Shown one piece after another: positions 1 to 64,000 of a stretch of 64,000 nucleotides of DNA. Origin of the DNA: a virus (Duplodnaviria > Caudoviricetes). Where the stretch lies: positions 15,817-79,816 of IMG/VR virus record IMGVR_UViG_3300046615_000768. One strand, written 5' to 3'. Position numbers and translations under genes: made by a program. How positions within the stretch are numbered: position 1 is the first letter of the stretch; each line of letters begins with the position of its first letter. The notes under the pieces are model-generated. The model saw only the letters and a list, made by a program, of their open reading frames with translations. It made no database searches and was not told where the DNA came from.

Positions 1-22
1 TAAAGTAGCGCTTAAATTATGC

Positions 23-50
23 TTGCTTCTACAAGCCCTGCTTGTAAAAT
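23..50 (+). promoter_or_regulatory. pR-like sigma70 promoter with overlapping palindromic operator
   Basis: -35 TTGCTT (23-28), 16-nt spacer, -10 TAAAAT (45-50); inverted repeat TACAAGC-CCT-GCTTGTA (30-46), directly upstream of the Cro-like gene. Confidence 0.6.
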
Positions 51-56
51 GTGTGC

Positions 57-314
57 ATGAAAAAACTTTCCGCACGGATGCTTGCCGCTCGCAGGCGCCG
101 CGAAATCAAGCAGTTCGACCGGGTTGTAGCCGTCGTCGGCTCGAAGTCGGCGATCTCGCGTGCGCTCGGCGTCACGGTCCAGGCGGTGCAGTGGTGGCGT
201 AAAGACGGCGTGCCGCCGAACCGCTGTGCCCAGCTCTACCGCCTCTCGGGCGGTCTGGTGCAGTGCGAGCAGCTGCGTGAAGACTTCGGCCAGCTGCCCA
301 AGGTGGGTGGATGA
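57..314 (+). CDS. Cro/YdaS-like HTH transcriptional regulator
   Basis: GSKSAISRALGVTVQAVQWWRKDGVPPNRC..L..LSGG.V....LR.D pattern; first gene of the early rightward operon. Confidence 0.8.
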   Translation: MKKLSARMLAARRRREIKQFDRVVAVVGSKSAISRALGVTVQAVQWWRKDGVPPNRCAQLYRLSGGLVQCEQLREDFGQLPKVGG

Positions 315-739
315 AGCGCACGACCCCGCTCAAGCGCACGGCCTTCAAGCCCAAGGACCGCAGCTGGAAGCTGACCAACGGCACTCGCTCGCGCGAAAAG
401 GCGCCGCGCAAGAACGCCATGAAGACCAGGCAGCGCGCCGTCACCGTCGAGGAAAAGCGCCTGTGGGATCGCATGGCCAGCGAGATCGGCTGCATCGCCT
501 GCCGCGTGGCCGGCCGCGCCACCAGCGACTACGTCTCCATTCACCACATCGACGGCCGCACGAAGAAGAACTGCCACCAGCTGGTCCTCCCGCTGTGCGC
601 CGGCTGTCACCAGCAGGGCACCGGCACCGATAAGAGCCTGGTCGCCGTCCACCCGAACAAGACGCGTTTCGAGCAGCTGTACGGCACCCAGCTCGAACTG
701 CTCGCCCGTGTCCACACCATTCTCGGAATCGCATCGTGA
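311..739 (+). CDS. Ref/DUF968-like HNH-type zinc-binding nuclease
   Basis: GCIACR...IHHIDG...VLPLCAGCHQ motifs. Confidence 0.65.
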   Translation: MKRTTPLKRTAFKPKDRSWKLTNGTRSREKAPRKNAMKTRQRAVTVEEKRLWDRMASEIGCIACRVAGRATSDYVSIHHIDGRTKKNCHQLVLPLCAGCHQQGTGTDKSLVAVHPNKTRFEQLYGTQLELLARVHTILGIAS

Positions 740-1170
740 TGAGCCGTAAGAAAGCCGCCGAATATTTCGTTGTCGCCTGGGTCAAGGACTGGCGCCTGCG
801 CACCTACTTGAACGTCATCGCCGATGGCGGCCCGCGCATCGAGTGGGATCAGGCGCACACCCTGTTTCCCTGGTTGCCGGACGCAGGCCTGTTCATACGC
901 AACCTCAGCTGCCGCCCGTACCTCGCAGGGGCGAACCGGCCGTTGTCGGACGCACTGTGCGATGCCGGCCCGTCCGCAGCCGACCTGCTCGCGTTCGCAC
1001 CGAAGATCGAGGCCTTCACGTTCAAAACGCATAGCAGTGCCTACGTCGAGCCGGTGCAGAAAGCGGCAGGGCGGGGACGCAAAAAGCTCGCGCTCGCCAA
1101 AACGTTCTTGCCCGAAGCGATGGACCGCGTTGTTCGCCTGAACGGCCACCACTGGAAGGTATGCAAATGA
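736..1170 (+). CDS. Hypothetical protein
   Basis: Coupled to both neighbours by overlaps; typical codon usage. Confidence 0.55.
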   Translation: MMSRKKAAEYFVVAWVKDWRLRTYLNVIADGGPRIEWDQAHTLFPWLPDAGLFIRNLSCRPYLAGANRPLSDALCDAGPSAADLLAFAPKIEAFTFKTHSSAYVEPVQKAAGRGRKKLALAKTFLPEAMDRVVRLNGHHWKVCK

Positions 1171-2135
1171 ACACGACCCTGTACGTCGACGACGAACTGC
1201 AAGCATGGATCGACCCGCTGTCGCCGGACGAGCTGGCCCTCCTGGAAGCGAGCCTGCTCGAAGACGGCTGCCGTGATCCGCTGGTTGTGTGGGGCGGCTA
1301 CCTGCTCGATGGCCACAACCGCTACGCGCTGTGCACGAAACACGGCATCCCGTTCCAGACCGTTGAGAAAACCGGCCTGGTGACGAAGGAAGACGCGATG
1401 CTGTGGATGGTCGACAACCAGCTCGGCAAGCGCAACCTGACCGATTTCGCGCGCGTCGCGCTGGCCCTCAAGGCCAAGCCGCTGATCGAGGCGCGTGCCA
1501 AGGCGCGCATGGTGGCCGGCAAGGCAGACCCTCGTCCCAATTGGGACGAGGGTTCGACCCGTACCGACGACGCGATCGCCAAGGCCGCGCGGGTCGGCCG
1601 CAACACCGTGCGCAAGGTCGAGAAGATCATCGAGAAGGCCGGCGCCGAAGTCATCGCCCAGGTGCGCGCTGGCGAGCTGTCGATCAACGCCGCGGCCAAG
1701 ACGGTCACGCCGCCGAAGCCACCGAAAGCGCCGAAGGCCAAAACCACGGCCGATCCAGCGCCGGAAGTGGCCACGCCGCGCCTGACCCCGGAGCAGGGCG
1801 CCGTCGCCGTCACCGACGTGGAAGCGCTGCGCGCCGAAAATGCCGAGCTGCGCGCGAAGCTGGCCGAGCGTGACGAACAACTGGACGACCTCAAAGAGGA
1901 GTTTGCGAAGACCCTGGCCGACAACGTGATGATGGCCCGTGTGTTCGAGACGAACGACCACGTGAAGGCTGCCCTGATCGAGGTCGAGCGCTACCGCGCC
2001 GTTGCCGAGCAGGCGAACCGCACCCTGGCTGCACGCTCGCACGAATTCATCGAACGCGCGAGCAACGTCGCCCAGTGGAAGCGGCGCGCGGACAAATTCG
2101 AGAAAAAGCTCAAGGCGCTCGGACATGAAGTCTGA
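1161..2135 (+). CDS. ParB-like N-terminal domain protein with HTH and coiled coil
   Basis: LEASLLEDGCRDPLVVW...LLDGHNRY motif, QLGKRNL, HTH-like IAKAARVGRNTV. Confidence 0.75.
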   Translation: MQMNTTLYVDDELQAWIDPLSPDELALLEASLLEDGCRDPLVVWGGYLLDGHNRYALCTKHGIPFQTVEKTGLVTKEDAMLWMVDNQLGKRNLTDFARVALALKAKPLIEARAKARMVAGKADPRPNWDEGSTRTDDAIAKAARVGRNTVRKVEKIIEKAGAEVIAQVRAGELSINAAAKTVTPPKPPKAPKAKTTADPAPEVATPRLTPEQGAVAVTDVEALRAENAELRAKLAERDEQLDDLKEEFAKTLADNVMMARVFETNDHVKAALIEVERYRAVAEQANRTLAARSHEFIERASNVAQWKRRADKFEKKLKALGHEV

Positions 2136-3630
2136 GATCGTCCCTCGCTCCGGGCTCTCGCGCATCACGCCGCGGCCGTTCCAGGTCACGGCGCGCGAGC
2201 AGCTGCGCGAGGGCTTCATGGCCGGGCACCGCTGCCAGATGGTGATGAGCCCGACCGGGTCCGGCAAGACCATCCTGGCGATGTTCCTCATCAACGAAGC
2301 ACTTGAACGCGGTCGCCGTGCGCTTTTCGTGGCCGACCGCCGCACCCTGATCAATCAGACCTCGCAGGTGGCCGACTCGCTCGGACTGTCGCACGGCATC
2401 GTGATGGCCAGCACCCTGCGTTATAACCCGGACGCGCCGTTCCAGATCGCCAGCGCGCAGACCCTGGCCAATCGCCGCTGGCCGCGCGCCGACCTCATCA
2501 TCATCGACGAGGCGCATACCCAGCTGTCCGTCTGGACCGAGTATATCCAGACCTGCGGCGCCGCCGTGATCGGCCTGTCGGCCACGCCGTTCTCGAAAGG
2601 CCTGGGGCGGCTGTTCTCGAACCTGGTCAACGCCACCACCATGGCCGACCTGACCCACTCGGGCGTGCTGGTGCCGATGCGCGTCCTGACGTGCAAGCAG
2701 ATCGACATGAAGGGCGCACCGACTTCCGGCGGCGAATGGACCGACCGGGGCGCGGGCGAGCGCGGCATCAAGATCGTCGGCGACGTGGTGCAGGAGTGGC
2801 TGATGTACGCCGAGGACCGCAAGACCATCGTCTTCGGCGCCACCATCGACCACTGCGAAACGATGTGCCGTGCGTTCGTCGAAGCCGGCGTCATGGCCGC
2901 TGTGTTCACCTCGCACACCACCGAGCAAGAGCGTGCCGCGCTTCTGGCCGAATACGAAAAGCACGACTCCGTCATCCGGGTCCTGATCTCCGTCGAAGCG
3001 CTGGCCAAGGGGTTCGATGTGCCGGACGTTTCGTGCGTCTGCGATGCGAGGCCGCTGCAAAAGTCGCTCTCCACCGCGATCCAGATGTGGGGCCGCGGCC
3101 TGCGTTCGTCGCCCTCCACGGGCAAGACCGACATGCTGCTGCTCGACTTCTCGGGAAACATTGTCCGGTTCAGCAACGACTTCGAGGCGATCTTTCACGA
3201 CGGCCTGGCGTCCCTCGACATGGGCGAAAAGCTCGATCGTGAAGTGCGCAAGGATGCCGAAGGCGACGAGTCGAAAGGATGCCCAGCGTGCGGCTACCAG
3301 CCCTTCTTCAAGCGCTGCATGGCTTGCGGCCACGAACGCCTGCCGACGAACAACATCGTCCCCGAGGCCGGGGAAATGGTCGAGTTCAAGATCGGACGCG
3401 CCACTGTCGGCGACAGTGCCAGTGTGTGGGCGCAGTGCGTGACGCTGATCCGAAACGGCGTCGGTCGACCCGAAACCGCGCCTGGCCGCGCCGCCCACCT
3501 CTACAAGAGCATCACGGGGATCTTCCCGCGCAACCTGCCGGATTACCACGCCGTGCCGGACGTGGCCGTCACCCGTGGCGTGCGCAACAAGCACATCGCC
3601 AACAAGATCGCCTTCAGGAACGCGAAATGA
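2125..3630 (+). CDS. Superfamily II DEAD/DEAH-box helicase with C-terminal zinc ribbon
   Basis: SPTGSGKT Walker A, IIDEAH, LSATP, KGFDVPD, QMWGRGLR, CPACG/CMACG; start trimmed to MKSEIV. Confidence 0.9.
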   Translation: MKSEIVPRSGLSRITPRPFQVTAREQLREGFMAGHRCQMVMSPTGSGKTILAMFLINEALERGRRALFVADRRTLINQTSQVADSLGLSHGIVMASTLRYNPDAPFQIASAQTLANRRWPRADLIIIDEAHTQLSVWTEYIQTCGAAVIGLSATPFSKGLGRLFSNLVNATTMADLTHSGVLVPMRVLTCKQIDMKGAPTSGGEWTDRGAGERGIKIVGDVVQEWLMYAEDRKTIVFGATIDHCETMCRAFVEAGVMAAVFTSHTTEQERAALLAEYEKHDSVIRVLISVEALAKGFDVPDVSCVCDARPLQKSLSTAIQMWGRGLRSSPSTGKTDMLLLDFSGNIVRFSNDFEAIFHDGLASLDMGEKLDREVRKDAEGDESKGCPACGYQPFFKRCMACGHERLPTNNIVPEAGEMVEFKIGRATVGDSASVWAQCVTLIRNGVGRPETAPGRAAHLYKSITGIFPRNLPDYHAVPDVAVTRGVRNKHIANKIAFRNAK

Positions 3631-4490
3631 CCTTCACCCAATTCGCCGCCCTGTACGGCCTGATCCTGCCAGACCTCTACCCGAGCGACAAAATCCGTCG
3701 CTGCGCCACCGAGGCGCACCCGAACCGCAAGGACGGCACCTACCTGTGGGACGGCCAGCGTGGCTGGGTCTGCGACTGGTCCGTCAGCGACGAGTGGCAC
3801 TGGTATGACAACCCGGACGCCAAGGGCTTTACGGACGAGGAAAAGCGCGTATGGGCCGAGCGCAAGCGCGCCCGTGAGAAGGAAGAGATGGAGATGGCCC
3901 GGCGCGCCGCGCACCTGGCCGCCGCGATGCTCAAGCAGTGCAAGCCCGGCGAACACCCCTACCTCGGCTCGAAGAAGCTCGGCCACGTCCAGGGGCTGGT
4001 CAATGACAAGCACGAGCTGATCGTGCCCATGCGCACGATCGACACGAACCACCTGGTGGGCATGCAGACCATCTGGTTCCAGATGGAGGAACGGGCATGG
4101 AAGAAGCAGTTCAGCAAGGGCATGCGCGCCAAAAGTGCCGTGTTCCGCCTCGGGAATCCGCGCGCGCCGGAAACCTGGCTGGTCGAGGGCTATGCCACCG
4201 GCCTGACGGTCGAAATGGCCCTGCGCTCGCTGAACGTCAACGCGTGCGTGCTGATCTGCTTCTCGGCGCACAACCTGACCCACGTGGCCGGCCAGGTCAA
4301 AGGCCGCAAGTTCGCCTTCGCCGACAACGACAAGAGCGGCAAAGGCATCGGGGCCGTCGAGGCGGCGCAGCTGCCGTACTCCATCAGCCCGGTCGAGGGT
4401 GAAGACGCCAACGACTGGTACGTGCGCGCCGGCCTGCTGCCGGTCGCCGCCGAAATCATGCGCGTGCGCCGGGCGGTGCCGACGCCGTAA
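3627..4490 (+). CDS. TOPRIM-domain DNA primase
   Basis: HPYL..K, LIVPM, LVEGYATGL, FADND, DAND motifs; ATGA overlap with the helicase. Confidence 0.85.
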   Translation: MTFTQFAALYGLILPDLYPSDKIRRCATEAHPNRKDGTYLWDGQRGWVCDWSVSDEWHWYDNPDAKGFTDEEKRVWAERKRAREKEEMEMARRAAHLAAAMLKQCKPGEHPYLGSKKLGHVQGLVNDKHELIVPMRTIDTNHLVGMQTIWFQMEERAWKKQFSKGMRAKSAVFRLGNPRAPETWLVEGYATGLTVEMALRSLNVNACVLICFSAHNLTHVAGQVKGRKFAFADNDKSGKGIGAVEAAQLPYSISPVEGEDANDWYVRAGLLPVAAEIMRVRRAVPTP

Positions 4491-4764
4491 CACCAGCAAT
4501 AAGACAGCGCACTGGTCGGATCGGAAGACGGCAGCGGTGCGTAGTGAGGCCCCTACTGTGGGATCTGTTTCTGAAACAGGGGCGATCGGCGGCGAAGACA
4601 GCACCGATGAAACGAAAGGCTGTCACGTCATGCGGCTCCGTCGGAGGGGAAGCGTGTAAAGGCAGGCGTAGGAAGGCTACGTCTGCCCACCATCAGAGGC
4701 AACGGGTTTAGCAGGCGGTAGCACAGAGCTAGAAGGCATGCAGTACCACTAACCAGGGGAACAA

Positions 4765-5388
4765 ATGAACATCGAGATCATCACCATCCTTGACCGCAGC
4801 GGCTCCATGAACAAGCTGCGCAACGACATCATCGGCGGCTACAACGCGTTCCTCGTCGAACAGAAGACGTTGCCAGGCAGTGCGCGCATCACGCTCGTTC
4901 AGTTCAGCGACGAGGTCGAGGAGCTGTATCAGGCCGTGCCGATCCAGCACATCGGCCACCTGACCCTCGGCAGCTACATCACCGCCGGCAGCACGGCCCT
5001 GTACGACGCGATCTGCGAGACGCTGGCCAAGCAGGGCGCGCGCATCGGTGGCGAGTCCTGGGCCGACAAGGTCCTCCTGAACATCATCACCGACGGCGAG
5101 AACAACGCCAGCAAGACGTTTACGCGCGAACAGGCGCTCCAGATGATCAAGCACAAGCAGGACAAGCTGGGCTGGACCGTGATGTACCAGGCAGCGGACG
5201 AGAAGGCGTTCGAGGAAGGCGCCAAGATGGGCATTAACCCGGCCTTCACCAACATCGTCGGCGCCACCTCGGCCGGCATGGCCGAGGCCTACGGCAACAT
5301 CAGCATGGCCACCACGGCCCTGCGCACCGGCGGCAGCCCGTTCGACGCCATCCTGAGCGTCAGCAGCCGGGACGAGAAGACCGCCTGA
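4765..5388 (+). CDS. von Willebrand factor A domain protein
   Basis: MIDAS motif ILDRSGSM, STALYDAI, IITDGENNAS. Confidence 0.85.
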   Translation: MNIEIITILDRSGSMNKLRNDIIGGYNAFLVEQKTLPGSARITLVQFSDEVEELYQAVPIQHIGHLTLGSYITAGSTALYDAICETLAKQGARIGGESWADKVLLNIITDGENNASKTFTREQALQMIKHKQDKLGWTVMYQAADEKAFEEGAKMGINPAFTNIVGATSAGMAEAYGNISMATTALRTGGSPFDAILSVSSRDEKTA

Positions 5389-5813
5389 TGCAGCGCGCGC
5401 CGCGTCCCCAACGTCCCATGCCGCCGGCCGCGCGCCGGATCGGCGTGCCGCGCGAATTTCTGATCGACTTCAACCGGGTCGCTCACTTCTTCGACTGGAC
5501 GCATGCCGAATGCGAGGCCGAGAAGGCGCGCATTCGCGGGGACGCGGCCGCCATGGCCGACGTGCCGCGCCTGGCCCGCGTCGTGCGCGCGCTGGACGTG
5601 GTGGCACGTCACTACGGCTGGACCGACGCCGAGCGCGCCGAGTGGCGTGAGCCGCTGCGCGCCCCTGGCGAGACGCGCGACTACATCGCCACCCTTGGCA
5701 TGGCCTTGCAGCACGGCTACCGCCAGACCCCCGAGAACAACCACATCAGGCTCGCCGCATGGCTGGCCAAGCACGGCTTTGACCCGATCAACACCGAGGA
5801 AACCCCGACATGA
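5388..5813 (+). CDS. Hypothetical protein
   Basis: TGATG overlap with the vWA gene; coupled downstream. Confidence 0.55.
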   Translation: MQRAPRPQRPMPPAARRIGVPREFLIDFNRVAHFFDWTHAECEAEKARIRGDAAAMADVPRLARVVRALDVVARHYGWTDAERAEWREPLRAPGETRDYIATLGMALQHGYRQTPENNHIRLAAWLAKHGFDPINTEETPT

Positions 5814-6208
5814 AGATGCCACCCGCGAATTCGCGCCAGCGCAAGATCACCAACGTGCTCATCACCGGCGTGAGCATCAGCCCGCAGGAAGGGGTCGATC
5901 ACCACGGCATGATGAACCTGACGATCGCCGAGATCGCCAGCTTGTACGTCGACCTGGTGGTGCGCGGCTGCGCGGTGCAGGTGGGTTCGCGCATCAAGGC
6001 GAGCGATGCCCTGCTGGCCAAGTACAAGCTGCTCGACACCCCACCGGAAGACGAGCGCCCGAAGGTGCCACCGCGCACCGTGCCGGCATTCAAGCCGCTG
6101 TCGCCTCAGAACATCGCCTCCTCGCGCGGCATGCGCGAAGGCAGCAACGACATGCGCGAGATCCCGAGCCACTACGGCAACGCGACCCCGCGCAAGGAGG
6201 GCGCGTAA
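5810..6208 (+). CDS. Hypothetical protein
   Basis: ATGA overlap; typical codon usage. Confidence 0.55.
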   Translation: MKMPPANSRQRKITNVLITGVSISPQEGVDHHGMMNLTIAEIASLYVDLVVRGCAVQVGSRIKASDALLAKYKLLDTPPEDERPKVPPRTVPAFKPLSPQNIASSRGMREGSNDMREIPSHYGNATPRKEGA

Positions 6209-6471
6209 TGGCGGTCGTCTTTCTCGAAGATTGGCGCCGTGTCAGGAACGCCTGGCAGCTCGCGCAGGTCCTGTCCGGCGACCCGCAGATCCGCGCGGCC
6301 GCACGCGTCGAGAGCCTGAAACGCCTGACCCGCATCCAGCGTCTGGCCACCGGAGGCACGCCGGGAGAGGGTGCCCCGGAAGACGAGCTGCGACGGGCGC
6401 GCGAACGTGCACGCGAGCAGGCCGAGATCGACGCACGCCGCGCCGCGCGCGCACCCGAGGAGAACGACTGA
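6208..6471 (+). CDS. Hypothetical protein (MAVVFLEDWRR...)
   Basis: AAGGAGG RBS and TAATG overlap; real start lies inside track ORF 5503..6471. Confidence 0.55.
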   Translation: MAVVFLEDWRRVRNAWQLAQVLSGDPQIRAAARVESLKRLTRIQRLATGGTPGEGAPEDELRRARERAREQAEIDARRAARAPEEND

Positions 6472-6812
6472 TGCGAGCCTCGAAATACCGTAACCGCAAG
6501 ACCGAAGTGGACGGCATCACCTTCGACTCGCAGGCCGAGGCGCGCCGCTGGCAGCACCTGAAGGATCTTGAGGCGCGCGGCACGATCACCGACCTGTGCC
6601 GCCAGGTGTCGTTCGAGCTGGTCCCGGCCGTGCGCTTCTTCGGCTCGAAGCGCGCCACGCCGGCGCTGCGTTATATCGCCGACTTCGGCTACACCGACGC
6701 CGACGGCAAGCGCGTCGTCGAGGACGTAAAAGGCGCGCTCACCCGCGTGTACAAGATTAAGAAGCACCTGATGAAGGCGCTCTTCAACATCGACATTCTG
6801 GAGACACGATGA
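6471..6812 (+). CDS. DUF1064-like PD-(D/E)xK endonuclease
   Basis: SKYRNRKTEVDGITFDSQAEARRW..L...YIADF.Y....VVEDVKG..T..Y.IKK.LM. Confidence 0.85.
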   Translation: MRASKYRNRKTEVDGITFDSQAEARRWQHLKDLEARGTITDLCRQVSFELVPAVRFFGSKRATPALRYIADFGYTDADGKRVVEDVKGALTRVYKIKKHLMKALFNIDILETR

Positions 6813-7003
6813 CGCAAATGGAAGCTGATGCCCGCGACGCCCGCCGCTATCGAATGATGCGGCTCCTGTGCTGCGCGAGCGAGGAGAAACAGCGTGAAGT
6901 GCACGCGCTGATCGCGCACCTGGTGGGGAGCCGGGGCCAGCTGGACCCGCAGCGCATCGACCGCGCCATGGACCTCATCCTCAACACCTACAAGCTTGTC
7001 TAA
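6809..7003 (+). CDS. Hypothetical protein
   Basis: ATGA overlap, 64 aa. Confidence 0.55.
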   Translation: MTQMEADARDARRYRMMRLLCCASEEKQREVHALIAHLVGSRGQLDPQRIDRAMDLILNTYKLV

Positions 7004-7012
7004 GGAGTTCCC

Positions 7013-7528
7013 ATGTCCCTGGCTGAACGCTACGCCCGCGCCACCATTTCGGGCAATCTGCGCAACGACGCGCTGCACGTGGGCGCCGACGTGCTGATGG
7101 CCGTCGCTATGTCCTCGAATTTTGGCGCGATGCTCATGCGTGTCAAGTTCGCCAACGACGTGGGCAGCTACCGCGCTCTGCTCGACCAGTGGACGTGGAT
7201 CGTCTCGACCAAGGCGCTGCGCCGCAACTGGCCGCTGCATATTCCGATCGACAAGGTCGCGTTCCTGTCCCTGCACCGCTGGATCTCCTCGGTGTGCCCG
7301 GCGTGCACGGGGCTCAAGCACGTCAAGATTCTGGGCGCGCCGGTGCTGGCCGAGCGTGCTTGCCCTGTGTGCCACGGCACCGGCGAGACGGAACTGCGTT
7401 GCAACCCGGCCATCCGTGACTACGTCCTCGACATGATCGAGGAGCTGGAAGCGGACATGCAGCGCTCCGTGGCACGTGCCCGCAAGAAGCTGCGCAGCGA
7501 CCGCGAAGAGGCCGAAACGAAACTCTAG
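7013..7528 (+). CDS. Q-like late antiterminator/regulator with zinc finger
   Basis: CPACTG...CPVCHGTG; last gene of the early operon before a long noncoding gap; AAGGAG RBS. Confidence 0.55.
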   Translation: MSLAERYARATISGNLRNDALHVGADVLMAVAMSSNFGAMLMRVKFANDVGSYRALLDQWTWIVSTKALRRNWPLHIPIDKVAFLSLHRWISSVCPACTGLKHVKILGAPVLAERACPVCHGTGETELRCNPAIRDYVLDMIEELEADMQRSVARARKKLRSDREEAETKL

Positions 7529-7610
7529 CGCGCGCGCGAAAACACGTTCTGCGCGCAAATTCAATCCCAAAATGGTGCCATGCGTAAACACAACAGCGAC
7601 AAAAGGGGGC

Positions 7611-7640
7611 TTGAGTTGGGCGCGGCCGTTCAAGTATTCT
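7611..7640 (+). promoter_or_regulatory. Candidate late promoter
   Basis: TTGAGT-18 nt-TATTCT downstream of the Q-like gene. Confidence 0.3.
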
Positions 7641-7879
7641 TGCCGCACTGCTGAGCGTATTGGGTTGTAGTGGATGGTTTCTGGCCCTTTCGACTCGCAT
7701 AATTCGGGCGACTACCTGGCAGCGCCGGGTGGGAAGCAACAATCCGTGCAATCGAGGACGGCGCCCACTGCGGCCTTCGCTCGCCCCGAATTTCCAAACA
7801 TTCCAGCAGGGGCGCAAGACCGTAAGACAACACCCCTATATCCGCCCGGTCCCGGGTCGCCTATAGAGAGGAACGCGTC

Positions 7880-8155
7880 ATGAGCGACGTTATGGTCTGC
7901 AAACTGCAACTGCATTCGATTCATCCAGCCGGCACCCTGTGCGCGTCGGACAACTCGCAAATCCCGGCCTCGCGCCTGCGCTTCGGCGCCGTGTGGGAAG
8001 GATCGACCGACGCCCAGCGCACGTCCGAGAACGCCATCTTCGGCCACTGGACGCCTTGCGCTGAGTTCACCGCCACCGTGAAGAACGCTGGCGTGATCGA
8101 ACGGCTCAAGGAAGGCAAGAAGTATTACGTCACCTTCACCGAAGCACCCGATTAA
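7880..8155 (+). CDS. Hypothetical protein
   Basis: GAGGA RBS; 91 aa; followed by a terminator. Confidence 0.65.
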   Translation: MSDVMVCKLQLHSIHPAGTLCASDNSQIPASRLRFGAVWEGSTDAQRTSENAIFGHWTPCAEFTATVKNAGVIERLKEGKKYYVTFTEAPD

Positions 8156-8194
8156 CCATCGTGTCTCGATGCCCCGGACCAACCGGGGCACCTC

Positions 8195-8231
8195 AACCCG
8201 CGCCCGGGAAACTCGGCGCGGGTTTTTTTTT
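8195..8231 (+). terminator. Rho-independent terminator
   Basis: AACCCGCGCC...GCGCGGGTT hairpin followed by a T run. Confidence 0.75.
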
Positions 8232-8259
8232 GACACCTCAACCGACTTGGAGAACTACC

Positions 8260-8826
8260 GTGGAAAAAGCTAACGGCATTGATATGTGCGGCGCGTCCGT
8301 CCAGCGCGGCGCAGGCGCCGGCGAACAGGCGCACGCCGAAGGCAAGTACACGGCGGTATGCCGCGCAGCCGACGGCACGATCAAGTGGACCGACGTGATC
8401 GAAAATCTCGTCACGACCCAAGGCAAGAACGACGCGCTAGACAAGTACCTGGCCGGCGCGGGCTACACCGCTGCCTGGTACATCGGCCTGATCTCGTCGG
8501 CCAGCTACAGCAACATCGTCGCCGCTGACACCATGGCCTCGCATGCGGGCTGGCTCGAAGCCGGTGCCACCAACGCACCGGCCTATTCCGAGGGCACGCG
8601 CCAGGCGCCGACCTTCTCCGCGGCGTCGGGCGGCAGCAAGGCAACCAGCGCGGCCGTCGTCTTCACCATTACCAGCGCAGGCACGACGAAGGGCTGCTTC
8701 CTGGCGAGCAGCAGCGTCAAGGACGGCACCGCGGGCGTGCTGTACTCCGCGGGCCTGTTCTCGCTCGGCGATAAGGTCTTGGGCGCGGGCGACACCCTGT
8801 CCGTCACCTACTCGGCCAGCCTGTAA
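8260..8826 (+). CDS. Virion structural protein (fibre module)
   Basis: GGAG RBS with GTG start; NLVTTQGKN.ALD..L...WYIGL...F..AS.G ... GDTLSVTYSASL pattern of phage tail-associated proteins. Confidence 0.65.
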   Translation: MEKANGIDMCGASVQRGAGAGEQAHAEGKYTAVCRAADGTIKWTDVIENLVTTQGKNDALDKYLAGAGYTAAWYIGLISSASYSNIVAADTMASHAGWLEAGATNAPAYSEGTRQAPTFSAASGGSKATSAAVVFTITSAGTTKGCFLASSSVKDGTAGVLYSAGLFSLGDKVLGAGDTLSVTYSASL

Positions 8827-8846
8827 CCAGGCGATAAGGAGCTGTC

Positions 8847-9320
8847 ATGTGGATTTTCGTTGAAACCGCCCGCATCGAGAACAATTGGGGCCAGTGGTCC
8901 GCGCTCGTCACGTTGAGCAACAACGACACCCCGGAATCGTTCTGGATCAACTTCGCGTCCGAGCCGTCCGTGGCAGAGGCCGACGCTGCCGGCACGCAGA
9001 TGGCCGTGTCAAAGAATCTCGCGGCTGCCGAAGAAGAGTTCGAGGCAGTCGTTGGCTCGCCCTACACGGCTCTTAACCTGCAATGGCAGACGGCTGCGGA
9101 GCTGGCAGCGCGCTTTCGCGCCCGCTACCGCGACGCCACCGGGATCGACGCGGCCAAGCTGGCGTACTGGCTGATCGAACGCGTCATCGCAAACGACCTG
9201 TCCGACGCCCAGATGGAAGACGCCTTCGGGTTGACCGCCACGGAGTACAACAGCGTGGCGGCGCGCATGAGCGCGCTGCACGATAGCTGGGCTAACGTCT
9301 TGGGTGCGCAAGGCGAGTAA
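8847..9320 (+). CDS. Fibre-module protein (possible chaperone)
   Basis: AAGGAG RBS; coupled to the fibre gene. Confidence 0.55.
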   Translation: MWIFVETARIENNWGQWSALVTLSNNDTPESFWINFASEPSVAEADAAGTQMAVSKNLAAAEEEFEAVVGSPYTALNLQWQTAAELAARFRARYRDATGIDAAKLAYWLIERVIANDLSDAQMEDAFGLTATEYNSVAARMSALHDSWANVLGAQGE

Positions 9321-11941
9321 TGGCGTACTCGAACGCGATCTTCTATCTCGATCCTGACCTCGGGAACGATGCCGCACGCACCGCTCTGACGACGGTGACG
9401 GTATCGAACCCGTCGGGCACGATCACGCGATGCAACAAGACGGCCCACGGCCTGGTCACTGGCGCAATCGTGGACCTGACGCTGTTCACCGCATGGCTGA
9501 ACGGCGCATGGAAGATCACGGTCGTCGACGCCGACAATTTCGACCTCGACGGCGCCGTCTGGCAAACGACGGCCGACAACAACGGCACCGTCACCCCTCG
9601 GGGCGGATCGTCCATGGCCGATGCCTGGAAGACGGTGGTCAGCGGCGTCACCGCCGCCCGTCATGCGGACGGCGACACCATCCGTATCAAGGCCAGCCCT
9701 GACCCGACCTCGATGGGGCAGAACGCAACGTGGACGGACGGTACGCAGGGGGTCCAGCGCGCCATTGTCAGTAGCACCAACGCAAGCCCGATCGTCGTCA
9801 CCCTTTCGTCTGCGAACTACACCCTGCTCGCGCCTGTCGTCGGCGACACCGTCATCGTCAACGCCCACAGCACCAACACCAACGCCAACGGCGTGTGGAC
9901 CGTCTCGGCGGTCAATGGCAGCACCTCGATCACGCTGCAAAGCGAACAGGGCGTGAACTCGGTAGGCAACGGTGTGGGCGGGGCGACCGGCACGGTTCGC
10001 AAGATCACCAATGCCGTGGTCCGGCTGACGACGCCGGCGACGAAGAACATCGCCCTGTTCGGCAACCAGGGGCAGAAGCCCAACTGGTCGGCGTCGGCCA
10101 ACGTCACGAACACCGTCATCCAGTCGGACTTCCGGGAGGGTGGCGAGTGCCAGCAGGTCGCCGTCGCGCTCGCTTTCACGACCGGCCTGGCCGCGTACTT
10201 CCCGACCGGCACGCTGGACCTGTCCGGCTACCAGCAGGTAGCGTTCTGGATCAAGCAGACCGCCGGTACGCTCGGCGCTGCCGGAGCCGTCAGCCTCAAG
10301 CTGTGCACGGACGTTGCCGGCGTCACGGGGGTGCATACCCTGAGCGTCCCGGCCATTGTGAACCTGAACCAGTGGACGCCGGTCGTCGTCGACCTCGGCG
10401 CCAACCTGAACGCCGCCATCAAGTCGGTTGCGCTCTACGTAAATACCGACAACGGCGCACAGACCTTCTTGCTCGACAACATCATTGCGTGCAAGGCGTC
10501 GTCGAGCGCGGATTCGCTGACACTGACCTCTCTCATCAGCAAGAAGACCGGCACGGAGCCATGGTGGGGAATCCAGTCGATCAACGACACCCGGATTCTG
10601 CTCGAACACACCGTCAACACGATCCCCGGATCGCCCTCGACCTCACGTGGCTACAGCGGCGTGACGGAAACGGTCCCGCTGTACAAACGGGAAACCACGA
10701 AGCCACCGATGGTTGTTGGCGGTACTTTTTTCATTATCCCGAACAGGGGTGCGAGCGCCTCGGCCTATATCAGCTACTCCGGTGGCTGGAACCGAACCGA
10801 TATGTCGACCCAGACCGGGGAAACGTGGTTTGACGGTCAATGCGGCCTCGGCACGGGCTTTTCGGATAACGGCATCGTCCGCTCCTACCTGAACATCGAC
10901 AAGATCAACTTCGTCCGGTACGCAGTCGGCTTCACGAATTCGGCGGGGGCGTCGTTCGGCCAGCACATCGGGTCGATGTCGGTCATCCACTGTTCATCGT
11001 CCAACATCACCCTCAACGGCTGGCAGACCACGGCAGATAACCTGGTCGGACTTGGTTCGTCCACCAACATCACCATCGGGAGTGGCTGTACGATCGGCAC
11101 GATTTCGCGGGCAGATGCGTCGGCGAGCAGCGGCGTCGCGCTCGGTTCCGGGTCCAGCATCGCCACGGTGGTCCAAGCCAACAACAACGGCTCAAGCGGG
11201 GTTGCAGCGTCGTCGATGACCACCATCGGGGCGATCAACACCGCCAACGGCAACAGCCAGTTTGGTTTGGCGGTAGGCAATAACTGCGTGGTCGGGTACG
11301 TCAACGCGAACAACAACGTGATCGCTAACGTGTCTCTGCAAAGCACTTCGGGCGCAAAAATCCTCGGCGGTACGACTTCAGGGAACACAATCGGCGTATC
11401 GGCGACGACCTCGGGCGTGTCGCTTGTGCGCAATTTCACTGCGAGCGACTCGACGCCCTACGCTGCGGCCAATTCCTTCTCCAACTCGGTGATATGTTGC
11501 GAACGCCTGAACGGCATCGCGGACACGCACCTGATCACGACCGACGGCGGCACCATCATTTCTGCCACCGACCAGCGGAAGACGGCGAGCGGCATTTCGT
11601 GGAAATTCCGCCCAGCGAGCACGAACCGCAACAGCGCCTACCCAATGAGCCTCTCGGTGGCCAAGGTTGCTGTGGCGGCGAACACGTCGCTCGCGGTGCA
11701 GATCAACACGCGGCGTGACAACGTCAACATCAAGGGCCGCATCAGGATCGTCGGTGGCCAGCTCGCCGGGGTGCCCAATGACGTGACGGTCGCATGCGAA
11801 CCGGCCATCAACACCTGGGCGCTGTCGGACACGCTGACGGTCACGCCGACCGAATCCGGCGTCGTCGAAGTCATGTTCGACGTGTGGGACGGCGTCGGCA
11901 CCACGAACAATTTCTGGATCGACGATCTCGTAATCGCATAA
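9320..11941 (+). CDS. Tail fibre/spike with probable carbohydrate-binding and beta-helix regions
   Basis: 873 aa, Thr/Ser/Asn/Gly-rich; repeated NNNGxxGV-type beta-helix rungs in the C-terminal half. Confidence 0.7.
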   Translation: MAYSNAIFYLDPDLGNDAARTALTTVTVSNPSGTITRCNKTAHGLVTGAIVDLTLFTAWLNGAWKITVVDADNFDLDGAVWQTTADNNGTVTPRGGSSMADAWKTVVSGVTAARHADGDTIRIKASPDPTSMGQNATWTDGTQGVQRAIVSSTNASPIVVTLSSANYTLLAPVVGDTVIVNAHSTNTNANGVWTVSAVNGSTSITLQSEQGVNSVGNGVGGATGTVRKITNAVVRLTTPATKNIALFGNQGQKPNWSASANVTNTVIQSDFREGGECQQVAVALAFTTGLAAYFPTGTLDLSGYQQVAFWIKQTAGTLGAAGAVSLKLCTDVAGVTGVHTLSVPAIVNLNQWTPVVVDLGANLNAAIKSVALYVNTDNGAQTFLLDNIIACKASSSADSLTLTSLISKKTGTEPWWGIQSINDTRILLEHTVNTIPGSPSTSRGYSGVTETVPLYKRETTKPPMVVGGTFFIIPNRGASASAYISYSGGWNRTDMSTQTGETWFDGQCGLGTGFSDNGIVRSYLNIDKINFVRYAVGFTNSAGASFGQHIGSMSVIHCSSSNITLNGWQTTADNLVGLGSSTNITIGSGCTIGTISRADASASSGVALGSGSSIATVVQANNNGSSGVAASSMTTIGAINTANGNSQFGLAVGNNCVVGYVNANNNVIANVSLQSTSGAKILGGTTSGNTIGVSATTSGVSLVRNFTASDSTPYAAANSFSNSVICCERLNGIADTHLITTDGGTIISATDQRKTASGISWKFRPASTNRNSAYPMSLSVAKVAVAANTSLAVQINTRRDNVNIKGRIRIVGGQLAGVPNDVTVACEPAINTWALSDTLTVTPTESGVVEVMFDVWDGVGTTNNFWIDDLVIA

Positions 11942-11953
11942 AGGGAGGGACCG

Positions 11954-13849
11954 ATGGCTGCGCCCACCCAAGACACGATTCTCGGCCTCGACCTGGTCTA
12001 TAACGGCCAGCCCTTCGTTCAGCGCGCACGCGGCGATGCCGGCGGCGCCTCGCTCGACACCGTCTTCAACGGCCAGCCCTTCGTGGCGACCGTCACCGGC
12101 TCGACTGGATCGGCGCAGCAGGGCGCCGTCAGCGAAGCGGCCAGTGCTGCCAGTTCGGCCACGGCCACCGTCAGCGCGGCGCGTACCGTCAGCGAGACGG
12201 CAGCGGCCGACGCCACTGCCCAGCGCGTGTTCAGCACCGCCGCGCAGGGCACCGCCGCAGCCGCGGCGTCTTCGGCGCAGGATCGGTTCACCAGCATCGC
12301 AGCAGCCCAGGCCGAAACGGCAGGTGCTGCGGCCACGCAGGGCGCAAGCAGGACGACCGCCGGGGCGCAGGCAGAAGCGGCCAGTGCCGCCACCGCCCAA
12401 GACCGGCGCGTCAGTACCGCAGCGACGACCTCGAACCCGGCCAGTGCCGGGGCAGCGCAGGGCGCACAGGCCCAGGTCGCGGCAAGCGTCTCCGAATCGG
12501 CCACGCCTGGCAGCACGCAGGGAGCGGCAACGAACAAGCCCGCCGCCGTCGGCGAAGCGGGCAATGCAGGCTCCAGCAGCAGCGTCACCGCCGCCCAGCT
12601 GGCGGTACGCACCGAAGCGGCCAGCGCCGGAAATACGCAAGGTGCGTACTTCGCAGGCACGGCCACGACGACCGAGGCGGCCAGCAGTGGCAGCGCACAG
12701 AGCGCGGCGCGCACCCAGGCCGCGTCCACGACCGCCGTCGCCAGCGCAGCCGAACAGGTCAGCGCAACGAGCAGCAGGGGAGCAGCGGTCGCCGAAGCGG
12801 CCAGTGCCACCAGCAGCGAACAGGGCCTGACGGCCAACAACCCGGCGCAGGTCGAATCGGCCAACGCGGCCAGCACCGCCACGGCGATCGTTCGCGCGCT
12901 CGCAGGCCAGACCGAGCAGGCCACCGCCCTCGACGCCCGCAGCAGCACCGCGCGCAGCAGCAGGGGCGTGCTTGAGGCCGCAGCGGCGAGCGACACGCGC
13001 TCCGGGGCCACGGCCACGGCAGCAGCGCGACCGGAATCTGGCAACGCCCAGGCAACAGCCGGGGCCAGCGCACGACGCGATGCGGCCGTCAGCGAAGCGA
13101 CAGCGGCGACCGACGCGGCAGCGGCGCAGCGCACGGCACCGGCGCAGCGGACCGAACCCGCAGCAGCAGGCGCGCAGCAGGCCGCGCTTGCGGCAGGCAA
13201 GGCCACGCAGGCCGACACAGCCCAGGCAGGGGCAGGGCAGGCCGCGCAGGCAGCGCAGCAGGCCTCGACGGTCGAAGCGGCGAACGCACGCGACACCGCG
13301 AACGGCCTGGCCGACGGCACCAAGCAGGTCAGCGAACAGGCCAGCGCGCTCGATGCGGCCACCAGCAGCACGCTCGCAAGGTCGAGCAATGCCGCCATTG
13401 CAGCGGCAAACGACTTCATCGAGGCGATGGTCGCGCGCAGTGCCGAGATCCTCGAAGCGGGCAAGGCCGACACCCTCTTGGGCGCGCACCGCGACGTGTA
13501 CGCTCTGGCGAGCGAGCAGGCCGACGCCGACGCCGAGCAGGATTCATACGGCAAGAACGAAGATGCTCAGTTCGAGCGCGGCAATGCGTTCGACGCCTGC
13601 GACGGCGTCCGCACCCAATACGCCACGGTCGGCGAGGCGGCTGCGCCGGGCGACGTTACCGACGTGGTCGTCGCGGGCAACCTGTCGGCGCATCTGGCGA
13701 TCTACCCAGCATGCGGGGGCGAGCTGGCCGCGCGTGCAGCGCTCCTCCCGCATCGTCCGCTGCACGTCGCCATACACCCGCAGCTCGATGCGAAGCTGGC
13801 CACGCGCCGCGCGCAGATCCCTCAACCTTTACTGGCAGAACCCGCATGA
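11954..13849 (+). CDS. Ala/Thr-rich repetitive virion fibre protein
   Basis: Duplicated LDxVxNGQPFV N-terminal motif, then about 15-aa EAASA repeats; GGAGG RBS. Confidence 0.6.
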   Translation: MAAPTQDTILGLDLVYNGQPFVQRARGDAGGASLDTVFNGQPFVATVTGSTGSAQQGAVSEAASAASSATATVSAARTVSETAAADATAQRVFSTAAQGTAAAAASSAQDRFTSIAAAQAETAGAAATQGASRTTAGAQAEAASAATAQDRRVSTAATTSNPASAGAAQGAQAQVAASVSESATPGSTQGAATNKPAAVGEAGNAGSSSSVTAAQLAVRTEAASAGNTQGAYFAGTATTTEAASSGSAQSAARTQAASTTAVASAAEQVSATSSRGAAVAEAASATSSEQGLTANNPAQVESANAASTATAIVRALAGQTEQATALDARSSTARSSRGVLEAAAASDTRSGATATAAARPESGNAQATAGASARRDAAVSEATAATDAAAAQRTAPAQRTEPAAAGAQQAALAAGKATQADTAQAGAGQAAQAAQQASTVEAANARDTANGLADGTKQVSEQASALDAATSSTLARSSNAAIAAANDFIEAMVARSAEILEAGKADTLLGAHRDVYALASEQADADAEQDSYGKNEDAQFERGNAFDACDGVRTQYATVGEAAAPGDVTDVVVAGNLSAHLAIYPACGGELAARAALLPHRPLHVAIHPQLDAKLATRRAQIPQPLLAEPA

Positions 13850-14169
13850 GCGCTATCTACGAAATCTTCGTGGGCAATGACACGGTGCTCGAAGTGCAGG
13901 GCCTGCGCAGCGATGTGACGGGCGAGCCGATGAACGCGGCCACGCTGGCGGTCACGCTGCTTGATGTCGGCGGGGCAGAGGTGGCGGGCCAGGTATGGCC
14001 GAAGCCGATGGCCTATGTTGGGGGCAGCAAGGGCCTGTACCGGGCGATGCTGCCGGCGACATTGCCCCTGGTGGCCGACGCCCGCTATACGGCGCGCATC
14101 ACGGCCGACGCGGGGCCGGACCTGATCGGGACGTGGAACATGGAGTGCGTGGCGCGGCTGCGCAATTGA
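13846..14169 (+). CDS. Small Ig-like/BppU-like virion protein
   Basis: ATGA overlap; beta-rich, G.YRA.LP..L.L...YTA.ITA pattern. Confidence 0.55.
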   Translation: MSAIYEIFVGNDTVLEVQGLRSDVTGEPMNAATLAVTLLDVGGAEVAGQVWPKPMAYVGGSKGLYRAMLPATLPLVADARYTARITADAGPDLIGTWNMECVARLRN

Positions 14170-14189
14170 AAACCGCCCCGTAGGGCGGT
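14169..14189 (-). terminator. Terminator between convergent operons
   Basis: ACCGCCC-CGTA-GGGCGGT hairpin with TTTT on the minus strand. Confidence 0.5.
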
Positions 14190-14210
14190 GGAGAAGAGAG
14201 CAGGGCAGGG

Positions 14211-14507
14211 CTAGACGATCTCGAACCCGTGTATCTTCCAGGTGATCGCACTGCCGTCGCCGTCGGCGGCGGCGATCTGCGCGTCCTCCTCGTTCGTCGT
14301 GTAGTGGTAGGCGATGAGCGAAACGCTGTTTTCGTCCCGGTCGTGAAACTCTGCCGACGCGCTCCACTCGCAGAGGCTGTCACCGTGCACCGCACCGTTG
14401 TAGCCGACGCGGCCCGTGGGTTCGCAGTTGTGGGATTCGAGTTCGCGGACATTGTCCTCGCCGAAGACTTCCACGGCCTGCTCGCGGGTCAAAGTACCTT
14501 TTTTCAT
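14211..14507 (-). CDS. Hypothetical protein
   Basis: AAGGA RBS before MKKGTL; last gene of the leftward operon. Confidence 0.6.
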   Translation of the reverse strand: MKKGTLTREQAVEVFGEDNVRELESHNCEPTGRVGYNGAVHGDSLCEWSASAEFHDRDENSVSLIAYHYTTNEEDAQIAAADGDGSAITWKIHGFEIV

Positions 14508-14530
14508 GATGTTTTCCTTGAGTGTAAGGG

Positions 14531-14782
14531 TTACGAGGCCCAGCCGCCGATCCCGTCCCACATGCTGTTAAGGTAAAAGCCGACGCTGTTGTCGTTGCCG
14601 ACCAGTGCTTCGGCTTGGTTATGCAGCCGGGTCATGGCGTCGAATCCGCCTACGTGATCGGTGGCGATGCCAATCAGCTCGATGTCGTGCTTGATTTCCT
14701 GGCCACGCGGGCCACGGCGCGCGTCGCTGTCCATCTGGTCCCACTCTTGCGTGAGCTTGACGAGAAGTTCTGGTGTTTTCAT
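14531..14782 (-). CDS. Hypothetical protein
   Basis: AAGGAGA RBS; leftward operon. Confidence 0.6.
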   Translation of the reverse strand: MKTPELLVKLTQEWDQMDSDARRGPRGQEIKHDIELIGIATDHVGGFDAMTRLHNQAEALVGNDNSVGFYLNSMWDGIGGWAS

Positions 14783-14793
14783 GTCGGATCTCC

Positions 14794-15009
14794 TTAACGT
14801 GGGTCGTAGCCAGCTTCGGCCAGGCTGCGAGCGATGGCCTCGATGCCGAGGATCATCATATTGGCGCGGACGCAGCGCTCGTTGTCGCTCAAGTGGGCCT
14901 CGGTGAAATCAAAGAAGGTGTCGAACGTCGAGCGCTTGCAGAACTGCGCGAGCTGCAAGGCGACAGCCGGGTCGAGGGTGACGGTGATGGTGACGGGTCC
15001 TTGGCTCAT
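14794..15009 (-). CDS. Hypothetical protein (MSQGPVTITV...)
   Basis: GGAGG RBS, overlap with the upstream gene. Confidence 0.6.
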   Translation of the reverse strand: MSQGPVTITVTLDPAVALQLAQFCKRSTFDTFFDFTEAHLSDNERCVRANMMILGIEAIARSLAEAGYDPR

Positions 15010-15467
15010 GACCGCCTCCGCGTAGGGGGTACTGGCCGACGCGGGGCCGGCGTGACGCTCCGCGCATTCATCGCCTTTTCCTCGTCCGGGTCCACGAATA
15101 GCTCCCGCGTAATGCACATCATTTGGGCGTACACCCACCGCCACGACATATAGCGGTGCGACCTTTGCAGGGCGCCATGCTCCCTGCACGCCTTCCAGTG
15201 CGCGTCGGCCGCTTCCTGAAACCAGACATACTCGCCTTCGAGATCGAAGACCGGGTCGTTTAGCCAGCCTGCAAGCATCTTCTTGTCCTCATCCGACGCG
15301 TTGTCGGGGATGGCGGGAAACGGCGGGCCGTCGTATGGTTCGGGCTCAGGCTCGTACCAGTCAGGAATTTCGGTCGGGGCGTGCGCAGCGAAATAGTCCA
15401 TCCGGGTGATTTCGGTGGACAGGAATTCCTCATGGGCGTTTGCCAGAGGGAGATCGGTGTCATTCAT
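15006..15467 (-). CDS. Hypothetical protein
   Basis: Leftward operon; RDYFAAHAP-like motif (MDYFAAHAP). Confidence 0.6.
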   Translation of the reverse strand: MNDTDLPLANAHEEFLSTEITRMDYFAAHAPTEIPDWYEPEPEPYDGPPFPAIPDNASDEDKKMLAGWLNDPVFDLEGEYVWFQEAADAHWKACREHGALQRSHRYMSWRWVYAQMMCITRELFVDPDEEKAMNARSVTPAPRRPVPPTRRRS

Positions 15468-15479
15468 TTTGGAGCCTCT

Positions 15480-15932
15480 CTAGTGAAGTTGTGCGCGCAG
15501 CACGGGTTGCTGGTCGATGAAGCGGGGGTCGAACTCCGGGTCCCACGGGAACTTGCCGCTGGCGTCCGGCCAGACCAGCTGGATCGCGGTGTAGTCCTCG
15601 TGCCGGCGCCGGGTAGCAAACATGTACTCGTCGGCTTTGGCGCGCGGGACGGCCACGAACTGCGCGGGCAGGCCGTTCGCCACATCGTCGACGTTGGTGT
15701 CGAGCGGCACCGGGCCCTCTTCCTTCATGCGCAGGCAGATTTGATTGAGGAACGGGTGCGCGATCTGCATGGGCAGGCCGAAGACGATCACGTCCGGCAG
15801 GCCATGCGCGGCCATGCCGACCGTGTAGGCGAATCCGGGAGTGTCCTCGCCAGGGAAAACGCCCTGAATCGCCCAGCCGTAGCGGGCGATCATCGCGTCC
15901 ATTGAAGCGTCTACTTCTTTTCGTGTTTTCAT
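15480..15932 (-). CDS. DUF4262-like protein
   Basis: I..YGWA...V....PGFAYTVG....GLPD.IVFGL ... QLVWPD..G.FPW. Confidence 0.75.
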   Translation of the reverse strand: MKTRKEVDASMDAMIARYGWAIQGVFPGEDTPGFAYTVGMAAHGLPDVIVFGLPMQIAHPFLNQICLRMKEEGPVPLDTNVDDVANGLPAQFVAVPRAKADEYMFATRRRHEDYTAIQLVWPDASGKFPWDPEFDPRFIDQQPVLRAQLH

Positions 15933-16111
15933 CGTTTCTCCTTTGGGTTGGTGTTCTTCGCCTGTTCGGCCTTGTACGCCTTGTACAGCGGGGAACGGTA
16001 GATGGTGGACAGGGCGATGTTCATGCGCCTGGCTGCGGCGTAGGGCGTCATGCCCTCCTCCGCGACCAGTTTCATCGCCTCGACCGTGTCGGCTGATGGT
16101 TTCCCGCTCAT
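15929..16111 (-). CDS. Small HTH DNA-binding protein
   Basis: GMTPYAAARRMNIALSTIYRS; AGGAGG RBS. Confidence 0.7.
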   Translation of the reverse strand: MSGKPSADTVEAMKLVAEEGMTPYAAARRMNIALSTIYRSPLYKAYKAEQAKNTNPKEKR

Positions 16112-16125
16112 GTTCCTCCTTCGTG

Positions 16126-16320
16126 TTAAAACCAACCCTCGTTCGGGTCGGTCAGGTCATAGTGACGCGCGAAGTTGTCCACGAACGCCTCGGGCGTCGA
16201 CGTGACGCCATAGGTTTCGTAGAGTTCTTCGAGCATGGTCGAATCGTCCCAGCACCAACGCTCCTTGGCATAGGCCAGGATGCGCTCCAGTACCGGGTCC
16301 GACGGGTCGGGATGACGCAT
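16126..16320 (-). CDS. Hypothetical protein
   Basis: Tightly packed in the leftward operon. Confidence 0.55.
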   Translation of the reverse strand: MRHPDPSDPVLERILAYAKERWCWDDSTMLEELYETYGVTSTPEAFVDNFARHYDLTDPNEGWF

Positions 16321-16323
16321 GGC

Positions 16324-17043
16324 TCAGCCCTCCGGCATGCGGGCGCGCTTCTGACCGTCGGCCAGCGTCAAGGCGCCACCCAGCTCGTTGTACAGGGCAG
16401 CTTCGTCGAGCTGCAGCTCGAACTTCGCGTGCGCCGATTGCACCGCGTCGTACAAGGCCGGCGCCGCAGCGATCAGGCGCGCATCGGCGTGGTCGATGGC
16501 CTGCAGGCCGGCATCGGCCCGGTTGATCTCTGCGATGTAGCCGTCGCCGTACTTGACGATGGACAGCGAATTCGGGTTGCCGTCGGTCGGCTCGACGTGC
16601 CATGGGCCGTCGGTGAAGCCGGCCACCGGGTGCACGGCAGGCACGGGCGGTTCCAGCAGGTGGTGCGCGGCGACGGTGATGGCTTCGGCGATGCCTTCGC
16701 CGTTCTCGTCACCCTTGCGCACGAAGAAGTCGCGCGTGAGGGTGGCCGCGTACTGGATCATGTCGGCACGTGGTGGCAGTGCGGCGCTCTCGATGACCCA
16801 CTCGCCCAGCCAGAGGCCCATCGGGTTGCTGACCTCGTAATCGAACACACCCGGATAACCTTGGTCGCCGATCGCCTCGTCGGCATAGTCGCGCATGGCC
16901 AGCAGCACGGGAACGCACTCCATAACTGCGTCGACCAGCTCGATTACACCCTGGTCCCACGCCTTGATGACATTCTTGTAGCCCGCGCTCTGCAAGCCTT
17001 CCATCACGAATGCGGCCGTGACAGCCGTATCTGCATGTTGCAT
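16324..17043 (-). CDS. Hypothetical protein
   Basis: AGGAGG RBS; 239 aa, apparently two domains. Confidence 0.65.
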   Translation of the reverse strand: MQHADTAVTAAFVMEGLQSAGYKNVIKAWDQGVIELVDAVMECVPVLLAMRDYADEAIGDQGYPGVFDYEVSNPMGLWLGEWVIESAALPPRADMIQYAATLTRDFFVRKGDENGEGIAEAITVAAHHLLEPPVPAVHPVAGFTDGPWHVEPTDGNPNSLSIVKYGDGYIAEINRADAGLQAIDHADARLIAAAPALYDAVQSAHAKFELQLDEAALYNELGGALTLADGQKRARMPEG

Positions 17044-17116
17044 GGTGCCTCCTGTTGGTTGACCGGGACCATTCCCGCGTGGGCGCTCCGACGCGTGTCG
17101 AAGCGCTGACGCTGGC

Positions 17117-17620
17117 TTAGTCTTTCAATGCGTCGATCTGGTCGCTGCTGATCCAGACACGTGCTGTCACATAGGCGCCCCACGGGTGCACGACATTCCC
17201 GGAAGGATCGACGTTGTCGATTTCGACGAATGCGTCTTCGTTGACCACCACGTTCGGAGGCAGCGGCTGCGCACGCGCAATGTCGCGGACTTCGTCGGCC
17301 TCTGGCAGCGCCCCGTAGTGGGTCAGGCCAGGCACCACGCCGTGATCGCCGTGGAAATGCAGCAGCTCAAGTTCGAGGCGGTTTGCGAACTCGAACACCA
17401 AGGCCAGATCCTGCGGCAGCAGCGCGAGCGGCTCGGGCTGTTCGGCGGTGGGGTAGGGCAGCGACACGAACAGGCCACCACGGCAGACGGCGATGTCGAA
17501 GTACGGCCACCCCGGCAGGGTTTCGTCCTTGCGAACCAGCCGATTGGCCGCTGTTTGCAGCTGACTGATGGTCGATTCGGTCAGGTGGTACAGGCACAGT
17601 TGCAGGTGAGTCTGAATCAA
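17117..17620 (-). CDS. Hypothetical protein
   Basis: GGAG RBS; leftward operon. Confidence 0.55.
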   Translation of the reverse strand: MIQTHLQLCLYHLTESTISQLQTAANRLVRKDETLPGWPYFDIAVCRGGLFVSLPYPTAEQPEPLALLPQDLALVFEFANRLELELLHFHGDHGVVPGLTHYGALPEADEVRDIARAQPLPPNVVVNEDAFVEIDNVDPSGNVVHPWGAYVTARVWISSDQIDALKD

Positions 17621-17690
17621 TTCGTTCTCCGTCGGTTATCGGGGACAGCCCCCGCGTGAGCGCCCGCAAGAAGCAGGCGCTGACACTGGA

Positions 17691-17894
17691 TCAGTCCTCT
17701 TCTTCGAGCTGCGCTTCGACCCACTGCCAGTAGCCGCGCAGGGTCTGTTCCATATCGACGGCCTGACGCCAGTCGGTGCGCCGGTATTGCGGATGCTCGC
17801 CGTTGTCGCGCTCGGTGCTGTACTTCTGGCACAGCTCCTCGGCGGTCAGCAGCCGGTCGGCGCGTGCCAGTTCAGGCGGATAGTGCAGGCTCAT
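17691..17894 (-). CDS. Hypothetical protein (GEHP..R.DW...T..GYW.WV motif)
   Basis: GAGGAG RBS before MSLHYPP. Confidence 0.6.
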   Translation of the reverse strand: MSLHYPPELARADRLLTAEELCQKYSTERDNGEHPQYRRTDWRQAVDMEQTLRGYWQWVEAQLEEED

Positions 17895-17904
17895 GGTGTT
17901 CTCC

Positions 17905-18417
17905 TCAGAGTTGGCCGTGTTCGACGAAAGAGTAGGACTGGCTGGCGGTGACGATGATGTGGTCGAGGATGCGCACGTCGACGAGGGCAAGGGCCTGCGT
18001 CATCGTGCGGGTCAAAAGAAGATCGGCTTCGCTCGGGTCCGGCGTGCCCGACGGATGGTTATGCGCGAGAAGCAAACTGTTCGCGTTATGCCGCAGGGCA
18101 GACTTCACCACTTCCCGAGGGTAGACGCTGGTCTGTGTCAGCGAACCACGGAACATTTCCTCCGTGGCGATCACGCGATTTTTTACGTCCAAGAACAGCA
18201 CGCAGAACACTTCATGGTCGCGGCTCCCGATGGACAGGCGCAGATAGCTACGCGCCGCATCAGGGCTCCCCAGCAGCTCCCCAGGTACGCGCATGCGGCG
18301 TTCGAGGATGGACAGCGCATGCCGGATCGTGGCGTCTTCGCGCTGACGTTTCAGCTCGTCGGGGTCCGGCGCCGCGACATACGCGACCTGGGCTTCGGTT
18401 GCCTTGCTCGTTCTCAT
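17905..18417 (-). CDS. radC: RadC-family JAB/MPN domain protein
   Basis: HEVF..LFLD.KNR.I..E.MF.GS...[12 protein letters not shown]...LAHNHPSG...PS.AD; GGAGG RBS at 18422-18427. Confidence 0.92.
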
Positions 18418-18475
18418 CAAATCCTCCGTTATGGGTGGGTGACAGGGCGCCTGCAGGAGACTACCCCACGTCATC

Positions 18476-18504
18476 ACTATATAGCATGATGCTACATAGC
18501 TCAA
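18476..18504 (-). promoter_or_regulatory. Near-consensus sigma70 promoter of the leftward radC operon with spacer palindrome
   Basis: Minus strand TTGAGC-17 nt-TATAGT; TAGCAT-G-ATGCTA palindrome at 18482-18494. Confidence 0.7.
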
Positions 18505-18544
18505 GGCCTATCTGCGCACGTGCGGACGGCGGAAGGACACACAC

Positions 18545-19213
18545 ATGGACGACACCCCGAAGATGAAGGCCGATTGGGAGGCCATTGAGAAGCAGTACCG
18601 CGCTGGCGTTCTGTCGCTGCGCGAGATCGCACGGCAGCATGGCGTGACCGACGCAGCCATTCGCAAGCGGGCCAAGGTCAATGCGTGGGAGCGTGACCTG
18701 ACGGCGAAGGTGCAGGAGAAGGTACGGCTAGAGCTGGTACGCACAGAGGTACGCACCCCCAACACGCGCGAGCAAGTGCGTACCGAGCGCGAGATCGTCG
18801 ACAGCGCCGCGGCCACCGTCGTCCAGGTGGTGCGCGAACACCGCAAGGACATCAGCAACGGTCGCACGCTTGTATCGCTGCTGGCGTCCCAGCTGCTCGA
18901 CGTGGCTGGCCACCGCGATATCTTCATGGACGCGATCGAGGCCGAAACCGCTGACGACGAATCGGGCGAGCGCCGCGCCAAGATGCTCAAGGCCGTCTCG
19001 CTGCCGGTGCATGCGGCGACGATCCGGGACCTGTCGAACGCGATGAAGAACCTCGTGACGCTGGAGCGGCAGGCGTTCAGCGTCGGCGACGCACCGATCG
19101 AGAAGCCGGAGGAGCCGGCGAGCGCGACCCAGGTCGACGCCGGCTTCGCCGACCTGCGCGCCGCGTTCAACAAGCGCCTGAAAAAAGACGACGATGCCCC
19201 TGCAGCTTCCTGA
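18545..19213 (+). CDS. terS: Terminase small subunit
   Basis: DWEAIE..YRAG..SLREIA..HGVT..AIRKRAK...W.RDL N-terminal HTH; directly precedes terL. Confidence 0.8.
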   Translation: MDDTPKMKADWEAIEKQYRAGVLSLREIARQHGVTDAAIRKRAKVNAWERDLTAKVQEKVRLELVRTEVRTPNTREQVRTEREIVDSAAATVVQVVREHRKDISNGRTLVSLLASQLLDVAGHRDIFMDAIEAETADDESGERRAKMLKAVSLPVHAATIRDLSNAMKNLVTLERQAFSVGDAPIEKPEEPASATQVDAGFADLRAAFNKRLKKDDDAPAAS

Positions 19214-20819
19214 GGAATTCCGCCAGTCCCTGCAAGCGGCACCGTTCGAGGCGGTCGCCGACCTGTGGGAGATCATCGAGCGCACCTATGGCATCGAGGG
19301 CAAGGCCTGGCTCGGGCGCAACGACCGCTATTACCTGTTGATCCGATTGCTGCACCGGCTTGATGCCGTGCACCCGTGGCTGTACGCCCGGTGCCGAGAA
19401 GTGGAGGAGCGCCCAGACGGTCATCTTGACCTCTGGGCGCGATGTTGAGAACACTACAAAAGCACGGTCATTACCTACGCCGGCATCATCCAGGCCTTGA
19501 TCATCGACCCGGAAATCACGGTCGGGATTTTCAGCCACACGAAGCCAGTCGCACGTAAATTCCTGCTGCAGATCAAACAGGAGCTGGAGGCCAACGCGGA
19601 CCTGAAACTGGTCTACCCGGACGTGTTCTACTCGGACCCGCGCAACGAGTCGCCGAAGTGGTCCGAAGAGAAGGGGATCGTCGTCAAGCGGCGCTCAAAT
19701 CCCAAAGAAGCCTCTGTCGAGGCACACGGCCTTGTCGATGGACAGCCCACTGGCGCCCACTTCCTCCTGCGCGTGTATGACGACGTTGTCACCCGCGAGT
19801 CGGTGAGTACCCCGGAGCAGGTGGCCAAGACGACCTCCGCATGGGAGTTGAGCGATAACCTCGGCGCCCGCGGCCCCGACGGCAAGAGCCGCGCATGGCA
19901 CGTGGGCACCCGTTACTCGTTTCAGGACAGCTACCAGTCGATCATCGACCGCGGCGCGCTCATTCCGCGCCTGTACGCAGCCACCGACAACGGTATGCCG
20001 GACGGGAAGCCGATCCTGCTGACGCCCGAGGCCTGGGCCGATCGCAAGCTCAAACAGGGCCCGGCCACCATCGCCGCGCAGATGCTGCAGAACCCTGCAG
20101 CCGGCAACCAGGCGATGTTCAGGAAGGAGTGGCTCAGCTTCATCGACATCAGGCCGGCCACCCTGAACGTCTACATCATGGTCGACCCCGCCCACTCGAA
20201 GAAAAAGGGCAGCGACAACACCGCCATGGCCGTCGTCGGCATCGACTCGGGCGGGAACAAGTACCTGCTCGATGGGTTCAGGCACAAAATGGGCCTGCGC
20301 GAACGCTGGGAGGCCATGCGTGGCCTGCGCAAGGTGTGGATCGCACAGCCAGGCGTGCAAATGGTCAAGGTGGGCTATGAGCGTTACGGCCTTCAAGCCG
20401 ACCTCGAATATTTCGAGGAGCAGATGCAGCGCGAGAAGGATGCCTTCCACATCGACGAGCTGAATTGGGTCAGCGAGGGCGGGCAATCGAAAGACGATCG
20501 CGTGCAAAGGCTCCAGCCGGACTTCATGTCCAAGCGGTTCTACCTGGCCGCGGTGGTGCAGGGCGAGACGGCGAACCAGAAGCGCATCCGCGAGCAGGGC
20601 CAGTCGTTCAGGATCTTCCGGCCGGTCAACCGCAGGGACCACGAGGGCAATATCTACAGCCTGAACAAGGGCTTCCTCGAAGAATATCTGACGTACCCGT
20701 TCAGCGCGAAGAAGGACCTCATTGACGCAGTCTCCCGAGTGTTCGACTTGGAGCCGGTCGCGCCGACCATCATCGACGAACGGGTCCTCGAACCCGAGGT
20801 CTACGATGACGGCATGTAA
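19194..20819 (+). CDS. terL: Terminase large subunit interrupted by an in-frame TGA (19446-19448); recoded gene or pseudogene
   Basis: Track ORFs 19194..19448 and 19497..20819 share one frame: LDLWAR-C-*-EHYKSTVITY (Walker A), VYDDVV (Walker B), MVDPA..DNTA (RNase H nuclease), DLIDAVS. Confidence 0.85.
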
Positions 20820-20855
20820 TAGAATCGGTCGGGACAGGCAACCAACGAGGACAGC

Positions 20856-21083
20856 ATGACCGACCGTGATGTGAAGGGCATTTTCTGTGACAGCGCCTAT
20901 CTCGCGGCCGCGCTGCGCAACATGGCCGACGAAGCACACGCCGATGGCCAGCACGCGGACAACTACCACCTCGAAGAAGCAGCGGACCACATCGAGTGCC
21001 TGTACGCCGATGCCTGCGACATGCAACGCACCATCAAGCGCCTGCGCGCCGAGCTGGCCGCAAAAGAAAAGCGCGCTGCCTGA
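20856..21083 (+). CDS. Hypothetical protein
   Basis: GAGGA RBS; 75 aa. Confidence 0.55.
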   Translation: MTDRDVKGIFCDSAYLAAALRNMADEAHADGQHADNYHLEEAADHIECLYADACDMQRTIKRLRAELAAKEKRAA

Positions 21084-21119
21084 CTGGCCAGCGCGCCTGC
21101 AAGAGGGAGACGAAGCCGG

Positions 21120-21602
21120 CTAGTGCATGCTGCCGTCATGCTTCTCAAGCGTCCGGCTCTGCCGGATCATCTCGGCCTGCTCCTTGCCGATCCGGATCAG
21201 CTCGGCGCCACTGCCAACTGGCCACGGGAACTGCTCCCAATCGGTGGCCGCGGCCTGCAGCTCCGCAAGTGGCGCGTTCTCGATCATGGCCAAGCACTCT
21301 TCAAGGTGCAGGTACTGCTGGTCAGGCTCCATCGGGCGCTGTTCCTGATTGCGCAGCATGTCGAGCGCACAGAGGGCAGCTAGCTGCCAGGCAGCGATAG
21401 CCGCGTCGAGATAGGTACGAAAGCGCATCATCGCCACGGCCTGTGCCGCAGCGACCTTGTCCGGCACGAACGGATTCACACTCGGTTCCGGCGGCAGCAG
21501 CGCCGTCACCACGGCAGCTGCGTCTTTCGCCACTTCGAGCACAGTCGCATCGAGGGCAAGGTGGGCTACGTCCTCTTCGCGCATGTCACGTTGGAAGTTC
21601 AT
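21120..21602 (-). CDS. Hypothetical protein
   Basis: AGGAG RBS; second gene of a small leftward unit. Confidence 0.55.
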   Translation of the reverse strand: MNFQRDMREEDVAHLALDATVLEVAKDAAAVVTALLPPEPSVNPFVPDKVAAAQAVAMMRFRTYLDAAIAAWQLAALCALDMLRNQEQRPMEPDQQYLHLEECLAMIENAPLAELQAAATDWEQFPWPVGSGAELIRIGKEQAEMIRQSRTLEKHDGSMH

Positions 21603-21611
21603 GGCAGTCTC

Positions 21612-21929
21612 CTATGCGTCGACGACATGGTCGGCGAAGTGCTGCTCGATGGCCTCGGTGTCGAGGAACTGCTCGGCCCAGGCCAGCGCCTCGTCACGAT
21701 CCATCGGGATCAGGTCCTCGCTGCCGGTCATGCCGTTGCTGCCGACCGGCTTGGCAAAGCGCGTCATCGGGCCACCTTCGCCGACCAGGAAGAAGCGCCG
21801 CGACTTCGGTGACACGTACAGCGCAGCTTCCCAATCACGAAAGTCGTTGCGCCCCAGGTTCGTCGCGTACTCGCCGACCAGCGTCGCCTTGTCGCTGTCA
21901 TACCGCACGCCATTGATGATCTTCTTCAT
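21612..21929 (-). CDS. Hypothetical protein (MKKIINGVRYD...)
   Basis: GGAGGA RBS; KKII.G..Y.T..A..LY......FF..G.GG pattern. Confidence 0.65.
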   Translation of the reverse strand: MKKIINGVRYDSDKATLVGEYATNLGRNDFRDWEAALYVSPKSRRFFLVGEGGPMTRFAKPVGSNGMTGSEDLIPMDRDEALAWAEQFLDTEAIEQHFADHVVDA

Positions 21930-21972
21930 CGCTTCCTCCGTAGGTTGACGCGGGCACGCACCCGCTAAGTGC

Positions 21973-22001
21973 ATCGTAGTACGCACCCGCAGGGTGCGCA
22001 A
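21973..22001 (-). promoter_or_regulatory. Sigma70 promoter with spacer palindrome
   Basis: Minus strand TTGCGC-17 nt-TACGAT; CGCACCC-GCA-GGGTGCG at 21982-21998. Confidence 0.6.
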
Positions 22002-22027
22002 GGGGAATCACTCAGCCGTGCGCGGCA

Positions 22028-22070
22028 CCCCGACAAGACCCGGCAAGACCCCGACAAGACCCCGGCAAGG
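22028..22070. repeat. Tandem 10-11-nt repeat, 4 copies
   Basis: CCCCGACAAGA CCCGGCAAGA CCCCGACAAGA CCCCGGCAAGG. Confidence 0.8.
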
Positions 22071-22131
22071 CCCGCTGCCTTGACGTTTCATCTGATCCCA
22101 CTACCGCGACCGCACCGAGATCACGCCGCCC

Positions 22132-22181
22132 GGCGCGTCCAGGCGCGTCCAGACGCGTCTTGGCGCGTCTTGGCGCGTCCA
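22132..22181. repeat. Tandem 10-nt repeat, 5 copies
   Basis: GGCGCGTCCA GGCGCGTCCA GACGCGTCTT GGCGCGTCTT GGCGCGTCCA. Confidence 0.85.
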
Positions 22182-22200
22182 GCTGAACGAGGAACACGAC

Positions 22201-22470
22201 ATGAAGCCACTTCAACCCGTACTTCCGGTCCAGCCGGTCAAGTCGGTGCAGCCGGCGCGCACGGTCAAGACCGTCAAGCCGGTCGCCGCGCCGGCCAAGC
22301 CGGCCCCGATCTCGTTGCCCAAGCGCTCGAACATGGCACGGCCACCCGTGGCCAAGACCAAGCGCGTGGTGCCGAGCGTGCCGAGCGGTCGCGGCGTCGT
22401 CCGCACCGACACCCATAACGCCGCCAACCAGGTGCCGGCAGCAGCCAAGCACAAGAAGCGCGGCCTGTAA
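22201..22470 (+). CDS. Small basic Pro/Lys/Val-rich protein
   Basis: GAGGA RBS; low-complexity PVK repeats. Confidence 0.55.
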   Translation: MKPLQPVLPVQPVKSVQPARTVKTVKPVAAPAKPAPISLPKRSNMARPPVAKTKRVVPSVPSGRGVVRTDTHNAANQVPAAAKHKKRGL

Positions 22471-22481
22471 GGAGCTATCAC

Positions 22482-22658
22482 ATGGCAGATCCGACGATCC
22501 CGAGCTTTTCCGAGCAGCTGTGGTCCGAGCAGGTGGGACTTGCAGGCGGCACCAACGAGGACGGCCCCGGCTACGTGTTCTCGTCCGGCCGCACCTTCGT
22601 CAAGACCCCGTATGACCCGCCTGTGCCGGTCCCGCTGCCCGAGGAGCCGACGCCTTGA
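22482..22658 (+). CDS. Hypothetical 58-aa protein (not in track)
   Basis: AAGGAG RBS; MADPTIPSFSEQLW...; stop overlaps the next start. Confidence 0.55.
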   Translation: MADPTIPSFSEQLWSEQVGLAGGTNEDGPGYVFSSGRTFVKTPYDPPVPVPLPEEPTP

Positions 22659-22810
22659 GCGAGCTGCGCGACCTCGCACGCGACGAATACGACGCCCTGC
22701 CCGAGGCGATCCGCTGGAACTACACCTGGGACCAGTACCAGTGGCTGTCCGACGCCGAGAAGGCGCGCCTGATCCAAATCGAGACGGAGCCCGAACAGTA
22801 TGTCGACTAG
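22655..22810 (+). CDS. Hypothetical 51-aa protein (not in track)
   Basis: GAGGAG RBS, TTG start; MSELRDLARDEYDALPEAIRWNYTWDQYQWLSDAEKARL. Confidence 0.55.
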   Translation: MSELRDLARDEYDALPEAIRWNYTWDQYQWLSDAEKARLIQIETEPEQYVD

Positions 22811-23024
22811 CCGTCACCCCAGGTTCGAGAAGCGCATCGAGCCGCGCGTCGTCACCTACCGCCTGACCCGCTACCTGAACGCGGTCCCGTTCGGCATCGA
22901 GCTGTGTGTCGTGCGCGAAGAGTACGAGCTGGGCCGCGCCGTCGTGGCACGGCGCCTGCTGCGGGCCCGCACGAAGCTGCGCCAGATGGCCGCTGCCGTC
23001 GCCACCAACAGGGAGTTCGCATGA
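22800..23024 (+). CDS. Hypothetical protein
   Basis: Overlap-coupled, 74 aa. Confidence 0.5.
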   Translation: MSTSRHPRFEKRIEPRVVTYRLTRYLNAVPFGIELCVVREEYELGRAVVARRLLRARTKLRQMAAAVATNREFA

Positions 23025-23374
23025 CCCGACTACTGAACGGCCTCGACGAGACCGCCATCACCAGCGCGCACGACCACACGCTGGCGAAAGAAATGGCCGA
23101 CGCACTGCTGGACCACTACCCCGGCCACCTGTGGGCGGTATCCGCTGACTCCTCGACGGGCATGTGCGACATCAGGAACCTGCTGTTCAGCGGCGAGTGG
23201 GGCTACCGCCTCAAGATCCCGCTGATCTACAGCGCGTCGGCCTTCAAGCAGGACGTGATCCGCGCCGGTGGCGAGATCCTCGAACGCTTCCGTACCGCGC
23301 GTGGCCGCTTCGATGAGGGCCACTACGCCGGTTTGCAAACCAACTTCGCGGGCGACTTCAAGCCTGACCTCTAA
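23021..23374 (+). CDS. Hypothetical protein preceding the portal
   Basis: GGAG RBS, ATGA overlap; L..HYPGHLWAV motif. Confidence 0.6.
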   Translation: MTRLLNGLDETAITSAHDHTLAKEMADALLDHYPGHLWAVSADSSTGMCDIRNLLFSGEWGYRLKIPLIYSASAFKQDVIRAGGEILERFRTARGRFDEGHYAGLQTNFAGDFKPDL

Positions 23375-26197
23375 ATGACCTCTACCCCCGACTGGCTGAC
23401 ACTGGCGCGCGACGCCTACACTGCCTCGACCGCCTATTTTGATGCGTCGATCCGGCAGCAGATCGAAGCCGATCTGCGCCAGTCGCAAGGGCAGCACCCG
23501 ACCGGCTCGAAGTACCTGTCCGACCGCGGCCGCTCGCGCCTGTTCCGACCCAAGACGCGCGCCACGATCCGCAAGAATGAAGCCCAGGCCGCCGAGGCCT
23601 TCTTCTCGACCACGGACGTGGTGGCGATCTCCCCCGAGAACGACAACGACCCGGTGCAAAAGGCGAGCGCTGCCGTCATGGGCGAGCTGCTGCAGTACAG
23701 GCTCACCAAGAGCATCCCGTGGTTCCTCACCCTCGTCGGTGCCTATCAGGACGCGCAGACCGTCGGCGTCGTGGCCTCGTACCAGTATTGGGAGTACAAC
23801 GAGAAGCGGAAGATCGACCGGCCAGCGATCCGCCTGATCCCTGTGGAGAATTTGCGCTTCGACCCCGGTGCGAACTGGACCGACCCGGTCGGCACCAGCC
23901 CCTACATCGTGGAGCTGATCCCGATGTATTTGGGCGAGGTCCGTCGCCGCATGAACAGCCCCGACCCCAAGACCGGCGAGGCCAAGTGGAAGAACCTGCC
24001 CGACGCCGTCATCCTGACCGCGACGAAGTCCTACGGCGACACGATCCGCATGCAGCGCGAGGGCCAGCGCACCGATTCCAAGTACCAGACGCAGGCCAAC
24101 AATTCGTACAACATCGTCTGGGTGCACAAGAACATCGTCAGCGTCGACGACGAGGACTTTGTCTATTACACGCTGGGCGTCGACCACCTGCTGTCGGACC
24201 CGCGCCCGCTCTCCGAAGTCTACTTCCACGGCAAGCGCCCGTATGTGATCGGTTCCTGCGTGGTCGAGACGCACAAGAACTACCCGTCCGGCGTGCCGCG
24301 CCTGACGCGCGACGTGCAGGCCGAGATCAACGAAGTGGCGAACTCGCGCATCGACAACGTCAAATTGGCGATGAATAAACGCTACTTCGCGCGCAGGAAC
24401 AAACAGGTCGATATCCGCAGCGTCACGCGCAACGTGCCGGGATCAGTGACCCTGATGCAGGACACGGACGATGTGAAGGTCGTCGAATTCAACGACGTGA
24501 CCGGCTCCAGCTACAAGGAGCAGGAGGTGTTGAACCTCGATTTCGACGACATGGCCGGTGCCTTCTCGGGATCGAGCGTACAGAGCAACCGCAAGCTGAA
24601 CGAGACGGTCGGCGGCATGAACCTGCTGTCCACCACGGCCAATCAGGTGTCCGGCTACCAGCTGCGGACCTTCGTGGAGACGTGGGTTGAGCCCGTGCTG
24701 CGCCAGATCGTCATGCTCGAACAGTATTACGAAACGGACGAAACAGTCCTCGGCCTGTGTGGCCAGGCTGCGGGCCTGTTCCAGAAGTTCGGCATCGACC
24801 AGATCACCGACGACATGCTGATGCAAGAGTTCACCTTGAATGTGAATGTTGGCATGGGAGCAACGAATCCGCAGGAACAGGTGCAACAGTTCATCAGCGG
24901 CATGCAGGCACTGCGCGACATTCTCGCCGACGGTTCCCTCATGGGCCTGGGCCTGAAAGTGGACGAAGTCATCACCGAACTGTTCGGCAAGCTTGGCTAC
25001 AAGGATGGCAGTCGCTTCTTCGAGCTGGAACAGCAGGACCCGCAGATCGCGCAGATGCAGCAGACCATCGACCAGCTCAAGGCGGATCTGGAGAAGAAGA
25101 TGCCGCAGGAGCTGCTGGAGGCGACGATCCGCCGCATCGACGCCGAGATCGCGTCCATGGGCGTGCGCGACAAGGTGGGCAACGCCGAAGCGGTCAAGAA
25201 GGGCTCCGAGGCGCAGTTCTCGGCCATGCAGACGGCGGAAGTCATCGCCGCCGTGCCAGCCGTGGCACCGATCGCGGACGAACTGATGAAGGCAGCGGGC
25301 TACGTGGTCCCGACGCCGACCGGCGTCGACCCGAACTTCCCGCAGCCGGCCACGCCGGACGCCGCGCTCGGCATCGAGGCGGTCAAGAACAGGCGCACGG
25401 GCATGGCCTTCATGCCTGGAGCGCCCGGACTGCCGGCGCCGTCGACCACCCTGCAGCCAGCCGCGCCCGCGGACTCGAACACCGGCCAGCGGCAAGGCAT
25501 CGAGACGGTACGCCCCGACAGCATCGCCCAGGCAGCGTTCGCCGACGGTGGACTGGTCCCGGCCCCGGACGAATACCTGACCTCGTACACCGCGCCGCAC
25601 CAGTATTCCGCGCAGCCGGTCCAGCAGGTCGTGCCCCCTTCGGTAATGCAGCAGATGACGCGGGCGATTGACAAGAACGGCGGCGACTTCATCAACGCGA
25701 GCGGCCAGCTCGACAACCTGCACGGCTACAACCTGGCAGCAGCGGGGATCGAGACGAACCTGCCGTACAGCCAGATCAAGGCCGAAGTGAACAACTCGAT
25801 GGTCAAGAGCGCGCTGAGTGAGTCGGCGTTCAACACCGGCAAGATGGGCGGCAGGATGAGCGAGGTCGTTGGCTACGCCGACGGGGGCGTCATCAGCGGC
25901 CCCGGCACCGGCACCTCGGATTCGATTGCCGCCATGGCTGCAGGACAGCCACTGGCCGTCTCGAACGGCGAATACCACGTGCCGGCCGCAGTGGTCGAAG
26001 CGCTCGGCGCCGACTTCTTCGAGCGCCTGATCGAGGACTTCCACACGCCGACCGGCTCGCCAGACCCCGCCATGCCCGTCTCGGGCGAGCCGCTGGCCAT
26101 GGAACCGGGAGATTTCGTGGTCCCGGCTGATGTCGTCGAGGCCTTGGGCCGTGACTTCTTCGACAAGCTCGTCGCCACGTTCGGAGGTGCGCAATGA
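23375..26197 (+). CDS. Portal protein (P22-like) with a long C-terminal extension
   Basis: Position between terL and scaffold; LFRPKTR, QAEINE..N.RIDNV, ETVGG, F.ETW.EP.LR motifs; 940 aa. Confidence 0.85.
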   Translation: MTSTPDWLTLARDAYTASTAYFDASIRQQIEADLRQSQGQHPTGSKYLSDRGRSRLFRPKTRATIRKNEAQAAEAFFSTTDVVAISPENDNDPVQKASAAVMGELLQYRLTKSIPWFLTLVGAYQDAQTVGVVASYQYWEYNEKRKIDRPAIRLIPVENLRFDPGANWTDPVGTSPYIVELIPMYLGEVRRRMNSPDPKTGEAKWKNLPDAVILTATKSYGDTIRMQREGQRTDSKYQTQANNSYNIVWVHKNIVSVDDEDFVYYTLGVDHLLSDPRPLSEVYFHGKRPYVIGSCVVETHKNYPSGVPRLTRDVQAEINEVANSRIDNVKLAMNKRYFARRNKQVDIRSVTRNVPGSVTLMQDTDDVKVVEFNDVTGSSYKEQEVLNLDFDDMAGAFSGSSVQSNRKLNETVGGMNLLSTTANQVSGYQLRTFVETWVEPVLRQIVMLEQYYETDETVLGLCGQAAGLFQKFGIDQITDDMLMQEFTLNVNVGMGATNPQEQVQQFISGMQALRDILADGSLMGLGLKVDEVITELFGKLGYKDGSRFFELEQQDPQIAQMQQTIDQLKADLEKKMPQELLEATIRRIDAEIASMGVRDKVGNAEAVKKGSEAQFSAMQTAEVIAAVPAVAPIADELMKAAGYVVPTPTGVDPNFPQPATPDAALGIEAVKNRRTGMAFMPGAPGLPAPSTTLQPAAPADSNTGQRQGIETVRPDSIAQAAFADGGLVPAPDEYLTSYTAPHQYSAQPVQQVVPPSVMQQMTRAIDKNGGDFINASGQLDNLHGYNLAAAGIETNLPYSQIKAEVNNSMVKSALSESAFNTGKMGGRMSEVVGYADGGVISGPGTGTSDSIAAMAAGQPLAVSNGEYHVPAAVVEALGADFFERLIEDFHTPTGSPDPAMPVSGEPLAMEPGDFVVPADVVEALGRDFFDKLVATFGGAQ

Positions 26198-26487
26198 ATG
26201 ACCAGTTCGAGCCGGCCGAAGTAGGCGAGCTGCTGAAAACCGTCGAACTCGGCCTCGATGTGGCGCAGTTTCTGCGCTCGCCTGTTGGCCAGTACCTGAT
26301 GCAGAAGGCCGACGACGAGCGCGCCGACGCCCTGGCCGACCTCGTCGACGTATCCCCAAGAGACCCCGAAGCGATCCGCGCCCTGCAATCAACCATCAAG
26401 CGCGCCGACAGCATTCAGTTCTGGTTGAAAGACGCAGTACAAGCCGGCATCAACGCCGAAGCACAACTTGACCCCCGTGGAGAGTGA
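26194..26487 (+). CDS. Small head-associated protein
   Basis: ATGA overlap with the portal; FL.SP.G.YL pattern. Confidence 0.6.
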   Translation: MNDQFEPAEVGELLKTVELGLDVAQFLRSPVGQYLMQKADDERADALADLVDVSPRDPEAIRALQSTIKRADSIQFWLKDAVQAGINAEAQLDPRGE

Positions 26488-26763
26488 ATGATCGACCTCG
26501 AATCCCTGATGGACCAGCTGGAAGAAGCCGAAGCACTGCTGTTGGAGCCGCGCGAGTTCTTCGATGAAGCGCTGCTCGGGATTTCCGACAGCGCGCAGGG
26601 GCAGCGGGTGGCCGTCTACGAGATCGGCAAGTGCATCGCGGCCCTGATGAAGGGCTACGAGTGGGACTTCGAGACGGCGCAGGAATGGTTCGAGTTCAAC
26701 ACCATCGGCGCCTACGTCGGTGAGGGGACGCCGCTGTTCCTCGACCTGCTGGTGCGCGACTGA
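26488..26763 (+). CDS. Hypothetical protein
   Basis: A.EWFEFNT.GAYVGE.TP.F motif. Confidence 0.65.
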   Translation: MIDLESLMDQLEEAEALLLEPREFFDEALLGISDSAQGQRVAVYEIGKCIAALMKGYEWDFETAQEWFEFNTIGAYVGEGTPLFLDLLVRD

Positions 26764-26777
26764 ACGGAGTCGCGCCA

Positions 26778-26999
26778 GTGAAGACCATCGTGCACGTGAA
26801 CCAGCACGCAGTGAAGCGTAACGCGAAGGAGGGGACCCGCGACCCGGTCCTCACCGTCAAGACCTACAAATCGAACCAGTACGCGCACCAGGTGGAGATC
26901 GACGGCCCGAGTCGCGTTGTCTACTCGCCCGACAAGCCCCTGTCCTGCGGCGCCCGCGTCTGGATCGAGACGACCAGCCCGGTCCACATCATCGAATAA
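26778..26999 (+). CDS. Hypothetical protein
   Basis: IHVNQH...PVLTVKTYK..Y...VEI.GPS..VY..DKPLSCGARVWIET. Confidence 0.7.
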   Translation: MKTIVHVNQHAVKRNAKEGTRDPVLTVKTYKSNQYAHQVEIDGPSRVVYSPDKPLSCGARVWIETTSPVHIIE

Positions 27000-27025
27000 C
27001 GCACGTCCCACCATCGGGAGCGGCC

Positions 27026-27229
27026 ATGTCACCAGCACTGCAAGGCGTCATGCAAACCCTGCGCGACTTCGCCGCAGATCCGTTCTCGATTGCCTACGTC
27101 TTCGCCACGAAGACCGGCAAGCGAATCCTCGTCTACCCGGAGGAGATCGACGCCCACCCGACCGACGAAGGCCTGCTTGCCTACCTGGGCGAGCGCATCA
27201 AGGCCAAGGACGAGGGCCGTACCGAATAG
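27026..27229 (+). CDS. Hypothetical protein
   Basis: GGAG RBS; 67 aa. Confidence 0.5.
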   Translation: MSPALQGVMQTLRDFAADPFSIAYVFATKTGKRILVYPEEIDAHPTDEGLLAYLGERIKAKDEGRTE

Positions 27230-27308
27230 ATTCAGGCCGCCGTCCTGGTGGCCTTCCTGCCCGCTCGGCGCTCTGTCTGGCGGGCTCTTTTATATCAGGA
27301 GTTTCTAA

Positions 27309-28346
27309 ATGGCAGACAGCGCTATCCAACCGGACGTGCAGGAAGCAGCAGCAACCGTCGTAACCGAAGTACCGAAAACCCCACGCGAGCTGGCTCTTGA
27401 ACAGCTCGAACAGCGTCACCAGCAGCAGATGGCCGAATCGAACGGCTACGAGCTGCCGATGGACGACGACGATCCGGCGCCGGCGCCGCAAGCACAGCCC
27501 GAGAAGGTCGACCAGCTCGCCGCGCAGATGGCCGACCCGGTCGTGACCGAGACGCCGGACCGTGTGCGCATCAAGGTCGACGGCGTCGAAACCGACGTGC
27601 CGCTCGATGAAGTGGTGCGCCAGTACCAGAAGCACAGCAGCGCGGACCGCCGCCTGGCCGAAGCGACGCGCCTCCTGCGCGAAGCCGAAGCCACCCAGGC
27701 ACGGATCGCACAGGAAGCGCAGGAAGCACAGCTGCGCGCGCAGCAGAACCAGCAACAGCCGCAGCAGCAGGCGGCAGCATCGGAAGCAGGAACCGACGCT
27801 CCAGAGACGGAAGCGTCAGGCAAGGAATTCCTCAAGGCCCTCTTCGAGGGTGACGAGGAGAACGCGTTGGCAGCGTTGCAGAAGGTTGTGGGAGGACGGC
27901 AGCAGGCGCAAGCGCCCGCGCCCACCCTCGACATCGACCAGATCGCACAGGCCGTCACGCACCAAGTGCAGCAAAAGCTCGTCGTAGAGAGTGCATTGAC
28001 GCAGAACCAGCAGACGTACCCCGAGTTGTATAGCGATCCCGATATGGAAGCCCTCGCCCTCACCAAGATCCAGCGCCTGCGCGAGCAGACCGGCACCGAT
28101 TTTCTCAGTGCCCTGGACACCGTGAGCCGCGACATGGCAACCAAGTTCGGATGGAGCGCGCATGCAGACCAGGGCCGACAGGCTGATCCTGCACCGACCA
28201 CATCGAACCGAACGGCAAAGCTGGATGCAAAGCGACAGATCGACAACGTCTCGTCGGTCAACACAAAAACCACGAGCAGCGAAGTGCAGCCCGAAAATCC
28301 AAGCGACGTGATCGCGGCGATGAAGGCGGCACGCGCGGGCGCGTGA
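27309..28346 (+). CDS. Capsid scaffolding protein
   Basis: Acidic/Gln-rich coiled coil; IKVDGVE..VPLDEV...YQK motif; directly before the capsid gene. Confidence 0.8.
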   Translation: MADSAIQPDVQEAAATVVTEVPKTPRELALEQLEQRHQQQMAESNGYELPMDDDDPAPAPQAQPEKVDQLAAQMADPVVTETPDRVRIKVDGVETDVPLDEVVRQYQKHSSADRRLAEATRLLREAEATQARIAQEAQEAQLRAQQNQQQPQQQAAASEAGTDAPETEASGKEFLKALFEGDEENALAALQKVVGGRQQAQAPAPTLDIDQIAQAVTHQVQQKLVVESALTQNQQTYPELYSDPDMEALALTKIQRLREQTGTDFLSALDTVSRDMATKFGWSAHADQGRQADPAPTTSNRTAKLDAKRQIDNVSSVNTKTTSSEVQPENPSDVIAAMKAARAGA

Positions 28347-28375
28347 TCCATCTTTCTTACTAGGAGTACACAATC

Positions 28376-30086
28376 ATGGCAGGTCAAGTCTGGCTCACCA
28401 ACAGCCTGGGTAAATGAAAGCTGCCCCGTCGCCGAGCAATCGGTGACTGATAATTGCGTGAATTGACAGGGAACCCCGACCGCGTAAAGGCGAGGGCAAT
28501 CTGCAGCCAAGCGCCGCGCAAGCGGTGAAGGTTCAACGATCATCCCCGAGGGGGGAGTAGGGCCAAGTGGCCCGAAGCGCGCAACGTCCCAAGCGGACGA
28601 TGAAATGATCTGGTCTTGCAGGTAACTGCAAGCTGCCGATGTGGGAATCGGCGGCGCCGGCGTAACGACCCGGCGTGAACTCATCAGGGCTATATGTGGT
28701 CCCCCAACCTCTCCAAAGTGCTGCGCATGGCAGTGCAGCCCCTCACCAAGTTCCGCCAGTTCAGCGACATCAAGGATGCCGCTGTCCAGGGCAAGGGCAT
28801 GGGCGAGGCGTTCCATTAACATACTGGTGGAACTAAAACCGACTCTGATTGACTTCAACCCCCGGCAGCGGGAAAGAAGGGGCAAGCAAGCCGCAAGGCT
28901 GTGCAGCCTGAGAGACTAAGCGAGTTGGCCCCGGCAACGGGGATGCGATAGTCCGAACACGGCATATAACCTGATGAAAGCCGTGAGGTGGCAGAAATGA
29001 CCACCCGCCAGCGTCAACCACGCTGGTCATCAAGTAACAGACTGTGGAACGTTTACAGCGATGTGGCAACGCAAGGCACCACCCTCACCGAGGGCGTCGC
29101 CATGCCGACCACGAACTTCGTGATCACGCAGGGCACGATGACGGTCACGGAACTCGGCAATAGTGTTCCGTACAGCTCCAAGCTGGACGACCTGTCGGAG
29201 CAGCCGGTCAAAGAGATCATCTCGAAGGTGTTGAAAAATGACGCGAAAAAGGCGTTCGACACCGCAGCCGAGGCGCAGTTCCGCCTCACGCCGCTGCGCG
29301 TCGTGCCAACCGGCGGCACCTCCACCAGCTCGGTCACGTTGACCACCAACGGCACCGCCGCTGCGGCCAACAACGTCGCTCTGGGCAAGAACCACGTGAA
29401 GTCGATCGTCGACATCATGAAAGAACGAAACGTGCCGCCGTATCTGCAGGACGACTACATTTCGCTCGCCCACCCGACGACCTTCCGCCAGGTGAAGAAC
29501 GATCTGGAGCAGGTCCACCAGTACGTCGATCAGGGTTTCCAAATGATCCTGAACGGCGAGATCGGCCGATACGAAAGTGTCCGCTTCGTGGAGCAGACCA
29601 ACATCAGCAAGAGGGGCTTCGCATCGGGCGCCTCGAACTGGGCGTATTTTTTTGGGGCCGATACCGTGGCAGAAGGCATCGTTATTCCTGAGGAGATGCG
29701 CGGGATGATCCCAGGCGACTACGGTCGTCAGCGTGGCGTGGCATGGTACTACTTGGGTAAATAACACTGCCCCGTTCTGGCGAAAGCCAGGACTGATAAC
29801 TTCGTGAACTCAGGGGAACTCCCACCCGCACCATGCGGAGGACAATCCTGATCTGAGCCCCGCAAGGGGAAAGAGCAACGACCATCCCGGAAGCGGGAGT
29901 AGGGCCAAGCGGCCCGAAGTGCGAAGCGCCTTCACTGGCGATGATATGGTCTGATCTTGCAGGTAACTGCAAGCTGCCGAGAGGCGGCGCAGGGAGTAGC
30001 GACCCGGCGTGAACATAATGGGTTTCGGTATCGTCCACACCAACCCGCAGCAGTCGCGGATCGTGATGTGGGACTCGACGACCTAA
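28376..30086 (+). CDS. Major capsid protein (resembles N4-gp56 family), spliced: join(28376..28411,28688..28816,29045..29758,30021..30086), 314 aa
   Basis: AGGAG RBS; spliced product MAGQVWLTNSLG|GYMWSPNLSKVLRMAVQPLTKFRQF...GEAFH|WNVYSDV...GEIG.YE.VRFVE...DYGRQRGVAWYYLG|GFGIVH...WDSTT* is one continuous frame. Confidence 0.9.
28412..28687 (+). ncRNA. Group I self-splicing intron 1 (276 nt, IA2-like, no ORF)
   Basis: Exon ends in U, intron ends in G; P1 GGGU/GCCC; P7 GAUCA(28538-42)/UGAUC(28606-10); P7.1/P7.2 hairpins; P9 CUUGCAG-GUAA-CUGCAAG. Confidence 0.9.
28817..29044 (+). ncRNA. Group I self-splicing intron 2 (228 nt, no P7.1/P7.2, no ORF)
   Basis: P1 UUCCAU/GUGGAA(28827-32) with U.G at the splice site; canonical GAGAGACUA...AUAGUCC P7 (28914-18/28949-53); terminal G. 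Confidence 0.9.
29759..30020 (+). ncRNA. Group I self-splicing intron 3 (262 nt, paralogue of intron 1, no ORF)
   Basis: P1 GGGU/GCCC(29769-72); P7 GACCA(29880-84)/UGGUC(29947-51); same P7.2 and P9 as intron 1; terminal G. Confidence 0.9.
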
Positions 30087-30105
30087 CAGTCGTCGGCGTC
30101 ACCTG

Positions 30106-30137
30106 AAAGCCTGTCCCTTCGGGGGCAGGCTTTTTTT
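30106..30137 (+). terminator. Rho-independent terminator after the capsid gene (possibly bidirectional)
   Basis: AAAGCCTGTCCC-TTCG-GGGGCAGGCTTT plus T run. Confidence 0.85.
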
Positions 30138-30154
30138 ACAGCTTCACCAGACAA

Positions 30155-30646
30155 CTAGTGGACCTTCGGATTCGGCTTGGCCGATGCGAAGAGCTTCAGG
30201 ACATCATCCGCAGCGCCGTCACCGAACATGCAATCCTCGGACAACGCCTGGTCCACTTCGCAGTAAGCGTCAAGCGCCTTGCAGGCGCGCGCAAACGATA
30301 AGACGAGCGACCCAGCCATCGAATACGGGTGGGCCACGTCCAGATCAAGCTCACTGCCGGCGAAGTGCATCGCCGTCGCCACCACGTGATGCACCTCGAT
30401 ATACGGGTTCATGTATTGCGAACCAGGAGCGGCACCCTCGTCGGCCACGCGCACGGCGTCCCGGATGACCGCCCTCGCCGCTGAAAAGGCGGAAAGAACA
30501 TCGCGGGTAGCAGCGAGCGTGTCGCCGTCATAGGCCTTTGCGCTCTTGATGCACTCGTGCGCCGCGCTCAATGCCCGCAGCGCGATTGCATCGTTTTCAG
30601 CTTCCGAAAATTGAAGCCATTCCGTTTTTTCCATGTGCCGCTCCAT
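30155..30646 (-). CDS. Hypothetical accessory (moron-like) protein
   Basis: Single antisense gene with less biased codon usage; ends at the capsid terminator. Confidence 0.5.
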   Translation of the reverse strand: MERHMEKTEWLQFSEAENDAIALRALSAAHECIKSAKAYDGDTLAATRDVLSAFSAARAVIRDAVRVADEGAAPGSQYMNPYIEVHHVVATAMHFAGSELDLDVAHPYSMAGSLVLSFARACKALDAYCEVDQALSEDCMFGDGAADDVLKLFASAKPNPKVH

Positions 30647-30710
30647 CAGGTTGGGGAGCGCCGATTCTAGCCGTAGTTGTGACCAAAAGAAACGCTACAA
30701 GGAGATTATT

Positions 30711-30923
30711 TTGACCATCGAGAACAGCACCCTGAACGACAGCCGCGCCCTGCGCGAATCGAACGCCAGCTACAGCGGCGCATCGGGCGACGGCTGCCCC
30801 GACGTGGCGACCCTGAAACGCGGGTTCGCGGAGCTGCCAGATCCGGCCCCGACGTTCACGCCGTTCGCCGAAGCCCTCGACAAGGGCGGCTTCCTGACCC
30901 GGCCCCAGGGCTGGGAACGCTAA
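30711..30923 (+). CDS. Small hypothetical virion-region protein
   Basis: AAGGAG RBS with TTG start inside track ORF 30633..30923. Confidence 0.6.
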   Translation: MTIENSTLNDSRALRESNASYSGASGDGCPDVATLKRGFAELPDPAPTFTPFAEALDKGGFLTRPQGWER

Positions 30924-30962
30924 GCACACACCGTCGTATCCACCCCCACCAAGGAGAACAGC

Positions 30963-31187
30963 ATGTCCGATTCCAACTACAAGCCAGACGACACCGGCTT
31001 CGTGCACGGCGACCGCAAGCCGATGCCTGACCGTGGCACCACCACCGGCATGACCGGCTACAACACCCACGGCGAAGGCATGGGCCTCGGCCAGGACGAC
31101 ACGAACTCGATGGGCTCGATCACCGGCGCGACCGGCAGCGACGCCATGGAGAAGTGCTACGCCACCGACCCGAAAGGCTCGAAATAA
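30963..31187 (+). CDS. Small Gly/Thr/Met-rich protein
   Basis: AAGGAG RBS. Confidence 0.6.
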   Translation: MSDSNYKPDDTGFVHGDRKPMPDRGTTTGMTGYNTHGEGMGLGQDDTNSMGSITGATGSDAMEKCYATDPKGSK

Positions 31188-31438
31188 TGGCGGCGCCGAC
31201 TTTCGACCGAAACCGTCCACACGGCACCGTGTTCGGCGACCCCGAAGGACGCATCTACCACCAGGGCGATCATTTCTTCCGTGGTGACGGCACGCTCTGG
31301 ACCGAGCAGGCCACCGCCCAGCCCGACGCCGACGAACCGGCCAAGCCAGTGTCGACCAAGAAGAAGACAGCCGCCGCGGCCGATCCGGCGCCGGCCGCAG
31401 TCGATGCGCAGCTCGACGCACAGATGGGTGCCGCTTGA
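31187..31438 (+). CDS. Hypothetical protein (MAAPTFDRNRPHG...)
   Basis: TAATG overlap; Y.Q.DH.F..DG motif. Confidence 0.6.
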   Translation: MAAPTFDRNRPHGTVFGDPEGRIYHQGDHFFRGDGTLWTEQATAQPDADEPAKPVSTKKKTAAAADPAPAAVDAQLDAQMGAA

Positions 31439-33072
31439 TCTGGCGCGCCACCGACAGGGAGGGCGAGGAATCCCGAAAATTCAAGTACGAGGTCGTGCAG
31501 TACACGCGCGGCCTCGGCCTTGATCTCGGCTGCGGACCCCACAAGGCTTTCCCGCACATGATCGGCGTGGACAGCAAGAAGGACACCGAGCTGTTCGGCA
31601 TCCAGATGGAGCCCGATAACGTCGTCGACGACGCCTCGAAGCTGCCCATGATCCCGGACGGGAAACTGGACTTCGTGTTCTCCTCGCACCTGCTGGAACA
31701 CATCGAGGACTATCGCGCGGCCCTGGCCGAGTGGTGGCGCGTCATCAAGGCCGGCGGCCACCTGGTGCTGTACCTGCCAGACCGCAACCTGTACCCGAAC
31801 ATTGGACAACCGGGCGCGAACCCGGACCACAAACACGACTTCATCCCCGACGACATCGTCGAAGCCGTCACCAGCCTCGGCACGGGTTACGACCTGATGA
31901 TGAACGAGGTGCGCGACGAGCGCGACGAATACTCCTTCCTGCTGGTGTTCAGGAAGCGCGAGGATGGTTTGTACACCTATCCGTGCGACGACGTAGCAAC
32001 GACGGAAGGCTCGTCGTGGCCGGCCAAGACCGTGTGCGTGTCGCGCTTCGGTGGCTTCGGCGACATGCTCATGATGAGCAATATCCTGCCGCAGCTGAAA
32101 CGCGAGGGCTATCACGTCACCGTCAACACCACGCCCAAGGGCATGAGCATCGTCGAACACGACCCGAACATCGACGCGTTCCTGCTGCAGGACGACAACC
32201 AGGTGCCGAACCACGAGCTGCCGCTGTTCTGGGACGCGATCTCGCGCCGCTACGACAAGTTCATCCAGCTCTCCGAAAGCATCGAAGGCACCTTGCTCGC
32301 CATCCCCGGCCGCGCCAATCACATGTGGCCGCACAAGGTCCGCCACATGGAGTTGAACCGCAACTACCTCGAATGGACTTCGCAGCTGGCCGAGCTGCCT
32401 TACCACTCGGAAGCGAAGTTCTACCCGACCGACCACGAACGCGCCAAGCAGGCCGGCTACCTGGGCGGCATCCGTGCCAACCTCGTGCCGAAAGGCGACG
32501 AAATCCTGATCGGCCAGGCCTCGCCCGACGCCTTCTTCATCATGTGGGCGCTCGCCGGCTCCTCGATGCACAAGTTTTATCCGCACATGGACGCTGTCAT
32601 CGCGCGCGTGCTGATGGAAATGCCGGAAGCCATCGTGATCCTCGCCGGCGACGAGCCGTGCCAGATCCTCGAAGCGGGCTGGGAGCTGGAGCCGCGCGTG
32701 TACCGCATGTCGGGCAAGCAGACCATCCGCGAGACGCTGACGCTGGCGACGATGGTTGACCTGGTTGTCGGTCCCGAGACGGGCGTGCTGAACGCCGTCG
32801 CGTTCGAGGACAACGCCAAGATCGTGCTGATGTCGCACTCGTCCATCGAGAACCTGACCAAGCACTGGACCAACGTGACGAGCCTGTCGGCGCCGTTCGA
32901 CCCGGACAACCGCGTCTGCAACAATCAAAGTTGCCACCGCCTGCACTACGGCTCGGCCTTCTGCGTCGAGGACAAGGACACCGGCGCCTCGGCCTGCCAG
33001 GTGGCGATCCCGCCGCTGTGGGTGTTCAGCTCGATCGAGAACGCCTACCGCGCGTGGAAGGAGGCCAAATGA
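31435..33072 (+). CDS. Class I SAM methyltransferase fused to a GT9-like glycosyltransferase
   Basis: GLDLGCG, DFVFSSHLLEH, W.RV.K.GG.LVLYLPD; then RFGGFGDMLM and DLVVGPETGVLNA. Confidence 0.8.
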   Translation: MIWRATDREGEESRKFKYEVVQYTRGLGLDLGCGPHKAFPHMIGVDSKKDTELFGIQMEPDNVVDDASKLPMIPDGKLDFVFSSHLLEHIEDYRAALAEWWRVIKAGGHLVLYLPDRNLYPNIGQPGANPDHKHDFIPDDIVEAVTSLGTGYDLMMNEVRDERDEYSFLLVFRKREDGLYTYPCDDVATTEGSSWPAKTVCVSRFGGFGDMLMMSNILPQLKREGYHVTVNTTPKGMSIVEHDPNIDAFLLQDDNQVPNHELPLFWDAISRRYDKFIQLSESIEGTLLAIPGRANHMWPHKVRHMELNRNYLEWTSQLAELPYHSEAKFYPTDHERAKQAGYLGGIRANLVPKGDEILIGQASPDAFFIMWALAGSSMHKFYPHMDAVIARVLMEMPEAIVILAGDEPCQILEAGWELEPRVYRMSGKQTIRETLTLATMVDLVVGPETGVLNAVAFEDNAKIVLMSHSSIENLTKHWTNVTSLSAPFDPDNRVCNNQSCHRLHYGSAFCVEDKDTGASACQVAIPPLWVFSSIENAYRAWKEAK

Positions 33073-33500
33073 CCATCATCGCCTACGACGGCCGCACGCT
33101 GGCCACCGACAAGCGCGCAACCCAGGTGGGCTACCCGCTCACCGTGACGAAGCAACGGCGCACCCCGGATGGCATGGCCGCAGCCTCGGGCGACTCGGAA
33201 ATCACCTCTGGCCTGCTGACGTGGGCCGAGAAGGGGAGAAAGTACGAGGACTTCCCGGCAGCGGCCAAGGCCAACAACAACGCGCAGCTGTTCGTCGTCA
33301 CGCACGAAGGCGAAAAGCTGCTGTACTGCGGCCAGCCCGACCCGATCCGTCTCGAAGACCGCTTCCTGGCCTTCGGCAGCGGGCGCGACTACGCGCTCGC
33401 CGCCATGCACCTGGGCCACGACGCCAAGACGGGCGCGCAGGTCGCCTGCGACCTCGATGTTTTCTGCGGCAACGGCATCGACACGATGGAACTGCCGTAA
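33069..33500 (+). CDS. HslV/proteasome-like Ntn-hydrolase
   Basis: M-T-IIAYDG..LA.D N-terminus, FGSG..YALAAM..G, A...D..CG.G; ATGA overlap. Confidence 0.65.
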   Translation: MTIIAYDGRTLATDKRATQVGYPLTVTKQRRTPDGMAAASGDSEITSGLLTWAEKGRKYEDFPAAAKANNNAQLFVVTHEGEKLLYCGQPDPIRLEDRFLAFGSGRDYALAAMHLGHDAKTGAQVACDLDVFCGNGIDTMELP

Positions 33501-33513
33501 CTCTGGAGCGACC

Positions 33514-34176
33514 ATGCAGCTGATCGACCTGATTAACCTGTTCCGCCGCGAGGTGGACGACACCGTTGCGCCCTACCTCTGGTCGGACGAGGAGATCATC
33601 GACTTCGCCAACGACGCCCAGGACGAGGCGTGCCGGCGCGCGCGCCTCCTGATCGACTCGACCACGCCCGAGCTGTGCCAGCTGAACGTCCCGCTGGCCA
33701 ACGAGGGACTGGTCCTGCTCGATGAGCGCACGCTGTTCGTGCGCCACGCGCGCATCGAAGGCGGGCACCGCGCGCTGCAACGCGCGACCGTGCGCGACCT
33801 CGACGCCAAGCACTGGAACTGGCGCGACCACCCGCCGCGCCCGCCCGTGGCCTTCGTAACCGACTACGAGACGGGCAAGCTCTTGCTCTGGCCACGCCCC
33901 GACACCGACGTGACGCTGCGCCTGACGGTCGTGCGCCTGCCGCTGGTACAGATGAACGACGGCCAGGACCGGCCCGAGATCAACCCGCGCCTGCAACGCT
34001 CGCTGCGCTTCTGGATGATGTTTCGCGCCTACAGCAAGCAGGACAGCCAGGCCAACGACCCGAAGAAAGCGGCCGACAGCCTGGTCCTCTTCGAGCAGGA
34101 GTTCGGCAAGAAGTCCTCGGCCATCGACGAGACGTGGATCGAGCGCGAGCAAACCGATGAAGACGGCACCTTTTAA
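33514..34176 (+). CDS. Head-tail adaptor protein
   Basis: L...FR.EVDD...PYLWSDEE...FANDAQ.EACRR; GGAG RBS. Confidence 0.7.
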   Translation: MQLIDLINLFRREVDDTVAPYLWSDEEIIDFANDAQDEACRRARLLIDSTTPELCQLNVPLANEGLVLLDERTLFVRHARIEGGHRALQRATVRDLDAKHWNWRDHPPRPPVAFVTDYETGKLLLWPRPDTDVTLRLTVVRLPLVQMNDGQDRPEINPRLQRSLRFWMMFRAYSKQDSQANDPKKAADSLVLFEQEFGKKSSAIDETWIEREQTDEDGTF

Positions 34177-34189
34177 TCAGGGAGACACC

Positions 34190-34351
34190 ATGTCCGGCTA
34201 CAAATACTGGCAGATCGTGCTGAGCACGAAGGCCTGGCGCGCCATCGACGCCGCCACCGGCATCGACCCGCTGCACGCATTCGGCCGCGGCGCCGTCCTC
34301 GGCGCACTCATCGCCGCTCTGGTCACGCTGGCGGTGTCGTGGCTGATGTAA
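34190..34351 (+). CDS. Small membrane protein
   Basis: C-terminal hydrophobic helix; GGAG RBS. Confidence 0.4.
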   Translation: MSGYKYWQIVLSTKAWRAIDAATGIDPLHAFGRGAVLGALIAALVTLAVSWLM

Positions 34352-35532
34352 GTTTCGGCGCCTTCGCCGGCATCCGCAACACGGTCCCGGCCGAACGGCT
34401 CGAAAGCGCGGACCTGACGGCGGCCGTCAACGTCGATATCGACAACGGCGGGCGTGCGCAGCGCCGCCCAGGCACCGAAATGCGCCTGCCGGGCCCGGCC
34501 CACTCGCTCTGGTCGCAGGGCGAACACTGCCTGTTCGTGCGCGGCGACACGCTGCACCGCCTGCACCTCGACTACGCCATGAGCATCCTCGCCACCGGCC
34601 TGACGCCGGACCTGCCGATGAACTATCAGGAGGTCAACGGGCGCGTCTACTGGTCCAACGGGGTAGAGACCGGCGTCGTCGCCGAGGAGGGAAGCCGCAG
34701 CTGGGGCATCCCCGTGCCCGATCTGCCGGACGTGTCGCCGATCCGGGGCACGCTCTCTGCCGGCCAGTACCAGCTGGCCCTCACTTACCTGCGCAGCGAC
34801 GGGCAGGAATCCGGCACCGGCATGGCCGCGCAGCTGACGCTGGCCGAGGCCGGCGGCGTGCGCGTGCTCTGGGACACCCCGCAAGACCCAACCATCATCG
34901 AAGTGGCCGTCTACATCACCGAACCGAACGGCAAGGTGCTGTACCAGGCCGGGATCGGCGACGTGGGCGACCGCGGCGCCGACATCACCAGCATTCGCCT
35001 GTCCCTGCCGTGCGACACGCAGTGGCTCGACGCCCCGCCCGCCGGCCAGTGCCTGGCATACCACCGTGGCCGCATCCTGATCGCCGTCGGTGCGCACCTG
35101 TTCACCACGACCGCGCTCGGCTACGAGTACGTCGACATGCGCGACTACCTCGCCATCGACGACACCACGATCCGCTTCCTCGCCGGCGTCGAGCACGGCA
35201 TCTACGTCGGCACCGAGAAGAACGTCTACTTCCTCGCGGGCGACCGCCTGGAGGACATGACGATGAAGGTCGCCGTCGAGGGCGCGGCCGTCGCGCGCTC
35301 GGTTGTCTACGCCGACGGCTTCGCCGCCACCGGCAACGCCGCACTGGCCGGCCAGCAGGTCGTGCTGTTCGCGTGCGCGGCCGGTGTCTGCATGGGCACC
35401 GTCGACGGCACGATCGTCAACATCACCGGCGAACGCTACCGCTTCACGAGCGCCCCGACCGGCGCGGCCGCACTGCGCCAGAGCGACGCCCTGAGCATGT
35501 ACATGCTGTTCATGCCCGAAGCGAATCCGTAA
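34339..35532 (+). CDS. Tail stabilisation/nozzle-like beta-propeller protein
   Basis: F.GIRN....L..AVNVDID..G...RRPG N-terminus; beta-rich. Confidence 0.65.
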   Translation: MADVSFGAFAGIRNTVPAERLESADLTAAVNVDIDNGGRAQRRPGTEMRLPGPAHSLWSQGEHCLFVRGDTLHRLHLDYAMSILATGLTPDLPMNYQEVNGRVYWSNGVETGVVAEEGSRSWGIPVPDLPDVSPIRGTLSAGQYQLALTYLRSDGQESGTGMAAQLTLAEAGGVRVLWDTPQDPTIIEVAVYITEPNGKVLYQAGIGDVGDRGADITSIRLSLPCDTQWLDAPPAGQCLAYHRGRILIAVGAHLFTTTALGYEYVDMRDYLAIDDTTIRFLAGVEHGIYVGTEKNVYFLAGDRLEDMTMKVAVEGAAVARSVVYADGFAATGNAALAGQQVVLFACAAGVCMGTVDGTIVNITGERYRFTSAPTGAAALRQSDALSMYMLFMPEANP

Positions 35533-35573
35533 AAAGCCCGTAAAAACCCCGTATTTCCCCGTTGTACCCGATG

Positions 35574-35595
35574 CCCGCGCCTGCGGGTTTTTTTT
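35574..35595 (+). terminator. Rho-independent terminator
   Basis: CCCGC-GCCT-GCGGG plus T8. Confidence 0.65.
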
Positions 35596-35645
35596 CGTCC
35601 GCAGTCTGCCCGCCATGTGCGGGCATTTTCTTTTGGAGAAACACC

Positions 35646-36416
35646 ATGACCTTGCGCATTTCGACCGCCTTGCGGAACCACGTCCTGTCCGGCGGGTCCC
35701 TCAAGGACACCCTCAACGGCGGCAAAATCCTGATCTACTCGGGCGCCCAGCCAGCCACCGCCGACGCGGCCCCGACCGGCACGCTGCTGGCCACGATCAC
35801 CGCCAACTCGCTGGCCCACACGGCAGAAGTACAGGCGACCGGCACGATCACCCTGTCCGGCTCGGCCGGCTCGGTCGATGGTGTCACCGTTGATGGCGTG
35901 TCCATCATCGACACGGCCGTGCCATTCGATACCTCGCTCGCTGTCACCGCTGCCAACCTGGCCGCCGCGATCAACAGCTCGGCGTCGAACCCCGAGTACA
36001 CCGCGAGCGCTGCCGGCGCCGTCGTCACCATCAAGGCCAAGCGCGGCGCGGGCAGCACCGCCAACGGCCTGGTCATCGCCGCCACGCTGACCACCCTGAC
36101 GGCGACCTATGCGGCCCTGTCGGGCGGCGTGAGCGCTGCCAACGGCCTGAAATTCGGTTCCGCTGCCGCCGGCGTGCTGCCAAAGCTGCCGGCGCAGGTC
36201 TGGTCCGGTGCGGCCGTCGCCACCGGCACCGCTGGCTGGTTCCGTTTCGTCGGCGCCGTGGCTGACTCGGGCGCGCTCGACGCCGCCGAGAACGAGATCC
36301 GCCTGGACGGCTCGATCTCGACCTCGGGCGCGCAGCTCAACATGTCGTCGACCACCGTGACGGCGTCGGCTACGCAGACCATCGCCAGCTTCCCGATCAC
36401 GCTGCCGACCTCGTAA
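35646..36416 (+). CDS. Tail-associated structural protein
   Basis: GGAG RBS; ISTALRN..L...I.IYSG.QPA.ADA..TGTLL.TI ... GTAGWFR...RLDGS.STSGAQLN. Confidence 0.7.
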   Translation: MTLRISTALRNHVLSGGSLKDTLNGGKILIYSGAQPATADAAPTGTLLATITANSLAHTAEVQATGTITLSGSAGSVDGVTVDGVSIIDTAVPFDTSLAVTAANLAAAINSSASNPEYTASAAGAVVTIKAKRGAGSTANGLVIAATLTTLTATYAALSGGVSAANGLKFGSAAAGVLPKLPAQVWSGAAVATGTAGWFRFVGAVADSGALDAAENEIRLDGSISTSGAQLNMSSTTVTASATQTIASFPITLPTS

Positions 36417-36468
36417 TCGCCGCACCACCGCACCACCGCAGTAACGGGCAACGACCGGAGACAGGTTC

Positions 36469-39400
36469 ATGACGACTTCCAACAAGTGGCGACTGCTGAT
36501 CACGGCGAACGCTGGCTATTCCGGCCAGCTGTGCATCGGCGACTGGCAGTTGCGCACGACTCCCGGCGTTGCCCGCCCGTTTGTCCAGCAGTCGATGACG
36601 GCTTCTGTGAACGACGGCGGCGCCGCGTCCCTGCTGGGCGCGGCCAGCCTTACCGAACACATCAGCACCTACACCACGGGCGACATGGTCGCCCTGACGC
36701 TGCCATTTAACATCAACGTCGGCGGCCTGGTGACGAACCAGGTCGTCGTCAACAGCTACGGCATGGTCTCGTTCGGCCATGACGGCACCTCCTACGGCTA
36801 CGAAGACTGGCTCGACGAGGGCAATGCGATCCCGTACCCGTTCATCGCGCACGGCATGGGGCAGGGCTATGGCGGCAGCGCCTTCCAGCACCTGTACGCC
36901 GGCGCCGAGAACAGCGGCAGCACCTACCGCATCCGCCTCGAAATGTTCGCCGGCTGGGAGGACCCGGGCGACGGCACCGTCAATACCGTCTGGGAAGTGA
37001 CGTTCGACTCGGCCCAGCCCGACCGCATGCGCATCGACTTCGGCACCAGCGGCTACGCCGCCATTACCGACGGCGGCGGCGTCATGGCGTGCGTCGGCGA
37101 TGGCGTCAACATTGCCCTGGTTGCGCAGTTCCCGAGCGTCGTCAACAAGCAGTACACCCTCATCACCGGCGAGATCCCGGCCGACGGCGTCGTCGCTGCC
37201 TCCTCGGCCGACTCGTTCAACCCGCCAAGCGGCGCGATTGACGGCGTGGACTACACGTCCTGGGTCGCCAACATGACGCCCTCCGTCGGCACGCCCGGCT
37301 GGATCGAATACACCTTCACTTCGCCGCAGACGATCGCCGAATACACCATCGCCGCGCCGTCTTCCTACTACAGCAACCCGCTCGACTCGCTCCCGAAGGA
37401 CTGGACGCTCCAGTATTGGGACGGCAGCGCGTGGCAGGTGCAGGACACGCAAACGAACCAGACCGGCTGGTCCTACGACCAGGTGCGCACCTTCGCGGCC
37501 CTCCCGCCCAGCAACGACGGCGACGTGCTGCTGCCCCTGATGTCGCTCAGCGCGATCATTGCCGCGCCCGACGCCATCATCGGCGACAACATGACGACGC
37601 AGCCGCTGTCGCTCAGCGGCACACTCGCGCGCGCCCACGACGGCCAGGTCAACCTCGGCAATCCCCTGAACCTCGGCCCGCTCTATAACGCCACCCCGTT
37701 CACGCTTGCGGCCGTCGGCGAACGCGGCGCGCTCCTCACTGGCGAAGCGACGTTCGAGGAACTGCTGCTCGAAGGCTCGCTGGAACCGGCGCTGCCCCTG
37801 CCGGGCCTGACGCTGGCCGCCCAAGGCGTCGCCGGCACGGTCGCCACGGCCAGCATCACCCTGTCGTTCCCATCGCTCGAAGCCGTCACCCTCGACCCGA
37901 TCACCCTGTCCGCGCTGGGCGTGGCCGCCACCGGCGTGGCCGGCACCGTCGGCACCGTCGCACTTGGCCTGCCGTACCTCGACGCCGCCGGCACCTTCCT
38001 CACCGGCACGGCCGCCGCGGGCGATGTGCGCGTCGGCCCGTTCGTCGTCGATGCCTCCTTCGGCACCGCCGGCGATATCTCCCTCGCACAGCTGGGTATT
38101 GCCGCCACCGCCGTGACCGGCACCGCAGCCGACGCCTCGATCCTCTTCAACCGCGCGACCCTCGACGCCTCCGGCCTGTCCGACCAGCTGCCAACCGCCG
38201 GCGAAGCGATCCTGCTGCCGCTGGACGCGGCCGGGACCATGCTCGCCGGCCAGATCGGCCAGGGCGCCGCCAACCTGCTCGCGCCGACACTGGCAGCGAT
38301 CGGGCAGGGCGATGCGGTCCTCGACGGCGCGCTCCTGTTCGATCCGCTGCTGCTGGCCGGTTCCGGCCTGGCGGGCCCGGTCGCCAACGGCGCACTGACG
38401 CTCTCGCCGTGGACTGTTGCCGCCACCGGCAGCGCGCCCCTGCCTGACAACAATGGCGCCGGCGCCGCGCTCTTCGGCACCCTGCAAGGCGCGGGCGTCC
38501 TGCTCGCCGGGCGAATCGCCGACGGTGCTGTCACGCTCGCGGCGCCGATCCTGCTGGCAACCCTCGTCGGCGACCAGATTGCCGACGGGGCACTGGCCCT
38601 GCGCGCGCCGAGCCTCGCCGCCACTGCCACCAACAACCCGGCCGGCGTGGCCCCGGGCGAAGCGAGCGGCGCGCTGTCCCTGCCGGATCTGACCCTTGCC
38701 GCGACCGCCACGACCGGCACGCTGGCCAGCGGCGACGGCCTGCTGCCGCGCCTGCAGGTCGACGCCGACCTGCTGGGCGAACGCATCGGCACCGGCGCCG
38801 TCGCTATGTCTGCCCTGCTGGCCGACGCCCGCATGGTCGAATCGGCCGCCGCACCCGCCACCGGCAGCGCAGCTTTCCCCGTCCTGCAAGCTGCGGCCGC
38901 CATGTTCGGCGACACCACGGCCGACGCCAGCCTGCCGCTGCCGCGCCTGGGCGTGTCTGGGACCATGCCGCCCGAACTGATCGGCGCCGCCAACGCAGCC
39001 CTGCCGGTCCTGCTGGTCGACGCGCGCATGATCGAATCGGCCGCCGCGCCTGCCAACGGCGCCGCGAACTGGTCCATCTGGCAGATCGCAGCCACCATGC
39101 ACGGCGGCACCATCGCCGACGGCAACCTGCCGTTGCCGCGCTTCGGCGTGCTTGGGACCATGCCGCCCGAGCTGATCGGCGACGCGAACTTGGCCCTGCC
39201 GGCCCTGCACCTGGCCGGCGCCCTGATCGAGAGCGCCGCCGCACCGGCCGACGCCGGAGCAACCCTGCCGGCCTTCCAGCTGGCCGCGACCCTGGCCGCC
39301 GGCGGCATGGTCGACGGCGCCGCGCTGCTGCGCGCGCCCGTCGTTGCCGCCGAAGCCTACGCCAGCACCGAGGCGAGCGCGGACCTGCGCCTGCCACAGC

Positions 39401-40212
39401 CGGGCCTTGCAGCCTTTGCCACGGCCGACAGTGTGACCCACGGCGCCGTGTCCCTGCGGCAGCTCGAAGCCGACGGCAACCTGACCGCCACCATCGAGGG
39501 CGCGGCGACACTGCGCCAACTCGACCTTGTCGCATTCGGCAACGCTGCCGCCGTCATCCATGGCGACGTGCAGCTGGTGGCGATCGAAACAAGCGCCGCC
39601 GCCGTGCCTGGCAACATCGCCATGGCGTCGATCACGGTCCCGCTGCTGCACGTCGACGCCGACGGCTACCTCGACACGGTCGGCACGGCCACCGTCGCGC
39701 TGCCGCTGTTGGCCATGGAGGGTGTGGGCATCGCCTCCGTGCCGGCGCCCGTGTTCACCGCCGTGGCCGTCAATACGCGCAACCAGGCCGCCACGACCTA
39801 CGAAGGGCTGGGCTTCAACAGCGTCACCAGCTTCAACGGCATGGTCCTGGCCGCCACTGCCGACGGCATCGTGGCCCTTGCCGGCGACACCGACCAGGGC
39901 GCGCCGATCGCGGCGATGCTCGCCTCGGGCGTGACCAGCATGGACAGCGAGCAGATGAAACGCGTCCTGTGCGGCTACGCCGGCTACAGCGCGACGGGCA
40001 ACCTTGAACTGACCCTGATCACCGATACCCACCACGAATACGTCTATGCGCTCGTGCCGGAACAGGTCGGCCAGCTGCACGCCGCGCGCGTGAAGTTCGG
40101 CCGCGGCGTTGAGGGCCGCTACTGGCAGTGGAAGCTGGCCAACAAGGCCGGCGCCCACTTCGCCCTGGACAAGCTGACGCTGGACGTATCCCCCCTGTCG
40201 AGACGTACATGA
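36469..40212 (+). CDS. Long tail fibre-like protein with discoidin (F5/8)-like domain and Ala/Leu repeats
   Basis: WI.Y.F..P.TI..Y.I...PKDW.LQYWDG.AW..D domain; about 20-25-aa ladder repeats; conserved C-terminus. Confidence 0.65.
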   Translation: MTTSNKWRLLITANAGYSGQLCIGDWQLRTTPGVARPFVQQSMTASVNDGGAASLLGAASLTEHISTYTTGDMVALTLPFNINVGGLVTNQVVVNSYGMVSFGHDGTSYGYEDWLDEGNAIPYPFIAHGMGQGYGGSAFQHLYAGAENSGSTYRIRLEMFAGWEDPGDGTVNTVWEVTFDSAQPDRMRIDFGTSGYAAITDGGGVMACVGDGVNIALVAQFPSVVNKQYTLITGEIPADGVVAASSADSFNPPSGAIDGVDYTSWVANMTPSVGTPGWIEYTFTSPQTIAEYTIAAPSSYYSNPLDSLPKDWTLQYWDGSAWQVQDTQTNQTGWSYDQVRTFAALPPSNDGDVLLPLMSLSAIIAAPDAIIGDNMTTQPLSLSGTLARAHDGQVNLGNPLNLGPLYNATPFTLAAVGERGALLTGEATFEELLLEGSLEPALPLPGLTLAAQGVAGTVATASITLSFPSLEAVTLDPITLSALGVAATGVAGTVGTVALGLPYLDAAGTFLTGTAAAGDVRVGPFVVDASFGTAGDISLAQLGIAATAVTGTAADASILFNRATLDASGLSDQLPTAGEAILLPLDAAGTMLAGQIGQGAANLLAPTLAAIGQGDAVLDGALLFDPLLLAGSGLAGPVANGALTLSPWTVAATGSAPLPDNNGAGAALFGTLQGAGVLLAGRIADGAVTLAAPILLATLVGDQIADGALALRAPSLAATATNNPAGVAPGEASGALSLPDLTLAATATTGTLASGDGLLPRLQVDADLLGERIGTGAVAMSALLADARMVESAAAPATGSAAFPVLQAAAAMFGDTTADASLPLPRLGVSGTMPPELIGAANAALPVLLVDARMIESAAAPANGAANWSIWQIAATMHGGTIADGNLPLPRFGVLGTMPPELIGDANLALPALHLAGALIESAAAPADAGATLPAFQLAATLAAGGMVDGAALLRAPVVAAEAYASTEASADLRLPQPGLAAFATADSVTHGAVSLRQLEADGNLTATIEGAATLRQLDLVAFGNAAAVIHGDVQLVAIETSAAAVPGNIAMASITVPLLHVDADGYLDTVGTATVALPLLAMEGVGIASVPAPVFTAVAVNTRNQAATTYEGLGFNSVTSFNGMVLAATADGIVALAGDTDQGAPIAAMLASGVTSMDSEQMKRVLCGYAGYSATGNLELTLITDTHHEYVYALVPEQVGQLHAARVKFGRGVEGRYWQWKLANKAGAHFALDKLTLDVSPLSRRT

Positions 40213-42206
40213 GCGACCGCAACGACGACGACCTGGTCTACAACGAGTCCATCGCCACCGGCCCGGTGCGCATGCAGCTCTACGGCGACGAAGCGCTCGC
40301 CGAGAGCCACATGCGCAACGCCCGCGCTGTGCTGGGCAAGATGAAGACGGCCTATGGCGTCAACGAACGCATGGCAGCCGGCGAACCCGGCGGCTACTTC
40401 CGCACCCAGCGCATCATGGCCGATGGCACCCGCATCGAAGCGTTCACAAACGATGGGCTCGACAGCGTGCGGATCACCGCGCCGGTCAAGCGCGAAGTCG
40501 TCGCGCCCATCCCCGAGCCACAGGGCGAATCGACCGACTTCACCCCGACGCCGGTTGACTTCGAGTACGAGCCCGAGTGGCCCGAGAAGAGCGAGAAGAA
40601 GGGCAAGCCGCCAGTGCTTGAATTCACGCCCTACCTCTGGATCGGCGTGCGCATCGTCTCGGGCAGCGACCCGCTGGAGTCCGACGAGATCAAGTACCCA
40701 CAGAAGTGGGCCCAGCAGCTGCATGTGTGCGTGTGGGAGCCCACGCCGCCGGATGAAGACCCCGTCATCCTCTCGAACCGCAACGACTTCGAGCCGCTCG
40801 TCACGCCCCCGCTCCAGCATCTGGAAGACAAAGAGGTCTATCCGCTCCAGCACTGGAAGCAGTTCATTCCGTCCGACTTCGAGGACCCGCGCAAGGAAGA
40901 ACGCGCCAACCAGGACTTCGACAAGCCGCTGCCGACGGCGATCGCCTACACCGACCGCAAGCTGGTCATGATCCAGCCGGACAACGTCTATGACGTGGAA
41001 ATGCGCGTGCCCAACTACGACCCAAGGCACGACCCGGACGTGAAGTGGGACATCATGTTCATTTCCGACCCGGACAACGACCTGAAGCTGGCCGACACGG
41101 CCGACCCGACCGTCACCATGGAAGCCGACTACAGCGGCGGCGAGTACCTGATCAAGGTCATGTGTGTCGGCCCCGACTGCCACCAGCTCGCTCCGGTCGA
41201 GGTGGAAATCATGATCATCATCGGCAAGGACCACGAAGAGATCCGGGACTCGAAGCGCTTCACGATCCAGGAGCACACGAACTACCGCATGGGCATCATG
41301 CCGCTGGGCTGGTTCAAGGAAAAGCAGCCGGCGCCGGATCACCCGTGCGACGAGTGCAACTACCGCGCCCAGGATTACGGACCCAACCCGCACGCCGACC
41401 ACTGGTGGCAGGGCATGGCCGTGGCCACCGTGCCGCCCATCCAGCGAGAAGTGTCCCAGGAGGAGTATTTCCCGCCCGTCATTTCGTTCAGCAAGGATGG
41501 CGTAGTCGAGTACCCCGAACCAGGCTTCTTCGAGCCGGCCGCCTTCCATGACCGCGCCGCGATCTGCCCCGGTTGCAACATCACCAGCGTGCGCTATTTC
41601 CAGGATGCGTTCCAGACCGCACAGATCTGGTGGGAGATGCAGCCCAACGATGCGTGCGACTACAACACGCACGTCCTCGGCGACTTTTTCGACTCGAAAC
41701 ACTATGTCACGGTCAAAAAGATCAACTACGAAGTCGGCGGCTCGAAGCCCTACGAGACGATGGACGGCTACACCTTCAGCATGCCGGAGGGTGGGGACGC
41801 CGCGCCGATTGTCGACGAATACACGTTCGCGTGGACGGACGGCATTGGCGGCCGCTGCGTCGGCAAGGACCACGACCCCTGGTATGCCGATGTCAACTAT
41901 ACCGAGCTGGGCGAGCTGCTGTTCAACGACACGGTGGCCTTCATCGCCAGGATGGAACAGCATTTCGGTGGTCCGCCGGAACGAACGATGGCCTATTCCA
42001 GCTGGACCATCACAACGGAAACCTACGCGAACGGGGATTCCAGCGGAGAAAGAAAGTCGTACATCAGCCTGGGCGAATTCATCGGCGGGCCGTTCAATGT
42101 GCACAACAACCCGGATGCAAAGGGTTACGACATTTGCAGCAAGAGCGAGCGCTGGACCTGGAGCGTGCTCGACATCGACAACCTCCCTCCAAATCATCAG
42201 AAGTAA
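40209..42206 (+). CDS. Hypothetical tail-associated protein
   Basis: ATGA overlap at 40209; typical codon usage. Confidence 0.6.
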   Translation: MSDRNDDDLVYNESIATGPVRMQLYGDEALAESHMRNARAVLGKMKTAYGVNERMAAGEPGGYFRTQRIMADGTRIEAFTNDGLDSVRITAPVKREVVAPIPEPQGESTDFTPTPVDFEYEPEWPEKSEKKGKPPVLEFTPYLWIGVRIVSGSDPLESDEIKYPQKWAQQLHVCVWEPTPPDEDPVILSNRNDFEPLVTPPLQHLEDKEVYPLQHWKQFIPSDFEDPRKEERANQDFDKPLPTAIAYTDRKLVMIQPDNVYDVEMRVPNYDPRHDPDVKWDIMFISDPDNDLKLADTADPTVTMEADYSGGEYLIKVMCVGPDCHQLAPVEVEIMIIIGKDHEEIRDSKRFTIQEHTNYRMGIMPLGWFKEKQPAPDHPCDECNYRAQDYGPNPHADHWWQGMAVATVPPIQREVSQEEYFPPVISFSKDGVVEYPEPGFFEPAAFHDRAAICPGCNITSVRYFQDAFQTAQIWWEMQPNDACDYNTHVLGDFFDSKHYVTVKKINYEVGGSKPYETMDGYTFSMPEGGDAAPIVDEYTFAWTDGIGGRCVGKDHDPWYADVNYTELGELLFNDTVAFIARMEQHFGGPPERTMAYSSWTITTETYANGDSSGERKSYISLGEFIGGPFNVHNNPDAKGYDICSKSERWTWSVLDIDNLPPNHQK

Positions 42207-42230
42207 TTCACCTTTCTCTCGGAGTTCACT

Positions 42231-45200
42231 ATGGCTGGACGTATCGGCGGCGGTTTTACGCCTGTAGGACCCGTCGCGCCTGCGACGGCGGCCGGCCCGG
42301 CACCCGGAGCCGATCCCGCGCGGCCGGCCGATCCCGCGCGGCCGGCCGATGCCGCGAAGCCGGCCGAACCCGCAACTGCGGTCGACCAGGCGCCCTGGAT
42401 CGAAGGACGTGCCACCGGCGTCGTCGAGGGCTACATGTCCAGCTCGCAGTCGCTGGCAGAGGAGGCTCACCGCGAAGCCATGAGGGCGATCACGGAGCTG
42501 GGCATGTTCCAGGCGAACCTGCCGTTCCTCGGCATGCCGAACATTCCGATCCCGGAGGTGCCGCTCGAACCGCTGGGCCAGGCCCCGGTCGAGCCGGATA
42601 ACCTGGTCGCGGCCTTCCCGAGCGCGCCGACCGCGCCGCAGATCGGCACGCTGCCAGCGATCGAGGTCGGCCCTGCGCCCGAGTTCAACGTCGCCACCCC
42701 GTTCCTGCTCGATATCCCGCTGCCGGACCCGCTCGCCGCCGTCCCGCCGACCGCGCCAGTGCTGACGCCCGTGCCGGTGCCGTCCGCGCTGACCGCCACC
42801 GTCCCGACCGCGCCGACCCTGGCCGACGTGCCCGCACCCGACGCCTTCACCGCCCAGGTGCCCGACAGCCCCGTCATCACCGCCCCGGACATGCCGACGC
42901 CGCTGTCGGCCAACCTGCCGGGCGCACCGAGCCTGTCGCAGCTGCAGGCACCGTCGAACCTGTCCGTCAGCGCGCCGGCCGCACCGCAGATCAACGTCGT
43001 GCCGGTCCCGGGCGCACTCGACGCGACCCTGCCGGCCGCCCCGACGCTGGCCGCGCTCGACGCGCCGTCGCCGCTGGCCAGCACGCTCCCGAGCGCGCCG
43101 CAGCGTAACGTCGTGCCGGTCCCGGGCGCCCTCGCCGCCGAAGCCCCGGGCGCGCTCACGCTCAACGAAGTGCCGGTGCCGGCGCCGCTCACGGCCACCG
43201 CGCCGCAAGCGCCGACCCTGAACGCGATCGTCGTGCCAGATCCACTGGCCGCGACCCTGCCATCCGTTCCAACGCTGTCCGAACTCGTCCAACCGAGTCC
43301 ACTCGACGCCCAGCTGCCAGTCGCCCCGGACCAGACCGCCGTCGCCGTGCCGCAGCCCTTGCAGGCAAGCGCGCCACTCGTGCCAAACCTGGTCGAGCCG
43401 GACCGCCCGGCGCCGCTGGCCGCCGTCCTGCCGCAGGCGCCGCAACTGACGCCGGTGGACGTGCCGGCCGCGTTCGACGCGAGTCTGCCGGGCCTGCCGG
43501 TCCTGAACGACCCGAGCGCACCGAGCCCGCTGGCCATCGACGCGCCGCTGCCGCCGCAGCTGTCGGCGATCGCCGCGCCGTCGTCGCTGGCCGTGAACCT
43601 GCCGGGCGCGCCCGTGCTCGACCAGTTCGCCGTCCCGGCCGCGCTGGCCGTCGACGCCCCGGCCGCTCCCGAGCTGGCCACGATCGCCGCGCCGGCACCG
43701 CTCAACGCCACGCTGCCGGGCGCGCCGACGCTGAGTCAGTTCGCCGTCCCGACGCCGTTCGACACCCCCGCCCCGGTCGCGCCGGAGCTGGCCGTCATCG
43801 CGGTGCCCGGTGCGATCACGACCGCGCTGCCGGACGCGCCGGTCCTCGACCAGTTCGCCGCGCCGGCCGCGCTCGCTCTTGACGCGCCGGTCGCGCCCGA
43901 GCTGGCCACGCCAGCCGTCCCGGCGCCGCTCGACGCCACCGTGCCAGGCGCGCCGACCCTGAGCCAGTTCGCGGTCCCGACGCCTTTTGACACCGCCGCC
44001 CCGGTCGCACCCGAGCTTTCCGTCATCGCCGTACCCGGCGCACTCACGACTGCGCTGCCGGACGCGCCGCTCTTGGCCGAGATCCCGGCGCCGTCGCCGT
44101 TCGACCTGGCCCCGCCCGAAGTGCCGCAGCTGGCGGCGATCGCCGTCCCCGCGCCGCTCGACGCGACCCTGCCGACGGCCCCCGTCGTCAACGAGATCGA
44201 GACCCCGGCGCCGCTCGACGCCGCGCTGCCGGCCGCGCCACAGCTGGCCGATGTCGTCCTGCCGCTCGAACCGGACTTCGTGTTCCCGAGCGTGCCGACC
44301 ATGGCCGGCCTGAACCTGCCGGACGTGCCGATCCTCGACCTGCCGCTCTACAACGACACCCTGCGCGCCGGCCCCGACGCGCCTGACACGAACTTCACCT
44401 GGGCCGAGGTCGAGTACAACACCACGCTGCTCGGCACAATGAACAGCCGCCTGGTCGAACTGGTCAACGGCGCGACCACCGGCCTCGATCCGGTCGTCGA
44501 GCAGGCCATCTGGAACCGCGGGCGCGACCGCCAGGCATTGATCACCCAGCGCGGCGTCGAGGAGGCAACGCGCCTGTTCGCCGGGCGCGGCTTCAAGATC
44601 CCGGGCGGCACGCTGGTGCGCATCGTGCAGCAGGCCGTGCAGGAAGGCATGAACGCCGACAGCGATCTCTCGCGCGACGTGATGATCAAACAGGCCGAAC
44701 TTGAACAGGCGAATTTCCAGTTTGCATTTAACCTGGCAATGCAGCTTGAGTCGCGTTTGATCGAACACTACAATTCTGTGCAGACTCGTTCGCTCGACGC
44801 CGCCAAGTTCACTGTCGCGTCCGCGATCGACCTCTTCAACGCACGCATTTCTCTCTTCCAGGCCGATGTGCAGGCCTTCTCGGCCAAGGCCGAAGTGTTC
44901 AAGACCAGGCTCCAGGCTGCGCTCGCGCAGCTGGATATCTATAAAGCAGAACTGGAAGGGCAGAAACTGATCGGTGAGATCAATTCCCAGGCCGTTGCCG
45001 TGTACACCGCGCAAATCGACGCGGTTAAATCCATGGCCGACGTGTACCGCACCCGTGTGGACGCGGTGAAGGTACGAATTGAGGCCGATGCTTCCAAAGT
45101 GGAAATGTACCGCGCCCAGCTGGCCGGGTTCGAGTCGCAGGTGCGCGCCAAGTCCTCCGAGTACGAGGGCTACGCCACCCGCGTAAAAGCCGAGCTGACG

Positions 45201-48200
45201 AAGGTGGAAATGTTCTCGGCCCAGCTGGCCGGCTACGACAGCCAGGTCAAGGCCAAGTCCTCCGAGTACGAGGGCTACAAACACCAGGTGGACGCGCAGA
45301 ACATCAAGGGCGACCTGTACAAGTCGCAGATGATGGGCTTCGATTCCATGGTGAAAGCCAAAGGCCAGGAATTCGAGAACTACGCCAACCTGTCCAGGAA
45401 CGAACTGAACAAGGTCGAAGCCTACCGGGCCGAGCTGCTCGGCTTCGATTCGGCGGTGAAAGCCAAGGGGCAGGAATACGCCAACTACGAAGCGCAGACG
45501 CGCGCCGAAGGCATCAAGGCCGATCTCTACCGCGCCGACGTGGCCGGCTTCGAGGCGCAGGTGCGGGCGAAGGGGCAGGAGTACGAGAATTACGCCAACC
45601 TGACCCGTGCCGAGCTGAACAAGGTGGAGGCCTTCCGTGCCGAACTGCTCGGGTTCGACTCCCTGGTCAAGGCCAAAGGGCAGGAATACACGAACTACGA
45701 GGCGCAGGCCCGTGCCGAGCTGACCAAGGTCGAGGCCTACCGCGCCGCGGTGTCCGCGTTCGAGGCGCAAGTGCGCGCCAAAGGGCAGGAATACGAGAAC
45801 TTCAACATTCTGTCCAAGACCGAGCTGAACAAGCTCGAAGTCTACCGTGCCGAACTGCTCGGGTACGACTCGGCGGTCAAGGCGAAGGGCCAGGAAGTGG
45901 CGACCTACGAGGCGCAAACCCGCGCCGAGTCCGTCAAGGCCGACCTGTACCGCGCCGACGTGGCCGGCTTCGAGGCGCAGGTCCGTGCGAAGGGCCAGGA
46001 GTACGAGAACTACGCCAACTTGTCGAAAAACGAACTGAACAAGATCGAGGCGTTCCGCGCCGAACTGCTCGGTTTCGATTCGCTGGTCAAGGCCAAGGGC
46101 CAGGAGTACCAGAACTATGAAGCGCAAACGCGCGCCGAGCTGACGAAAGTCGAGGCCTTCCGCGCTGCCGTGGCCGCGTTCGAGGCACAGGTCCGCGCCA
46201 AGGGACAGGAGTACGAGAATTTCAATATCCTGTCCAAGACCGAACTGAACAAGCTGGAGGTCTACCGCGCCGAGCTGCTGGGCGTCGATTCCGTCATCAA
46301 GGCGCACGGCCAGGAAGTGGCGAGCTACGAGGCGCAGACCCGCGCCGAGGGCGTCAAAGCCGACCTGTACCGGGCCGAAGTGGCCGGCTACGAGGCCACC
46401 GTGCGCGCCAAGGGACAGGAATACGAGAATTTTGCGACCCTGTCCAAGAACGAGCTGAACAAGGTCGAGGTGTTCCGCGCCGCGCTGCTCGGGTTCGATT
46501 CGCTCGTGAAAGCGAAAGGGCAGGAGTACCAGAACTACGAGGCGCAGGCGCGCGCCCAGGCCGTCAACGCCGACTTCTACCGGGCCGAGATCGCCGGCTT
46601 CGAGGCGCAGGTCGCGGCCAAGCGCGCCGAGTACGAGCACTACACCCAGCAGGCGACCGTGGACGCCCGCAAGGTCGACCTGTACCGGGCCGAGATTGCC
46701 GGCTTCGAGGCGCAGATCCGCGCCAAGGAATCGGAATACGCCGCCTATAAAGCGCAGGTCGACGCGCAGATGGTCATGGCCGAAATCTACAAGGCCAGCC
46801 TGGCCGGTTTCGACAGCCAGGTGCGCGCGAAGATCGCCGAGTTCGACAATTTTAAAACCCTCTCGCAGGTGCAGCTGAACATCGTCGAGGTCTACAAGGC
46901 CGAGCTGGTGGGTTACGAGGCGCAGGTCAAGGCGAAGGGCCAGGAATACCAGAACTACGAGGCGCAAACGCGGGCCGAAGGCATCAAGGCCGACCTGTTC
47001 CGCGCGGAAGTGGCCGGGTTCGATTCGCAGGTGGGCGCCAAGCGGGCCGAGTACGAAAATTACTCGCAGCAGGTGCGCGCCGAATTGAACAAGGTCGAGG
47101 CCTACCGCGCCATGCTGTCGGGCTTCGAGGCGCAGATCAAGGCCAAGGAGGTCGAGTTCAGCGGTTACGAGGCGCAGAACCGCGCGCAGACGGTCGACGC
47201 CGAGATTTACAAGGCGCAGATCAGCGGCTTCGACGCCGAAGTGCGCGCCAAGTCGGCCGAATACGAGCAGTTCGCCACCCTGTCGAAGACCCAGCTCAAC
47301 GAGATCGAGGTCTACCGCGCCCAGCTGCTCGGGTTCGACTCGCAGGTGAAAGCCAAGGGCCAGGAATACGGCAACTACGAGGCACAGGCACGGGCGGAAG
47401 CGGTCAAGGCCGATATCTACCGGGCCGAAATCGCCGGTTTCGAGGCGCAGGTGAAGGCCAAGAGCGCCGAGTTCGAGAACTTCGCCACCCTGACGCGCGC
47501 CGAGCTGAACAAGATCGAGGCCTTCAAGGCCGAACTGCTCGGTTTCGACAGCCAGGTCCGTGCCAAGGGGCAGGAATACGCGCACTACGAGGTCCAGTAC
47601 AAGGGCGAGGCCCTGAAAGCGGAAGTGTTCCGCAACCAGCTGGCCGGCTTCGAGACGATGGTGCGCGCCAAGGCCGCCGAGTACGAGGCCTACCGCTCGC
47701 GCATCCAGGCCGAACTGTCCAAGATCGAGGTCTACAAGGGCCAGCTGATGGGCTTCGAGGCCCAGGTCAAGGCGAAGGATTCCGAGTTCAGCAACTACGA
47801 ACAGCGCGTGCGCGCCGAACTGGTTCACTCGGAAATCTACCGCAACCAGCTGCTCGGCTTCGATTCTCTGGTCAAGGCCAAGGCGACCGAATACGAGGCC
47901 TACGGCACGCGCGTCAAAGCCGAGGCGATCAAGGTCGACATGTTCGGGCAGGAGGTTGGCGCGTTCAAGTCGCGCACCGACGCCTACGGCATGCTGGTCA
48001 ACGCCAAGCTCGGCCAGGCCAACCTGAACTTCAAGCAGAGCGCGGAATATCCGCTCGAAGTGTTCAAGAGCCAGGTGCAGGGCTACCAGTCCGGCGTGGC
48101 GGCCGAGGCCGAACGATTGCGCGCCAATGCCACGCTCTTCGATACGAGGGTGAAGGCCTACGCCGCGACCGAGAACACGCACAACGAACATACCCGTGCG

Positions 48201-48662
48201 GCCGTCGAGGTGGTCAAGGCCACGTCGGCAGTCTATACGAGCCAGGCGCAGCTCGCCCTGCAGGCCGGGGAGGCGAACCTGAAGATGGCGATGACGGCGG
48301 CCGAGACGGCGCAAGCATCCCTGCGCGCGGCCGGCCAGTTGTCCGGCCAGCTCGCCGCCGCGGCCCTGTCGGCACGCAGCGTTCACGCCTCGATCTCCGC
48401 GTCCGACTCGAACAGCGCCGTCAACAGCGCAAGCAACTCGGCGTCGAACTCGGCAAGCAATTCGAGCGTCAACAGCTCCAGCAACAGCAGCTCGAACAGC
48501 TCGGCGAACGCAGCGACGAACTCGTCCTCGAACAGCAGCAGCAACGCGTCGTCGAACTCGTCGAGCAACAGCTCGTCGAACGCGGGCGTCAACACGGCGA
48601 ACAACTCGTTCTCGCAGAGCTTGACCGACAACATCTCCGACATCACCACTCACCGGGAATAA
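42231..48662 (+). CDS. 2143-aa virion protein with paired repeat arrays
   Basis: GGAG RBS; 27 x 19-aa Pro-rich and 27 x 35-aa helical repeats; Ser/Asn tail. Confidence 0.85.
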   Translation: MAGRIGGGFTPVGPVAPATAAGPAPGADPARPADPARPADAAKPAEPATAVDQAPWIEGRATGVVEGYMSSSQSLAEEAHREAMRAITELGMFQANLPFLGMPNIPIPEVPLEPLGQAPVEPDNLVAAFPSAPTAPQIGTLPAIEVGPAPEFNVATPFLLDIPLPDPLAAVPPTAPVLTPVPVPSALTATVPTAPTLADVPAPDAFTAQVPDSPVITAPDMPTPLSANLPGAPSLSQLQAPSNLSVSAPAAPQINVVPVPGALDATLPAAPTLAALDAPSPLASTLPSAPQRNVVPVPGALAAEAPGALTLNEVPVPAPLTATAPQAPTLNAIVVPDPLAATLPSVPTLSELVQPSPLDAQLPVAPDQTAVAVPQPLQASAPLVPNLVEPDRPAPLAAVLPQAPQLTPVDVPAAFDASLPGLPVLNDPSAPSPLAIDAPLPPQLSAIAAPSSLAVNLPGAPVLDQFAVPAALAVDAPAAPELATIAAPAPLNATLPGAPTLSQFAVPTPFDTPAPVAPELAVIAVPGAITTALPDAPVLDQFAAPAALALDAPVAPELATPAVPAPLDATVPGAPTLSQFAVPTPFDTAAPVAPELSVIAVPGALTTALPDAPLLAEIPAPSPFDLAPPEVPQLAAIAVPAPLDATLPTAPVVNEIETPAPLDAALPAAPQLADVVLPLEPDFVFPSVPTMAGLNLPDVPILDLPLYNDTLRAGPDAPDTNFTWAEVEYNTTLLGTMNSRLVELVNGATTGLDPVVEQAIWNRGRDRQALITQRGVEEATRLFAGRGFKIPGGTLVRIVQQAVQEGMNADSDLSRDVMIKQAELEQANFQFAFNLAMQLESRLIEHYNSVQTRSLDAAKFTVASAIDLFNARISLFQADVQAFSAKAEVFKTRLQAALAQLDIYKAELEGQKLIGEINSQAVAVYTAQIDAVKSMADVYRTRVDAVKVRIEADASKVEMYRAQLAGFESQVRAKSSEYEGYATRVKAELTKVEMFSAQLAGYDSQVKAKSSEYEGYKHQVDAQNIKGDLYKSQMMGFDSMVKAKGQEFENYANLSRNELNKVEAYRAELLGFDSAVKAKGQEYANYEAQTRAEGIKADLYRADVAGFEAQVRAKGQEYENYANLTRAELNKVEAFRAELLGFDSLVKAKGQEYTNYEAQARAELTKVEAYRAAVSAFEAQVRAKGQEYENFNILSKTELNKLEVYRAELLGYDSAVKAKGQEVATYEAQTRAESVKADLYRADVAGFEAQVRAKGQEYENYANLSKNELNKIEAFRAELLGFDSLVKAKGQEYQNYEAQTRAELTKVEAFRAAVAAFEAQVRAKGQEYENFNILSKTELNKLEVYRAELLGVDSVIKAHGQEVASYEAQTRAEGVKADLYRAEVAGYEATVRAKGQEYENFATLSKNELNKVEVFRAALLGFDSLVKAKGQEYQNYEAQARAQAVNADFYRAEIAGFEAQVAAKRAEYEHYTQQATVDARKVDLYRAEIAGFEAQIRAKESEYAAYKAQVDAQMVMAEIYKASLAGFDSQVRAKIAEFDNFKTLSQVQLNIVEVYKAELVGYEAQVKAKGQEYQNYEAQTRAEGIKADLFRAEVAGFDSQVGAKRAEYENYSQQVRAELNKVEAYRAMLSGFEAQIKAKEVEFSGYEAQNRAQTVDAEIYKAQISGFDAEVRAKSAEYEQFATLSKTQLNEIEVYRAQLLGFDSQVKAKGQEYGNYEAQARAEAVKADIYRAEIAGFEAQVKAKSAEFENFATLTRAELNKIEAFKAELLGFDSQVRAKGQEYAHYEVQYKGEALKAEVFRNQLAGFETMVRAKAAEYEAYRSRIQAELSKIEVYKGQLMGFEAQVKAKDSEFSNYEQRVRAELVHSEIYRNQLLGFDSLVKAKATEYEAYGTRVKAEAIKVDMFGQEVGAFKSRTDAYGMLVNAKLGQANLNFKQSAEYPLEVFKSQVQGYQSGVAAEAERLRANATLFDTRVKAYAATENTHNEHTRAAVEVVKATSAVYTSQAQLALQAGEANLKMAMTAAETAQASLRAAGQLSGQLAAAALSARSVHASISASDSNSAVNSASNSASNSASNSSVNSSSNSSSNSSANAATNSSSNSSSNASSNSSSNSSSNAGVNTANNSFSQSLTDNISDITTHRE
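42723..44261 (+). repeat. 27 x 57-nt (19-aa, PxPLxAxLPxAPxLxxxxx) coding repeat
   Basis: Counted by hand, no indels (1539 nt). Confidence 0.9.
45126..47960 (+). repeat. 27 x 105-nt (35-aa, GF(D/E)xxV(K/R)AKxxEY...Yxxxxx) coding repeat
   Basis: Counted by hand, no indels (2835 nt). Confidence 0.9.
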
Positions 48663-48665
48663 ACC

Positions 48666-51332
48666 ATGGGCATTATCGAAGACGAATACAACCGGGCCAA
48701 CGGGCAGGGCCCGGCGCGCAATCCGGGTGTGCCGCTGCGCCCATCGGCGCCGCAGCCAGGCACCCCACCCGCACCGAACCCGACGGCCACGCACCCGCTG
48801 CGCGCCGCCGCGCCGGTGGGCGAGTCACTCGGCCAGACCGTGAACGGCCGCGCAGGCCCGCCGGCTCCGTCGCCGGTGCGCACTGCGATCGAAGGGCAGC
48901 CGGCCCCGAACCTGGGGCAAACCGTCGCCGAGCGCGTCCCGCAAGGCCCGCAGCTGCCACCGGAACAGCATCCATTGCGCACCGGCGCACCGGCCGGCCC
49001 GAACCTGGGGCAGACCGTGGCCGACCGTGCCGCGGGCAGCGTGCGCGCCGCCGCCCAGCAGGCGACTGCTGCACCGGGCAATGTGTTCGACAAGCTCAAC
49101 GCCGCCCAGCTGCGTTATGGCGACGGCACCCTGCCGAACCAGACCCTGGCCGAGACGATCAAGGGCCGTGTCCCGGCGCCGCCTTATAACGGTGCGCCAC
49201 CAGTGGCCGGCGCCCCGCCTGCGACCGCAGCTGCAGGCGGCGTCGGGGCGCCGCCACCAGGCACCCCGCCTGGCACCGCAGGCGGTCCCAGCTTCGCCAG
49301 CCGCGCCGGTAAAGCCATCGGCGACGCCGCGCGTGCGGCCATGCCGCAAGGCTCGGGCGCCGTCCTCGACGGCGGCACCGCGCTCGGCAAGGCGGTCGGC
49401 AGCGTGGCCAAGAAGGCCCTGCCATGGGTCGAGCCGGTGCACGAGGCGATCAACGTGGCGCGCGTGGCAAACGATCCGAAGGCCACCGCCGGCGACGTGG
49501 TCCAGCAGGCCGTCGAAGGCACCGGCCGCTGGGGCAGCACCGTGGGCGGCGCAACGCTCGGCGGCGCCGCCGGCGCATTGGTTGGTGGCCCGGCCGCACC
49601 CGCCACCGCCTTCATCGGTGGCGTGGCCGGTGGTATCGCCGGCTACATGGGTGGCGACGCAGCCGTCAACAAGCTGCGCAGCGTGTTCGGCCTCGGCGAC
49701 AAGAGCCCGATCGAGAAAACCGAGGAGCGCCGCCAGGCCGACGTGCGGGCGCAGGCGAAACTGCCGGCGATCTCGGAACCAGTCGTGCAGCCACCAAAGC
49801 TGCCAGGGGCCGCGCCGGCCACCATCGCGGCCGCCGCACCTGGCGCCGGTCCGGCGCGCACTGCGGCCGATACCCCCCAGCGCGGTGCGCCGACCGTCTC
49901 CCCGATCGCGCAGCAGCTGGCCGCGCTCCAGGCGCAGCAGGACGCCAGCCCGATCGCGCACACGACCATCGGCGGCGCCGGCAGCCAGGTGACTTACAAG
50001 GACGGCAGCATGAGCCCGCTGCTGCCGGGCCAGGCGATCCCGGACGACGTGGCTCAGTTCAACGCCTTGCACCAGCGCATGAACGCGCTGCGCAACGGCA
50101 CGCCGATGCCCGAGGATATGGGGGCACCGGCCGCGGCTGCTGGGCGCACCGTCCAGGCCTCGGCGCCGGCCAACATGCGCCCGGCGCAGCAGATGCTGCA
50201 CGCCGAAGCGGTCAATCAGGGCTACGACCCGATGCGCGCCATGATGATCAGCTCGATCGAGACTGGTGGCAAGTTCGACGCCGCGGCCAAGAACCCGAAA
50301 AGCTCCGCGTTCGGGCTTGTCCAGATGACGAAGGCCAACCGCGACAGCTACGGCCTGAGCCCGGAACAATGGGCCGATCCCGCGGTCCAGGCGCGCACCG
50401 GCATCGACTTCATGAAGAAGACGGACGCACAGCTGACCAATTCGCTCGGGCGCGCACCGACCCCGGCCGAGTCGTACATGGGGCACCTGTTCGGCCCGGC
50501 CGGCGCGACCAGCGTCCTGAGCGCCGACCCGAACCAGAAGATGCTCGACGTGGTGCGCTCGTATGACCCGAAGAACGCCAACGCCATCGTCAACAACAAC
50601 GGCTTCAAAGGCCTGACCGTCGGGCAGGCAGTGAACAAGCTGACCAAGATGACCGACGACCACATGAGCCGGATCAGCGGCGCCGGACAGCAGGGCGGCG
50701 GCCTGCTTGCCGCAGCGGCAACAGGCGTCGTCCCGCAGGTGGAAACCGGCGTGAACAACCCGGTGCACATCATCAAGGGCATGGCCCAAGGCATGGCCGT
50801 CCCGACCGCCTCCGGCTACGTCGAAATGCCGAAGGAGGTCTACGACGCCGCACGCCGCTCCCCGACCGGCTTTGCGCAGAACGGACTCGTGAACAACTAC
50901 CTCGACGGCCTCGCGCAGAACGCCGGTTTCCGCTCCAACCCGGTATCGGCCGAACTGGCCAAGGAAGCGGTGCGCGGCCAGTACCAGAACCAGGGGCAGG
51001 AGATCCAGGGCCGGTACGGGGTGCAGCAGCAGGGAATCTCCGCAGCGGGCCACCTGGCGGCCGCCGAGGTGGCAGCCAACGCCGACCACAACAAGATCAC
51101 CGTCATCGGCGGCGGCGATGCGATCGACCCGGTCACGAAGATGCCGATCAAGCAGCCGCAGCAAGGCGTCTACATGAAGGACGGCGTGCCGACCCCGGTC
51201 GAGCTGCCGAAGGCCAAGCCAAGCGAGCAGGAAGCACACGCGCAGGCGCGCGCTGCGATCGCCGGCAAGGCCAACAAGGACGAGGTCAACGCGCGTCTGG
51301 TGGCCAACGGCTACAAACCACTCCCCAACTAA
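48666..51332 (+). CDS. Internal virion/ejection protein with lytic transglycosylase (SLT-like) domain
   Basis: IETGGKFDAAAKNPKSSAFGLVQM ... Y..H.FG motif (about 50215-50640); Pro-rich N-terminus; glycine-zipper region. Confidence 0.8.
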   Translation: MGIIEDEYNRANGQGPARNPGVPLRPSAPQPGTPPAPNPTATHPLRAAAPVGESLGQTVNGRAGPPAPSPVRTAIEGQPAPNLGQTVAERVPQGPQLPPEQHPLRTGAPAGPNLGQTVADRAAGSVRAAAQQATAAPGNVFDKLNAAQLRYGDGTLPNQTLAETIKGRVPAPPYNGAPPVAGAPPATAAAGGVGAPPPGTPPGTAGGPSFASRAGKAIGDAARAAMPQGSGAVLDGGTALGKAVGSVAKKALPWVEPVHEAINVARVANDPKATAGDVVQQAVEGTGRWGSTVGGATLGGAAGALVGGPAAPATAFIGGVAGGIAGYMGGDAAVNKLRSVFGLGDKSPIEKTEERRQADVRAQAKLPAISEPVVQPPKLPGAAPATIAAAAPGAGPARTAADTPQRGAPTVSPIAQQLAALQAQQDASPIAHTTIGGAGSQVTYKDGSMSPLLPGQAIPDDVAQFNALHQRMNALRNGTPMPEDMGAPAAAAGRTVQASAPANMRPAQQMLHAEAVNQGYDPMRAMMISSIETGGKFDAAAKNPKSSAFGLVQMTKANRDSYGLSPEQWADPAVQARTGIDFMKKTDAQLTNSLGRAPTPAESYMGHLFGPAGATSVLSADPNQKMLDVVRSYDPKNANAIVNNNGFKGLTVGQAVNKLTKMTDDHMSRISGAGQQGGGLLAAAATGVVPQVETGVNNPVHIIKGMAQGMAVPTASGYVEMPKEVYDAARRSPTGFAQNGLVNNYLDGLAQNAGFRSNPVSAELAKEAVRGQYQNQGQEIQGRYGVQQQGISAAGHLAAAEVAANADHNKITVIGGGDAIDPVTKMPIKQPQQGVYMKDGVPTPVELPKAKPSEQEAHAQARAAIAGKANKDEVNARLVANGYKPLPN

Positions 51333-51343
51333 GCGGATAACAC

Positions 51344-54300
51344 ATGAGCATGTTCGACGATCTGGTCCCGGGCAACAAGAAAACCGGCATGTTTGAAGAC
51401 CTTGTGCCGCCCGAGCCAAGCACGGCGAGCCAGGTCGCGCGCCGCATCCCTGACCTCGCCGTCACCGGCGTCAAGGCAGCGATCAGCGTGCCCGAGTCGA
51501 TCGTCGGCCTTGCCGATCTCGTCACCGGCGGCCGTGCAGGCAAGGCCGTCGAAGAGGCCGGTATCGGCTTCAAGCAGACCAAGGAAGGCCTCGACACGCT
51601 CTATTCGGACGCGCAGAAGCAGGCCAACGCCGAAGTGAACGAGGCCAAGGGGTTCGTCCCGACCGTCGGTGCGATGGTGCAAAACCCGTCCACCATCCTG
51701 CACGCCGCCATCGAATCGGTGCCGTCGATGTTCCTCGGCGGCGCGATCGGCCGTGGCGTCATGGCCGCGGCCGGCGCGAAAGCCGGCGCGGTCGCTGGCG
51801 ATGCCCTCGCCGAAGGCGCCGCTGCAGCCGTCCCGCGGATCGGCTCGACTGCCGCCGGTGCCATCGGTGAGGGCGTCGTCGCGGCAGGCCAGAACGCCGA
51901 GCAGATCCGCCAGCAGAACCCGGAGGGCGACCTGTCGCTGCGCCAGGCGGCCATCACCGCGCTGTCGGGCGCAGCCACGGGCGGGCTCAGCCTCGCCGGC
52001 GGTCGCATCGCCAACAAGCTCGGCATCGGCGACGTGGACACCATGATCACGGCCGGTCGCGCCGGCGCCGTCGGTGGCGAAGCCGTTGACGCGGCAGCAC
52101 GTGCTGCGGCCGAGGCTGCAGCCAAGAAGGGCGTGCTGCGCAAGATCGGCGAAGGCGCCGTGTCCGAGGGCGTGTTCGAGGAAATGCCGCAGTCGTACCA
52201 GGAACAGGTTGCGCAGAACCTGGCCACCGACAAGCCGTGGAACGAAGGCGCCGCCGAAGCGGCAGCGCAGGGCATGCTCGCTGGCGGCCTGATGGGCGGC
52301 GGCGGCAACGTGCTCGCCCACCTGGGCGAGAAGAAGGTCCAGACGAGCAATACCGACGACACCGCGCCCGCTGCCCCGCCAGCCGCCGCGCCCGTCGACC
52401 CGGCACCAGCCGGTCCGACGCTTCCCCCGGCCGGACCGATGGAGAAGGCCGCCTCGCTCGTGCCCCAGCCCGAAGGCGGGAACAAGGTCTTCCCGTTCGG
52501 CGACCTCGCCCTGGCGCAGAAGCAGGCCGATTCGCTGAGCCAGTCGACCGGCATGCCGCACGAAGCGGGCGATCATCCCACCGTGCCCGGCCGCTTCGCC
52601 GCGCAGCCAGTGGCGATCCGCGGCAGCGACCCGCTGTTTACGGCAGAAGCCGAACGGCAAGGCCTCGACCCAGCCATCGCCCAGCTGCTGACCCACGGCC
52701 CGCAGGCCCAGGAGCTGGTCAAGGCCGCCATGGAAGCGAACCCCGGCCTCGATCCGCAAGAGTGGCGCGACCCGGCCGTGCGCGCCCAGCTCGGCGCCGC
52801 CTACCTGAAACGCCAGGTCGGCGAACTCGAAAGCGCGCTGGAACGTCCGCCGACCCCGGCCGAGGCGTACATCGCCCAGCAGGTCGGCGTGCCGACGGCC
52901 GCCTCGATGCTCAATACGCCCGAGCCCGAGCGCGCGATCCCCGTCTCGACCCTCATTCCCGACCCTGCGCAGGAAGACCGTCTGGGCCTGACCGGCATGC
53001 CGATCGGCGCGGCCATCGACTTCCTGACCAAGCAGGCCGACCAGCTTCTCTCCACCTTCAAGGAGCAGGGCAATGCAAACCTGGACACCGGAGTTCAAGG
53101 CGCTGGATCAGGAGACGGTGGATCTCGTGCTGGAGCAGGAATGGGTGACAGCGCAGGAAATGCGGCTGTACCTGGCCAACCAGCTGCCGGAACCGGCGCT
53201 GACGCGGCTGCGCTGCCTGCTGCTGCTGGTAACGCTGGAAATGACCCCGGAAACGCCGGTCCAGTAGCCTCGCCGCGCGTCGTCGTCGGCCCGAGCGAAA
53301 CGGGCTTCCAGAACGTCAACGCCCAGCGTCACCGCGACAAGGCCGACGCACTCGGCGTCACCGGCGAGATCGAGCGCCTGTTCGGCGACGGGCTCACCAT
53401 CAACCAGGTCATGGGCCAGCTGCAGGACAAGGTGCCCGACGTGGGGCGGTCCGACCTGCCGAACTTCGTGAACGGCGTCCGGGCCTCCCTCGGCATCCCC
53501 AACCCGATCTCGCCGGAAGGCAAGGGCGCGTTCGACGCCTGGCGCGCGCAATATAAAGAGCGCCTGGCCAACCCGCCGGCGCCGTCGAACGCCGGCGCGG
53601 CCAAGGTCACGCCGGAATTCATCCAGCCGAAGAACGACATCGACCTGGCCGCGCACGACGCCAGCAATTCGCCGCTGAACGACCGCACGCCGGCCACCCC
53701 GGGCCAGCAGGACGCAAACAACTACAAGGTCGGCCGCACCGAGATCCACGGTCTGAAAATCGGCATCGAGAACCCGAAGGGTTCCACCCGCACCGGATTC
53801 GACCCGGACGGCAAGCCGTGGAGCACGCTGATGACGGGCCACTACGGCCGTTTTACGGGCACCAAGGGCGCCGACGGCGACGCCGTGGACACGTTCATTG
53901 GCGACAACCCCGAGAGCAACAAGGTGTTCGTGGTCGACCAGGTCGACCCGAAGACGGGCAAGTTCGACGAACACAAGGTGCTTTTGGGCGCGAACAGTCA
54001 GCAGGAAGCGTCCGAGCTGTACCACGACAACTACGCCCCGGGCTGGAAGGGCGCCGGCGCGATCACCGAAACCACGCCAGAGGTGCTGAAAACCTGGCTG
54101 AAACAGGGCGACACCACGGCGCCATTCGCCAAGGTGGCCGCACCGGCCGCGGCGCCGCAGGGCCCGCTGGAGGTCGCCAAGCCGGCGCCCGAGGAGACGA
54201 CAGCGGCCGCCAGCAAGGTACAGCAGGCGCCGTACTTCGAGGTCGACGGCCGCACCTACAAGGTCAACAGCGGCACGCAGGGCAAAGAGTCCGTCTGGGC

Positions 54301-57300
54301 CAGCCTTGCCTTGCCCGAAGGCGAACAGGCCCCGGCTGGCAACTTCGGACAAGGCCTCTACGAGTTCGTCGAGCGCGACGGCCAAATGTACAAGGTCGAC
54401 CCGATCGGCGACAACCGCAGCCGCCTGACGCCGGTATCGCTGCGCGACGAGCCGATCTCGCTGCAGGCCCAGCCGGCCCCGGCCGCCACCACGGCAGACG
54501 ACAGCCGGAAGCCGCGCGACGCAGCTGTTAGCTATGCGATCTACGAGGCGACCCGGGCGCAGGAAGATCGAAACCGGCCAGCAATGGACGACGAGGACGC
54601 GGACCTCCACCTGGAGGCCATGCAGACCGCCCTCGAACGTGGCAAGTTCAGCTACGATCGCTTCGCCAGCTCCGATCTTGGCCAGCGCATGGATACCGCC
54701 GCGCTCGTCGGCCTGAAACCGTGGCTCGATAGCGACCCGGCCGGCACCCTGCAAGCGCTGCGGGAGCGCATCGCCACACGCGCCAACGCCAACCAGGCGC
54801 AGGGTACAGCCGAGCCGGCCTCCGCTCCGGTGGCCCAGCCGGCACCTACTTCGCCAGCCGAGCGTTGGAAAGGTGCCACCCCGGACGAGCGCGCGACCCA
54901 GCTACGCGATGCCGGCCGCGAGGACGTGGCCGACATTCTCAACAACGACGAGTGGGAAGACCTGCCGCCGCGCACCCAACAGTCGCTGTCGAGTCTTGCG
55001 GCACCACCGCAGCCGACCGCCGCCCCGGCCAGTTCGCTCGCCGACCTGCTGAAAAACGCCACGCGCCGCAGCAACATCAAGGGCATGGAAGGCGAGCAGG
55101 TCGCCGACCCGATCGCCCAGCAGCTGCTCGGCTCGAAGAAGTTCGATGAATTCGAGCGCGCCATTGCCGACAGCGGCCTGCAGCCGACCGGGGTCATCGG
55201 GGCAGGCGCCAGCTCGATCGTGCTCGACATGGGCGACAAGGTGCTGCGCCTGGGTACTGGTCCGAACGTGAATGTGCCGCGCATCGCCGGCGTGATCCAG
55301 CCGATCGACAGCAATGAGATCGGCGACCTGCGTTACCAGGTCATGCCCAAGGCCGACACCAGCAACATCACCGACGAGGATGTCGCCAAGGTGGCAAAGG
55401 GCCTGCGCGAGCAGGGCTACGAATTCACCGACGCCGGCACCGACAATGTCGGCCGCGTGAACGGCAAGCTGACGGTCATCGACCCGGGCGCAGTGCGCGA
55501 GATCCTGCCGCACGACAAGCCACTGGCCCCCGAGGGCTCCACCAGCTATCGCTACAAGGGACCGCTCGGCTACGTGATGATCGGCGCGCAAGACCATGAC
55601 GGCGCCATGAAGGAAGCCGCGCGCAGCCTGGAGAAGCCGCCGACGATCGACAACCTGCAGGTATGGGATGGTGAGCGCTACGTTCCCGTCGACAGCAAGC
55701 CAGCAGGCCCCACCACGCCTGCCGAAACCGCACCGGCCGCGCCGGAAGCCGAGGCTGGCTTCGACTCCGCCAGGTGGAACAAGGAACGCGACGACCGCAT
55801 CAAGGCCTCGAAGGCCGCGGGCAACCAGCATTTGGACGACCTGCCGCCCTACGTCGAGACGATGCGCGGCAAGCCGTTCTACTACGCCCATGACCCGCAG
55901 GAACGCGGCGTCGTGCGAACCGTCGCCAACACCGGCGACGTGGTCGTGCACTGGAATGACGAGTATTCGGCCAAGAAGAACCTGGCCAGCCAGACCAAGG
56001 ACGGCAAGAAGACGGTGTGGCAGTCCACGCTCGCACCGAGCGACCTAAAAGACTACGTGGTCGGCATGCCCAAGGCAGGCGCCACCACGTCCGCGCCGGC
56101 GACCCCGGAAGATCTAGCGGCCGCACGCCGTGCCGCGGCACTGCCCGACGCGCTCGCTGCACTGGAAGACCTGCGCAAGATCTCCGACCAGGCCAAACAG
56201 GCCGACGCCGCACCGGCCGCGGTGCCAGTGGCGCAAGCCCCGGCAACGCCGCGCACGGCCGCGCACGAGTTGACCCGCGAGCAGTATCGCCAAGCCGAAG
56301 ACCGCGGCCAGGACGGCGGCATCGCCGCGGCCAAGATCAAGCTCGACAAGCAGAACGTCCTGTCCCTGATGAAGGACCACAAGGACCAGATCCCGCTGCT
56401 GGGCAAGCTGATGGGCGCCAAGGGCGGGAAGGACCGCAAGAAGATGGCGGCCGACATCGTGCGGCTGCACCAGCTGGCCAAGGAGCTGGCCGGCGAGACC
56501 GAGGACAGCCTGCTCAAGCGCAAGGCCCCCGAGCTGAAAGCGCTGGCCAAGCGGGTCGGCGTGTACGCCGGCGGCAGCAAGGGCGACATGGCCCAAAGCA
56601 TCATCAAGAAGCGCGACGGCGGGCTGAAGACCTACCAGGACCGCCTGCAGGACCTGAAACACCGTGCGGCCGTCCTCAAGGCCGTGCGCGACGGCAAGAC
56701 TGTGCCGGACGCGGTGCTGGCCGACTACCCGAACATTACCGCCTTCGCCTACGAGCGCGGCACCCCGCAATACCAGACCGCGGTCGACCAGCTGGGCCGC
56801 TCCTACGTGCAGCCGCCGTTCGGCAACGTGCCGAATCTGCTGAAAGGCGTGCGCGCCGACGCGGCCGAGCTGACCGACCCGAAGGAAGCGCAGGTCCTGA
56901 ACGATGTCGCCGACGCTGCCGAGCGCCTGCTGGCCCAGCTCAATACCCTGAGCGACCCCACGTCCGATCAAGGACGCCGCGAGACCGGCGCCGAAGAGCG
57001 CGCCTGGCAGTCGACCCCGTTCGCCGATCGCATCCACACGATGCTGCAGCAGTTGCGCGCCGTCGGCGAGCACGGCATGGCCAACGCCATCGAGTCCGGC
57101 ATGCACAGCGACGCCAAGGCCGGCCGCCTGGACGAGGAAATGGTGGCGTTCCGCGAGGGCAAGGCCGGCGAGACGCTGGCCAAGGCCCAGCCGAACCCGG
57201 CCGCCAGCCAGGAGAAGGTGCACGAGTACGACCCGGAGGAAGCGAAACCGCTGCTCTTGATTGCCTGCGGCGAGAAGAAACTCGAAGGCAGGCACAAGGC

Positions 57301-60300
57301 GATCGACCTGTACCAGGGCGGCCTGTTCGACGTGCTGCACAAGCATTTGCGCCCGGGCGCGGTCGACGTGTACATCATTTCGGCCAGGCACGGCCTGATC
57401 CACGCCGACACGATCCTCGACAGCTACGACCAGAAGATGACGCCTGCACGCCAGGCCGAGCTGATGGCCAAGGGCGTCAACGTCGCCGACTTCGAGGGCA
57501 AGAATTTCAGTGAAGTCTTCGTCGCCGGCTCCCAGCTGTACACGCCGGTCGGCAAGGCCTACGCCGAGCAGCTGCGCGCGGCCGGCTTCGTCGGTCCCAA
57601 AGCGCACATCGAGACCACCTCCGGCTACATCGGCCACCACCGTGGCCAGCTGGGCGACTTCCTGCAGCAGCTGGGCGACAAGCAGGAGCCCGCCAAGCCC
57701 CGCGGCAAGGTGTCGGCGCGCGATCGCACCCGCGCCGCCGATCCGTTCCTGGCCCTGCTGGCCGAACGCGGCGTCAAGCTGGGACTGCAGGCCGACCTCG
57801 GCCTGGAGAAGGGAAACAAGGGCAACCGCATGGTGCCCGGCTTCGGCCCGCTCCTGCGCAACAGCGGTCTGAACCTCGATGAGCTGGCAGAGGCCGCGCG
57901 CGACGCCGGCTTTATTACCCAGCAGGACATCGACAACCCACAGGACCCGAGCGGCAGCAAGAAGATCAGCGACCTGATCCGCCGCGTCGTCGTCCAGCGT
58001 GAAGTCATCCCGGCCCTGGCCGACGTGGAGCAGGGCGCCCAGCAGCAGGCCGAGCAGCGCGCCGAGGCTGAACTGCGCACCCAGGCCGACGCCATGGGCA
58101 TCGCGCACGACAACATGTCCGCCGACGAGGTGTACGACGCCGTGCGCGAGCGCCTGGCCGACAACCTCGACGTGCCGCTGGAAGTGTATGATGACATCGC
58201 AGAGGACGCCGATGCGTTGCAGGAACACATCACGGCGGATGAGATCGACCGTGCACTCGATGCCGCTTTCGCCCTCCAACCGCAACAGCAGGAACTGACG
58301 GATGAACAACTCGACCAAATTTTCGGACCTGCAACGCAAGAAGCGCGTCCTCGCCAAGCTCAAGGCGATGACGCCGGCGCGCCGCGTGCAGGTACTGAAA
58401 CTGCTCAAGGCACGGCAGATCCTCAAGCAGCCGAACCCACCGCAAAGCTAACGCCGGACGACCAGGGCGTTCTGCTCTGGCACGGCACCACGATCAAGTT
58501 CCTGCTCGACGGCAAAGAACGCGAAGGTCGTGTTTCCAACAAGTACACGGTCGAGAACCGCCAGAATGGCGACCTGATCCGTGTGCGCTACGAACCCTTC
58601 CAGGGCAAGCGCAACCCGCAGGCTGGCAGCACTGAGATTCCCGAGTCGGCAGTGCTGGGCGTCACCCAAGCCTCACAGTGGGCGCCGGACGCAGCCGACT
58701 TCGCCCTGTCCGGGCAGAGCCTGGACGAGGGTCGCGCCGCGGCCGCCGCCGAAGAAGCGCGCCAGGCCGCCGAAGCGAAAGCTGAACGCGAGGCCGCGCG
58801 CCGCGAAGAAGCCGACAAGGAACGCGGCACCTTCACCCTGACTGGCAGCGACCGCCCAGCCGACGTACTGGCCGCGCAGGGCCAGACCAGCATCTTCGAC
58901 TTGGCCGCCGCGCCGGCCAAGGATGCGCAGGACGACGAACAGGCCGTGCTGGCCCGGCAGGAAGCGAAGATCCTCGCCCGCGAACAGCTGACGATGGACG
59001 ACCTGACGCCAGCCCAGCAGGCGAAGGCGACCGAGGAGGCCCGCGCCCGCCTGCAGCGCGAGCAGCTCGATCTCTCCTCCAGGGTCCATTTCGACGCGCG
59101 CCGCGACATGCCGATGACGCCGGCCAGGGAACAGCAGGCCGCGCGTCTCAAGGAAGTCGAGCGCATGCTCGACACCGGCTCGTTCACCCCATCCAACGGT
59201 GAGATCACGTCCGCGGCCGGCAAGCCGCGCAGCATGAAGTGGGAAGACCTGCCGTACATGCCAGGCCGCTCCATGGTCGGAGCCGACCTGGACCAGCGTT
59301 ACGTCCGCGTCCACGAACTGCTGCTCGATCCGAATCTGGACCCAGCGACCCGTGCCAGGCTCGACGCTGAACGCGAAGCGATGGAGGCACGCGCCTACAC
59401 GTCGCAGGAATGGCAGGCCGAGCTGCGCGAGCAGGCCGCCGAGCGCGTGCGCCTGAAATCCGAGACCGTGCCCAAGGGCGACCTGACGCGCGAGGAGATC
59501 GCGCGCCTGAAAAACCCGGACACGTGGACCAATGGTCTGCCGGCAGGCAATGCCCGCGATCTGGCCATCTTCAACAGCGTGCTGGGCAAGAAGAACACGA
59601 CGTTGCCGACCAGGATCACCCTGGCGGCCCTCAAGGATTACGTCAAGCCGGTGCAGGCAAAAGGTGGCGTCGCTGCCTGGCATTTCTTCGACATGGTGCA
59701 GCGCCGGATCAAGGCGCTCAATGAACGCGACCAGACCAAGTTCGACGCCGAAGTGAAAAAGCGCCTGGCACAGGCCGACGCCCCCGCGCCGGCGATGCGG
59801 ACGCCCGAGGACCTCGCCCCCGGGCGTGCAGTCGCACCGACGAAACTGCCCAAGACGCTGCCTGCGACGACGCTGATCGCAAAGGCAACCGAGCACGTCA
59901 AGGGCGAAGCCGCGTTCCGCCGCTTCGCCGAGGCCCACCTGAACGACCTGGCCAAAGCCGGCTACACCGTCTCCGCCGCCGAGCTGGCCAATGAGCTGGA
60001 CCAGCTGGCCTACGACCTGCTGTCGGCGCCGCACGGCGATTCGCCGGCCAAATTCCAGGAGATCAGCGACGAGGACTATCCGCCGCTGCCCGGCCGCGAG
60101 GACGCCATGCTGGACGATCCGGGGATGGAGCGCCTCTTCAAGCTGTTCCCGGAACCGGGTCCGCTCGTGAGCGCAGCCAAGCAGGCCGCCGGCGAGCGCC
60201 TGACCATGGAACAGGCCCAGGCACGTCTGGAAACCTGGAAGGCCGAAGCCAAGCGCATCGGCCAGTCGGGCAAGAACGCCAAGAAGGTGATCCTGTCGCT

Positions 60301-63300
60301 GTTCGATGCGTCGGGCGTGTGGAGCCAGCCATACGTGGACGCCGGCTACATGGTCGTGCGCTACGACCTGAACCACGGGGACAACCTGGTCGAGAATTTC
60401 CCCATGAACGACATCGTGACGCTGCGTCGGGCCGGCTACGAGATCGCCGGCGTGATCGCGCAGCCGCCGTGCACGTCGTTCTCGAACGCGGGCCGCTGGT
60501 CCTGGCCAAGCCAGCATCAGTCGCCGAGCAAGTATTTCGTCGAGAAGAAGTACGGCGCCTGGGCGACCAAGTATTTCGACACCGCGATCGACGCCGCCGA
60601 CACCCTCGGCATGGTCGCGCAAGCCGTGATCGAAATGGCCGCGCCGACCGAGTTCTACGTGATGGAGAACCCACGCGGGCGCATCGCCGAGCGCCTGCAG
60701 CTGCCGGGCGCGCGCATGGTGATCCAGCCGCACGTCTACGGTAACGCCTACACCAAGGAAACGTTCCTGTACGGTGAGTTCCAGACTGACCTGCCGACGG
60801 CAAACGTATCGCCCAAGGAAGAAGACGGCGGCGAGGGCAGCCGGATCTTCAAGCTGCGCGGCACCGACGCCGAGGAGCACGCGCTGCGCTCGCTCACGCC
60901 GGAAGGTTTTGCCTACGCCTGGTTCATGGCGAACCACGACCGCTCGGCCCTCGCGCCGCGCCAGACGCCGGCCCTGTCGGCAAACCCGGATTACACCGAC
61001 GCGCTGGAGCGAATCCGCACGGACGGCATGCTCGACCGCATCGAGCGCGGCGAGGAAAAGCCGTCCGGCTGGTACGGCGATGTCGACGAGCCGCTGCGCT
61101 TCGAGTCCGGCATGAGCGCGCCGAAGGACTTCGAGGGCGTGTTCGCCAATGACAAGAACGTCGGGATCTCGCTCAAGGATCTGGCCGAAAGCAACCTCAC
61201 GCGCCTGGCCGAAGCGATGGCCCTGACTACCAGGTCGCACCTGTTCGTCGACACCGGCGCCTTCTCCCTGTTCGGGGTCAATGCCAAGGCCAAGGCCTCG
61301 GGCCAGGCCGAGTTCACCGAGTTCGGCGAGGGCGGCAAGGCCCTGAACTTCAACAAGGTCATCGACTTGCACCACGCACTGGCGTCGGCAGTGTCGAAGG
61401 CCGACGACAGCGGCTATACCAACGACCGCATTTTCTGGGTCATGCCCGACGTGGTCGGCAACCAGGCACTCTCGCTGGAACTGGTCAGCAAGTACCGCGC
61501 CGAGATCGTCGGCACCGGCACCATGCGCGCGATCGTGCCGCTGCAGGGCGGCGCTCTCACGCTGACCCAGGCATACGAGAAGATGATGACCAACCTCGGG
61601 TGGGACCCGAAGACGGACGTTTCGCCGATCATCGGCATCCCCTCGAACCCGAAGATCGAAGGGATCTCGAACGAGGCCATCACGGACCTGCTCAAGGCCT
61701 ACGGCGACAACATCGGTGGCATCCATATCCTGGGCGCGGCGACCGAGTCGGCGCTGACCCCGCGGCTGGACGCCATCCGCGCCGCTGGCTACGACGGAAA
61801 CGTCTCGGCCGATGCCTTCACGCTGCGCGGCAAGCTCACGTCCGGCACCGCGCGCGCCGAGGCGTTCCGCAAGATCGCCGGCGACCTGACCCTCAAGGAC
61901 GTGATGCCGGGCAAGCAGCGGGTCGATTACGTCCGCTGGGATTTCATCAGCGATCTGCCTGGCTATATCAGCGCGCTCGAAGCAGGCCGCGAAGTCCTCG
62001 CCGCCGACATGGAATCGACCAAGGTCCCCAAGGACATGAGCTTCACGCCGGACACCAACGGCCAGAATGTGCTCAAGTCGGGCGACACCGTCCTGGCCCG
62101 CCAGCCGGCGGCATGGGGCCGCAACCTCGATCGCCCTGTGCTGGTCAACGAGATCGACCGCGAGATCCGCAGCGCAAAGGCATTCCTCGCCGCGAACCCG
62201 GAACGCTCGCTGCCAGGCTTCGTGTCGCCGGCCATGACCGAGCTGCAGGGCCTGGCCACGGCCGTCAAGCCGAGCGAGCAAGAGGCGGCGCCGGCCGAGA
62301 ATGCGGACGATGCCCGTCGACCAGCATGGAGCGCGCTGGGCGAGCGCGTCGAGCTGCTGCTGCCACGCACGGTCGGCACCAAGGCCCCGAGCGCGGAGGC
62401 TTACCAGCGCGTGGCCGCTGCACTGCAGATCCCGCTGGCCGACGTGAAAGCGGCGCATGCCGTGTACATCGCCGACGACGCCACCGTGCCCGCGCACGAG
62501 GCGCCGGTTCTGGCGGGCAGCAACGGCCAGGACGCGCTGTTCTCGCGCGCCCCGTCGAAGTACGCCCGCGAGAAGATGCCGCTGGACCAGTGGCGCGTGC
62601 TCAAGCGCGACCACAACAACCTGCTGCCGGAAGAGAAGGCCGCATTCGACGCCTTCATCAAGGAACGCCCGGACGGCAAGCGCGTACTGGCCCAGCTGAA
62701 CCTGCACCGCGGCACGCCGTGGGCACGGCAAGCCCTGGAAGGCATCTTCGTGCGCCAGGCCATCCTGACCTACATCAAGGGCCAGGCCCCGGCGTTCCAG
62801 AGCATGATGGAACACCCGTCGGCCGAATCGTTGCGCAGCATCCTCGGCCGCCACGGCTACAAGGGCCTGATGATGCGCCTGGAGGAGACGGGTTACGTGG
62901 GCGAGGCCGAAAAGCCGGTGCACAACGTCTCGTCCTCGTTCATCAACTGCAACCCGTCCGACGACTGCGCCAAATACTGCTACGCCACCGGCGGCCACTA
63001 CACCCGCACGTTCGCCGTCATCAAGGCCGAGCTGGTGACGCTGGCGGTCGAGCATGACCCGGTCGCCGCGGCCAAGGGGACCGCCAAGGACTTCATGCGG
63101 ACCTGGGAATACGAGAACAATAAGGCGCTGCGCCTGTTCGACAAGGGCGACGGCAACGCCGACTGGCTGCCATACATCAAGGCGCTCAACGCCGAAGGCG
63201 TGCGGGTCCAGATTTTCTCGAAGAACCCGGAGTTCCTGCGTCAGGTGCCGGACATGAACCTGCGCCTGCTGTCGATTGACCAGACCAACCTGGGCCTGGC

Positions 63301-64000
63301 CGACGCCAACCCGGACCTGCCTGTTGCGTTCGTGTACGACAAATCGCCCGGCCAGATCGAATTTGTGGCTAAATTGGCCTTGCGGAAGCAATTGGCCGTC
63401 GTGTTGCCGATCCAGCTGGGCAAGCGCGTGCTGACCAAGCCAGAGCTGCGTGAGCTGCAGGCACTCCCGGGCGTGTCGCAGCATATCTGCCCGATCGACG
63501 CCGGCATCCGGCCGCTGGGGACGAACACCGACTCGGACCCGAAGGCGTGGAACTGCACCAAGTGCGATGTGAAGGGCGGGATTGGCTGCTTCTTCGGCGC
63601 CCCGACCACGGCGGTCAAGGCGCAGGCCCTGCGCCCGGCCGACATGACGCCGCAGCAGGTCGTGGCCGCGCGCATCCAGGAACTGACGAGAGAATTCAAT
63701 GAAATCACCGAAGGAATTACTGCACCTGCCGGAACTGCTCGAAATCTGGCCGCAACTGGACCCGATGCAGCAGCACGCCTACAAGGACTACGTGGCGCGG
63801 TTGACCGCCTCATGGGTGAACTACTCGGCCACTTCGTCAGCGGAGAAGAAACAAGAGATGCTCGGGAAGGCGGTGCAGGAGATGAACGAGCGGATCGCGG
63901 CCAGCAAGCGCAACCTGGAAGCGATCGCCGAACCATCCCCATCGCCAAGGCCCGAGACGCCGACGGCAACCCGCTCGCCTCGCGCAGCGGGGTAGAACCG
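51344..64000 (+). CDS. Giant polyvalent (DarB/LPD-like) virion protein, at least 4219 aa, 3'-truncated by the window
   Basis: MSMFDDLVP start; frame read open at every point checked including the last 340 nt; the track lists no closed ORF in this frame; InPase-like, kinase-like, YaaA/DUF6884-like, C5 MTase, TGT-like and gp88-like segments. Confidence 0.85.
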   Translation, partial: MSMFDDLVPGNKKTGMFEDLVPPEPSTASQVARRIPDLAVTGVKAAISVPESIVGLADLVTGGRAGKAVEEAGIGFKQTKEGLDTLYSDAQKQANAEVNEAKGFVPTVGAMVQNPSTILHAAIESVPSMFLGGAIGRGVMAAAGAKAGAVAGDALAEGAAAAVPRIGSTAAGAIGEGVVAAGQNAEQIRQQNPEGDLSLRQAAITALSGAATGGLSLAGGRIANKLGIGDVDTMITAGRAGAVGGEAVDAAARAAAEAAAKKGVLRKIGEGAVSEGVFEEMPQSYQEQVAQNLATDKPWNEGAAEAAAQGMLAGGLMGGGGNVLAHLGEKKVQTSNTDDTAPAAPPAAAPVDPAPAGPTLPPAGPMEKAASLVPQPEGGNKVFPFGDLALAQKQADSLSQSTGMPHEAGDHPTVPGRFAAQPVAIRGSDPLFTAEAERQGLDPAIAQLLTHGPQAQELVKAAMEANPGLDPQEWRDPAVRAQLGAAYLKRQVGELESALERPPTPAEAYIAQQVGVPTAASMLNTPEPERAIPVSTLIPDPAQEDRLGLTGMPIGAAIDFLTKQADQLLSTFKEQGNANLDTGVQGAGSGDGGSRAGAGMGDSAGNAAVPGQPAAGTGADAAALPAAAGNAGNDPGNAGPVASPRVVVGPSETGFQNVNAQRHRDKADALGVTGEIERLFGDGLTINQVMGQLQDKVPDVGRSDLPNFVNGVRASLGIPNPISPEGKGAFDAWRAQYKERLANPPAPSNAGAAKVTPEFIQPKNDIDLAAHDASNSPLNDRTPATPGQQDANNYKVGRTEIHGLKIGIENPKGSTRTGFDPDGKPWSTLMTGHYGRFTGTKGADGDAVDTFIGDNPESNKVFVVDQVDPKTGKFDEHKVLLGANSQQEASELYHDNYAPGWKGAGAITETTPEVLKTWLKQGDTTAPFAKVAAPAAAPQGPLEVAKPAPEETTAAASKVQQAPYFEVDGRTYKVNSGTQGKESVWASLALPEGEQAPAGNFGQGLYEFVERDGQMYKVDPIGDNRSRLTPVSLRDEPISLQAQPAPAATTADDSRKPRDAAVSYAIYEATRAQEDRNRPAMDDEDADLHLEAMQTALERGKFSYDRFASSDLGQRMDTAALVGLKPWLDSDPAGTLQALRERIATRANANQAQGTAEPASAPVAQPAPTSPAERWKGATPDERATQLRDAGREDVADILNNDEWEDLPPRTQQSLSSLAAPPQPTAAPASSLADLLKNATRRSNIKGMEGEQVADPIAQQLLGSKKFDEFERAIADSGLQPTGVIGAGASSIVLDMGDKVLRLGTGPNVNVPRIAGVIQPIDSNEIGDLRYQVMPKADTSNITDEDVAKVAKGLREQGYEFTDAGTDNVGRVNGKLTVIDPGAVREILPHDKPLAPEGSTSYRYKGPLGYVMIGAQDHDGAMKEAARSLEKPPTIDNLQVWDGERYVPVDSKPAGPTTPAETAPAAPEAEAGFDSARWNKERDDRIKASKAAGNQHLDDLPPYVETMRGKPFYYAHDPQERGVVRTVANTGDVVVHWNDEYSAKKNLASQTKDGKKTVWQSTLAPSDLKDYVVGMPKAGATTSAPATPEDLAAARRAAALPDALAALEDLRKISDQAKQADAAPAAVPVAQAPATPRTAAHELTREQYRQAEDRGQDGGIAAAKIKLDKQNVLSLMKDHKDQIPLLGKLMGAKGGKDRKKMAADIVRLHQLAKELAGETEDSLLKRKAPELKALAKRVGVYAGGSKGDMAQSIIKKRDGGLKTYQDRLQDLKHRAAVLKAVRDGKTVPDAVLADYPNITAFAYERGTPQYQTAVDQLGRSYVQPPFGNVPNLLKGVRADAAELTDPKEAQVLNDVADAAERLLAQLNTLSDPTSDQGRRETGAEERAWQSTPFADRIHTMLQQLRAVGEHGMANAIESGMHSDAKAGRLDEEMVAFREGKAGETLAKAQPNPAASQEKVHEYDPEEAKPLLLIACGEKKLEGRHKAIDLYQGGLFDVLHKHLRPGAVDVYIISARHGLIHADTILDSYDQKMTPARQAELMAKGVNVADFEGKNFSEVFVAGSQLYTPVGKAYAEQLRAAGFVGPKAHIETTSGYIGHHRGQLGDFLQQLGDKQEPAKPRGKVSARDRTRAADPFLALLAERGVKLGLQADLGLEKGNKGNRMVPGFGPLLRNSGLNLDELAEAARDAGFITQQDIDNPQDPSGSKKISDLIRRVVVQREVIPALADVEQGAQQQAEQRAEAELRTQADAMGIAHDNMSADEVYDAVRERLADNLDVPLEVYDDIAEDADALQEHITADEIDRALDAAFALQPQQQELTDEQLDQIFGPATQEARPRQAQGDDAGAPRAGTETAQGTADPQAAEPTAKLTPDDQGVLLWHGTTIKFLLDGKEREGRVSNKYTVENRQNGDLIRVRYEPFQGKRNPQAGSTEIPESAVLGVTQASQWAPDAADFALSGQSLDEGRAAAAAEEARQAAEAKAEREAARREEADKERGTFTLTGSDRPADVLAAQGQTSIFDLAAAPAKDAQDDEQAVLARQEAKILAREQLTMDDLTPAQQAKATEEARARLQREQLDLSSRVHFDARRDMPMTPAREQQAARLKEVERMLDTGSFTPSNGEITSAAGKPRSMKWEDLPYMPGRSMVGADLDQRYVRVHELLLDPNLDPATRARLDAEREAMEARAYTSQEWQAELREQAAERVRLKSETVPKGDLTREEIARLKNPDTWTNGLPAGNARDLAIFNSVLGKKNTTLPTRITLAALKDYVKPVQAKGGVAAWHFFDMVQRRIKALNERDQTKFDAEVKKRLAQADAPAPAMRTPEDLAPGRAVAPTKLPKTLPATTLIAKATEHVKGEAAFRRFAEAHLNDLAKAGYTVSAAELANELDQLAYDLLSAPHGDSPAKFQEISDEDYPPLPGREDAMLDDPGMERLFKLFPEPGPLVSAAKQAAGERLTMEQAQARLETWKAEAKRIGQSGKNAKKVILSLFDASGVWSQPYVDAGYMVVRYDLNHGDNLVENFPMNDIVTLRRAGYEIAGVIAQPPCTSFSNAGRWSWPSQHQSPSKYFVEKKYGAWATKYFDTAIDAADTLGMVAQAVIEMAAPTEFYVMENPRGRIAERLQLPGARMVIQPHVYGNAYTKETFLYGEFQTDLPTANVSPKEEDGGEGSRIFKLRGTDAEEHALRSLTPEGFAYAWFMANHDRSALAPRQTPALSANPDYTDALERIRTDGMLDRIERGEEKPSGWYGDVDEPLRFESGMSAPKDFEGVFANDKNVGISLKDLAESNLTRLAEAMALTTRSHLFVDTGAFSLFGVNAKAKASGQAEFTEFGEGGKALNFNKVIDLHHALASAVSKADDSGYTNDRIFWVMPDVVGNQALSLELVSKYRAEIVGTGTMRAIVPLQGGALTLTQAYEKMMTNLGWDPKTDVSPIIGIPSNPKIEGISNEAITDLLKAYGDNIGGIHILGAATESALTPRLDAIRAAGYDGNVSADAFTLRGKLTSGTARAEAFRKIAGDLTLKDVMPGKQRVDYVRWDFISDLPGYISALEAGREVLAADMESTKVPKDMSFTPDTNGQNVLKSGDTVLARQPAAWGRNLDRPVLVNEIDREIRSAKAFLAANPERSLPGFVSPAMTELQGLATAVKPSEQEAAPAENADDARRPAWSALGERVELLLPRTVGTKAPSAEAYQRVAAALQIPLADVKAAHAVYIADDATVPAHEAPVLAGSNGQDALFSRAPSKYAREKMPLDQWRVLKRDHNNLLPEEKAAFDAFIKERPDGKRVLAQLNLHRGTPWARQALEGIFVRQAILTYIKGQAPAFQSMMEHPSAESLRSILGRHGYKGLMMRLEETGYVGEAEKPVHNVSSSFINCNPSDDCAKYCYATGGHYTRTFAVIKAELVTLAVEHDPVAAAKGTAKDFMRTWEYENNKALRLFDKGDGNADWLPYIKALNAEGVRVQIFSKNPEFLRQVPDMNLRLLSIDQTNLGLADANPDLPVAFVYDKSPGQIEFVAKLALRKQLAVVLPIQLGKRVLTKPELRELQALPGVSQHICPIDAGIRPLGTNTDSDPKAWNCTKCDVKGGIGCFFGAPTTAVKAQALRPADMTPQQVVAARIQELTREFNEITEGITAPAGTARNLAATGPDAAARLQGLRGAVDRLMGELLGHFVSGEETRDAREGGAGDERADRGQQAQPGSDRRTIPIAKARDADGNPLASRSGVEP
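53073..53267 (+). CDS. Overprinted ORF in the +1 frame of the giant gene (64 aa)
   Basis: AAGGAG RBS; GC3-rich codons in this frame while the host frame becomes A/T-ending Gly/Ala linker. Confidence 0.55.
   Translation: MQTWTPEFKALDQETVDLVLEQEWVTAQEMRLYLANQLPEPALTRLRCLLLLVTLEMTPETPVQ
58302..58451 (+). CDS. Overprinted basic ORF in the +1 frame (49 aa, not in track)
   Basis: AGGA RBS; MNNSTKFSDLQRKKRVLAKLKAMTPARRVQVLKLLKARQILKQPNPPQS; codon bias shifts to this frame. Confidence 0.5.
   Translation: MNNSTKFSDLQRKKRVLAKLKAMTPARRVQVLKLLKARQILKQPNPPQS
63699..63995 (+). CDS. Overprinted ORF in the +1 frame (98 aa)
   Basis: GC3-rich codons in the +1 frame, A/T-ending codons in the host frame; helical protein-like sequence. 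Confidence 0.55.
   Translation: MKSPKELLHLPELLEIWPQLDPMQQHAYKDYVARLTASWVNYSATSSAEKKQEMLGKAVQEMNERIAASKRNLEAIAEPSPSPRPETPTATRSPRAAG

Follow-up and report, generated by a model that had tools for sequence, protein, structure and literature searches.

The locus analysed here raises the question of whether a large terminase gene (terL) that carries an in-frame stop codon inside its probable Walker A motif is a dead gene or a working one. The window, by which we mean the whole 64,000-nt stretch of viral DNA that was analysed, contains terL on the plus strand in two parts that share one reading frame. Part 1 (19194..19442) begins with the ATG and, according to the ORF list and its translation, ends after 83 codons with the Arg of ...PDGHLDLWAR; it aligns with the N-termini of 538-539-aa homologues as well as with other split N-fragments. 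The ORF as called (19194-19448) ends in ...DLWARC*, and the same frame goes on with EHYKST... up to the stop codon at 20817-20819. Part 2 (19449..20819, plus strand; 456 codons plus stop) encodes the remaining ATPase domain together with the nuclease domain and matches phrog_38 (E 1.7e-41, residues 2-438); its first codons, EHYKST (19449..19466, plus strand), supply the remainder of the Walker A motif with residues that are invariant in the homologues. The gene for the small terminase subunit, terS (18545..19213, plus strand; phrog_1206, E 1.9e-55), adjoins terL, its end sharing a 20-nt overlap with the terL start, and a portal gene (phrog_1216) lies downstream at 23375-26197. There is a single phrog_38 match in the 79.8-kb record, and one terL per record was found in all the records searched.

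We took LWAREHYKST as the probable Walker A/P-loop from the motif itself and from general knowledge of terminases. W81, R83, E84, Y86, K87, S88 and T89 are invariant in terL homologues, some relatives reading EHGKS, and in the AF2 model of a homologue K87-S88-T89 begin the helix that follows the loop 73-86, a region where pLDDT is below 50. With an overall pLDDT of 58.7 the model is too poor for placing the insert in three dimensions; the top Foldseek matches of this weak model (TM 0.2-0.3) were large terminases only, including PhiV-1 8dgc_E (E 3.9e-10), HSV 6m5u, D6E, T4 gp17, HK97, Sf6 and the P22 nuclease. Sequence and profile searches of Pfam and PDB with TerL gave no match, nor did a nucleotide search of cultured phages with the terL stretch, and the protein search of cultured phages retrieved only terminases of Vibrio, Citrobacter and Klebsiella phages at 24-27% identity. 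A search of 401 Burkholderiales genomes gave two weak matches and no isolate host.

The two parts of terL are separated by the 6-nt gap TGT TGA (19443..19448, plus strand), a rare Cys codon (TGT occurs at 0.6 per 1000 codons in this phage) followed by a 0-frame stop, which none of 117 uninterrupted haplotypes contains. Positions 19431-19463 read CTC TGG GCG CGA TGT TGA GAA CAC TAC AAA AGC, with TGTTGA exactly between the Arg codon CGA (19440-19442) and the Glu codon GAA (19449-19451) of the Walker A motif. The nearest homologues without an interruption (P0002-P0004; 538-539 aa, 85-92% identical) have DLWAREHYKST here, so the excess is exactly 6 nt, and this bears out the first-pass annotation, which had described a frame-keeping insertion that a point mutation cannot account for and an otherwise intact terL; the 456 codons of the C part are indeed open, with no second lesion. 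Furthermore, the 80 closest loci have no break at any point of the 456 C-terminal codons, which makes the lesion specific to its site far beyond chance.

Since the record is a single metagenome assembly, a sequencing or assembly artefact, or the collapse of a longer element that the first-pass annotation had listed among its options, has to be weighed. A separately assembled contig of one public run, however, spans 18900-19796 with zero differences, no loose end at the site and a depth of ~10, this run, kept as contigs, being possibly the record's own source sample (the public runs listed as holding the stretch amount to one DNA run and no RNA run). The same 6 nt are also present in another phage from another record, and related inserts recur across many samples, which makes an artefact or a collapse almost inconceivable. 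The 6-nt insertion is thus confirmed as real and not confined to one genome.

Uniqueness to this genome, which the first-pass annotation had named as pointing to a simple pseudogene, was contradicted by the alignment of homologues, where seven DNA-verified alleles carry inserts of 4, 5, 6 or 7 nt at one shared Arg-Glu junction. These are TGTTGA (6 nt) in the window and in L003, AGTCCAT (7 nt) in L095, AGGT (4 nt) in L091 and L106, TGACCGA (7 nt) in L096 and TAGGT (5 nt) in L113; in the last two a stop (TGA and TAG, respectively) directly follows the Arg codon. L003 is a different phage contig, and its C-terminal part is 78% identical to that of the window in nucleotides and 83% in amino acids. 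In all seven alleles the N part and the C part (456-458 codons) are open and a 0-frame stop occurs within two codons. A DNA pattern search blind to stops likewise found a 0-frame stop within two codons in five of five gap classes, for which we estimate a chance probability of ~3e-4. Where the codon after Arg is not a stop it is a rare one, TGT, AGT or AGG (0.6, 1.4 and 2.4 per 1000), the rarity of AGT and AGG in the relatives being judged by the codon usage of the window phage.

The family of interrupted alleles extends beyond these seven. Among the 120 best short N-terminal fragment clusters, ~45 protein clusters stop 0-3 residues past LWxR, and one split N-fragment insert allele is present on 61 contigs. 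The split alleles seen as protein only have tails that include T, W, L, M and none, and junctions rebuilt from two overlapping reading frames gave TGTTGGT for P0083/P0128 and TGTCCAT for P0079/P0125. Pattern scans of metagenome and genome contigs repeated only known classes among the matches listed (at least 120), and three more viral scans with distant N-fragments gave no new insert class. The 117 uninterrupted haplotypes, on the other side, contain zero length changes in W-x-R-E-x-x-K.

The inserts are accompanied by a module at the nucleotide level. A Shine-Dalgarno-like GGAGG (19403..19407, plus strand), with a putative role in what follows, precedes the Arg codon by 32 nt and stands just 5' of an RNA hairpin (19409..19440, plus strand) that has 14 bp, one bulged C and a 3-nt loop, is built with rare synonymous codons and has as its 3' end the first base of the Arg codon. 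This codon, CGA (19440..19442, plus strand), is the last before the gap, the proposed take-off codon, and represents 3% of the Arg codons of the window phage. When insert-bearing and uninterrupted alleles were compared, ignoring their relatedness, GGAGG was present in 7 of 7 against 18 of 117, CGA in 5 of 7 against 8 of 117, GC before Pro in 6 of 7 against 5 of 117, CCA in 6 of 7 against 19 of 117 and CTC in 6 of 7 against 24 of 117. The hairpin has a minimum free energy of -26.2 kcal/mol (z -5.4), a stability that 0 of 200 shuffles equalled. Its architecture is common to all seven insert alleles, four of which fold more stably than every one of the 117 uninterrupted alleles, while in the two of low GC content the fold is no more stable than the family average. 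In the hairpin alignment 95.6% of cells are paired; the covariation consists of one compensatory pair among 5 distinct sequences and was not significant, 97 of 500 shuffles matching it. Uninterrupted alleles pair at 6-8 of 9 stem positions, which means that the coding sequence already contains the hairpin in part, and the contrast between the two groups is smaller by the count of paired positions than by energy. Template switching at this quasi-palindrome was rejected as the source of the inserts, since the inserted bases neither lengthen the stem nor complement its flank.

Insert-bearing terL genes are under purifying selection, as the C parts have a dN/dS of 0.14 between the window and L003 (dS 0.96) and of 0.10 between L091 and L106 (dS 1.55). 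L091 and L106, which share AGGT, and L096 and L113, with 7 and 5 nt, each form a clade, therefore the inserts there are probably ancestral, in genes that would still be constrained; insert length varies even inside one clade. The window and L003 share an identical block of 59 nt (19398..19456, plus strand), which spans GGAGG, hairpin, Arg codon, gap and the next 8 nt, within genes that are otherwise 78% identical in nucleotides (P of no difference ~5e-7 at background identity). Both stand on different terL backgrounds, each nearest to an uninterrupted allele, so the shared module could travel by gene conversion instead of reflecting functional constraint.

These data bear directly on the possibility that the gene is simply dead, the insertion being a knock-out lesion (for example what is left after nuclease cleavage and repair, or a small selfish gene-conversion patch) of recent date in the otherwise functional terL of defective or plasmid-borne prophages. 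Such a reading would explain an in-frame stop inside an essential motif in a record classed by IMG/VR as a provirus with a CheckV completeness of 80%, and the 59-nt block on differing backgrounds suggests a recombining patch that is possibly recent in the window and L003. Moreover, homing elements attack this site, as five relatives have LAGLIDADG inteins 12 nt downstream of the junction, and in L106 an HNH_3 endonuclease gene abuts terL. The latter is the sole case among the seven insert-bearing records, and a general tie between inserts and HNH endonucleases was rejected: HNH, HNH_3 and GIY-YIG profiles had no match in the genome of the window, L003 or L095, L091 and L113, searched for HNH_3 only, had none, and the ORFs flanking terL contain no endonuclease domain. 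An upstream hint of GIY-YIG near the terL of L096 was dropped, its ORF being unsupported by Pfam or PHROGs. The footprint of an excised element, another option of the first-pass annotation, may in this regard account for the origin of the gap but not for more, and no homing endonuclease gene was found in the genome. Against a dead gene, the lesion is always at one and the same junction between codons, with no further lesion in any of the seven diverged alleles or the dozens of protein clusters, one insert allele recurs on as many as the 61 contigs mentioned above, and each record has one terL only. The L091/L106 clade has kept AGGT over a dS of 1.55 at a dN/dS of 0.10, and the L096/L113 clade has kept its inserts, both without a second lesion. 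Random scars would also lack the stop in every class, the strengthened hairpin and the rare Arg codon. We consequently regard a dead gene as unlikely, and the domesticating knock-out suggested by the first-pass annotation is disfavoured by the purifying selection and the conserved nucleotide module.

If the gene works, the gap has to be dealt with during its expression, and we favour, with a probability of roughly 0.5, the reading that terL is a working gene with a 6-nt coding gap over which ribosomes make a short, programmed hop forward (translational bypassing). In this proposal, which is built on the sequence comparisons, the rare and weakly pairing Arg codon CGA would reach the P site while decoding in the A site is slow, the very rare UGU being next and then the stop. 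At this point the 3' arm of the hairpin would be wholly inside the ribosome and the 5' arm already out. In a fraction of ribosomes the peptidyl-tRNA-Arg would detach and the mRNA slide 6 nt forward, a movement that would be helped by the hairpin folding again at the mRNA exit, after which the tRNA would re-pair with the near-cognate UGA and decoding restart at GAA. The hop product would be TerL with a normal Walker A, LWAREHYKST, while ribosomes that decode UGU would halt at UGA and release an 84-aa fragment, so that the gap may lower or tune TerL output. The equivalent hop in the relatives would be 4, 5 or 7 nt. In bacterial 70S ribosomes, upstream refolding hairpins stimulate forward (+1) shifts (PMC6321510), the driving force proposed for forward bypassing in T4 gene 60 is pairing of the mRNA that exits the ribosome (bioRxiv 10.1101/2024.12.09.627546), and T4-type gaps have been reported to have conserved stop or 'hungry' codons at the gap start (bioRxiv 10.1101/2022.08.31.505936).

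The insert lengths carry much of the argument for a hop. Because they are 4, 5, 6 and 7 nt, no fixed frameshift or read-through suits all of them, and an invariant WAREHYKS across all lengths results only from a hop from Arg to the triplet before GAR. This triplet fits Arg CGN at 2-3 positions in every class (CGA in L096, otherwise GGT, CAT and TGA); in L096 the landing triplet CGA is a perfect match to the take-off codon CGC, and the CGA...TGA pair of the window is near-cognate. Hop efficiency in the window could be very low, because UGA is only near-cognate for the tRNA-Arg and the codon after take-off is a sense codon, UGU. In P0026, whose insert was deduced from protein only as GCGA (4 nt), the 0 frame contains no stop close by, and this counts against the hop reading. 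Of the options that the first-pass annotation had grouped together here, the stop-hop is the closest to our reading, while take-off from UGU gives way to take-off from Arg, because in two classes the stop is the very next codon after Arg and only then would one protein result for all lengths, and plain UGA read-through appears unlikely.

The latter belongs to a broader alternative, namely that the gap is decoded, by UGA read-through or a UGU hop in the window and by +1, -1 or +2 shifts in the relatives, so that 1-2 additional residues would separate Arg from Glu. Both +1 shifts, as in prfB, and read-through are classically triggered by a stop in the A site, the 4- and 7-nt classes have T|GAR at their end, with a TGA overlapping the Glu codon like a shifty stop, and the stimulation of +1 shifts by upstream duplexes (PMC6321510) applies here as well. 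The products, however, would vary by 0, 1 or 2 residues (C, S, R, SP, CP, CW), whereas the length of W-x-R-E-x-x-K is fixed in the 117 uninterrupted haplotypes, with R83, E84, Y86, K87 and S88 invariant. In addition, the codons before the stops (CCA, UGG, AGG, UGU) cannot re-pair after a +1 slip, the 5-nt class requires another shift than the 4- and 7-nt classes, and the phage has no suppressor tRNA and uses TGA as an ordinary stop. Altogether this makes decoding of the gap quite improbable. A prfB-type +1 shift was rejected because UGU UGA G offers no +1 re-pairing, GGAGG is 32 nt off and an in-frame 6 nt is not mended by +1; a reassigned TGA (genetic code 4 or 25) was rejected because TGA is the stop of 9 of the 19 long genes and table 11 leaves the others open. 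The vicinal Cys-Sec pair put forward by the first-pass annotation has likewise to be abandoned: the 60 nt downstream fold like shuffles (z +0.45), with no SECIS-like structure, the Rfam scan gave no SECIS family, neither the window nor the whole record has a tRNA gene, and the relatives have frame-shifting inserts.

The gap might instead be removed before translation, either in RNA cut and re-joined near the hairpin or through an insert-free DNA sub-population that supplies TerL. A strong hairpin that ends 2 nt before the gap could guide a nuclease, and the capsid gene of this phage already depends on RNA splicing, the genome having two group I introns above the Rfam threshold. To our knowledge, no bacterial or phage system excises 4-7 nt from mRNA. 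The gap is too short for a group I or II intron, Rfam finds nothing at it, and re-assembled run contigs contain the insert form only and no joint, contigs being prone to drop rare variants. We therefore hold such removal to be very unlikely. Hairpin-induced skipping by RNA polymerase was rejected as well, since bases already transcribed would stay.

It is still harder to believe that TerL is made as two polypeptides, the 84-aa N fragment and a C fragment, which assemble into an active enzyme. In the 7-nt alleles an overlapping C-terminal ORF does have a called start (ATG GTC ATC...) and reads MVILTFGREVHEHYKS..., but the extra N-terminal residues of the overlapping ORFs are in the wrong frame and not conserved as protein, and the break would fall inside the P-loop. 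In the window no in-frame start follows the stop before the TTG at 19497; as this codon lies beyond EHYKST, the C piece would miss the P-loop lysine. Re-initiation at the AUG within CGAUGU was rejected, being out of frame with EHYKS.

Should the hop be real, GGAGG, the 5' hairpin, the Arg codon CGH and the stop-containing gap of 4-7 nt might together form a portable hop-inducing recoding cassette, driven by re-folding of the hairpin at the mRNA exit. This extension is tentative and we consider it possible but doubtful. If true, the window allele would be the first natural in-frame stop-hop, and the cassette would have spread among terminase genes via gene conversion and would persist by breaking the target of the P-loop homing intein and/or by making TerL output depend on how much of a rare tRNA is available. 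Packaging would be under post-transcriptional control, in a phage-plasmid-like element with a splice-dependent capsid, if TerL synthesis is limited or made conditional by the gap. There is also a consequence for annotation, as gene callers split terL or start it in the wrong frame (P0026, P0062, P0079, P0083), and because of this mis-calling such phages may be scored defective.

Firm cases of natural bypassing are limited to T4 gene 60, its homologues and the byp elements of yeast mitochondria, and short hops are known from engineered constructs. In this context, the terminase family offers dozens of natural variants in gap length (4-7 nt), first codon, landing triplet and hairpin strength, and as all share one invariant junction and an unambiguous product, LWAREHYK, the rules of short-range hopping would be directly testable. 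The programmed +1 frameshift of prfB (RF2) needs the slippery CUU U and moves 1 nt, whereas here no codon allows +1 re-pairing and the movement needed is 4-7 nt. byp elements are 27-55 nt long and lie at many scattered sites in mitochondrial genes, unlike the short inserts at one fixed junction of one phage gene described here. As in the terL family under the hop reading, though, bypassing makes many short inserts in essential genes harmless in Magnusiomyces capitatus mitochondria (cited in PMC5009743). In synthetic stop-hops in E. coli, the peptidyl-tRNA leaves its codon when the A site is slow because of a stop or a hungry codon and re-pairs a few bases downstream, with 9 nt giving one amino acid, much as we propose for the window (PMC5009743). 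Those sites are engineered or accidental, inefficient and have matched codons, while the window has a natural site that is conserved and associated with a hairpin, and the review knows of no natural in-frame stop hop (PMC5009743).

T4 gene 60, with its 50-nt bypass and homologues in a mobA homing-endonuclease cassette (bioRxiv 10.1101/2022.08.31.505936, 10.1101/2024.12.09.627546; PMC5009743), resembles the window in being an essential gene in two parts around a non-coding gap, with a stop or 'hungry' codon after take-off, candidate take-off and landing triplets that match or nearly so, 5' mRNA pairing proposed as driver, and a cassette that moves by recombination between genes. It differs in several respects. 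A gap of 4-7 instead of 50 nt has no space inside for a take-off stem-loop or a Shine-Dalgarno motif, no nascent-peptide signal is known for the terL gap, the phage is unrelated to T4 and the gene is for a terminase instead of a topoisomerase, and no endonuclease gene adjoins the terL of the window as in the mobA-type cassette. Furthermore, the 5' stem-loop has been reported as not conserved in the T4 homologues.

Lastly, the published case nearest to the window is that of the terL genes of Streptomyces phage phiHau3, the StrepC.1 prophage and a S. catenulae prophage, which have been listed as bypass candidates (PMC10732093; also PMC5009743), phiHau3 itself being supported but unproven; bypassing has been proposed there for inserts of 7-10 nt that begin with a rare codon (PMC10732093). 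Like the window family, these genes are interrupted by short stretches of non-coding sequence (7 nt in the S. catenulae prophage, otherwise 10 nt) at highly conserved terL junctions, the first of which in phiHau3, KGWG|KD, we read as the probable phiHau3 Walker A. The insert is led by a host-rare codon with a stop soon after, as in the window, where the rare UGU and then UGA stand between the invariant R83 and E84, and local RNA structure has been reported for phiHau3. The same argument favours bypass in both cases, namely that extra residues at an invariant junction are unlikely. Unlike phiHau3, the window terminase looks unrelated in sequence and the host is a betaproteobacterium instead of an actinomycete, the trigger is UGU, AGU, AGG or a stop instead of UUA, and the gaps are 4-7 nt (that of the window in frame) with a strong hairpin 5' of the take-off codon. 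The two cases also differ in breadth, with three genes in the phiHau3 case and dozens of clusters in the family described here.

Window positions 19431-19463, in the Walker A region of the large terminase subunit gene terL, read CTC TGG GCG CGA TGT TGA GAA CAC TAC AAA AGC. The ORF from 19194 terminates in ...DLWARC*, and the same frame continues as EHYKST... for 456 codons to a stop at 20817-20819. Since the closest uninterrupted homologues (538-539 aa, 85-92% identical) have the motif DLWAREHYKST, the extra bases are exactly six, 19443-19448, between the Arg codon CGA (19440-19442) and the Glu codon GAA (19449-19451), which bears out the exact, frame-preserving insertion proposed in the first-pass annotation. 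A separately assembled contig from the one public run holding this DNA showed zero differences and no loose end at the gap; as the run may be the source sample, this control excludes only an error of one assembler. TGT occurs at 0.6 per 1000 codons in this phage.

The interrupted gene (phrog_38, E 1.7e-41) directly follows the small terminase subunit gene (phrog_1206 match), just upstream of which, on the opposite strand, lies a RadC-like 'DNA repair protein' gene (17905-18504, -; phrog_10276, E 1.6e-34). Downstream, the portal gene (23375-26197, +) encodes a 940-aa protein whose last ~120 residues weakly match tape-measure and endolysin families (phrog_3547, phrog_971), suggesting a fused C-terminal domain. 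Two group I introns (28402-28632 and 29749-29973, +; 52.9 and 51.2 bits, above the Rfam gathering score) map within or next to the major head gene (28988-29764, phrog_1357 match). A match spanning the full length of the Betaproteobacteria-1 sRNA family (RF02932; 4505-4628, +; 85.5 bits) points to a betaproteobacterial host, and one of the close terL homologues is from a Telluria MAG.

To look for other inserts, viral and metagenome contigs were searched with a DNA pattern that tolerated 1-12 additional bases of any kind 3' of the Arg codon. DNA was available for 124 distinct junction haplotypes, of which 117 were gapless and seven had gaps of 4-7 nt. The comparison with homologues called for earlier recovered the same insert, TGTTGA between CGA and GAA, at L003, a locus on another phage's contig; its C part (terL after the gap) is 78% identical to that of the window at the nucleotide level. 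Other loci carry other inserts: AGTCCAT (7 nt) between CGA and GAA in L095, AGGT (4 nt) between CGA and GAG in L091 and L106, TGACCGA (7 nt) between CGC and GAA in L096, and TAGGT (5 nt) between CGT and GAA in L113. At the protein level, five C-terminal gene products (P0026, P0062, P0079, P0083 and P0085) begin in an incorrect frame and meet the terL frame at EHYKS, and N-terminal products terminate in LWARC, LWARCW, LWARSP, LWARCP, LWARS or LWARR. A profile of the N-terminal fragments found 373 short relatives; among the best 120 clusters, ~45 end in LWxR plus 0-3 residues, several of them on 14-63 kb contigs and one seen on 61 contigs.

The rest of terL is intact, as had been supposed. N parts are open in all seven insert alleles, as are C parts (456-458 codons), no second break was found in the 456 C-terminal codons of the 80 closest loci, and the window's 79.8-kb record and those of five relatives each yielded a single terL. 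Between alleles with a common insert the C part is under purifying selection (dN/dS 0.14 at dS 0.96 for window-L003; 0.10 at dS 1.55 for L091-L106). In a quick C-part tree, with SH-aLRT support only, insert alleles occupy at least five separate positions; for both the window and L003 the neighbour is an uninterrupted allele (L001 and L002), and L091+L106 and L096+L113 form clades. These two clades argue for inheritance of the inserts while terL stayed constrained, and insert length changed inside the second (from 7 to 5 nt or from 5 to 7 nt). An enzyme working as separate N and C polypeptides is highly improbable, since the first start after the stop, at 19497, would leave the window's C piece without the P-loop lysine. 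Removal of the gap from RNA or DNA would also restore the protein; it receives no support from the contigs, we know of no mechanism for it, and we consider it improbable.

Insert alleles also share a nucleotide module. The window and L003 have an identical 59-nt block (19398-19456; chance ~5e-7) despite their 78% identical C parts. It contains a 14-bp hairpin (19409-19440), GCGCCCAGA-C-GGUCA-UCU-UGACC-UCUGGGCGC, with its 3' end on position 1 of the Arg codon (-26.2 kcal/mol, z -5.4; 0/200 shuffles fold equally well). The hairpin consists of codons that this phage, at 65% G+C, seldom uses, CCA, GGT, CAT, CTT and CGA making up 10, 9, 11, 4 and 3% of the codons for their amino acids. The hairpin architecture is common to all seven insert alleles, in which the 42 nt ending at Arg fold at -26.2, -26.2, -23.2, -20.1, -18.0, -14.5 and -13.7, against a mean of -12.3 (SD 3.6, minimum -19.5) in the 117 uninterrupted alleles. 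Furthermore, in counts that ignore the relatedness of alleles, insert and uninterrupted alleles differ in GGAGG 5' of the hairpin (7/7 versus 18/117), GC before the Pro codon (6/7 versus 5/117), Pro as CCA (6/7 versus 19/117), Leu as CTC (6/7 versus 24/117) and Arg as CGA (5/7 versus 8/117). The protein-coding sequence already contains the hairpin in partly latent form, covariation in the hairpin amounts to one compensatory pair among five distinct sequences, and the module could have spread through gene conversion instead of being kept up in place. Six uninterrupted alleles (L418, L412, L419, L074, L078 and L062) have a fairly strong hairpin (to -18.7 kcal/mol), a CGA Arg codon, or both, and could represent either forerunners of the insert-bearing forms or alleles after clean insert loss. 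A terL simply knocked out by the insert would agree with the stop and with a mobile block, but is at odds with the site specificity, the selection inside insert clades, the abundance of some insert alleles and the conserved module, and we regard it as unlikely.

The most likely explanation, at a probability of about one half, is translational bypassing, a proposal, like its efficiency and purpose, drawn from comparing alleles. Peptidyl-tRNA-Arg would hop forward from CGH onto the triplet that immediately precedes GAR, yielding LWAREHYKS in every allele. One frameshift or read-through could not correct inserts of 4, 5, 6 and 7 nt, and decoded inserts would separate R83 from E84 by 0-2 residues of varying type, in a stretch whose length is constant across the 117 uninterrupted haplotypes and which has invariant residues in an alignment of 20 homologues. 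The pattern was blind to stops, and an early stop is found in all five gap classes (estimated chance ~3e-4): directly after Arg in L096 and L113, and elsewhere one or two codons beyond a rare codon (UGU, AGU or AGG). The triplets before GAR (CGA, GGT, CAT and TGA) each agree with CGN at two or three positions. In P0026 (466 aa), two reading frames imply, from protein only, a 4-nt insert GCGA after CGA (CGA-G-CGA-GAA), a perfectly matched Arg codon pair yet with no 0-frame stop close by, so that this allele departs from the stop pattern. Because a ribosome covers ~15 nt 5' of its P site, CGA in that site would leave the loop and 5' arm of the hairpin just outside the ribosome, with the 3' arm (-13 to 0) within it, and a 4-7 nt slide would permit the inner stem to form, a geometry that would fit a hop. 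There are published precedents: hairpins that refold upstream promote forward shifting by 70S ribosomes (PMC6321510), and mRNA pairing on the exit side is a proposed driving force of forward bypassing (bioRxiv 10.1101/2024.12.09.627546). Other readings of the UGA were rejected: TGA is the stop of 9 of 19 genes, which argues against reassignment, and the Cys-Sec pair raised earlier was dropped, as the 60 nt downstream are unstructured (z +0.45), an Rfam scan gave no SECIS match, and no tRNA gene was found in the window or record.

This stretch of terL also appears to be a target of homing elements, given inteins at two sites. LAGLIDADG inteins of ~330 aa (about 1 kb of DNA inserted after EHYK) lie between the Walker A Lys and Ser, at EHYK/S, 12 nt downstream of the gap, in five relatives (L047, L052, L057, L059 and L073); their first residue is Ala, Met or Gly, not Cys, and they end THN/S. 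P0018 and P0019 (791-795 aa), close homologues, have a ~255-aa intein at the second site, …GPxTIAC/HCAG…NGYASKN/CQMLQNPAAG. The target sequence would no longer be the same once it had taken up 4-7 nt. In L106, an HNH_3 gene (382-876, +; PF13392, E 7.8e-15; phrog_99, E 2.3e-61) abuts the insert-bearing terL (879-2333, -), convergent with it and 3 nt from its 3' end; the 4.9-kb record of its sister allele L091 has no such gene. Searches found no endonuclease gene of three families in the window, L003 or L095, and no HNH_3 in L091 or L113.

The endonuclease linkage of the T4 mobA cassette was found here in L106 only and is not general among insert alleles. T4-type gaps have conserved stop or hungry codons at their start (bioRxiv 10.1101/2022.08.31.505936), and the stop directly after the take-off codon in L096 and L113 resembles T4 gene 60. 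The nearest published case is Streptomyces phage phiHau3 and two prophages, with UUA-led 10-nt and 7-nt terminase inserts for which bypass was proposed but unproven (PMC10732093; PMC5009743). The alleles described here differ in host, in a terminase that looks unrelated in sequence, in trigger codons other than UUA, in shorter gaps, one of them in frame, in the conserved 5' hairpin, and in far more numerous insert lineages.

Follow-up and report, generated by a model that had tools for sequence, protein, structure and literature searches.

A phage major capsid gene with three predicted ORF-less group I introns from two families

The question raised by this locus is whether a capsid gene that appears broken in the ORF track is a complete gene divided by introns and, if so, to which kind of intron the interruptions belong and how they arrived. 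The DNA analyzed, referred to here as the window, is a stretch of 64,000 nucleotides from a viral record that is classed as a provirus from soil, about 80 kb in size and ~80% complete; the host of this phage is probably betaproteobacterial. The sole large entry in the ORF track of the region is a 258-aa GTG fragment (28988-29764), which was found again as an earlier note on this DNA had described it. The reading put forward in that note, a major capsid gene with three ORF-less group I introns, was recovered with exactly the same boundaries. To this reading, in which the gene is predicted to splice to a 314-aa product, a probability of roughly 0.87 is assigned on the basis of sequence.

Gene layout and the joined reading frame

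The features of the locus, in window coordinates, are as follows.

27309-28346, + strand: 345-aa Gln/Ala/Glu-rich ORF in the scaffold position, upstream of the capsid gene
28362-28366, + strand: AGGAG ribosome-binding site, read from the sequence, 9 nt 5' of the ATG at 28376
28376-28411, + strand: exon 1, 36 nt, 12 codons (MAGQVWLTNSLG), final base U; colinear with intronless homologues
28412-28687, + strand: intron 1, 276 nt, predicted group I, family A, IA-like, ORF-less
28688-28816, + strand: exon 2, 129 nt, 43 codons, final codon CAU; colinear with intronless homologues
28817-29044, + strand: intron 2, 228 nt, predicted group I-type, family B, ORF-less
29045-29758, + strand: exon 3, 714 nt, 238 codons that encode most of the capsid protein, final codon GGU
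29759-30020, + strand: intron 3, 262 nt, predicted group I, family A, paralogue of intron 1, ORF-less
30021-30086, + strand: exon 4, 66 nt, 21 codons and TAA; colinear with intronless homologues
30104-30137, + strand: GC-rich hairpin followed by a T run, read from the sequence; the terminator-like part of a weak Rfam match

When the four exons are joined, a frame of 945 nt is obtained that encodes 314 aa and ends in TAA. Every exon length is a multiple of 3, and the introns lie in phase 0 after codons 12, 55, and 293 of the joined frame (sites 1, 2, and 3). This four-exon ORF was derived anew from the sequence, as were the AGGAG ribosome-binding site, the placement of each junction at a codon boundary, and the exon U and intron G that flank the junctions. 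The last exon codons before introns 1-3 are GGU, CAU, and GGU, while the introns end in ...CAG, ...CUG, and ...AUG, with a terminal G in all three. The in-frame stops that had been reported within 0-1 codons of each 5' splice site are present (AAA TGA; TAA; AAA TAA). At 276, 228, and 262 nt, the introns are too short to hold a homing endonuclease gene. The hairpin and T run at 30104-30137 are likely to form the intrinsic terminator of the capsid transcript.

Shifted boundaries were compared at each site. At site 2, a shift of +1 nt gives the same mRNA, but the exon U.G pair and the terminal G occur together only at the boundary listed above. At sites 1 and 3, a shift of -1 keeps the protein, changes one base, and breaks both the U.G and the terminal-G rules. 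A search by eye for a P10 pairing found none. Furthermore, T is the last base of the codon that precedes the intron in all intron-bearing alleles (GGT, CAT, GGT); in the 73 intronless alleles, T is present at these codon ends in 19%, 18%, and 19%, and C in most. This pattern fits either the requirement of P1 for a U or co-conversion during homing.

The identity of the gene was examined through its longest exon. A protein search with exon 3 returned 4932 homologues, most of the best of which are exactly 314 aa long, and many are named N4-gp56 family major capsid protein by JGI and NCBI. Exon 3 matches phrog_1357, a major head protein family (E 4.5e-17), and TIGR04387 (E 1.6e-13), for which exon 3 alone scores 50.7 bits; an intronless homologue that is 96% identical over exon 3 (P0002) scores 59.8 bits, 0.2 bits below the curated cut-off of 60 bits. 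The gene order is TerS, TerL, portal, the Gln/Ala/Glu-rich scaffold-like ORF, the capsid gene, and then structural and head-closure genes; no family match was found for the 345-aa ORF. From phrog_1357, TIGR04387, and this gene order, the gene is judged to be the major capsid gene of the phage. In tblastn searches against isolated phages, only homologues of <60% identity were returned, with Vibrio phages on top, annotated as hypothetical. A structure model of the capsid protein built from 44 close homologues was too poor to confirm the fold (pLDDT 39.8, pTM 0.34), and a profile search of PDB sequences found no solved relative (best E 0.28); an HK97 fold is therefore assumed.

Alignment to intronless homologues, a check proposed in the earlier note, gave a clear result. 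The joined product is colinear with eleven intronless homologues of 314 aa, with no gap across 314 columns, which excludes a core-less mini-intron in the capsid gene. The three junction peptides, NSLGGYMW, EAFHWNVY, and YYLGGFGI, are conserved or nearly so among these eleven. All four exons are intact, with ~96-97% protein identity to the intronless homologues and no frameshift or stop. As had been anticipated, the spliced gene is missed by gene callers, the public protein collection holding only a 255-aa fragment of it (P0001). Since gene callers stop at the introns, the capsid proteins of this phage lineage are truncated to 255-280 aa in public sets.

Two intron families

All three introns possess a P1 helix with the U.G pair at the cut site and the P7 pairs claimed for them (GAUCA/UGAUC, GACUA/UAGUC, and GACCA/UGGUC), and P7 covaries in both families described below. 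A search with the Rfam group I model, RF00028, also proposed in the earlier note, succeeded for introns 1 and 3 but gave no match for intron 2. Introns 1 and 3 score 51.2 and 52.9 bits, respectively, against a gathering score of 50, and the U.G pair of the model coincides with their predicted 5' splice sites. Homologues of these two introns, here family A, are located at site 1 in L007, L008, L010, and L011 and at site 3 in L020 and L112, all of them viral contigs. Covariation in family A was evaluated in a 7-sequence alignment, using the RNAalifold structure with P7 added by hand, for a total of 69 pairs. It can be observed that 96.9% of the pair cells are paired, compared with 33-42% when the partners are slid by 1-3 columns. 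Compensatory change is found in 27 of the 69 pairs, including 4/7 in P3 and 2/5 in P7. In 500 shuffles, the observed values were reached by none on four of the five measures, and by 121 on that of further pair types. The P1 of introns 1 and 3, GGGU(A)/(U)GCCC, has the U.G in 7/7 homologues; it is short and not significant by itself.

Two conserved hairpins are present in family A between P7 and P3', the position of P7.1/P7.2. Such extra P7.1/P7.2 hairpins between P7 and P3' are said to define subgroup IA in the scheme of Michel and Westhof from 1990. Subgroup IA is the usual group I type in phages. With helix layout as the sole basis, the family A introns may be termed IA-like. Site-1 introns are 84% alike among contigs, while the site-1 and site-3 groups are ~67% alike; site-3 introns are 75-92% alike among contigs, and the identity between L112 and intron 3 of the window is 92-95%. 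Judged by these within-site and between-site identities, introns 1 and 3 are paralogues of long standing, and each has orthologues in other phages. The spliced CDS contains exactly two copies of TGGGT, both of which directly precede the insertion point of a family A intron, and the insertion context common to both sites is YTGGGT on the 5' side and GGYT on the 3' side. Introns 1 and 3 have identical P9 hairpins; gene conversion was considered and set aside, the whole 3' third of intron 1 being only 72% alike in comparison with intron 3 and likewise with its own orthologue. The pattern TGAWATRRTCTGRTCTTG was also discarded as a marker of family A, because it is a general group I core motif found on 46 contigs.

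Intron 2 belongs to a different family, here family B. RF00028 does not match it at E values up to 10, even when 28805-29056 was searched alone, and an Rfam search of intron 2 alone with the laxest filters returned only chance-level matches to unrelated families. Its group I assignment therefore rests on family homology and covariation. The P1 of intron 2 comprises 9 bp, GUUCCAUUA/UGGUGGAAC (GUUCCAU/GUGGAAC), with U28816 paired to G and z = -3.0. Guide and exon covary within family B, the pairings being GUUCCAU/GUGGAAC in the window, AUUCCAU/GUGGAAU in L008, and GUUCCGU/GCGGAAU in L007 (after codon 35). The layout of the family has no P2 and no P7.1/7.2, and includes P9, P9.1, and P9.2.

A 20-nt motif of the P9.1 hairpin of intron 2 was found on 29 viral contigs. 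On these contigs the 3' domain is conserved from ..GACUA.. through P3', P8, and ..AUAGUC.. to P9, and continues with a GGYGGCAGAAAUGACCRCC hairpin, P9.2, and ..AAGUAACAG NNNG at the exon. The helices of this domain differ by compensatory changes among members, and in P7 (GACUA/UAGUC) changes on both sides are seen at 3/5 pairs across 22 members. Four members do score with RF00028, namely L098 (66.7 bits), L110 (65.4 bits), L090 (37.8 bits), and L085 (36.9 bits). They have a more canonical P4-P6 than intron 2 and share with it the domain from P7 to the 3' end, and the RF00028 alignment of the scoring members places the shared motifs as P7, P7', and P9. It should be noted that the family was collected with a motif of intron 2 itself and that its members are homologues by construction, so that only the Rfam scores and the covariation count as independent. 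RNAalifold, given no structure, folded the intron 2 subfamily (6 sequences) as P3(P4-P5, P6/P6a)P3'-P8-P9-P9.1-P9.2, with compensatory change in 17 of 46 pairs and with GACUA/UAGUC flanking P3'-P8, the position expected of P7. Intron 2 is thus accepted, on sequence comparison, as belonging to group I, in a family beyond the reach of the Rfam model.

A further approach to family B was abandoned. A covariance model built from the four Rfam-positive cores was dropped because the alignment misplaced P6 and P8, and any match of it through the 3' domain would have been circular, the family having been collected with the P9.1 motif of intron 2. Each of the two unrelated families is found at two look-alike sites: family A at both TGGGT, and family B after GUUCCAU or GUUCCGU (relatives).

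The absence of an Rfam match for intron 2 gives some room to the view that the inserts are assembly chimeras, miniature transposable elements, or translational bypassing sites instead of introns. DNA contigs from the likely source sample that are identical to the window cover 5 of the 6 exon-intron junctions with 0 mismatches, the one left uncovered among the listed contig pieces being the 3' junction of intron 2. Such independent contigs with identical junctions, together with the same insertions on other viral contigs, do not fit a chimera. Two of the inserts pass the curated group I model. The inserts show no terminal inverted repeats or target duplications, and their removal restores the exon sequence exactly. 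Bypassing would have to span 228-276 nt, far beyond known ribosome hops, that of T4 gene 60 being 50 nt. Taken together, a non-intron origin of the inserts is scarcely credible.

Distribution among relatives, condition of this copy and origin

The capsid gene is uninterrupted in 73 of the 80 best viral-contig homologues. Relatives carry from zero to two introns each, and five sites are occupied in one 945-nt gene. The interrupted genes are as follows.

L007: one intron at site 1 and a second one after codon 35
L008, L010, and L011: sites 1 and 2 occupied by introns
L020: an intron of 754 nt at site 2 and a further intron at site 3
L028: an insert of ~768 nt after codon 35 only
L061: an insert of ~830 nt near codons 52-54

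Three endonuclease-type ORFs, two LAGLIDADG-like and one HNH, are located in the introns of relatives, while those of the window are ORF-less. In L020, the site-2 intron contains an ORF of 195 aa that includes the motif LAGIIDGEG and whose match to Pfam LAGLIDADG_3 (E 0.0019) falls short of the cut-off. The ORF in the insert of L028 is 33% identical to that of L020 (E 1e-13), and that in the insert of L061 matches HNH_3 (E 6.7e-13). Site 2 is a 7+1+7 palindrome, CGTTCCA-T followed by TGGAACG (CGTTCCAT before the insertion point and TGGAACG after it), and encodes the conserved F-H-W-N. A palindromic target of this kind is suited to a homodimeric LAGLIDADG enzyme. For each of the three sites, intron-plus and intron-minus alleles exist. 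In the likely source sample itself, diverged contigs of relatives are without introns 1 and 3. Sample contigs that skip intron 1 or end at intron 3 were considered as spliced RNA and rejected, since they are diverged DNA alleles with other synonymous codons. The variability of the introns among close relatives and the endonuclease-bearing versions at the same sites suggest that these are ordinary selfish mobile introns.

The same distribution bears on the suggestion of the earlier note that splicing could act as a post-transcriptional gate on assembly, timing or throttling capsid production. It follows from the joined frame that the capsid protein requires all three splicing events, and for T4 a connection of splicing with translation and with the state of growth has been described (Sandegren and Sjoberg 2007, as cited in PMC8541194). 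However, with 73 of 80 close relatives having no intron and the others having different subsets, no conserved regulatory requirement is visible. The endonuclease-bearing versions at the same sites mark the introns as probable mobile selfish elements, and no riboswitch-like or protein-binding elements were seen in the introns. The suggestion found no support, and a regulatory gate is considered very improbable.

The condition of this copy was also assessed. The large terminase gene contains a 6-nt insertion, TGT TGA (19443-19448), which places an in-frame stop between WAR and EHYKST, the TGA lying just before the Walker A lysine. Four relatives without the insertion have open frames of 543-556 aa that read WAREHYKST at this point. 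The insertion may thus mark a defective element, or it may be an assembly error. A more severe interpretation of the lesion, and of the provirus class and incompleteness of the record, is that the introns are group I by descent but the gene is dead in a decaying prophage, with one or more of the ribozymes inactive in splicing and no capsid from the locus. This would be difficult to reconcile with four intact exons that remain ~96-97% identical to intronless homologues and with three introns in which every core helix is paired in the window copy. Near-identical introns are also present in a complete phage genome with terminal repeats. This is L011, a record of 98,275 bp that has direct terminal repeats and a completeness rating of 100%; it carries introns 1 and 2 and an open TerL frame, indicating that intron-bearing capsid genes occur in apparently whole phage genomes. 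Moreover, the lesion in the terminase gene could have arisen very recently or through faulty assembly. A dead capsid gene is accordingly rated as improbable, less so than the regulatory gate.

For the preferred reading, a functional gene with three group I introns, we infer the splicing of the three introns together with its efficiency and order. Among the sequencing runs listed as containing this sequence, none is of RNA, a result that bears neither way on expression or splicing. With the chemistry taken from the group I family, the late transcript would carry all three ribozymes. In each intron, the last exon U would pair with the G of the internal guide sequence in P1, and exogenous guanosine bound at P7 would attack the bond at this U. 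The freed 5' exon would then attack just past the terminal intron G. Three such splicing events would yield the 945-nt mRNA and from it the 314-aa capsid protein. By reasoning from phage T4 introns, the early stops within the introns may release ribosomes before the ribozyme core is unfolded. Translation up to the intron aids splicing in T4 (Sandegren and Sjoberg 2007, as cited in PMC8541194).

Regarding origin, arrival of the introns was most likely by endonuclease-driven homing, perhaps with reverse splicing into look-alike sites. The endonuclease ORFs would have been lost later, and the introns may now be near-neutral passengers whose efficient splicing is required for virions. A different route is that the capsid gene family is an intron hot spot within which introns spread by guide-directed reverse splicing, not by endonuclease homing. 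This route is regarded as doubtful; if true, it would provide an instance from nature, and one that can be dated, of introns transposing within a phage gene. The locus provides a comparative series, on viral contigs, of versions with and without endonuclease ORFs, usable for studying intron spread and endonuclease loss, and the presence of intron-plus and intron-minus alleles together in one sample adds to its usefulness. As one of the two families escapes the Rfam group I model, intron loads of phage structural genes are probably undercounted. The understanding of how group I introns work is unchanged by this locus.

Comparison with known systems

The premise of the earlier note that phage group I introns occur mostly in genes of DNA metabolism proved overstated as a claim of rarity. 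Capsid-gene introns are present in LittleE and Tuc2009, three introns lie in a single Twort gene, and approximately 18 are found per genome of the Jug phages. In Staphylococcus phage Twort, orf142 reportedly has three group I introns, as described by Landthaler and Shub in 1999. As in the present locus, one protein-coding gene of a phage holds three introns that are small and of group I, a likeness by description and not by sequence; the difference is that Twort is a virulent phage with a Gram-positive host.

The introns of T4 td, nrdB, and nrdD (sunY) belong to subgroup IA2. They resemble family A in the hairpins at the P7.1/P7.2 position and in the in-frame stops that closely follow the 5' splice site, and both systems include introns with as well as without an ORF. 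However, the IA assignment of family A is one of helix layout only, and the T4 introns are in nucleotide-metabolism genes, one per gene (PMC2988022).

In LittleE, a Cluster J mycobacteriophage (Pope et al. 2013), the capsid gene has an intron of ~820 nt that contains an endonuclease ORF, and RT-PCR together with N-terminal sequencing demonstrated that this intron is spliced (PMC3706429). A capsid-gene intron in lactococcal phage Tuc2009 is cited in the same paper (PMC3706429). As here, a self-splicing type of intron, of group I, interrupts the major capsid gene in a temperate phage, follows an exon U and ends in G, and was recognized through intronless relatives; a tail gene of LittleE also has a related ORF-less intron. 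LittleE has one ORF-bearing intron with proven splicing, whereas the present gene has three ORF-less introns of two families with predicted splicing. The LittleE capsid family is unrelated to that of the present gene, the CDS of which is 945 nt.

The Jug gut jumbo phages have an average of 18.5 small group I introns per genome, of ~206 nt and mostly ORF-less, accompanied by free-standing and intronic endonucleases (PMC12880540). Essential late genes are split in these phages, terL into 2-3 pieces, and gene callers fragment the genes (PMC12880540). Their genomes are 360-402 kb with Bacteroides or Phocaeicola hosts, and metatranscriptome reads confirm about half of the introns (PMC12880540). The likeness is clear in the small, mostly ORF-less group I introns that split essential late genes. 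In contrast, the present case is a soil record of ~80 kb, probably with a betaproteobacterial host, with introns known from DNA alone. Beside these systems the arrangement is real at the level of sequence but not unprecedented, and it adds a soil-phage case to the short published list of capsid-gene introns. Its particulars are two intron families in one 945-nt gene, five sites among relatives, and a family missed by Rfam.

Insertion sites of the capsid introns and the likeness of introns 1 and 3

The family A introns of the major capsid gene, the paralogous introns 1 and 3, share features both at their insertion sites and within their 3' regions:
28407-28411 and 29754-29758: TGGGT pentamers, the last five bases ahead of the family A introns
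28627-28654 (intron 1) and 29968-29995 (intron 3): P9 hairpin with its adjoining downstream bases, identical in the window

The spliced coding sequence, 945 nt long, contains just two copies of TGGGT, each abutting a family A intron, and the context common to both sites is YTGGGT|GGYT. Furthermore, the P9 stretch held in common, CTTGCAGGTAACTGCAAGCTGCCGA, differs from that of the site-1 orthologues of intron 1 on other contigs. The identity could represent a short gene-conversion tract between the paralogous introns. A longer conversion tract between them is not supported by the identity measured across the whole 3' third.

Intron 2 target and family B introns on other viral contigs

28810-28816 joined to 29045-29051: spliced junction 2, a 7+1+7 palindrome CGTTCCA-T|TGGAACG that is the target of intron 2
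L110:365-978, minus strand: two family B-type introns about 300 nt apart on viral contig IMGVR_UViG_3300021495_000006

Because the target of intron 2 is palindromic, the 5' exon has two possible pairing partners, the intron's guide sequence GUGGAAC and the first bases of the 3' exon, and in the unconstrained fold the exon-exon pairing is preferred over guide pairing. The site-2 intron of a related locus, L020, carries a LAGLIDADG-like ORF with a single motif (L020:695-1279). Family B introns are also held by non-capsid genes (contigs L084, L095, L103 and L105), and a third match to the Rfam group I model RF00028, weaker than the two family B-type introns of L110, lies at L110:1609-1841. Viral contig L098 holds a family B intron together with a short tmRNA-family match (L098:8844-8902, minus strand; 55.6 bits against a gathering score of 47), which may be an attachment-site remnant.

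Terminase gene and possible host of the phage

19194-20819, plus strand: large terminase gene, with a 6-nt insertion, TGT TGA, at 19443-19448
4505-4628, plus strand: Betaproteobacteria-1 RNA match (RF02932, 85.5 bits) within the phage record

In the window sequence, the terminase insertion adds a Cys codon and an in-frame opal stop, splitting WAR from EHYKST directly ahead of the Walker A lysine; WAREHYKST is uninterrupted in the terminases of four relatives (L114-L117), whose open frames span 543-556 aa. The stop may mark the provirus as defective, may stem from an assembly error at these six bases, or may be bypassed by readthrough. Regarding the host, the RF02932 match hints at a betaproteobacterium, in agreement with the homologue P0017, which NCBI attributes to a Telluria sp. 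MAG.

Follow-up and report, generated by a model that had tools for sequence, protein, structure and literature searches.

The split capsid gene of the prophage

The analysed stretch of DNA (64 kb, referred to below as the window) is part of a 79.8-kb provirus record in IMG/VR, and the element to which it belongs is a prophage rich in GC whose host is probably a betaproteobacterium. We found that its major capsid gene, located at 28376-30086 on the plus strand, is split by three group I or group I-like introns. The gene is organized as follows.

28376..28411, plus strand: exon 1, 12 amino acids (MAGQVWLTNSLG), 3' end CTGGGT
28412..28687, plus strand: intron 1, 276 nt, IA2-type group I, no ORF, site-1 lineage (recognized by Rfam and by conserved helices)
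28688..28816, plus strand: exon 2, 43 amino acids
28817..29044, plus strand: intron 2, 228 nt, group I-like, unrelated to introns 1 and 3, lacking P7.1/P7.2 (recognized by colinearity and by contigs that skip it)
29045..29758, plus strand: exon 3, 238 amino acids, N4-gp56/HK97-type capsid body, 3' end TTGGGT
29759..30020, plus strand: intron 3, 262 nt, IA2-type group I, no ORF, site-3 lineage (recognized by Rfam)
30021..30086, plus strand: exon 4, 21 amino acids and the stop codon

The four exons join into a spliced mRNA of 945 nt that encodes 314 amino acids, and the resulting capsid protein is colinear, with no gap, with uninterrupted homologues from viral contigs (for example that of L003, 96.8% over residues 1-314; loci are given by L numbers throughout). 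From this colinearity the borders of all three introns follow with single-base precision. Exon 3 was matched by TIGR04387 (N4-gp56) at an E value of 1.6e-13, with 50.7 bits, which is under the model cut-off of 60, and Pfam capsid families gave weak matches to the same exon. Capsid relatives numbered 406 in the viral contigs.

A single rhizosphere metagenome run contains 82% of the sampled words of the stretch, and this run is probably its source sample. None of the runs listed as containing the stretch is an RNA run. DNA contigs of intronless relatives in the run jump each of the introns, either at the borders or within a few bases of them. Intronless and intron-bearing capsid alleles co-occur in this one run, with a depth of about 254 for one intronless contig versus 7-12 for the intron-bearing contigs.

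Intron 2 is a separate matter. No match to it was found in Rfam even at an E value of 10, and its guide, GUGGAA, pairs with UUCCAU. Orthologues are present at the same site in L010, L012, L013, L022 and L212, and L009 and L030 have a sister form at another site. The two sites of this intron family are UUCCAU/ (residue 55; here and below a slash marks the insertion point) and UUCCGU/ (residue 35), and their guides, GUGGAA and GCGGAA respectively, differ by a compensatory change.

Ribozyme features and guides of introns 1 and 3

Both remaining introns are recognized by the Rfam model RF00028, whose gathering score of 50 is exceeded at 28402-28632 (51.2 bits) and at 29749-29973 (52.9 bits). Intron alignments were HMM-based. 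Between the two introns, 187 of 276 aligned columns are identical (about 68%), and the optimal global alignment yields 201 matches versus 141 ± 5 in shuffles. Five motifs, namely CTGCCCCGT, GACTGATAA, GGAGTAGGGCCAAG, the 26-mer TCTTGCAGGTAACTGCAAGCTGCCGA and GACCCGGCGTGAAC, are each found at two places in the 64-kb window and nowhere else, one in either intron. TGGGT precedes both insertion points, and the original prediction of two related introns placed at two look-alike Leu-Gly/Gly sites of the same gene is borne out. In each of them the first codons run in frame into a stop (AAA TGA in intron 1, AAA TAA in intron 3), the last base is G (one intron ends ...CAG, the other ...AUG), and a U.G wobble is formed in P1 at the 5' splice site. 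In isolated phages, the introns that match best come from the DNA polymerase region, in Xanthomonas phage CP1 and Ralstonia phage BOESR1, with 74-78% identity over about 150-180 nt.

A helix layout comprising P1, P2, P3, P4, P6, P6a, P7, P7.1, P7.2, P8 and P9 was placed on eight site-1 and site-3 introns. Standard pairs fill 98.7% of the cells and both sides have changed in 24 of the 56 pairs, values of pairing and covariation that none of 500 shuffles reached; when the 3' partner was slid by 1-3 columns as a control, pairing was only 34-41%. Compensatory changes are seen in every helix of the layout from P2 to P9 (P2, P3, P4, P6, P6a, P7, P7.1, P7.2, P8 and P9), and P1 is invariant across the eight introns. 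A conserved P3-P8 core and the P3/P7 pseudoknot, supported by covariation, were found in both intron 1 and intron 3. The hallmark of the IA2 subgroup is a pair of additional hairpins, P7.1 and P7.2, that separate P7 (5' strand) from P3'. They are present at the expected place in both introns, with their pairing kept by compensatory changes across the eight sequences, and the IA2-type fold that had been proposed is thus upheld. Judged by these features, both introns look like working ribozymes. The elements that are relevant below are the following.

28419..28426, plus strand: guide of intron 1, AGCU (P10, pairs with GGCU of exon 2) overlapping UGCCC (P1)
28543-28556 and 28560-28573, plus strand: P7.1 and P7.2 of intron 1, between the P7 5' strand (28538-28542) and P3' (28578-28584)
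29766..29772, plus strand: guide of intron 3, ACU (P10, pairs with GGU of exon 4) overlapping UGCCC (P1)
29885-29898 and 29902-29915, plus strand: P7.1 and P7.2 of intron 3, between the P7 5' strand (29880-29884) and P3' (29920-29926)
29973..29988, plus strand: P9.1 of intron 3, a short stem capped by a GAGA loop, occupying the position of the ORF in HNH-bearing site-3 relatives

The guide common to the two introns, 5'-UGCCC-3', pairs with GGGU of the exon and the first A of the intron (GGGU/A). Because both introns carry this same guide, either of them can splice only from a ...GGGU/ site. In the 945-nt spliced mRNA there are only two places that read TGGGT; these are sites 1 and 3, both are followed by GG, and in the protein they correspond to Leu-Gly/Gly at residues 11-13 and 292-294. 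Beyond TGGGT/GG.T the flanks resemble each other at the level of chance (by hand count, 8 of 18 positions upstream, TGGGT included, and 7 of 18 downstream).

Among 39 intronless alleles GGGT was found in only two at site 1 and in one at site 3, the sequence at both sites being mostly CTC GGC or CTG GGC. Almost all of these alleles encode Leu-Gly-Gly at the two sites, and TGGGTGG and CTCGGCGG are among the allele forms of the insertion sites. The rarity of GGGT where introns are absent suggests that the guide-matching bases either travel with the introns or are selected after their arrival.

It had also been claimed that the guide covaries with each 3' exon. The P10 pairs themselves are present in the window (AGCU:GGCU, 4 bp, in intron 1; ACU:GGU, 3 bp, in intron 3). 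However, the site-1 relatives L009 (GGCU exon) and L010 (GGAU exon) carry an ACU guide and thus form a P10 of only 2 bp, so the covariation is reduced to one change in intron 1 of the window. As for exon skipping, exon 1 (12 amino acids) joined in frame to exon 4 (21 amino acids) would give 33 amino acids, and on this arithmetic alone such skipping is possible.

Two site-specific lineages and their origin

Occupancy of the two sites was surveyed in the 80 closest capsid homologues from viral contigs, in 23 homologues from genomes and in loci retrieved with intron patterns. Site-1 introns are present in L009, L010, L012 and L013, site 3 being empty in all four, and carriers of site-1 introns occur only among capsids about 83-88% identical to that of the window. 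Site 3 is occupied in L086, L022, L189, L143, L469, L464, L463 and L084, the capsids of which are 37-90% identical. Site 1 was seen empty in four of these (L022, L189, L143 and L464). Related prophages with site 3 filled and no site-1 intron number at least five, and some of their capsids are only about 50-62% identical to that of the window. In the homologous capsid genes surveyed, occupancy of one site only is thus the rule, a result that goes against the proposed spread within one mRNA.

The nearest relatives of intron 1 are site-1 introns (L009 82%, L010 79%), those of intron 3 are site-3 introns (L086 91%, L022 80%, L084 71%), and each site forms its own clade in every tree. The two introns therefore belong to separate lineages already seated at their own sites elsewhere, intron 1 with L009, L010, L012 and L013, intron 3 with L086, L022, L189, L143, L464, L463 and L084. 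As each intron is closest to own-site orthologues in other loci, the idea that one ribozyme spread from site to site inside this phage finds no support.

The capsid family as a whole has at least nine insertion sites, at six or more of which the subfamily of introns 1 and 3 was recognized. A metagenome scan with the guide and P2 pattern returned a single contig, L463. BLAST searches against 401 sampled genomes of the order of Pseudothauera (L209) yielded nothing for intron 3 and, for intron 1, only two matches that were short and marginal. A further pattern, GGGTAAAN{5,6}CTGCCCC, was discarded as too loose, since its 116 matches were mostly chance ones.

The proposed spread had been thought to proceed without an endonuclease. 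Neither intron 1 nor intron 3 contains an endonuclease ORF of its own. Yet the site-3 introns of three relatives, L143, L189 and L464, encode HNH_3 / His-Me endonucleases with a C-terminal helix-turn-helix, so this part of the proposal has lost its support. In all three the ORF is placed after P9, and the P9.1 hairpin of intron 3 may therefore mark the place of a lost endonuclease gene.

On balance, we favour the reading that introns 1 and 3 stem from two lineages of a single phage intron subfamily, related to each other but distinct and each specific to its site. We also consider it fairly likely that a single old move connected the two GGGU/GG sites, and that it probably went from site 3 to site 1, because the capsids in which site-3 introns reside are far more diverse and some of these introns still encode an endonuclease. 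Under such a scenario, an old ectopic move between the two sites would have founded both lineages, and modules, above all those around P4, would later have been reshuffled among the introns of the family.

The strongest competing explanation, which we regard as rather unlikely though by no means negligible, is that two IA2 introns were recruited independently from a large pool of introns in GC-rich soil phages, that their guides converged, and that a move between the sites never took place. The guide itself could indeed be convergent, since any intron residing at a GGGU/ site needs it, and repeated invasion is evidently common in a family with that many insertion sites. In the maximum-likelihood trees of the core and of the whole introns, site-1 and site-3 lineages are not sisters: site-1 introns group with those of a different structural gene of phages (L259, L291, L279, L314 and L253), and site-3 introns are placed elsewhere. 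Core identity points the same way, being 78.5% between intron 1 and L259 versus 71-75% between intron 1 and site-3 introns. On the other hand, when sisterhood of the two lineages was forced on these trees, the likelihood was worse by 22-41 log units with AU p values of 0.06-0.10, and sisterhood is thus neither rejected nor favoured by them. Moreover, the tree built without P4-P6 (173 columns, guide columns excluded) recovers the two lineages as sisters with a UFBoot value of 71, that is, with modest support outside P4-P6. P2, which is not constrained by the target, hardly differs between site-1 introns and those that L022, L143, L463 and L464 carry at site 3, and this also speaks against independent recruitment. 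So do two module patterns that match almost nothing else. In 2.9 million viral contigs, the one spanning the guide, P2 and J2/3 (20 fixed bases) retrieved only site-1 and site-3 capsid introns, and the one spanning P7', P9 and the start of P9.1 also retrieved from viral contigs only these, save for the unplaced locus L468.

The conflicting signal in the trees was located in and around P4. Both kinds of tree are biased by the fact that the comparison set was fetched with patterns derived from these same introns. A swap of the P4-P6 domain was considered, since P4-P6 by itself rejected sisterhood at an AU p value of 0.003, but this value rose to 0.43 when the columns of the fetch patterns and their helix partners were left out, and we thus do not claim such a swap. 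Shuffling of modules is, however, observed in this intron family: the intron at site 3 of L469 combines a 3' half of the site-3 type with a foreign 5' half.

How, then, did this particular genome come to possess both introns? Exon 1 of the window (36 nt) shows no difference from that of the intron-1 carriers L010 and L012 and two differences from that of L009, whereas 17 intronless alleles differ from it at 3-12 positions; over the whole coding sequences, the window and the intron-1 carriers are only about 80% identical. Such a pattern looks like the co-conversion of flanking sequence that accompanies homing or recombination at the DNA level. At site 3, identity with L086 amounts to 91% for the intron but to 81% for the 480 nt of exon that precede it, and only three differences fall within the 45 nt adjoining the site. 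The identity of exon 1, the figures of 91% versus 81% and the rule of single-site occupancy together argue that the two introns came separately and as DNA. Most likely, then, the prophage would have gained introns 1 and 3 from alleles that already carried them, through homing or recombination at the level of DNA. As neither intron has a nuclease of its own, a nuclease acting in trans or general recombination would have been needed. A recent copy-and-paste event within this genome is not supported.

Two further explanations concern events within this phage. One is ongoing gene conversion between introns 1 and 3, which would account for their identical stretches (the 26-mer in P9/P9.1 and a 14-mer in P9.2). 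It is true that intron 1 of the window has a P9 hairpin and a 3' strand of P9.2 of the site-3 type, unlike other site-1 introns; however, the nine site-3-like states of intron 1 at 34 informative sites are not clustered (permutation p 0.77), and we find this explanation improbable. The other, which we consider very improbable, is that one intron was copied within the mRNA of this phage by guide-directed reverse splicing, no endonuclease being involved: the P1 guides are the same, both TGGGT sites of the mRNA are filled, the likeness of the flanks is limited to TGGGT/GG.T, which is the length of P1 plus P10, and neither HNH nor HNH_3 was matched in the 79.8-kb provirus record, but the two introns are 68% identical to each other versus 82% (intron 1) and 91% (intron 3) to their own-site orthologues, relatives as a rule have one site filled and in some cases carry HNH genes at site 3, a reverse transcriptase (RVT_1) was likewise not matched in the record, and the identity of exon 1 among carriers points to transfer at the DNA level.

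For the old move, which remains our preferred origin of the two lineages, reverse splicing and off-target cutting by an HNH nuclease fit the sequences equally well. By either route, only insertions adjoining GGGU would persist, since only those would be able to splice. The reverse-splicing route is without direct experimental evidence, and relaxed nuclease specificity is its alternative (PMC3984707). As intron 2 and its sister form also reside at two look-alike sites, it is tempting to think that guide-directed ectopic transposition has left its mark on this family of phage protein-coding genes two times, once at the IA2 sites and once at the sites of the intron-2 family. We put this forward only tentatively and regard it as the less likely case.

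Known systems and significance

In its components the locus is an example of known things: IA2 phage introns, a late gene with several introns, and related introns at look-alike sites. According to Landthaler and Shub 1999, as cited in PMC11878797 and PMC3073962, orf142 of Staphylococcus phage Twort, a late structural gene, is interrupted by three group I introns that resemble one another, and exon skipping takes place in it. The capsid gene studied here likewise has three introns in one late structural gene, some of them similar, with shared guides that permit skipping. It differs in being the major capsid gene of a GC-rich prophage and not a tail tube gene, in that only two of its three introns are related, and in that skipping is here a prediction from in-frame arithmetic.

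The T4-type IA2 introns td, nrdB and sunY belong to a phage IA2 group that is heterogeneous (PMC11878797, PMC3984707). Introns 1 and 3 share with them P7.1/P7.2 between P7 and P3', a phage protein-coding gene as host, an in-frame stop directly after the 5' splice site, and relatives with and without a homing endonuclease gene; the T4 introns are, however, not close to them in sequence. Related group I introns at two sites of rRNA are the standard circumstantial case for reverse splicing in rDNA (Hausner et al. 2014, PMC3984707). As in that case, the two capsid sites are alike only over the short stretch that base-pairs with the guide. Unlike it, the host here is a phage protein-coding gene and endonuclease-bearing relatives exist, which makes off-target homing an equal candidate. 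For T4, homing in trans of an intron with a defunct endonuclease of its own has been described (mobE and I-TevIII, PMC2790892). The likeness lies in a possible DNA-level route for introns that have no working nuclease, and the difference in that searches of the provirus record for HNH and HNH_3 turned up no free-standing gene of either kind.

The question of how group I introns colonise new sites is one of long standing, and support for reverse splicing is only circumstantial and derived mostly from rDNA (PMC3984707). The capsid family described here may serve as a system in this respect, as it offers nine or more insertion sites, introns with and without endonuclease genes, and alleles with and without introns in the same metagenome run. 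It further holds two unrelated intron families with two look-alike sites each, one of them with a compensatory change in the guide. With such features, the family makes a compact natural set for a bench test of an RNA guide against a relaxed nuclease. If the moves went via RNA, it would offer a first opportunity to study the reverse-splicing pathway in a tractable phage system. Gene callers will fragment capsid genes of this kind. Finally, phage structural genes, and not only those of DNA metabolism, can be heavily colonised by introns.

Insertion sites in the capsid gene family

This family of capsid genes is a hot-spot for introns. This was observed in the capsid homologues L009, L030, L063, L361, L217/L465, L464, L220, L212, L084 and L463, and insertion points across the family lie after residues 12, 13 (in L463), 35, about 53, 55, 93, about 260, about 275 and 293. 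At least one intron is present in roughly a tenth of the capsid homologues, and HNH or LAGLIDADG-like ORFs are present inside some of these introns.

Two look-alike sites in the capsid gene are also occupied by the family of intron 2, the group I-like intron of the window that is unrelated to introns 1 and 3:

Residue-55 form: after UUCCAU, guide GUGGAA; window 28817-29044, and L010, L012, L013, L022 and L212
Residue-35 form: after UUCCGU, guide GCGGAA; L009 (2208-2440) and L030 (intron end at 2440)

The two forms are similar along most of their length, and their guides (GUGGAA versus GCGGAA) differ in P1 by a compensatory change from A-U to G-C between the sites. The residue-35 form was also found at a contig end in run X1, the rhizosphere metagenome run that alone contains most of the window's sequence and is probably its source.

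Variants of the site-1 and site-3 introns

One intron at site 3, the insertion point after residue 293, combines parts of two types:

L469, 6551-6810, minus strand: site-3 intron

Its 3' half (P8, P9, a short P9.1, P9.2 and the tail) is of the site-3 type; P2, P4-P6 and P7.1 belong to a different type. This intron is a mosaic and shows that introns sharing one site exchange modules. In the window, the P4 5' strand of intron 1 contains one additional A (28464-28469; UGACAG, where the other site-1 introns read UGCAG); this base would be bulged out of the helix.

Capsid gene surroundings and host

Two further features of the window concern the end of the capsid gene and the host:

30097-30138: GC-rich hairpin and downstream T run, directly 3' of the capsid stop codon
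4505-4628: Betaproteobacteria-1 RNA (RF02932), full-length Rfam match, 85.5 bits

The first is probably an intrinsic terminator; a weak Rfam match to a toxic sRNA family there scores 20.3 bits, where the cut-off is 50, and extends over no more than the hairpin and T run. The second hints at a betaproteobacterial host, which agrees with the presence of capsid relatives in genomes of Zoogloea, Pseudothauera, Aromatoleum and Paraburkholderia.

Intron-bearing genes in metagenomes

Intronless and intron-bearing capsid contigs both occur in run X1, which thus contains homing donors and possible recipients together. For the region 28300-30150, the contig depth of related intronless alleles reaches about 254, versus about 7-12 for intron-bearing ones. 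Many viral contigs, including L413, L452, L361, L391, L369, L386 and L291, carry two to four introns of the IA2 subfamily of introns 1 and 3 within 1-2 kb, and therefore multi-intron phage genes seem to be common in metagenomes.

Follow-up and report, generated by a model that had tools for sequence, protein, structure and literature searches.

In long-tailed phages such as siphophages and myophages, the classical determinant of tail length is a tape-measure protein in a tube of stacked rings. For lambda, deletion and duplication work on gpH reportedly established that the length of the tape measure sets that of the tail, at about 0.15 nm per residue, and that internal duplications give longer tails. 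The 2143-aa protein described here resembles tape-measure proteins of the lambda gpH type in being long, alpha-helical, and a proposed determinant of length. However, whereas a tape measure lies inside a tube built from a separate stacked-ring protein and exits at infection, our protein is proposed to be the wall of the tube itself. In the podophages N4 and DEV, the tail is lengthened by 12-fold alpha-helical tubes of gp54 and gp75, respectively (PMC13730344); these are single layered, whereas the gp37-type tube considered below is double layered. Neither the gp54 nor the gp75 chain was among our PDB sequence matches even at E = 1, and a Foldseek structure search also gave no match.

The only solved relative of the protein is gp37 of the Pseudomonas podophage A1002 (Kochitakasuvirus), whose structure was determined by cryo-EM in 2026 (PDB 44NX/26LA; PMC13730344); the F116-type members of the family are known from sequence and models. 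The PDB chain that we matched is the Kochitakasuvirus tube protein, since the chain fragment is identical to KPP25 ORF003. A1002 gp37 has 318 aa and no repeats, and it assembles as a 12-mer, in left-handed spirals, into a 24-nm tube whose lumen in the virion is about 40 Å wide. Each chain folds back: the N-terminal part (residues 4 to 105) forms a three-helix outer wall, residues 106 to 186 form the nozzle-dock domain, and the C-terminal helices (residues 187 to 305) form the inner DNA channel, with the N- and C-terminal parts running the same way from the dock. The A1002 needle is a protein separate from gp37 (PMC13730344).

The whole architecture of our protein is shared with the gp58-type proteins of F116-like Pseudomonas phages (Hollowayvirus) and their metagenomic relatives (phrog_10969), a family of about 2400 representatives whose function is unannotated, with the homologues of phages 8P and Epa33 annotated as structural. 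Base members have about 600 to 660 aa and a helical region fixed at 176 to 177 aa. Where tail lengths have been published, larger proteins go with longer tails over the range from 318 to about 630 aa: the tail is about 40 nm long with the gp37 of A1002 (PMC13730344), 66 nm in phiC725A, with a protein of about 630 aa (PMC5217972), and 72 nm in vB_SbaS_Y11, with a 623-aa homologue (PMC10846135).

In the window (the whole stretch of viral DNA that was analyzed, 64,000 nt), a single ORF on the plus strand (42231..48662) contains two long repeat arrays, and its product had no Pfam hit and only one strong PHROG hit, phrog_10969. The N-terminal head (aa 1 to 164; 42231..42722) carries an 18-nt repeat of 3.6 copies (42309-42373) and comprises the segment predicted to be helical in relatives (residues 25 to 55 in the AF2 model of the 665-aa relative P0008) and a nonrepeated Pro-rich lead-in. 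It is followed by a 513-aa Pro-rich array of 27 19-aa units (aa 165 to 677; 42723..44261), in which Pro1 and Pro9 are invariant and Pro12 is present in 26 of the 27; Pro makes up 21.8% of this array, only 2 of its 513 residues are basic, and its net charge is −38. A junction with two degenerate Pro units then leads into the conserved central domain (together aa 678 to 965; 44262..45125). Measured between the junction motif and the start of the 35-aa units (about aa 690 to 965), this region spans 275 to 279 aa family-wide and is nearly free of indels; in the window protein, AF2 models the domain with a pLDDT of 77 to 88. The second array, of 945 aa, consists of 27 35-aa units (aa 966 to 1910; 45126..47960) with Ala8 and Glu12 in all 27, Gly1 in 25, and Gly10 in 15. 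It contains no Pro, has a net charge of −21, and shows a hydrophobic periodicity that is strongest at 3.5 residues and continuous along the array, 35 residues being five heptads. A post-array helical domain (aa 1911 to 2050; 47961..48380), which is kept in base-size relatives, ends with an Ala-rich QLAAAALSA-type motif, and the ORF closes with a Ser/Asn-rich low-complexity tail and stop codon (48381..48662), a tail that varies from about 10 to 110 aa in the family. The first-pass annotation had counted 27 indel-free units in each array, and both the register, which is perfect in the two, and the edges bear this out: no internal unit falls below 0.30 (N array) or 0.41 (C array) against its unit profile, while every flanking 19- or 35-aa frame scores 0.22 or less. 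Because the edges are this sharp, the count of 27 is not arbitrary for either array.

Homology of the central domain to A1002 gp37 is seen both with phmmer (E = 1.2e-6) and with a profile of the family (E = 1.6e-16). An hhalign comparison pairs gp37 residues 78 to 204 with P0008 residues 193 to 315 (98.2% probability; E = 3.4e-14; 122 columns), a span of only some 120 residues in the nozzle-dock region; the N- and C-terminal parts correspond to those of gp37 by position and composition alone, and where gp37 has three helices in its outer wall the window protein has a Pro-rich array. Judged from the AF2 models of P0008 (a coil at residues 56 to 201 that reaches a pLDDT of 89, then a single long helix at residues 262 to 609) and of a window segment (N array pLDDT about 40; pTM 0.30), from composition, and from the gp37 sequence, gp37 and the window family appear to share a common order of parts, namely, an N-terminal helix, a Pro-containing extended chain, the dock, and long C-terminal helices, the last ending in both with an Ala-rich motif. 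The fold-back of the chain proposed in the first-pass annotation is supported by this homology to a solved structure (PMC13730344).

P0008 is the closest normal-size relative and has, between the same flanking motifs, a single 19-aa unit and a single 35-aa unit, the base form of F116-like gp58-type proteins, whereas both counts are 27 in the window protein. Relative to this 1:1 base, the window protein has gained 26 units in each array; indeed, its C helical measure is 1087 aa versus 177 aa in P0008, a difference of 910 aa, or 26 × 35. It is the longest member that we found, the next longest relatives having 1290 to 1449 aa and super-units of 55 and 103 aa. When the two regions were compared across homologues, the outcome was the one predicted by the first-pass annotation, in that the two arrays expand together. 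In each of the 17 C-expanded members, the lengthened helical region is accompanied by a lengthened Pro-rich region; independent tree contrasts agree in 7 of 7 cases with curated coding (P = 0.016), and with raw coding 6 to 7 independent pairs go in the same direction and none in the opposite one. The lengths before and after the central domain are tightly correlated (r = 0.97 to 0.98), and about 1.85 C residues are gained per N residue, which is 35/19. Matched N/C gains are +55/+103 and +165/+309 aa, both occurring as matched indels within clades, and +494/+910 aa. Additional expanded homologues obey the same rule. A count that goes against it comes from the closest relative, P0007, in which 9 N units accompany only about 7.7 C units that are readable across a frameshift in a contig of 4× coverage.

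The best explanation of these data, and probably the correct one, is that the window protein is a tail-tube subunit, vastly extended, of a virus of podophage type. By analogy with A1002 gp37, the conserved central domain would attach some 12 copies to the nozzle, with every chain traversing the tail twice: the C-terminal heptad-periodic helix would form the inner, acidic DNA channel, and the N-terminal Pro-rich chain would go back outside it as the outer wall. Since the chain would fold back from the dock, its N and C termini would meet at the distal tip, which is where the N-terminal head is expected. Tube length would be set by chain length, because each chain would span the entire tube, and one 19-aa outer segment would have to be gained per 35-aa helical segment, because the two layers must stay equal in length. 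If the C-terminal helix is continuous and straight and the N units pack directly on it, each unit pair would add about 5 nm, and the 26 extra pairs would make the tube about 136 nm longer than the 66- to 72-nm base-size tails, giving a tail of about 200 nm without a tape-measure protein. The array rod of about 140 nm suggested by the first-pass annotation is reasonable in this light (27 × 35 × 0.15 nm). As for its length ruler, the protein is best read as a tube that is its own ruler and not as a separate one. The fuller proposal, in which about 12 full-length chains build a podophage tail of siphophage length, some 200 nm, the matched numbers of 19-aa and 35-aa units specify that length digitally in steps of about 5 nm, and the 1:1 rule holds across the F116-like supergroup (about 2400 representative proteins), is one that we put forward more tentatively.

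Were it true, the rule would be unlike that of the tape measure, as each chain would reach from one end of the tail to the other and its two layers would grow in step. It would also provide a tail-tube function for a large unannotated family, including that of the transducing phage F116, and account for the small-siphophage appearance of some phages whose tail genes are of podophage type. With some 5 nm for each unit pair, tail length would become readable from metagenomic sequence and open to engineering in laboratory phages, and the gene would offer a neat example from nature of two separated repeat arrays that are constrained to co-expand.

The gene lies in a conserved tail module, all on the plus strand. 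Upstream are a near-full-length homologue (397 aa; 34339..35532) of the A1002 nozzle-base protein gp42 (chain 26fb_K; E = 2.4e-15), which is of the tubular tail B type, as is H66_0054 (PMC4819975, Table 2); a putative fibre protein, so assigned from KPP25 gene order (284 aa; 35562..36416), with two stretches that match the 147-aa A1002 chain 44nx_B; a nozzle-rope homologue (1247 aa; 36469..40212) whose residues 1057 to 1246 match the nozzle part of A1002 gp39 and whose middle is an Ala/Gly/Leu/Thr-rich quasi-repeat region; and a 692-aa ORF (40128..42206) that is syntenic with KPP25 ORF004 and whose start is uncertain because of an 85-nt overlap with the upstream gene. The order from nozzle base to the 2143-aa protein matches KPP25 ORF008 to ORF003, and the synteny extends to the H66, Manatee Spring podovirus, P0002, and P0003 loci. 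Downstream follow an 888-aa protein (48666..51332) with a lytic-transglycosylase-like domain (about aa 494 to 675), probably an ejected or cell-wall-piercing protein, and a giant polyvalent, DarB-like virion protein (51344..64000) of more than 4218 aa, with InPase, DUF6884, and methyltransferase domains, which extends past the window and has as its counterpart the IVP-D homologue H66 gp60 (PMC4819975). F116-like gp58-type genes show the same synteny with these two. A tape-measure identity for the 2143-aa protein was considered and rejected, its neighbors being podophage nozzle, fibre, and ejection proteins and no family match being found; the first-pass annotation was right to suppose a phage without a classical tape measure, as the tail module is podophage type. 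Among the proteins scanned, none matched tape-measure, tube-ring, or sheath families save for one weak hit, a short stretch of a tape-measure PHROG inside the portal protein.

This gene order admits another, in our view unlikely, reading, that of an internal virion (ejection) protein like T7 gp15, packed in the head and released at infection as a long trans-envelope conduit. The position directly upstream of the transglycosylase-bearing protein and the giant IVP-D counterpart (PMC4819975) would suit such a protein, as would the strong alpha-helix content. Two observations count against a tube: H66 gp58 is absent from the proteins confirmed by mass spectrometry in the H66 record, which would also fit ejection, and the nozzle-rope homologue does not vary in length with the putative tube protein across loci. 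However, the sole solved relative is an external tail tube of the mature virion (PMC13730344), base-size phages have thin, rigid tails of 66 to 72 nm that fit the helix length (PMC5217972; PMC10846135), and T7-type internal virion proteins (gp15, IVP-C type) gave no match in Pfam, PHROGs, or PDB sequences. In place of the extensible ejection conduit that had been envisaged, the tail tube would be a fixed DNA conduit; nothing suggests extensibility.

About equally improbable is a tube subunit whose 35-aa units are kinked at their two glycines (Gly1 and Gly10) into a zig-zag or short hairpins; the rise would then be well under 5 nm per unit and the tail much shorter than 200 nm. The models leave room for such a helix, as AF2 confidence in P0008 drops exactly at the start of the 35-aa unit (residues 434 to 445) and the window segment has irregular helix breaks near some Gly-containing unit starts; moreover, the nozzle-rope homologue has a rope-like middle of just some 680 aa. 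Nevertheless, the same window-segment model also predicts helices of 72 to 77 residues that cross unit borders, and both the uninterrupted 3.5-residue period and the complete lack of Pro argue for a straight helix. So do the known tail lengths, which fit 0.15 nm per residue (PMC13730344; PMC5217972; PMC10846135), and the pairing of 19 extended with 35 helical residues.

We consider it very unlikely that the protein is a central needle or fibre, i.e., a coiled-coil rod without a lumen that the conserved domain anchors in the nozzle, the Pro-rich part being a flexible surface brush. Fibres often show heptad periodicity and Pro-rich low-complexity regions, and the Ser/Asn-rich tip could touch the cell surface. 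Yet a brush needs no length match, whereas the lengths of the two regions change together in constant proportion, and the homologous domain of gp37 is part of a tube in a phage whose needle is another protein (PMC13730344).

To return to the repeats themselves, both arrays also carry period-4 duplications, seen as TRF periods of 228 and 420 nt. In the N array, amino acid identity at lag 4 is 58% for units 16/20, 79% for 17/21, 89% for both 18/22 and 19/23, and 68% for 20/24, against a background of about 42%; in the C array, it is 86% for 4/8, 89% for 5/9 and 6/10, 100% for 7/11, 80% for 8/12 and 9/13, and 69% for 10/14. These identities confirm the four antiparallel mirror pairs of the first-pass annotation, of which the N16~N20 pair is weak (65% DNA identity), and add a fifth that it had missed (N20~N24 with C8~C4). 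The C block is two units longer than the N block, and the proximal block edges are an exact mirror (N24 with C4). Correlation of the similarity matrices is higher in the mirror orientation (r = 0.13 to 0.31) than in the parallel one (0 to 0.13). Chance, whether as independent drift of the arrays or as assembly-inflated counts, is a highly improbable source of the equal counts and mirrored duplications, for although the block position alone would arise about 1 time in 18, the mirror correlation lacks a sharp zero-shift peak, and no contig piece among the matches listed bridges the whole C array, co-expansion at a constant ratio has occurred in at least seven independent lineages, the gain over the 1:1 base is exactly +26/+26, the units have diverged to 54 to 86% DNA identity, and, in the rhizosphere metagenome run in which the stretch is present, probably its source sample, depth is flat and a single 1636-nt contig covers the entire N array with zero differences.

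The 2143-aa product of the single ORF at 42231-48662 (+ strand) is most likely the tail tube itself, measuring its own length, and an extreme new form of a recently described podophage tail tube. A PDB sequence search matched one entry family (26LA/44NX, "Structural protein," 318 aa), whose chain corresponds to tail-tube protein gp37 in a cryo-EM study of podophage A1002 (PMC13730344); a fragment of this chain is identical to KPP25 ORF003. The profile of the window protein's family matched the gp37 chain with an E value of 1.6e-16, and hhalign aligned the two at 98.2% probability, with sequence homology confined to the dock region. In A1002, twelve gp37 copies build a double-layered tube 240 Å high, whose outer wall comprises residues 4-105; docking on the nozzle is through the two antiparallel helices of residues 106-186, and residues 187-305 make up a regular inner channel with helices in left-handed spirals and an acidic lumen of ~40 Å (PMC13730344). 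At its start the gp37 sequence has a helix and then an extended stretch that contains Pro; this is the family layout in miniature. A literature search found no solved structure of an F116-like tail.

If the window protein is folded as gp37 is, its N-terminal chain and C-terminal helix would fold back to lie side by side from nozzle to tip, so that lengthening of one layer must be matched in the other; this matched lengthening is the pattern seen in the family. The first-pass annotation had likewise inferred a chain that folds back on itself, and the solved relative and the family co-expansion both support it. It had also proposed a length ruler or an extensible ejection conduit; the tube itself is now the preferred reading of the function.

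The gene lies on a phage genome recovered as a single 79.8-kb contig with 65% GC. The stretch was found in one rhizosphere metagenome run only, which is probably its source sample and adds no independent support, and a Megablast search of phages with 40-50 kb of the window gave no match. A head of 164 aa is followed by the N array (aa 165-677; 27 Pro-rich units of 19 aa), two degenerate Pro units with the conserved, nonrepeated central domain (aa 678-965), the C array (aa 966-1910; 27 helical units of 35 aa), a helical end domain of 140 aa, and a low-complexity, Ser/Asn-rich C-terminal tail (48381-48605) with 24- and 36-nt repeats, whose expected place is the tube's distal tip. Across the family this tail varies from ~10 to ~110 aa independently of the helical region. 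At the extreme N terminus, an 18-nt tandem repeat (x3.6; 42309-42373) encodes a Pro/Ala/Arg/Asp hexapeptide and is absent from base-size relatives.

Both arrays are real, each with 27 units free of indels and with sharp edges: units inside the arrays reach at least 0.30 (N) and at least 0.41 (C) against the unit profile, versus at most 0.22 for the flanking frames. Pro1 and Pro9 are present in 27/27 N units, and Ala8 and Glu12 in 27/27 C units. Pro makes up 22% of the N array, which is nearly without basic residues; the C array lacks proline and has a net negative charge and a dominant hydrophobic period of 3.5, and its 35-aa unit equals five heptads, which favors left-handed supercoiling. Period-2 and period-4 higher-order periodicity is found in both arrays. 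The period-4 duplications had been reported to map antiparallel, N unit i to C unit 28-i, and the four pairs named at that time hold, although N16~N20 is weak; a further pair, N20~N24, had been overlooked. Amino acid identity at lag 4 is 58, 79, 89, 89, and 68% from N16/20 to N20/24 and 86, 89, 89, 100, 80, 80, and 69% from C4/8 to C10/14. Under this mapping the proximal edges of the two blocks coincide (N24 with C4), the C block exceeds the N block by two units, and the DNA identity of the duplicated copies is alike in both arrays (79-86% in N, 81-86% in C). Because mirror placement of the blocks is by itself a ~1-in-18 event, and because matrix comparison favored the mirror over the parallel orientation without a sharp optimum, the mirror pattern is suggestive but short of proof.

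Homologues bear on the claim that the two arrays expand together. The central domain matches phrog_10969 and phage proteins, including those of F116-like Pseudomonas phages, and an exhaustive search gave a family of 2374 representative proteins, 150 of which were listed and form the basis of our measurements. Among the members listed, the usual length is 600-660 aa, and in most the helical region, from the center as far as a conserved motif at the C-terminal end, has a constant length of 176-177 aa. More than 100 base-size members have a central domain of 275-279 aa and a helical region of 176-177 aa, almost completely free of indels, an unusually strict length constraint given a mean identity of only ~27%. 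P0008, the nearest base-size relative among the members listed (54% identity in the central domain), shares the flanking motifs of the window protein but has exactly one 19-aa and one 35-aa unit, which makes the window protein the base form +26/+26; the helical measure differs accordingly (1087 - 177 = 910 = 26 x 35).

The length before the central domain correlates with that after it, with an r of 0.97 (145 complete representatives), or 0.98 with refined anchors (128 representatives). An HMM anchor on the N-terminal helix proved too weak in a third of the sequences, so the N side was compared by its total length and by pairwise alignment. Expanded members, found in separate clades with base-size relatives around them, give rise to the correlation. 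In pairwise alignments of family members, the N and C gains were +55 and +103 aa (P0026 versus P0022, and again P0003 versus P0002), +165 and +309 aa (P0002 versus P0026), +52 and +100 aa (P0073 and P0082 versus P0074), +65 and +100 aa (P0063 versus P0113), +48 and +107 aa (P0148 versus P0097), and about +95 and +240 aa (P0110 versus P0056); the window protein exceeds P0008 by +494 and +910 aa by unit count. Across comparisons the ratio of C gain to N gain is near 1.85, or 35/19. In the P0002 clade, the super-units of 55 aa (N) and 103 aa (C) each consist of three subunits of ~18-19 and ~34-35 aa, respectively. Different lineages have thus duplicated blocks that differ in size, with N and C numbers matched every time. 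All C-expanded proteins among the members listed are also N expanded (17/17), and in an independent-pair test with curated coding the changes ran in the same direction in 7/7 pairs (p = 0.016); with raw coding, 6-7 ran the same way and none opposite. The rule also fits nine further long homologues, and this 1:1 pairing of N and C units appears to be previously undescribed.

Several apparent exceptions were set aside. The extra N residues of P0010, P0089, and a 773-aa class precede the N-terminal helix, the extra C residues of P0015-17 and P0105 are a Ser/Asn/Thr-rich tail beside a base-size helical part, and P0013 is a frameshifted read-through. The closest relative among the members listed, P0007 (67% identity; L004:236-3372, on a short 3.7-kb metagenome contig with 4x coverage), is alone among close relatives in having an N array of intermediate size, with 9 N units against ~7.7 readable C units, and a frameshift exactly at a 35-aa unit junction splits its gene, reflecting either repeat collapse or a real pseudogene.

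Published tail lengths agree with ~0.15 nm per helical residue. The tail is ~40 nm with the 318-aa tube protein (PMC13730344), and F116-like phiC725A has a thin, nonflexible, noncontractile tail of 66 nm (PMC5217972). vB_SbaS_Y11, a Shewanella phage with a 72-nm tail, has been called siphoviral (PMC10846135); this phage (OQ927986.1) encodes a 623-aa base-size tube-family homologue, annotated as a Rho GEF, and the label may reflect the helical tube of this family. At the same rise, 910 additional helical residues would add ~136 nm, for a predicted tail near 200 nm. In an AF2 model of P0008, residues 56-201 are coil, in part at pLDDT 80-89, and residues 262-609 are a single helix; Foldseek of this model against the PDB (to April 2026, without 44NX) gave nothing beyond spurious matches to long helices, with E of 0.6 or worse. 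For a window segment (N19-N27, center, and C1-C9), the arrays were of low confidence (pTM of 0.30). AF2 confidence dips at the two glycines of each 35-aa unit, so the helices may kink there and the tube may be shorter.

The A1002-type tail homologues of the window stand in KPP25 gene order, with terminase, portal, capsid, and adaptor-side genes upstream and a transglycosylase protein and a giant polyvalent protein downstream of the tube gene; the layout agrees with those of H66, Manatee Spring podovirus, and the P0002 and P0003 contigs. For the large-terminase ORF (19497-20819), the match is limited to the C-terminal part of the family profile, and the major-capsid match covers only a 258-aa ORF (28988-29764). 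The tail genes include a homologue of the nozzle base gp42 (34339-35532; E = 2.4e-15) and what is most likely a 284-aa fiber protein (35562-36416), which matches the 147-aa chain of the A1002 tube entry (44nx_B; E = 1.9e-19) in two stretches and looks like a tandem duplication of the fiber-dimer domain, possibly a covalent pseudodimer. The nozzle-rope homologue (36469-40212), whose C terminus matches the nozzle part of gp39 (E = 5.8e-12), is twice as long as its A1002 counterpart (1247 versus 620 aa). Nozzle-rope length does not track tube length, being 600-623 aa beside tubes of 1290-1449 aa and 865 aa beside a 631-aa tube. The N-terminal part of the homologue is Ig-like or lectin-like, and quasi-repeats rich in Ala, Gly, Leu, and Thr span ~680 aa, among them a 195-nt repeat (x2.5; 38812-39318); these quasi-repeats might supply many more fiber-docking sites.
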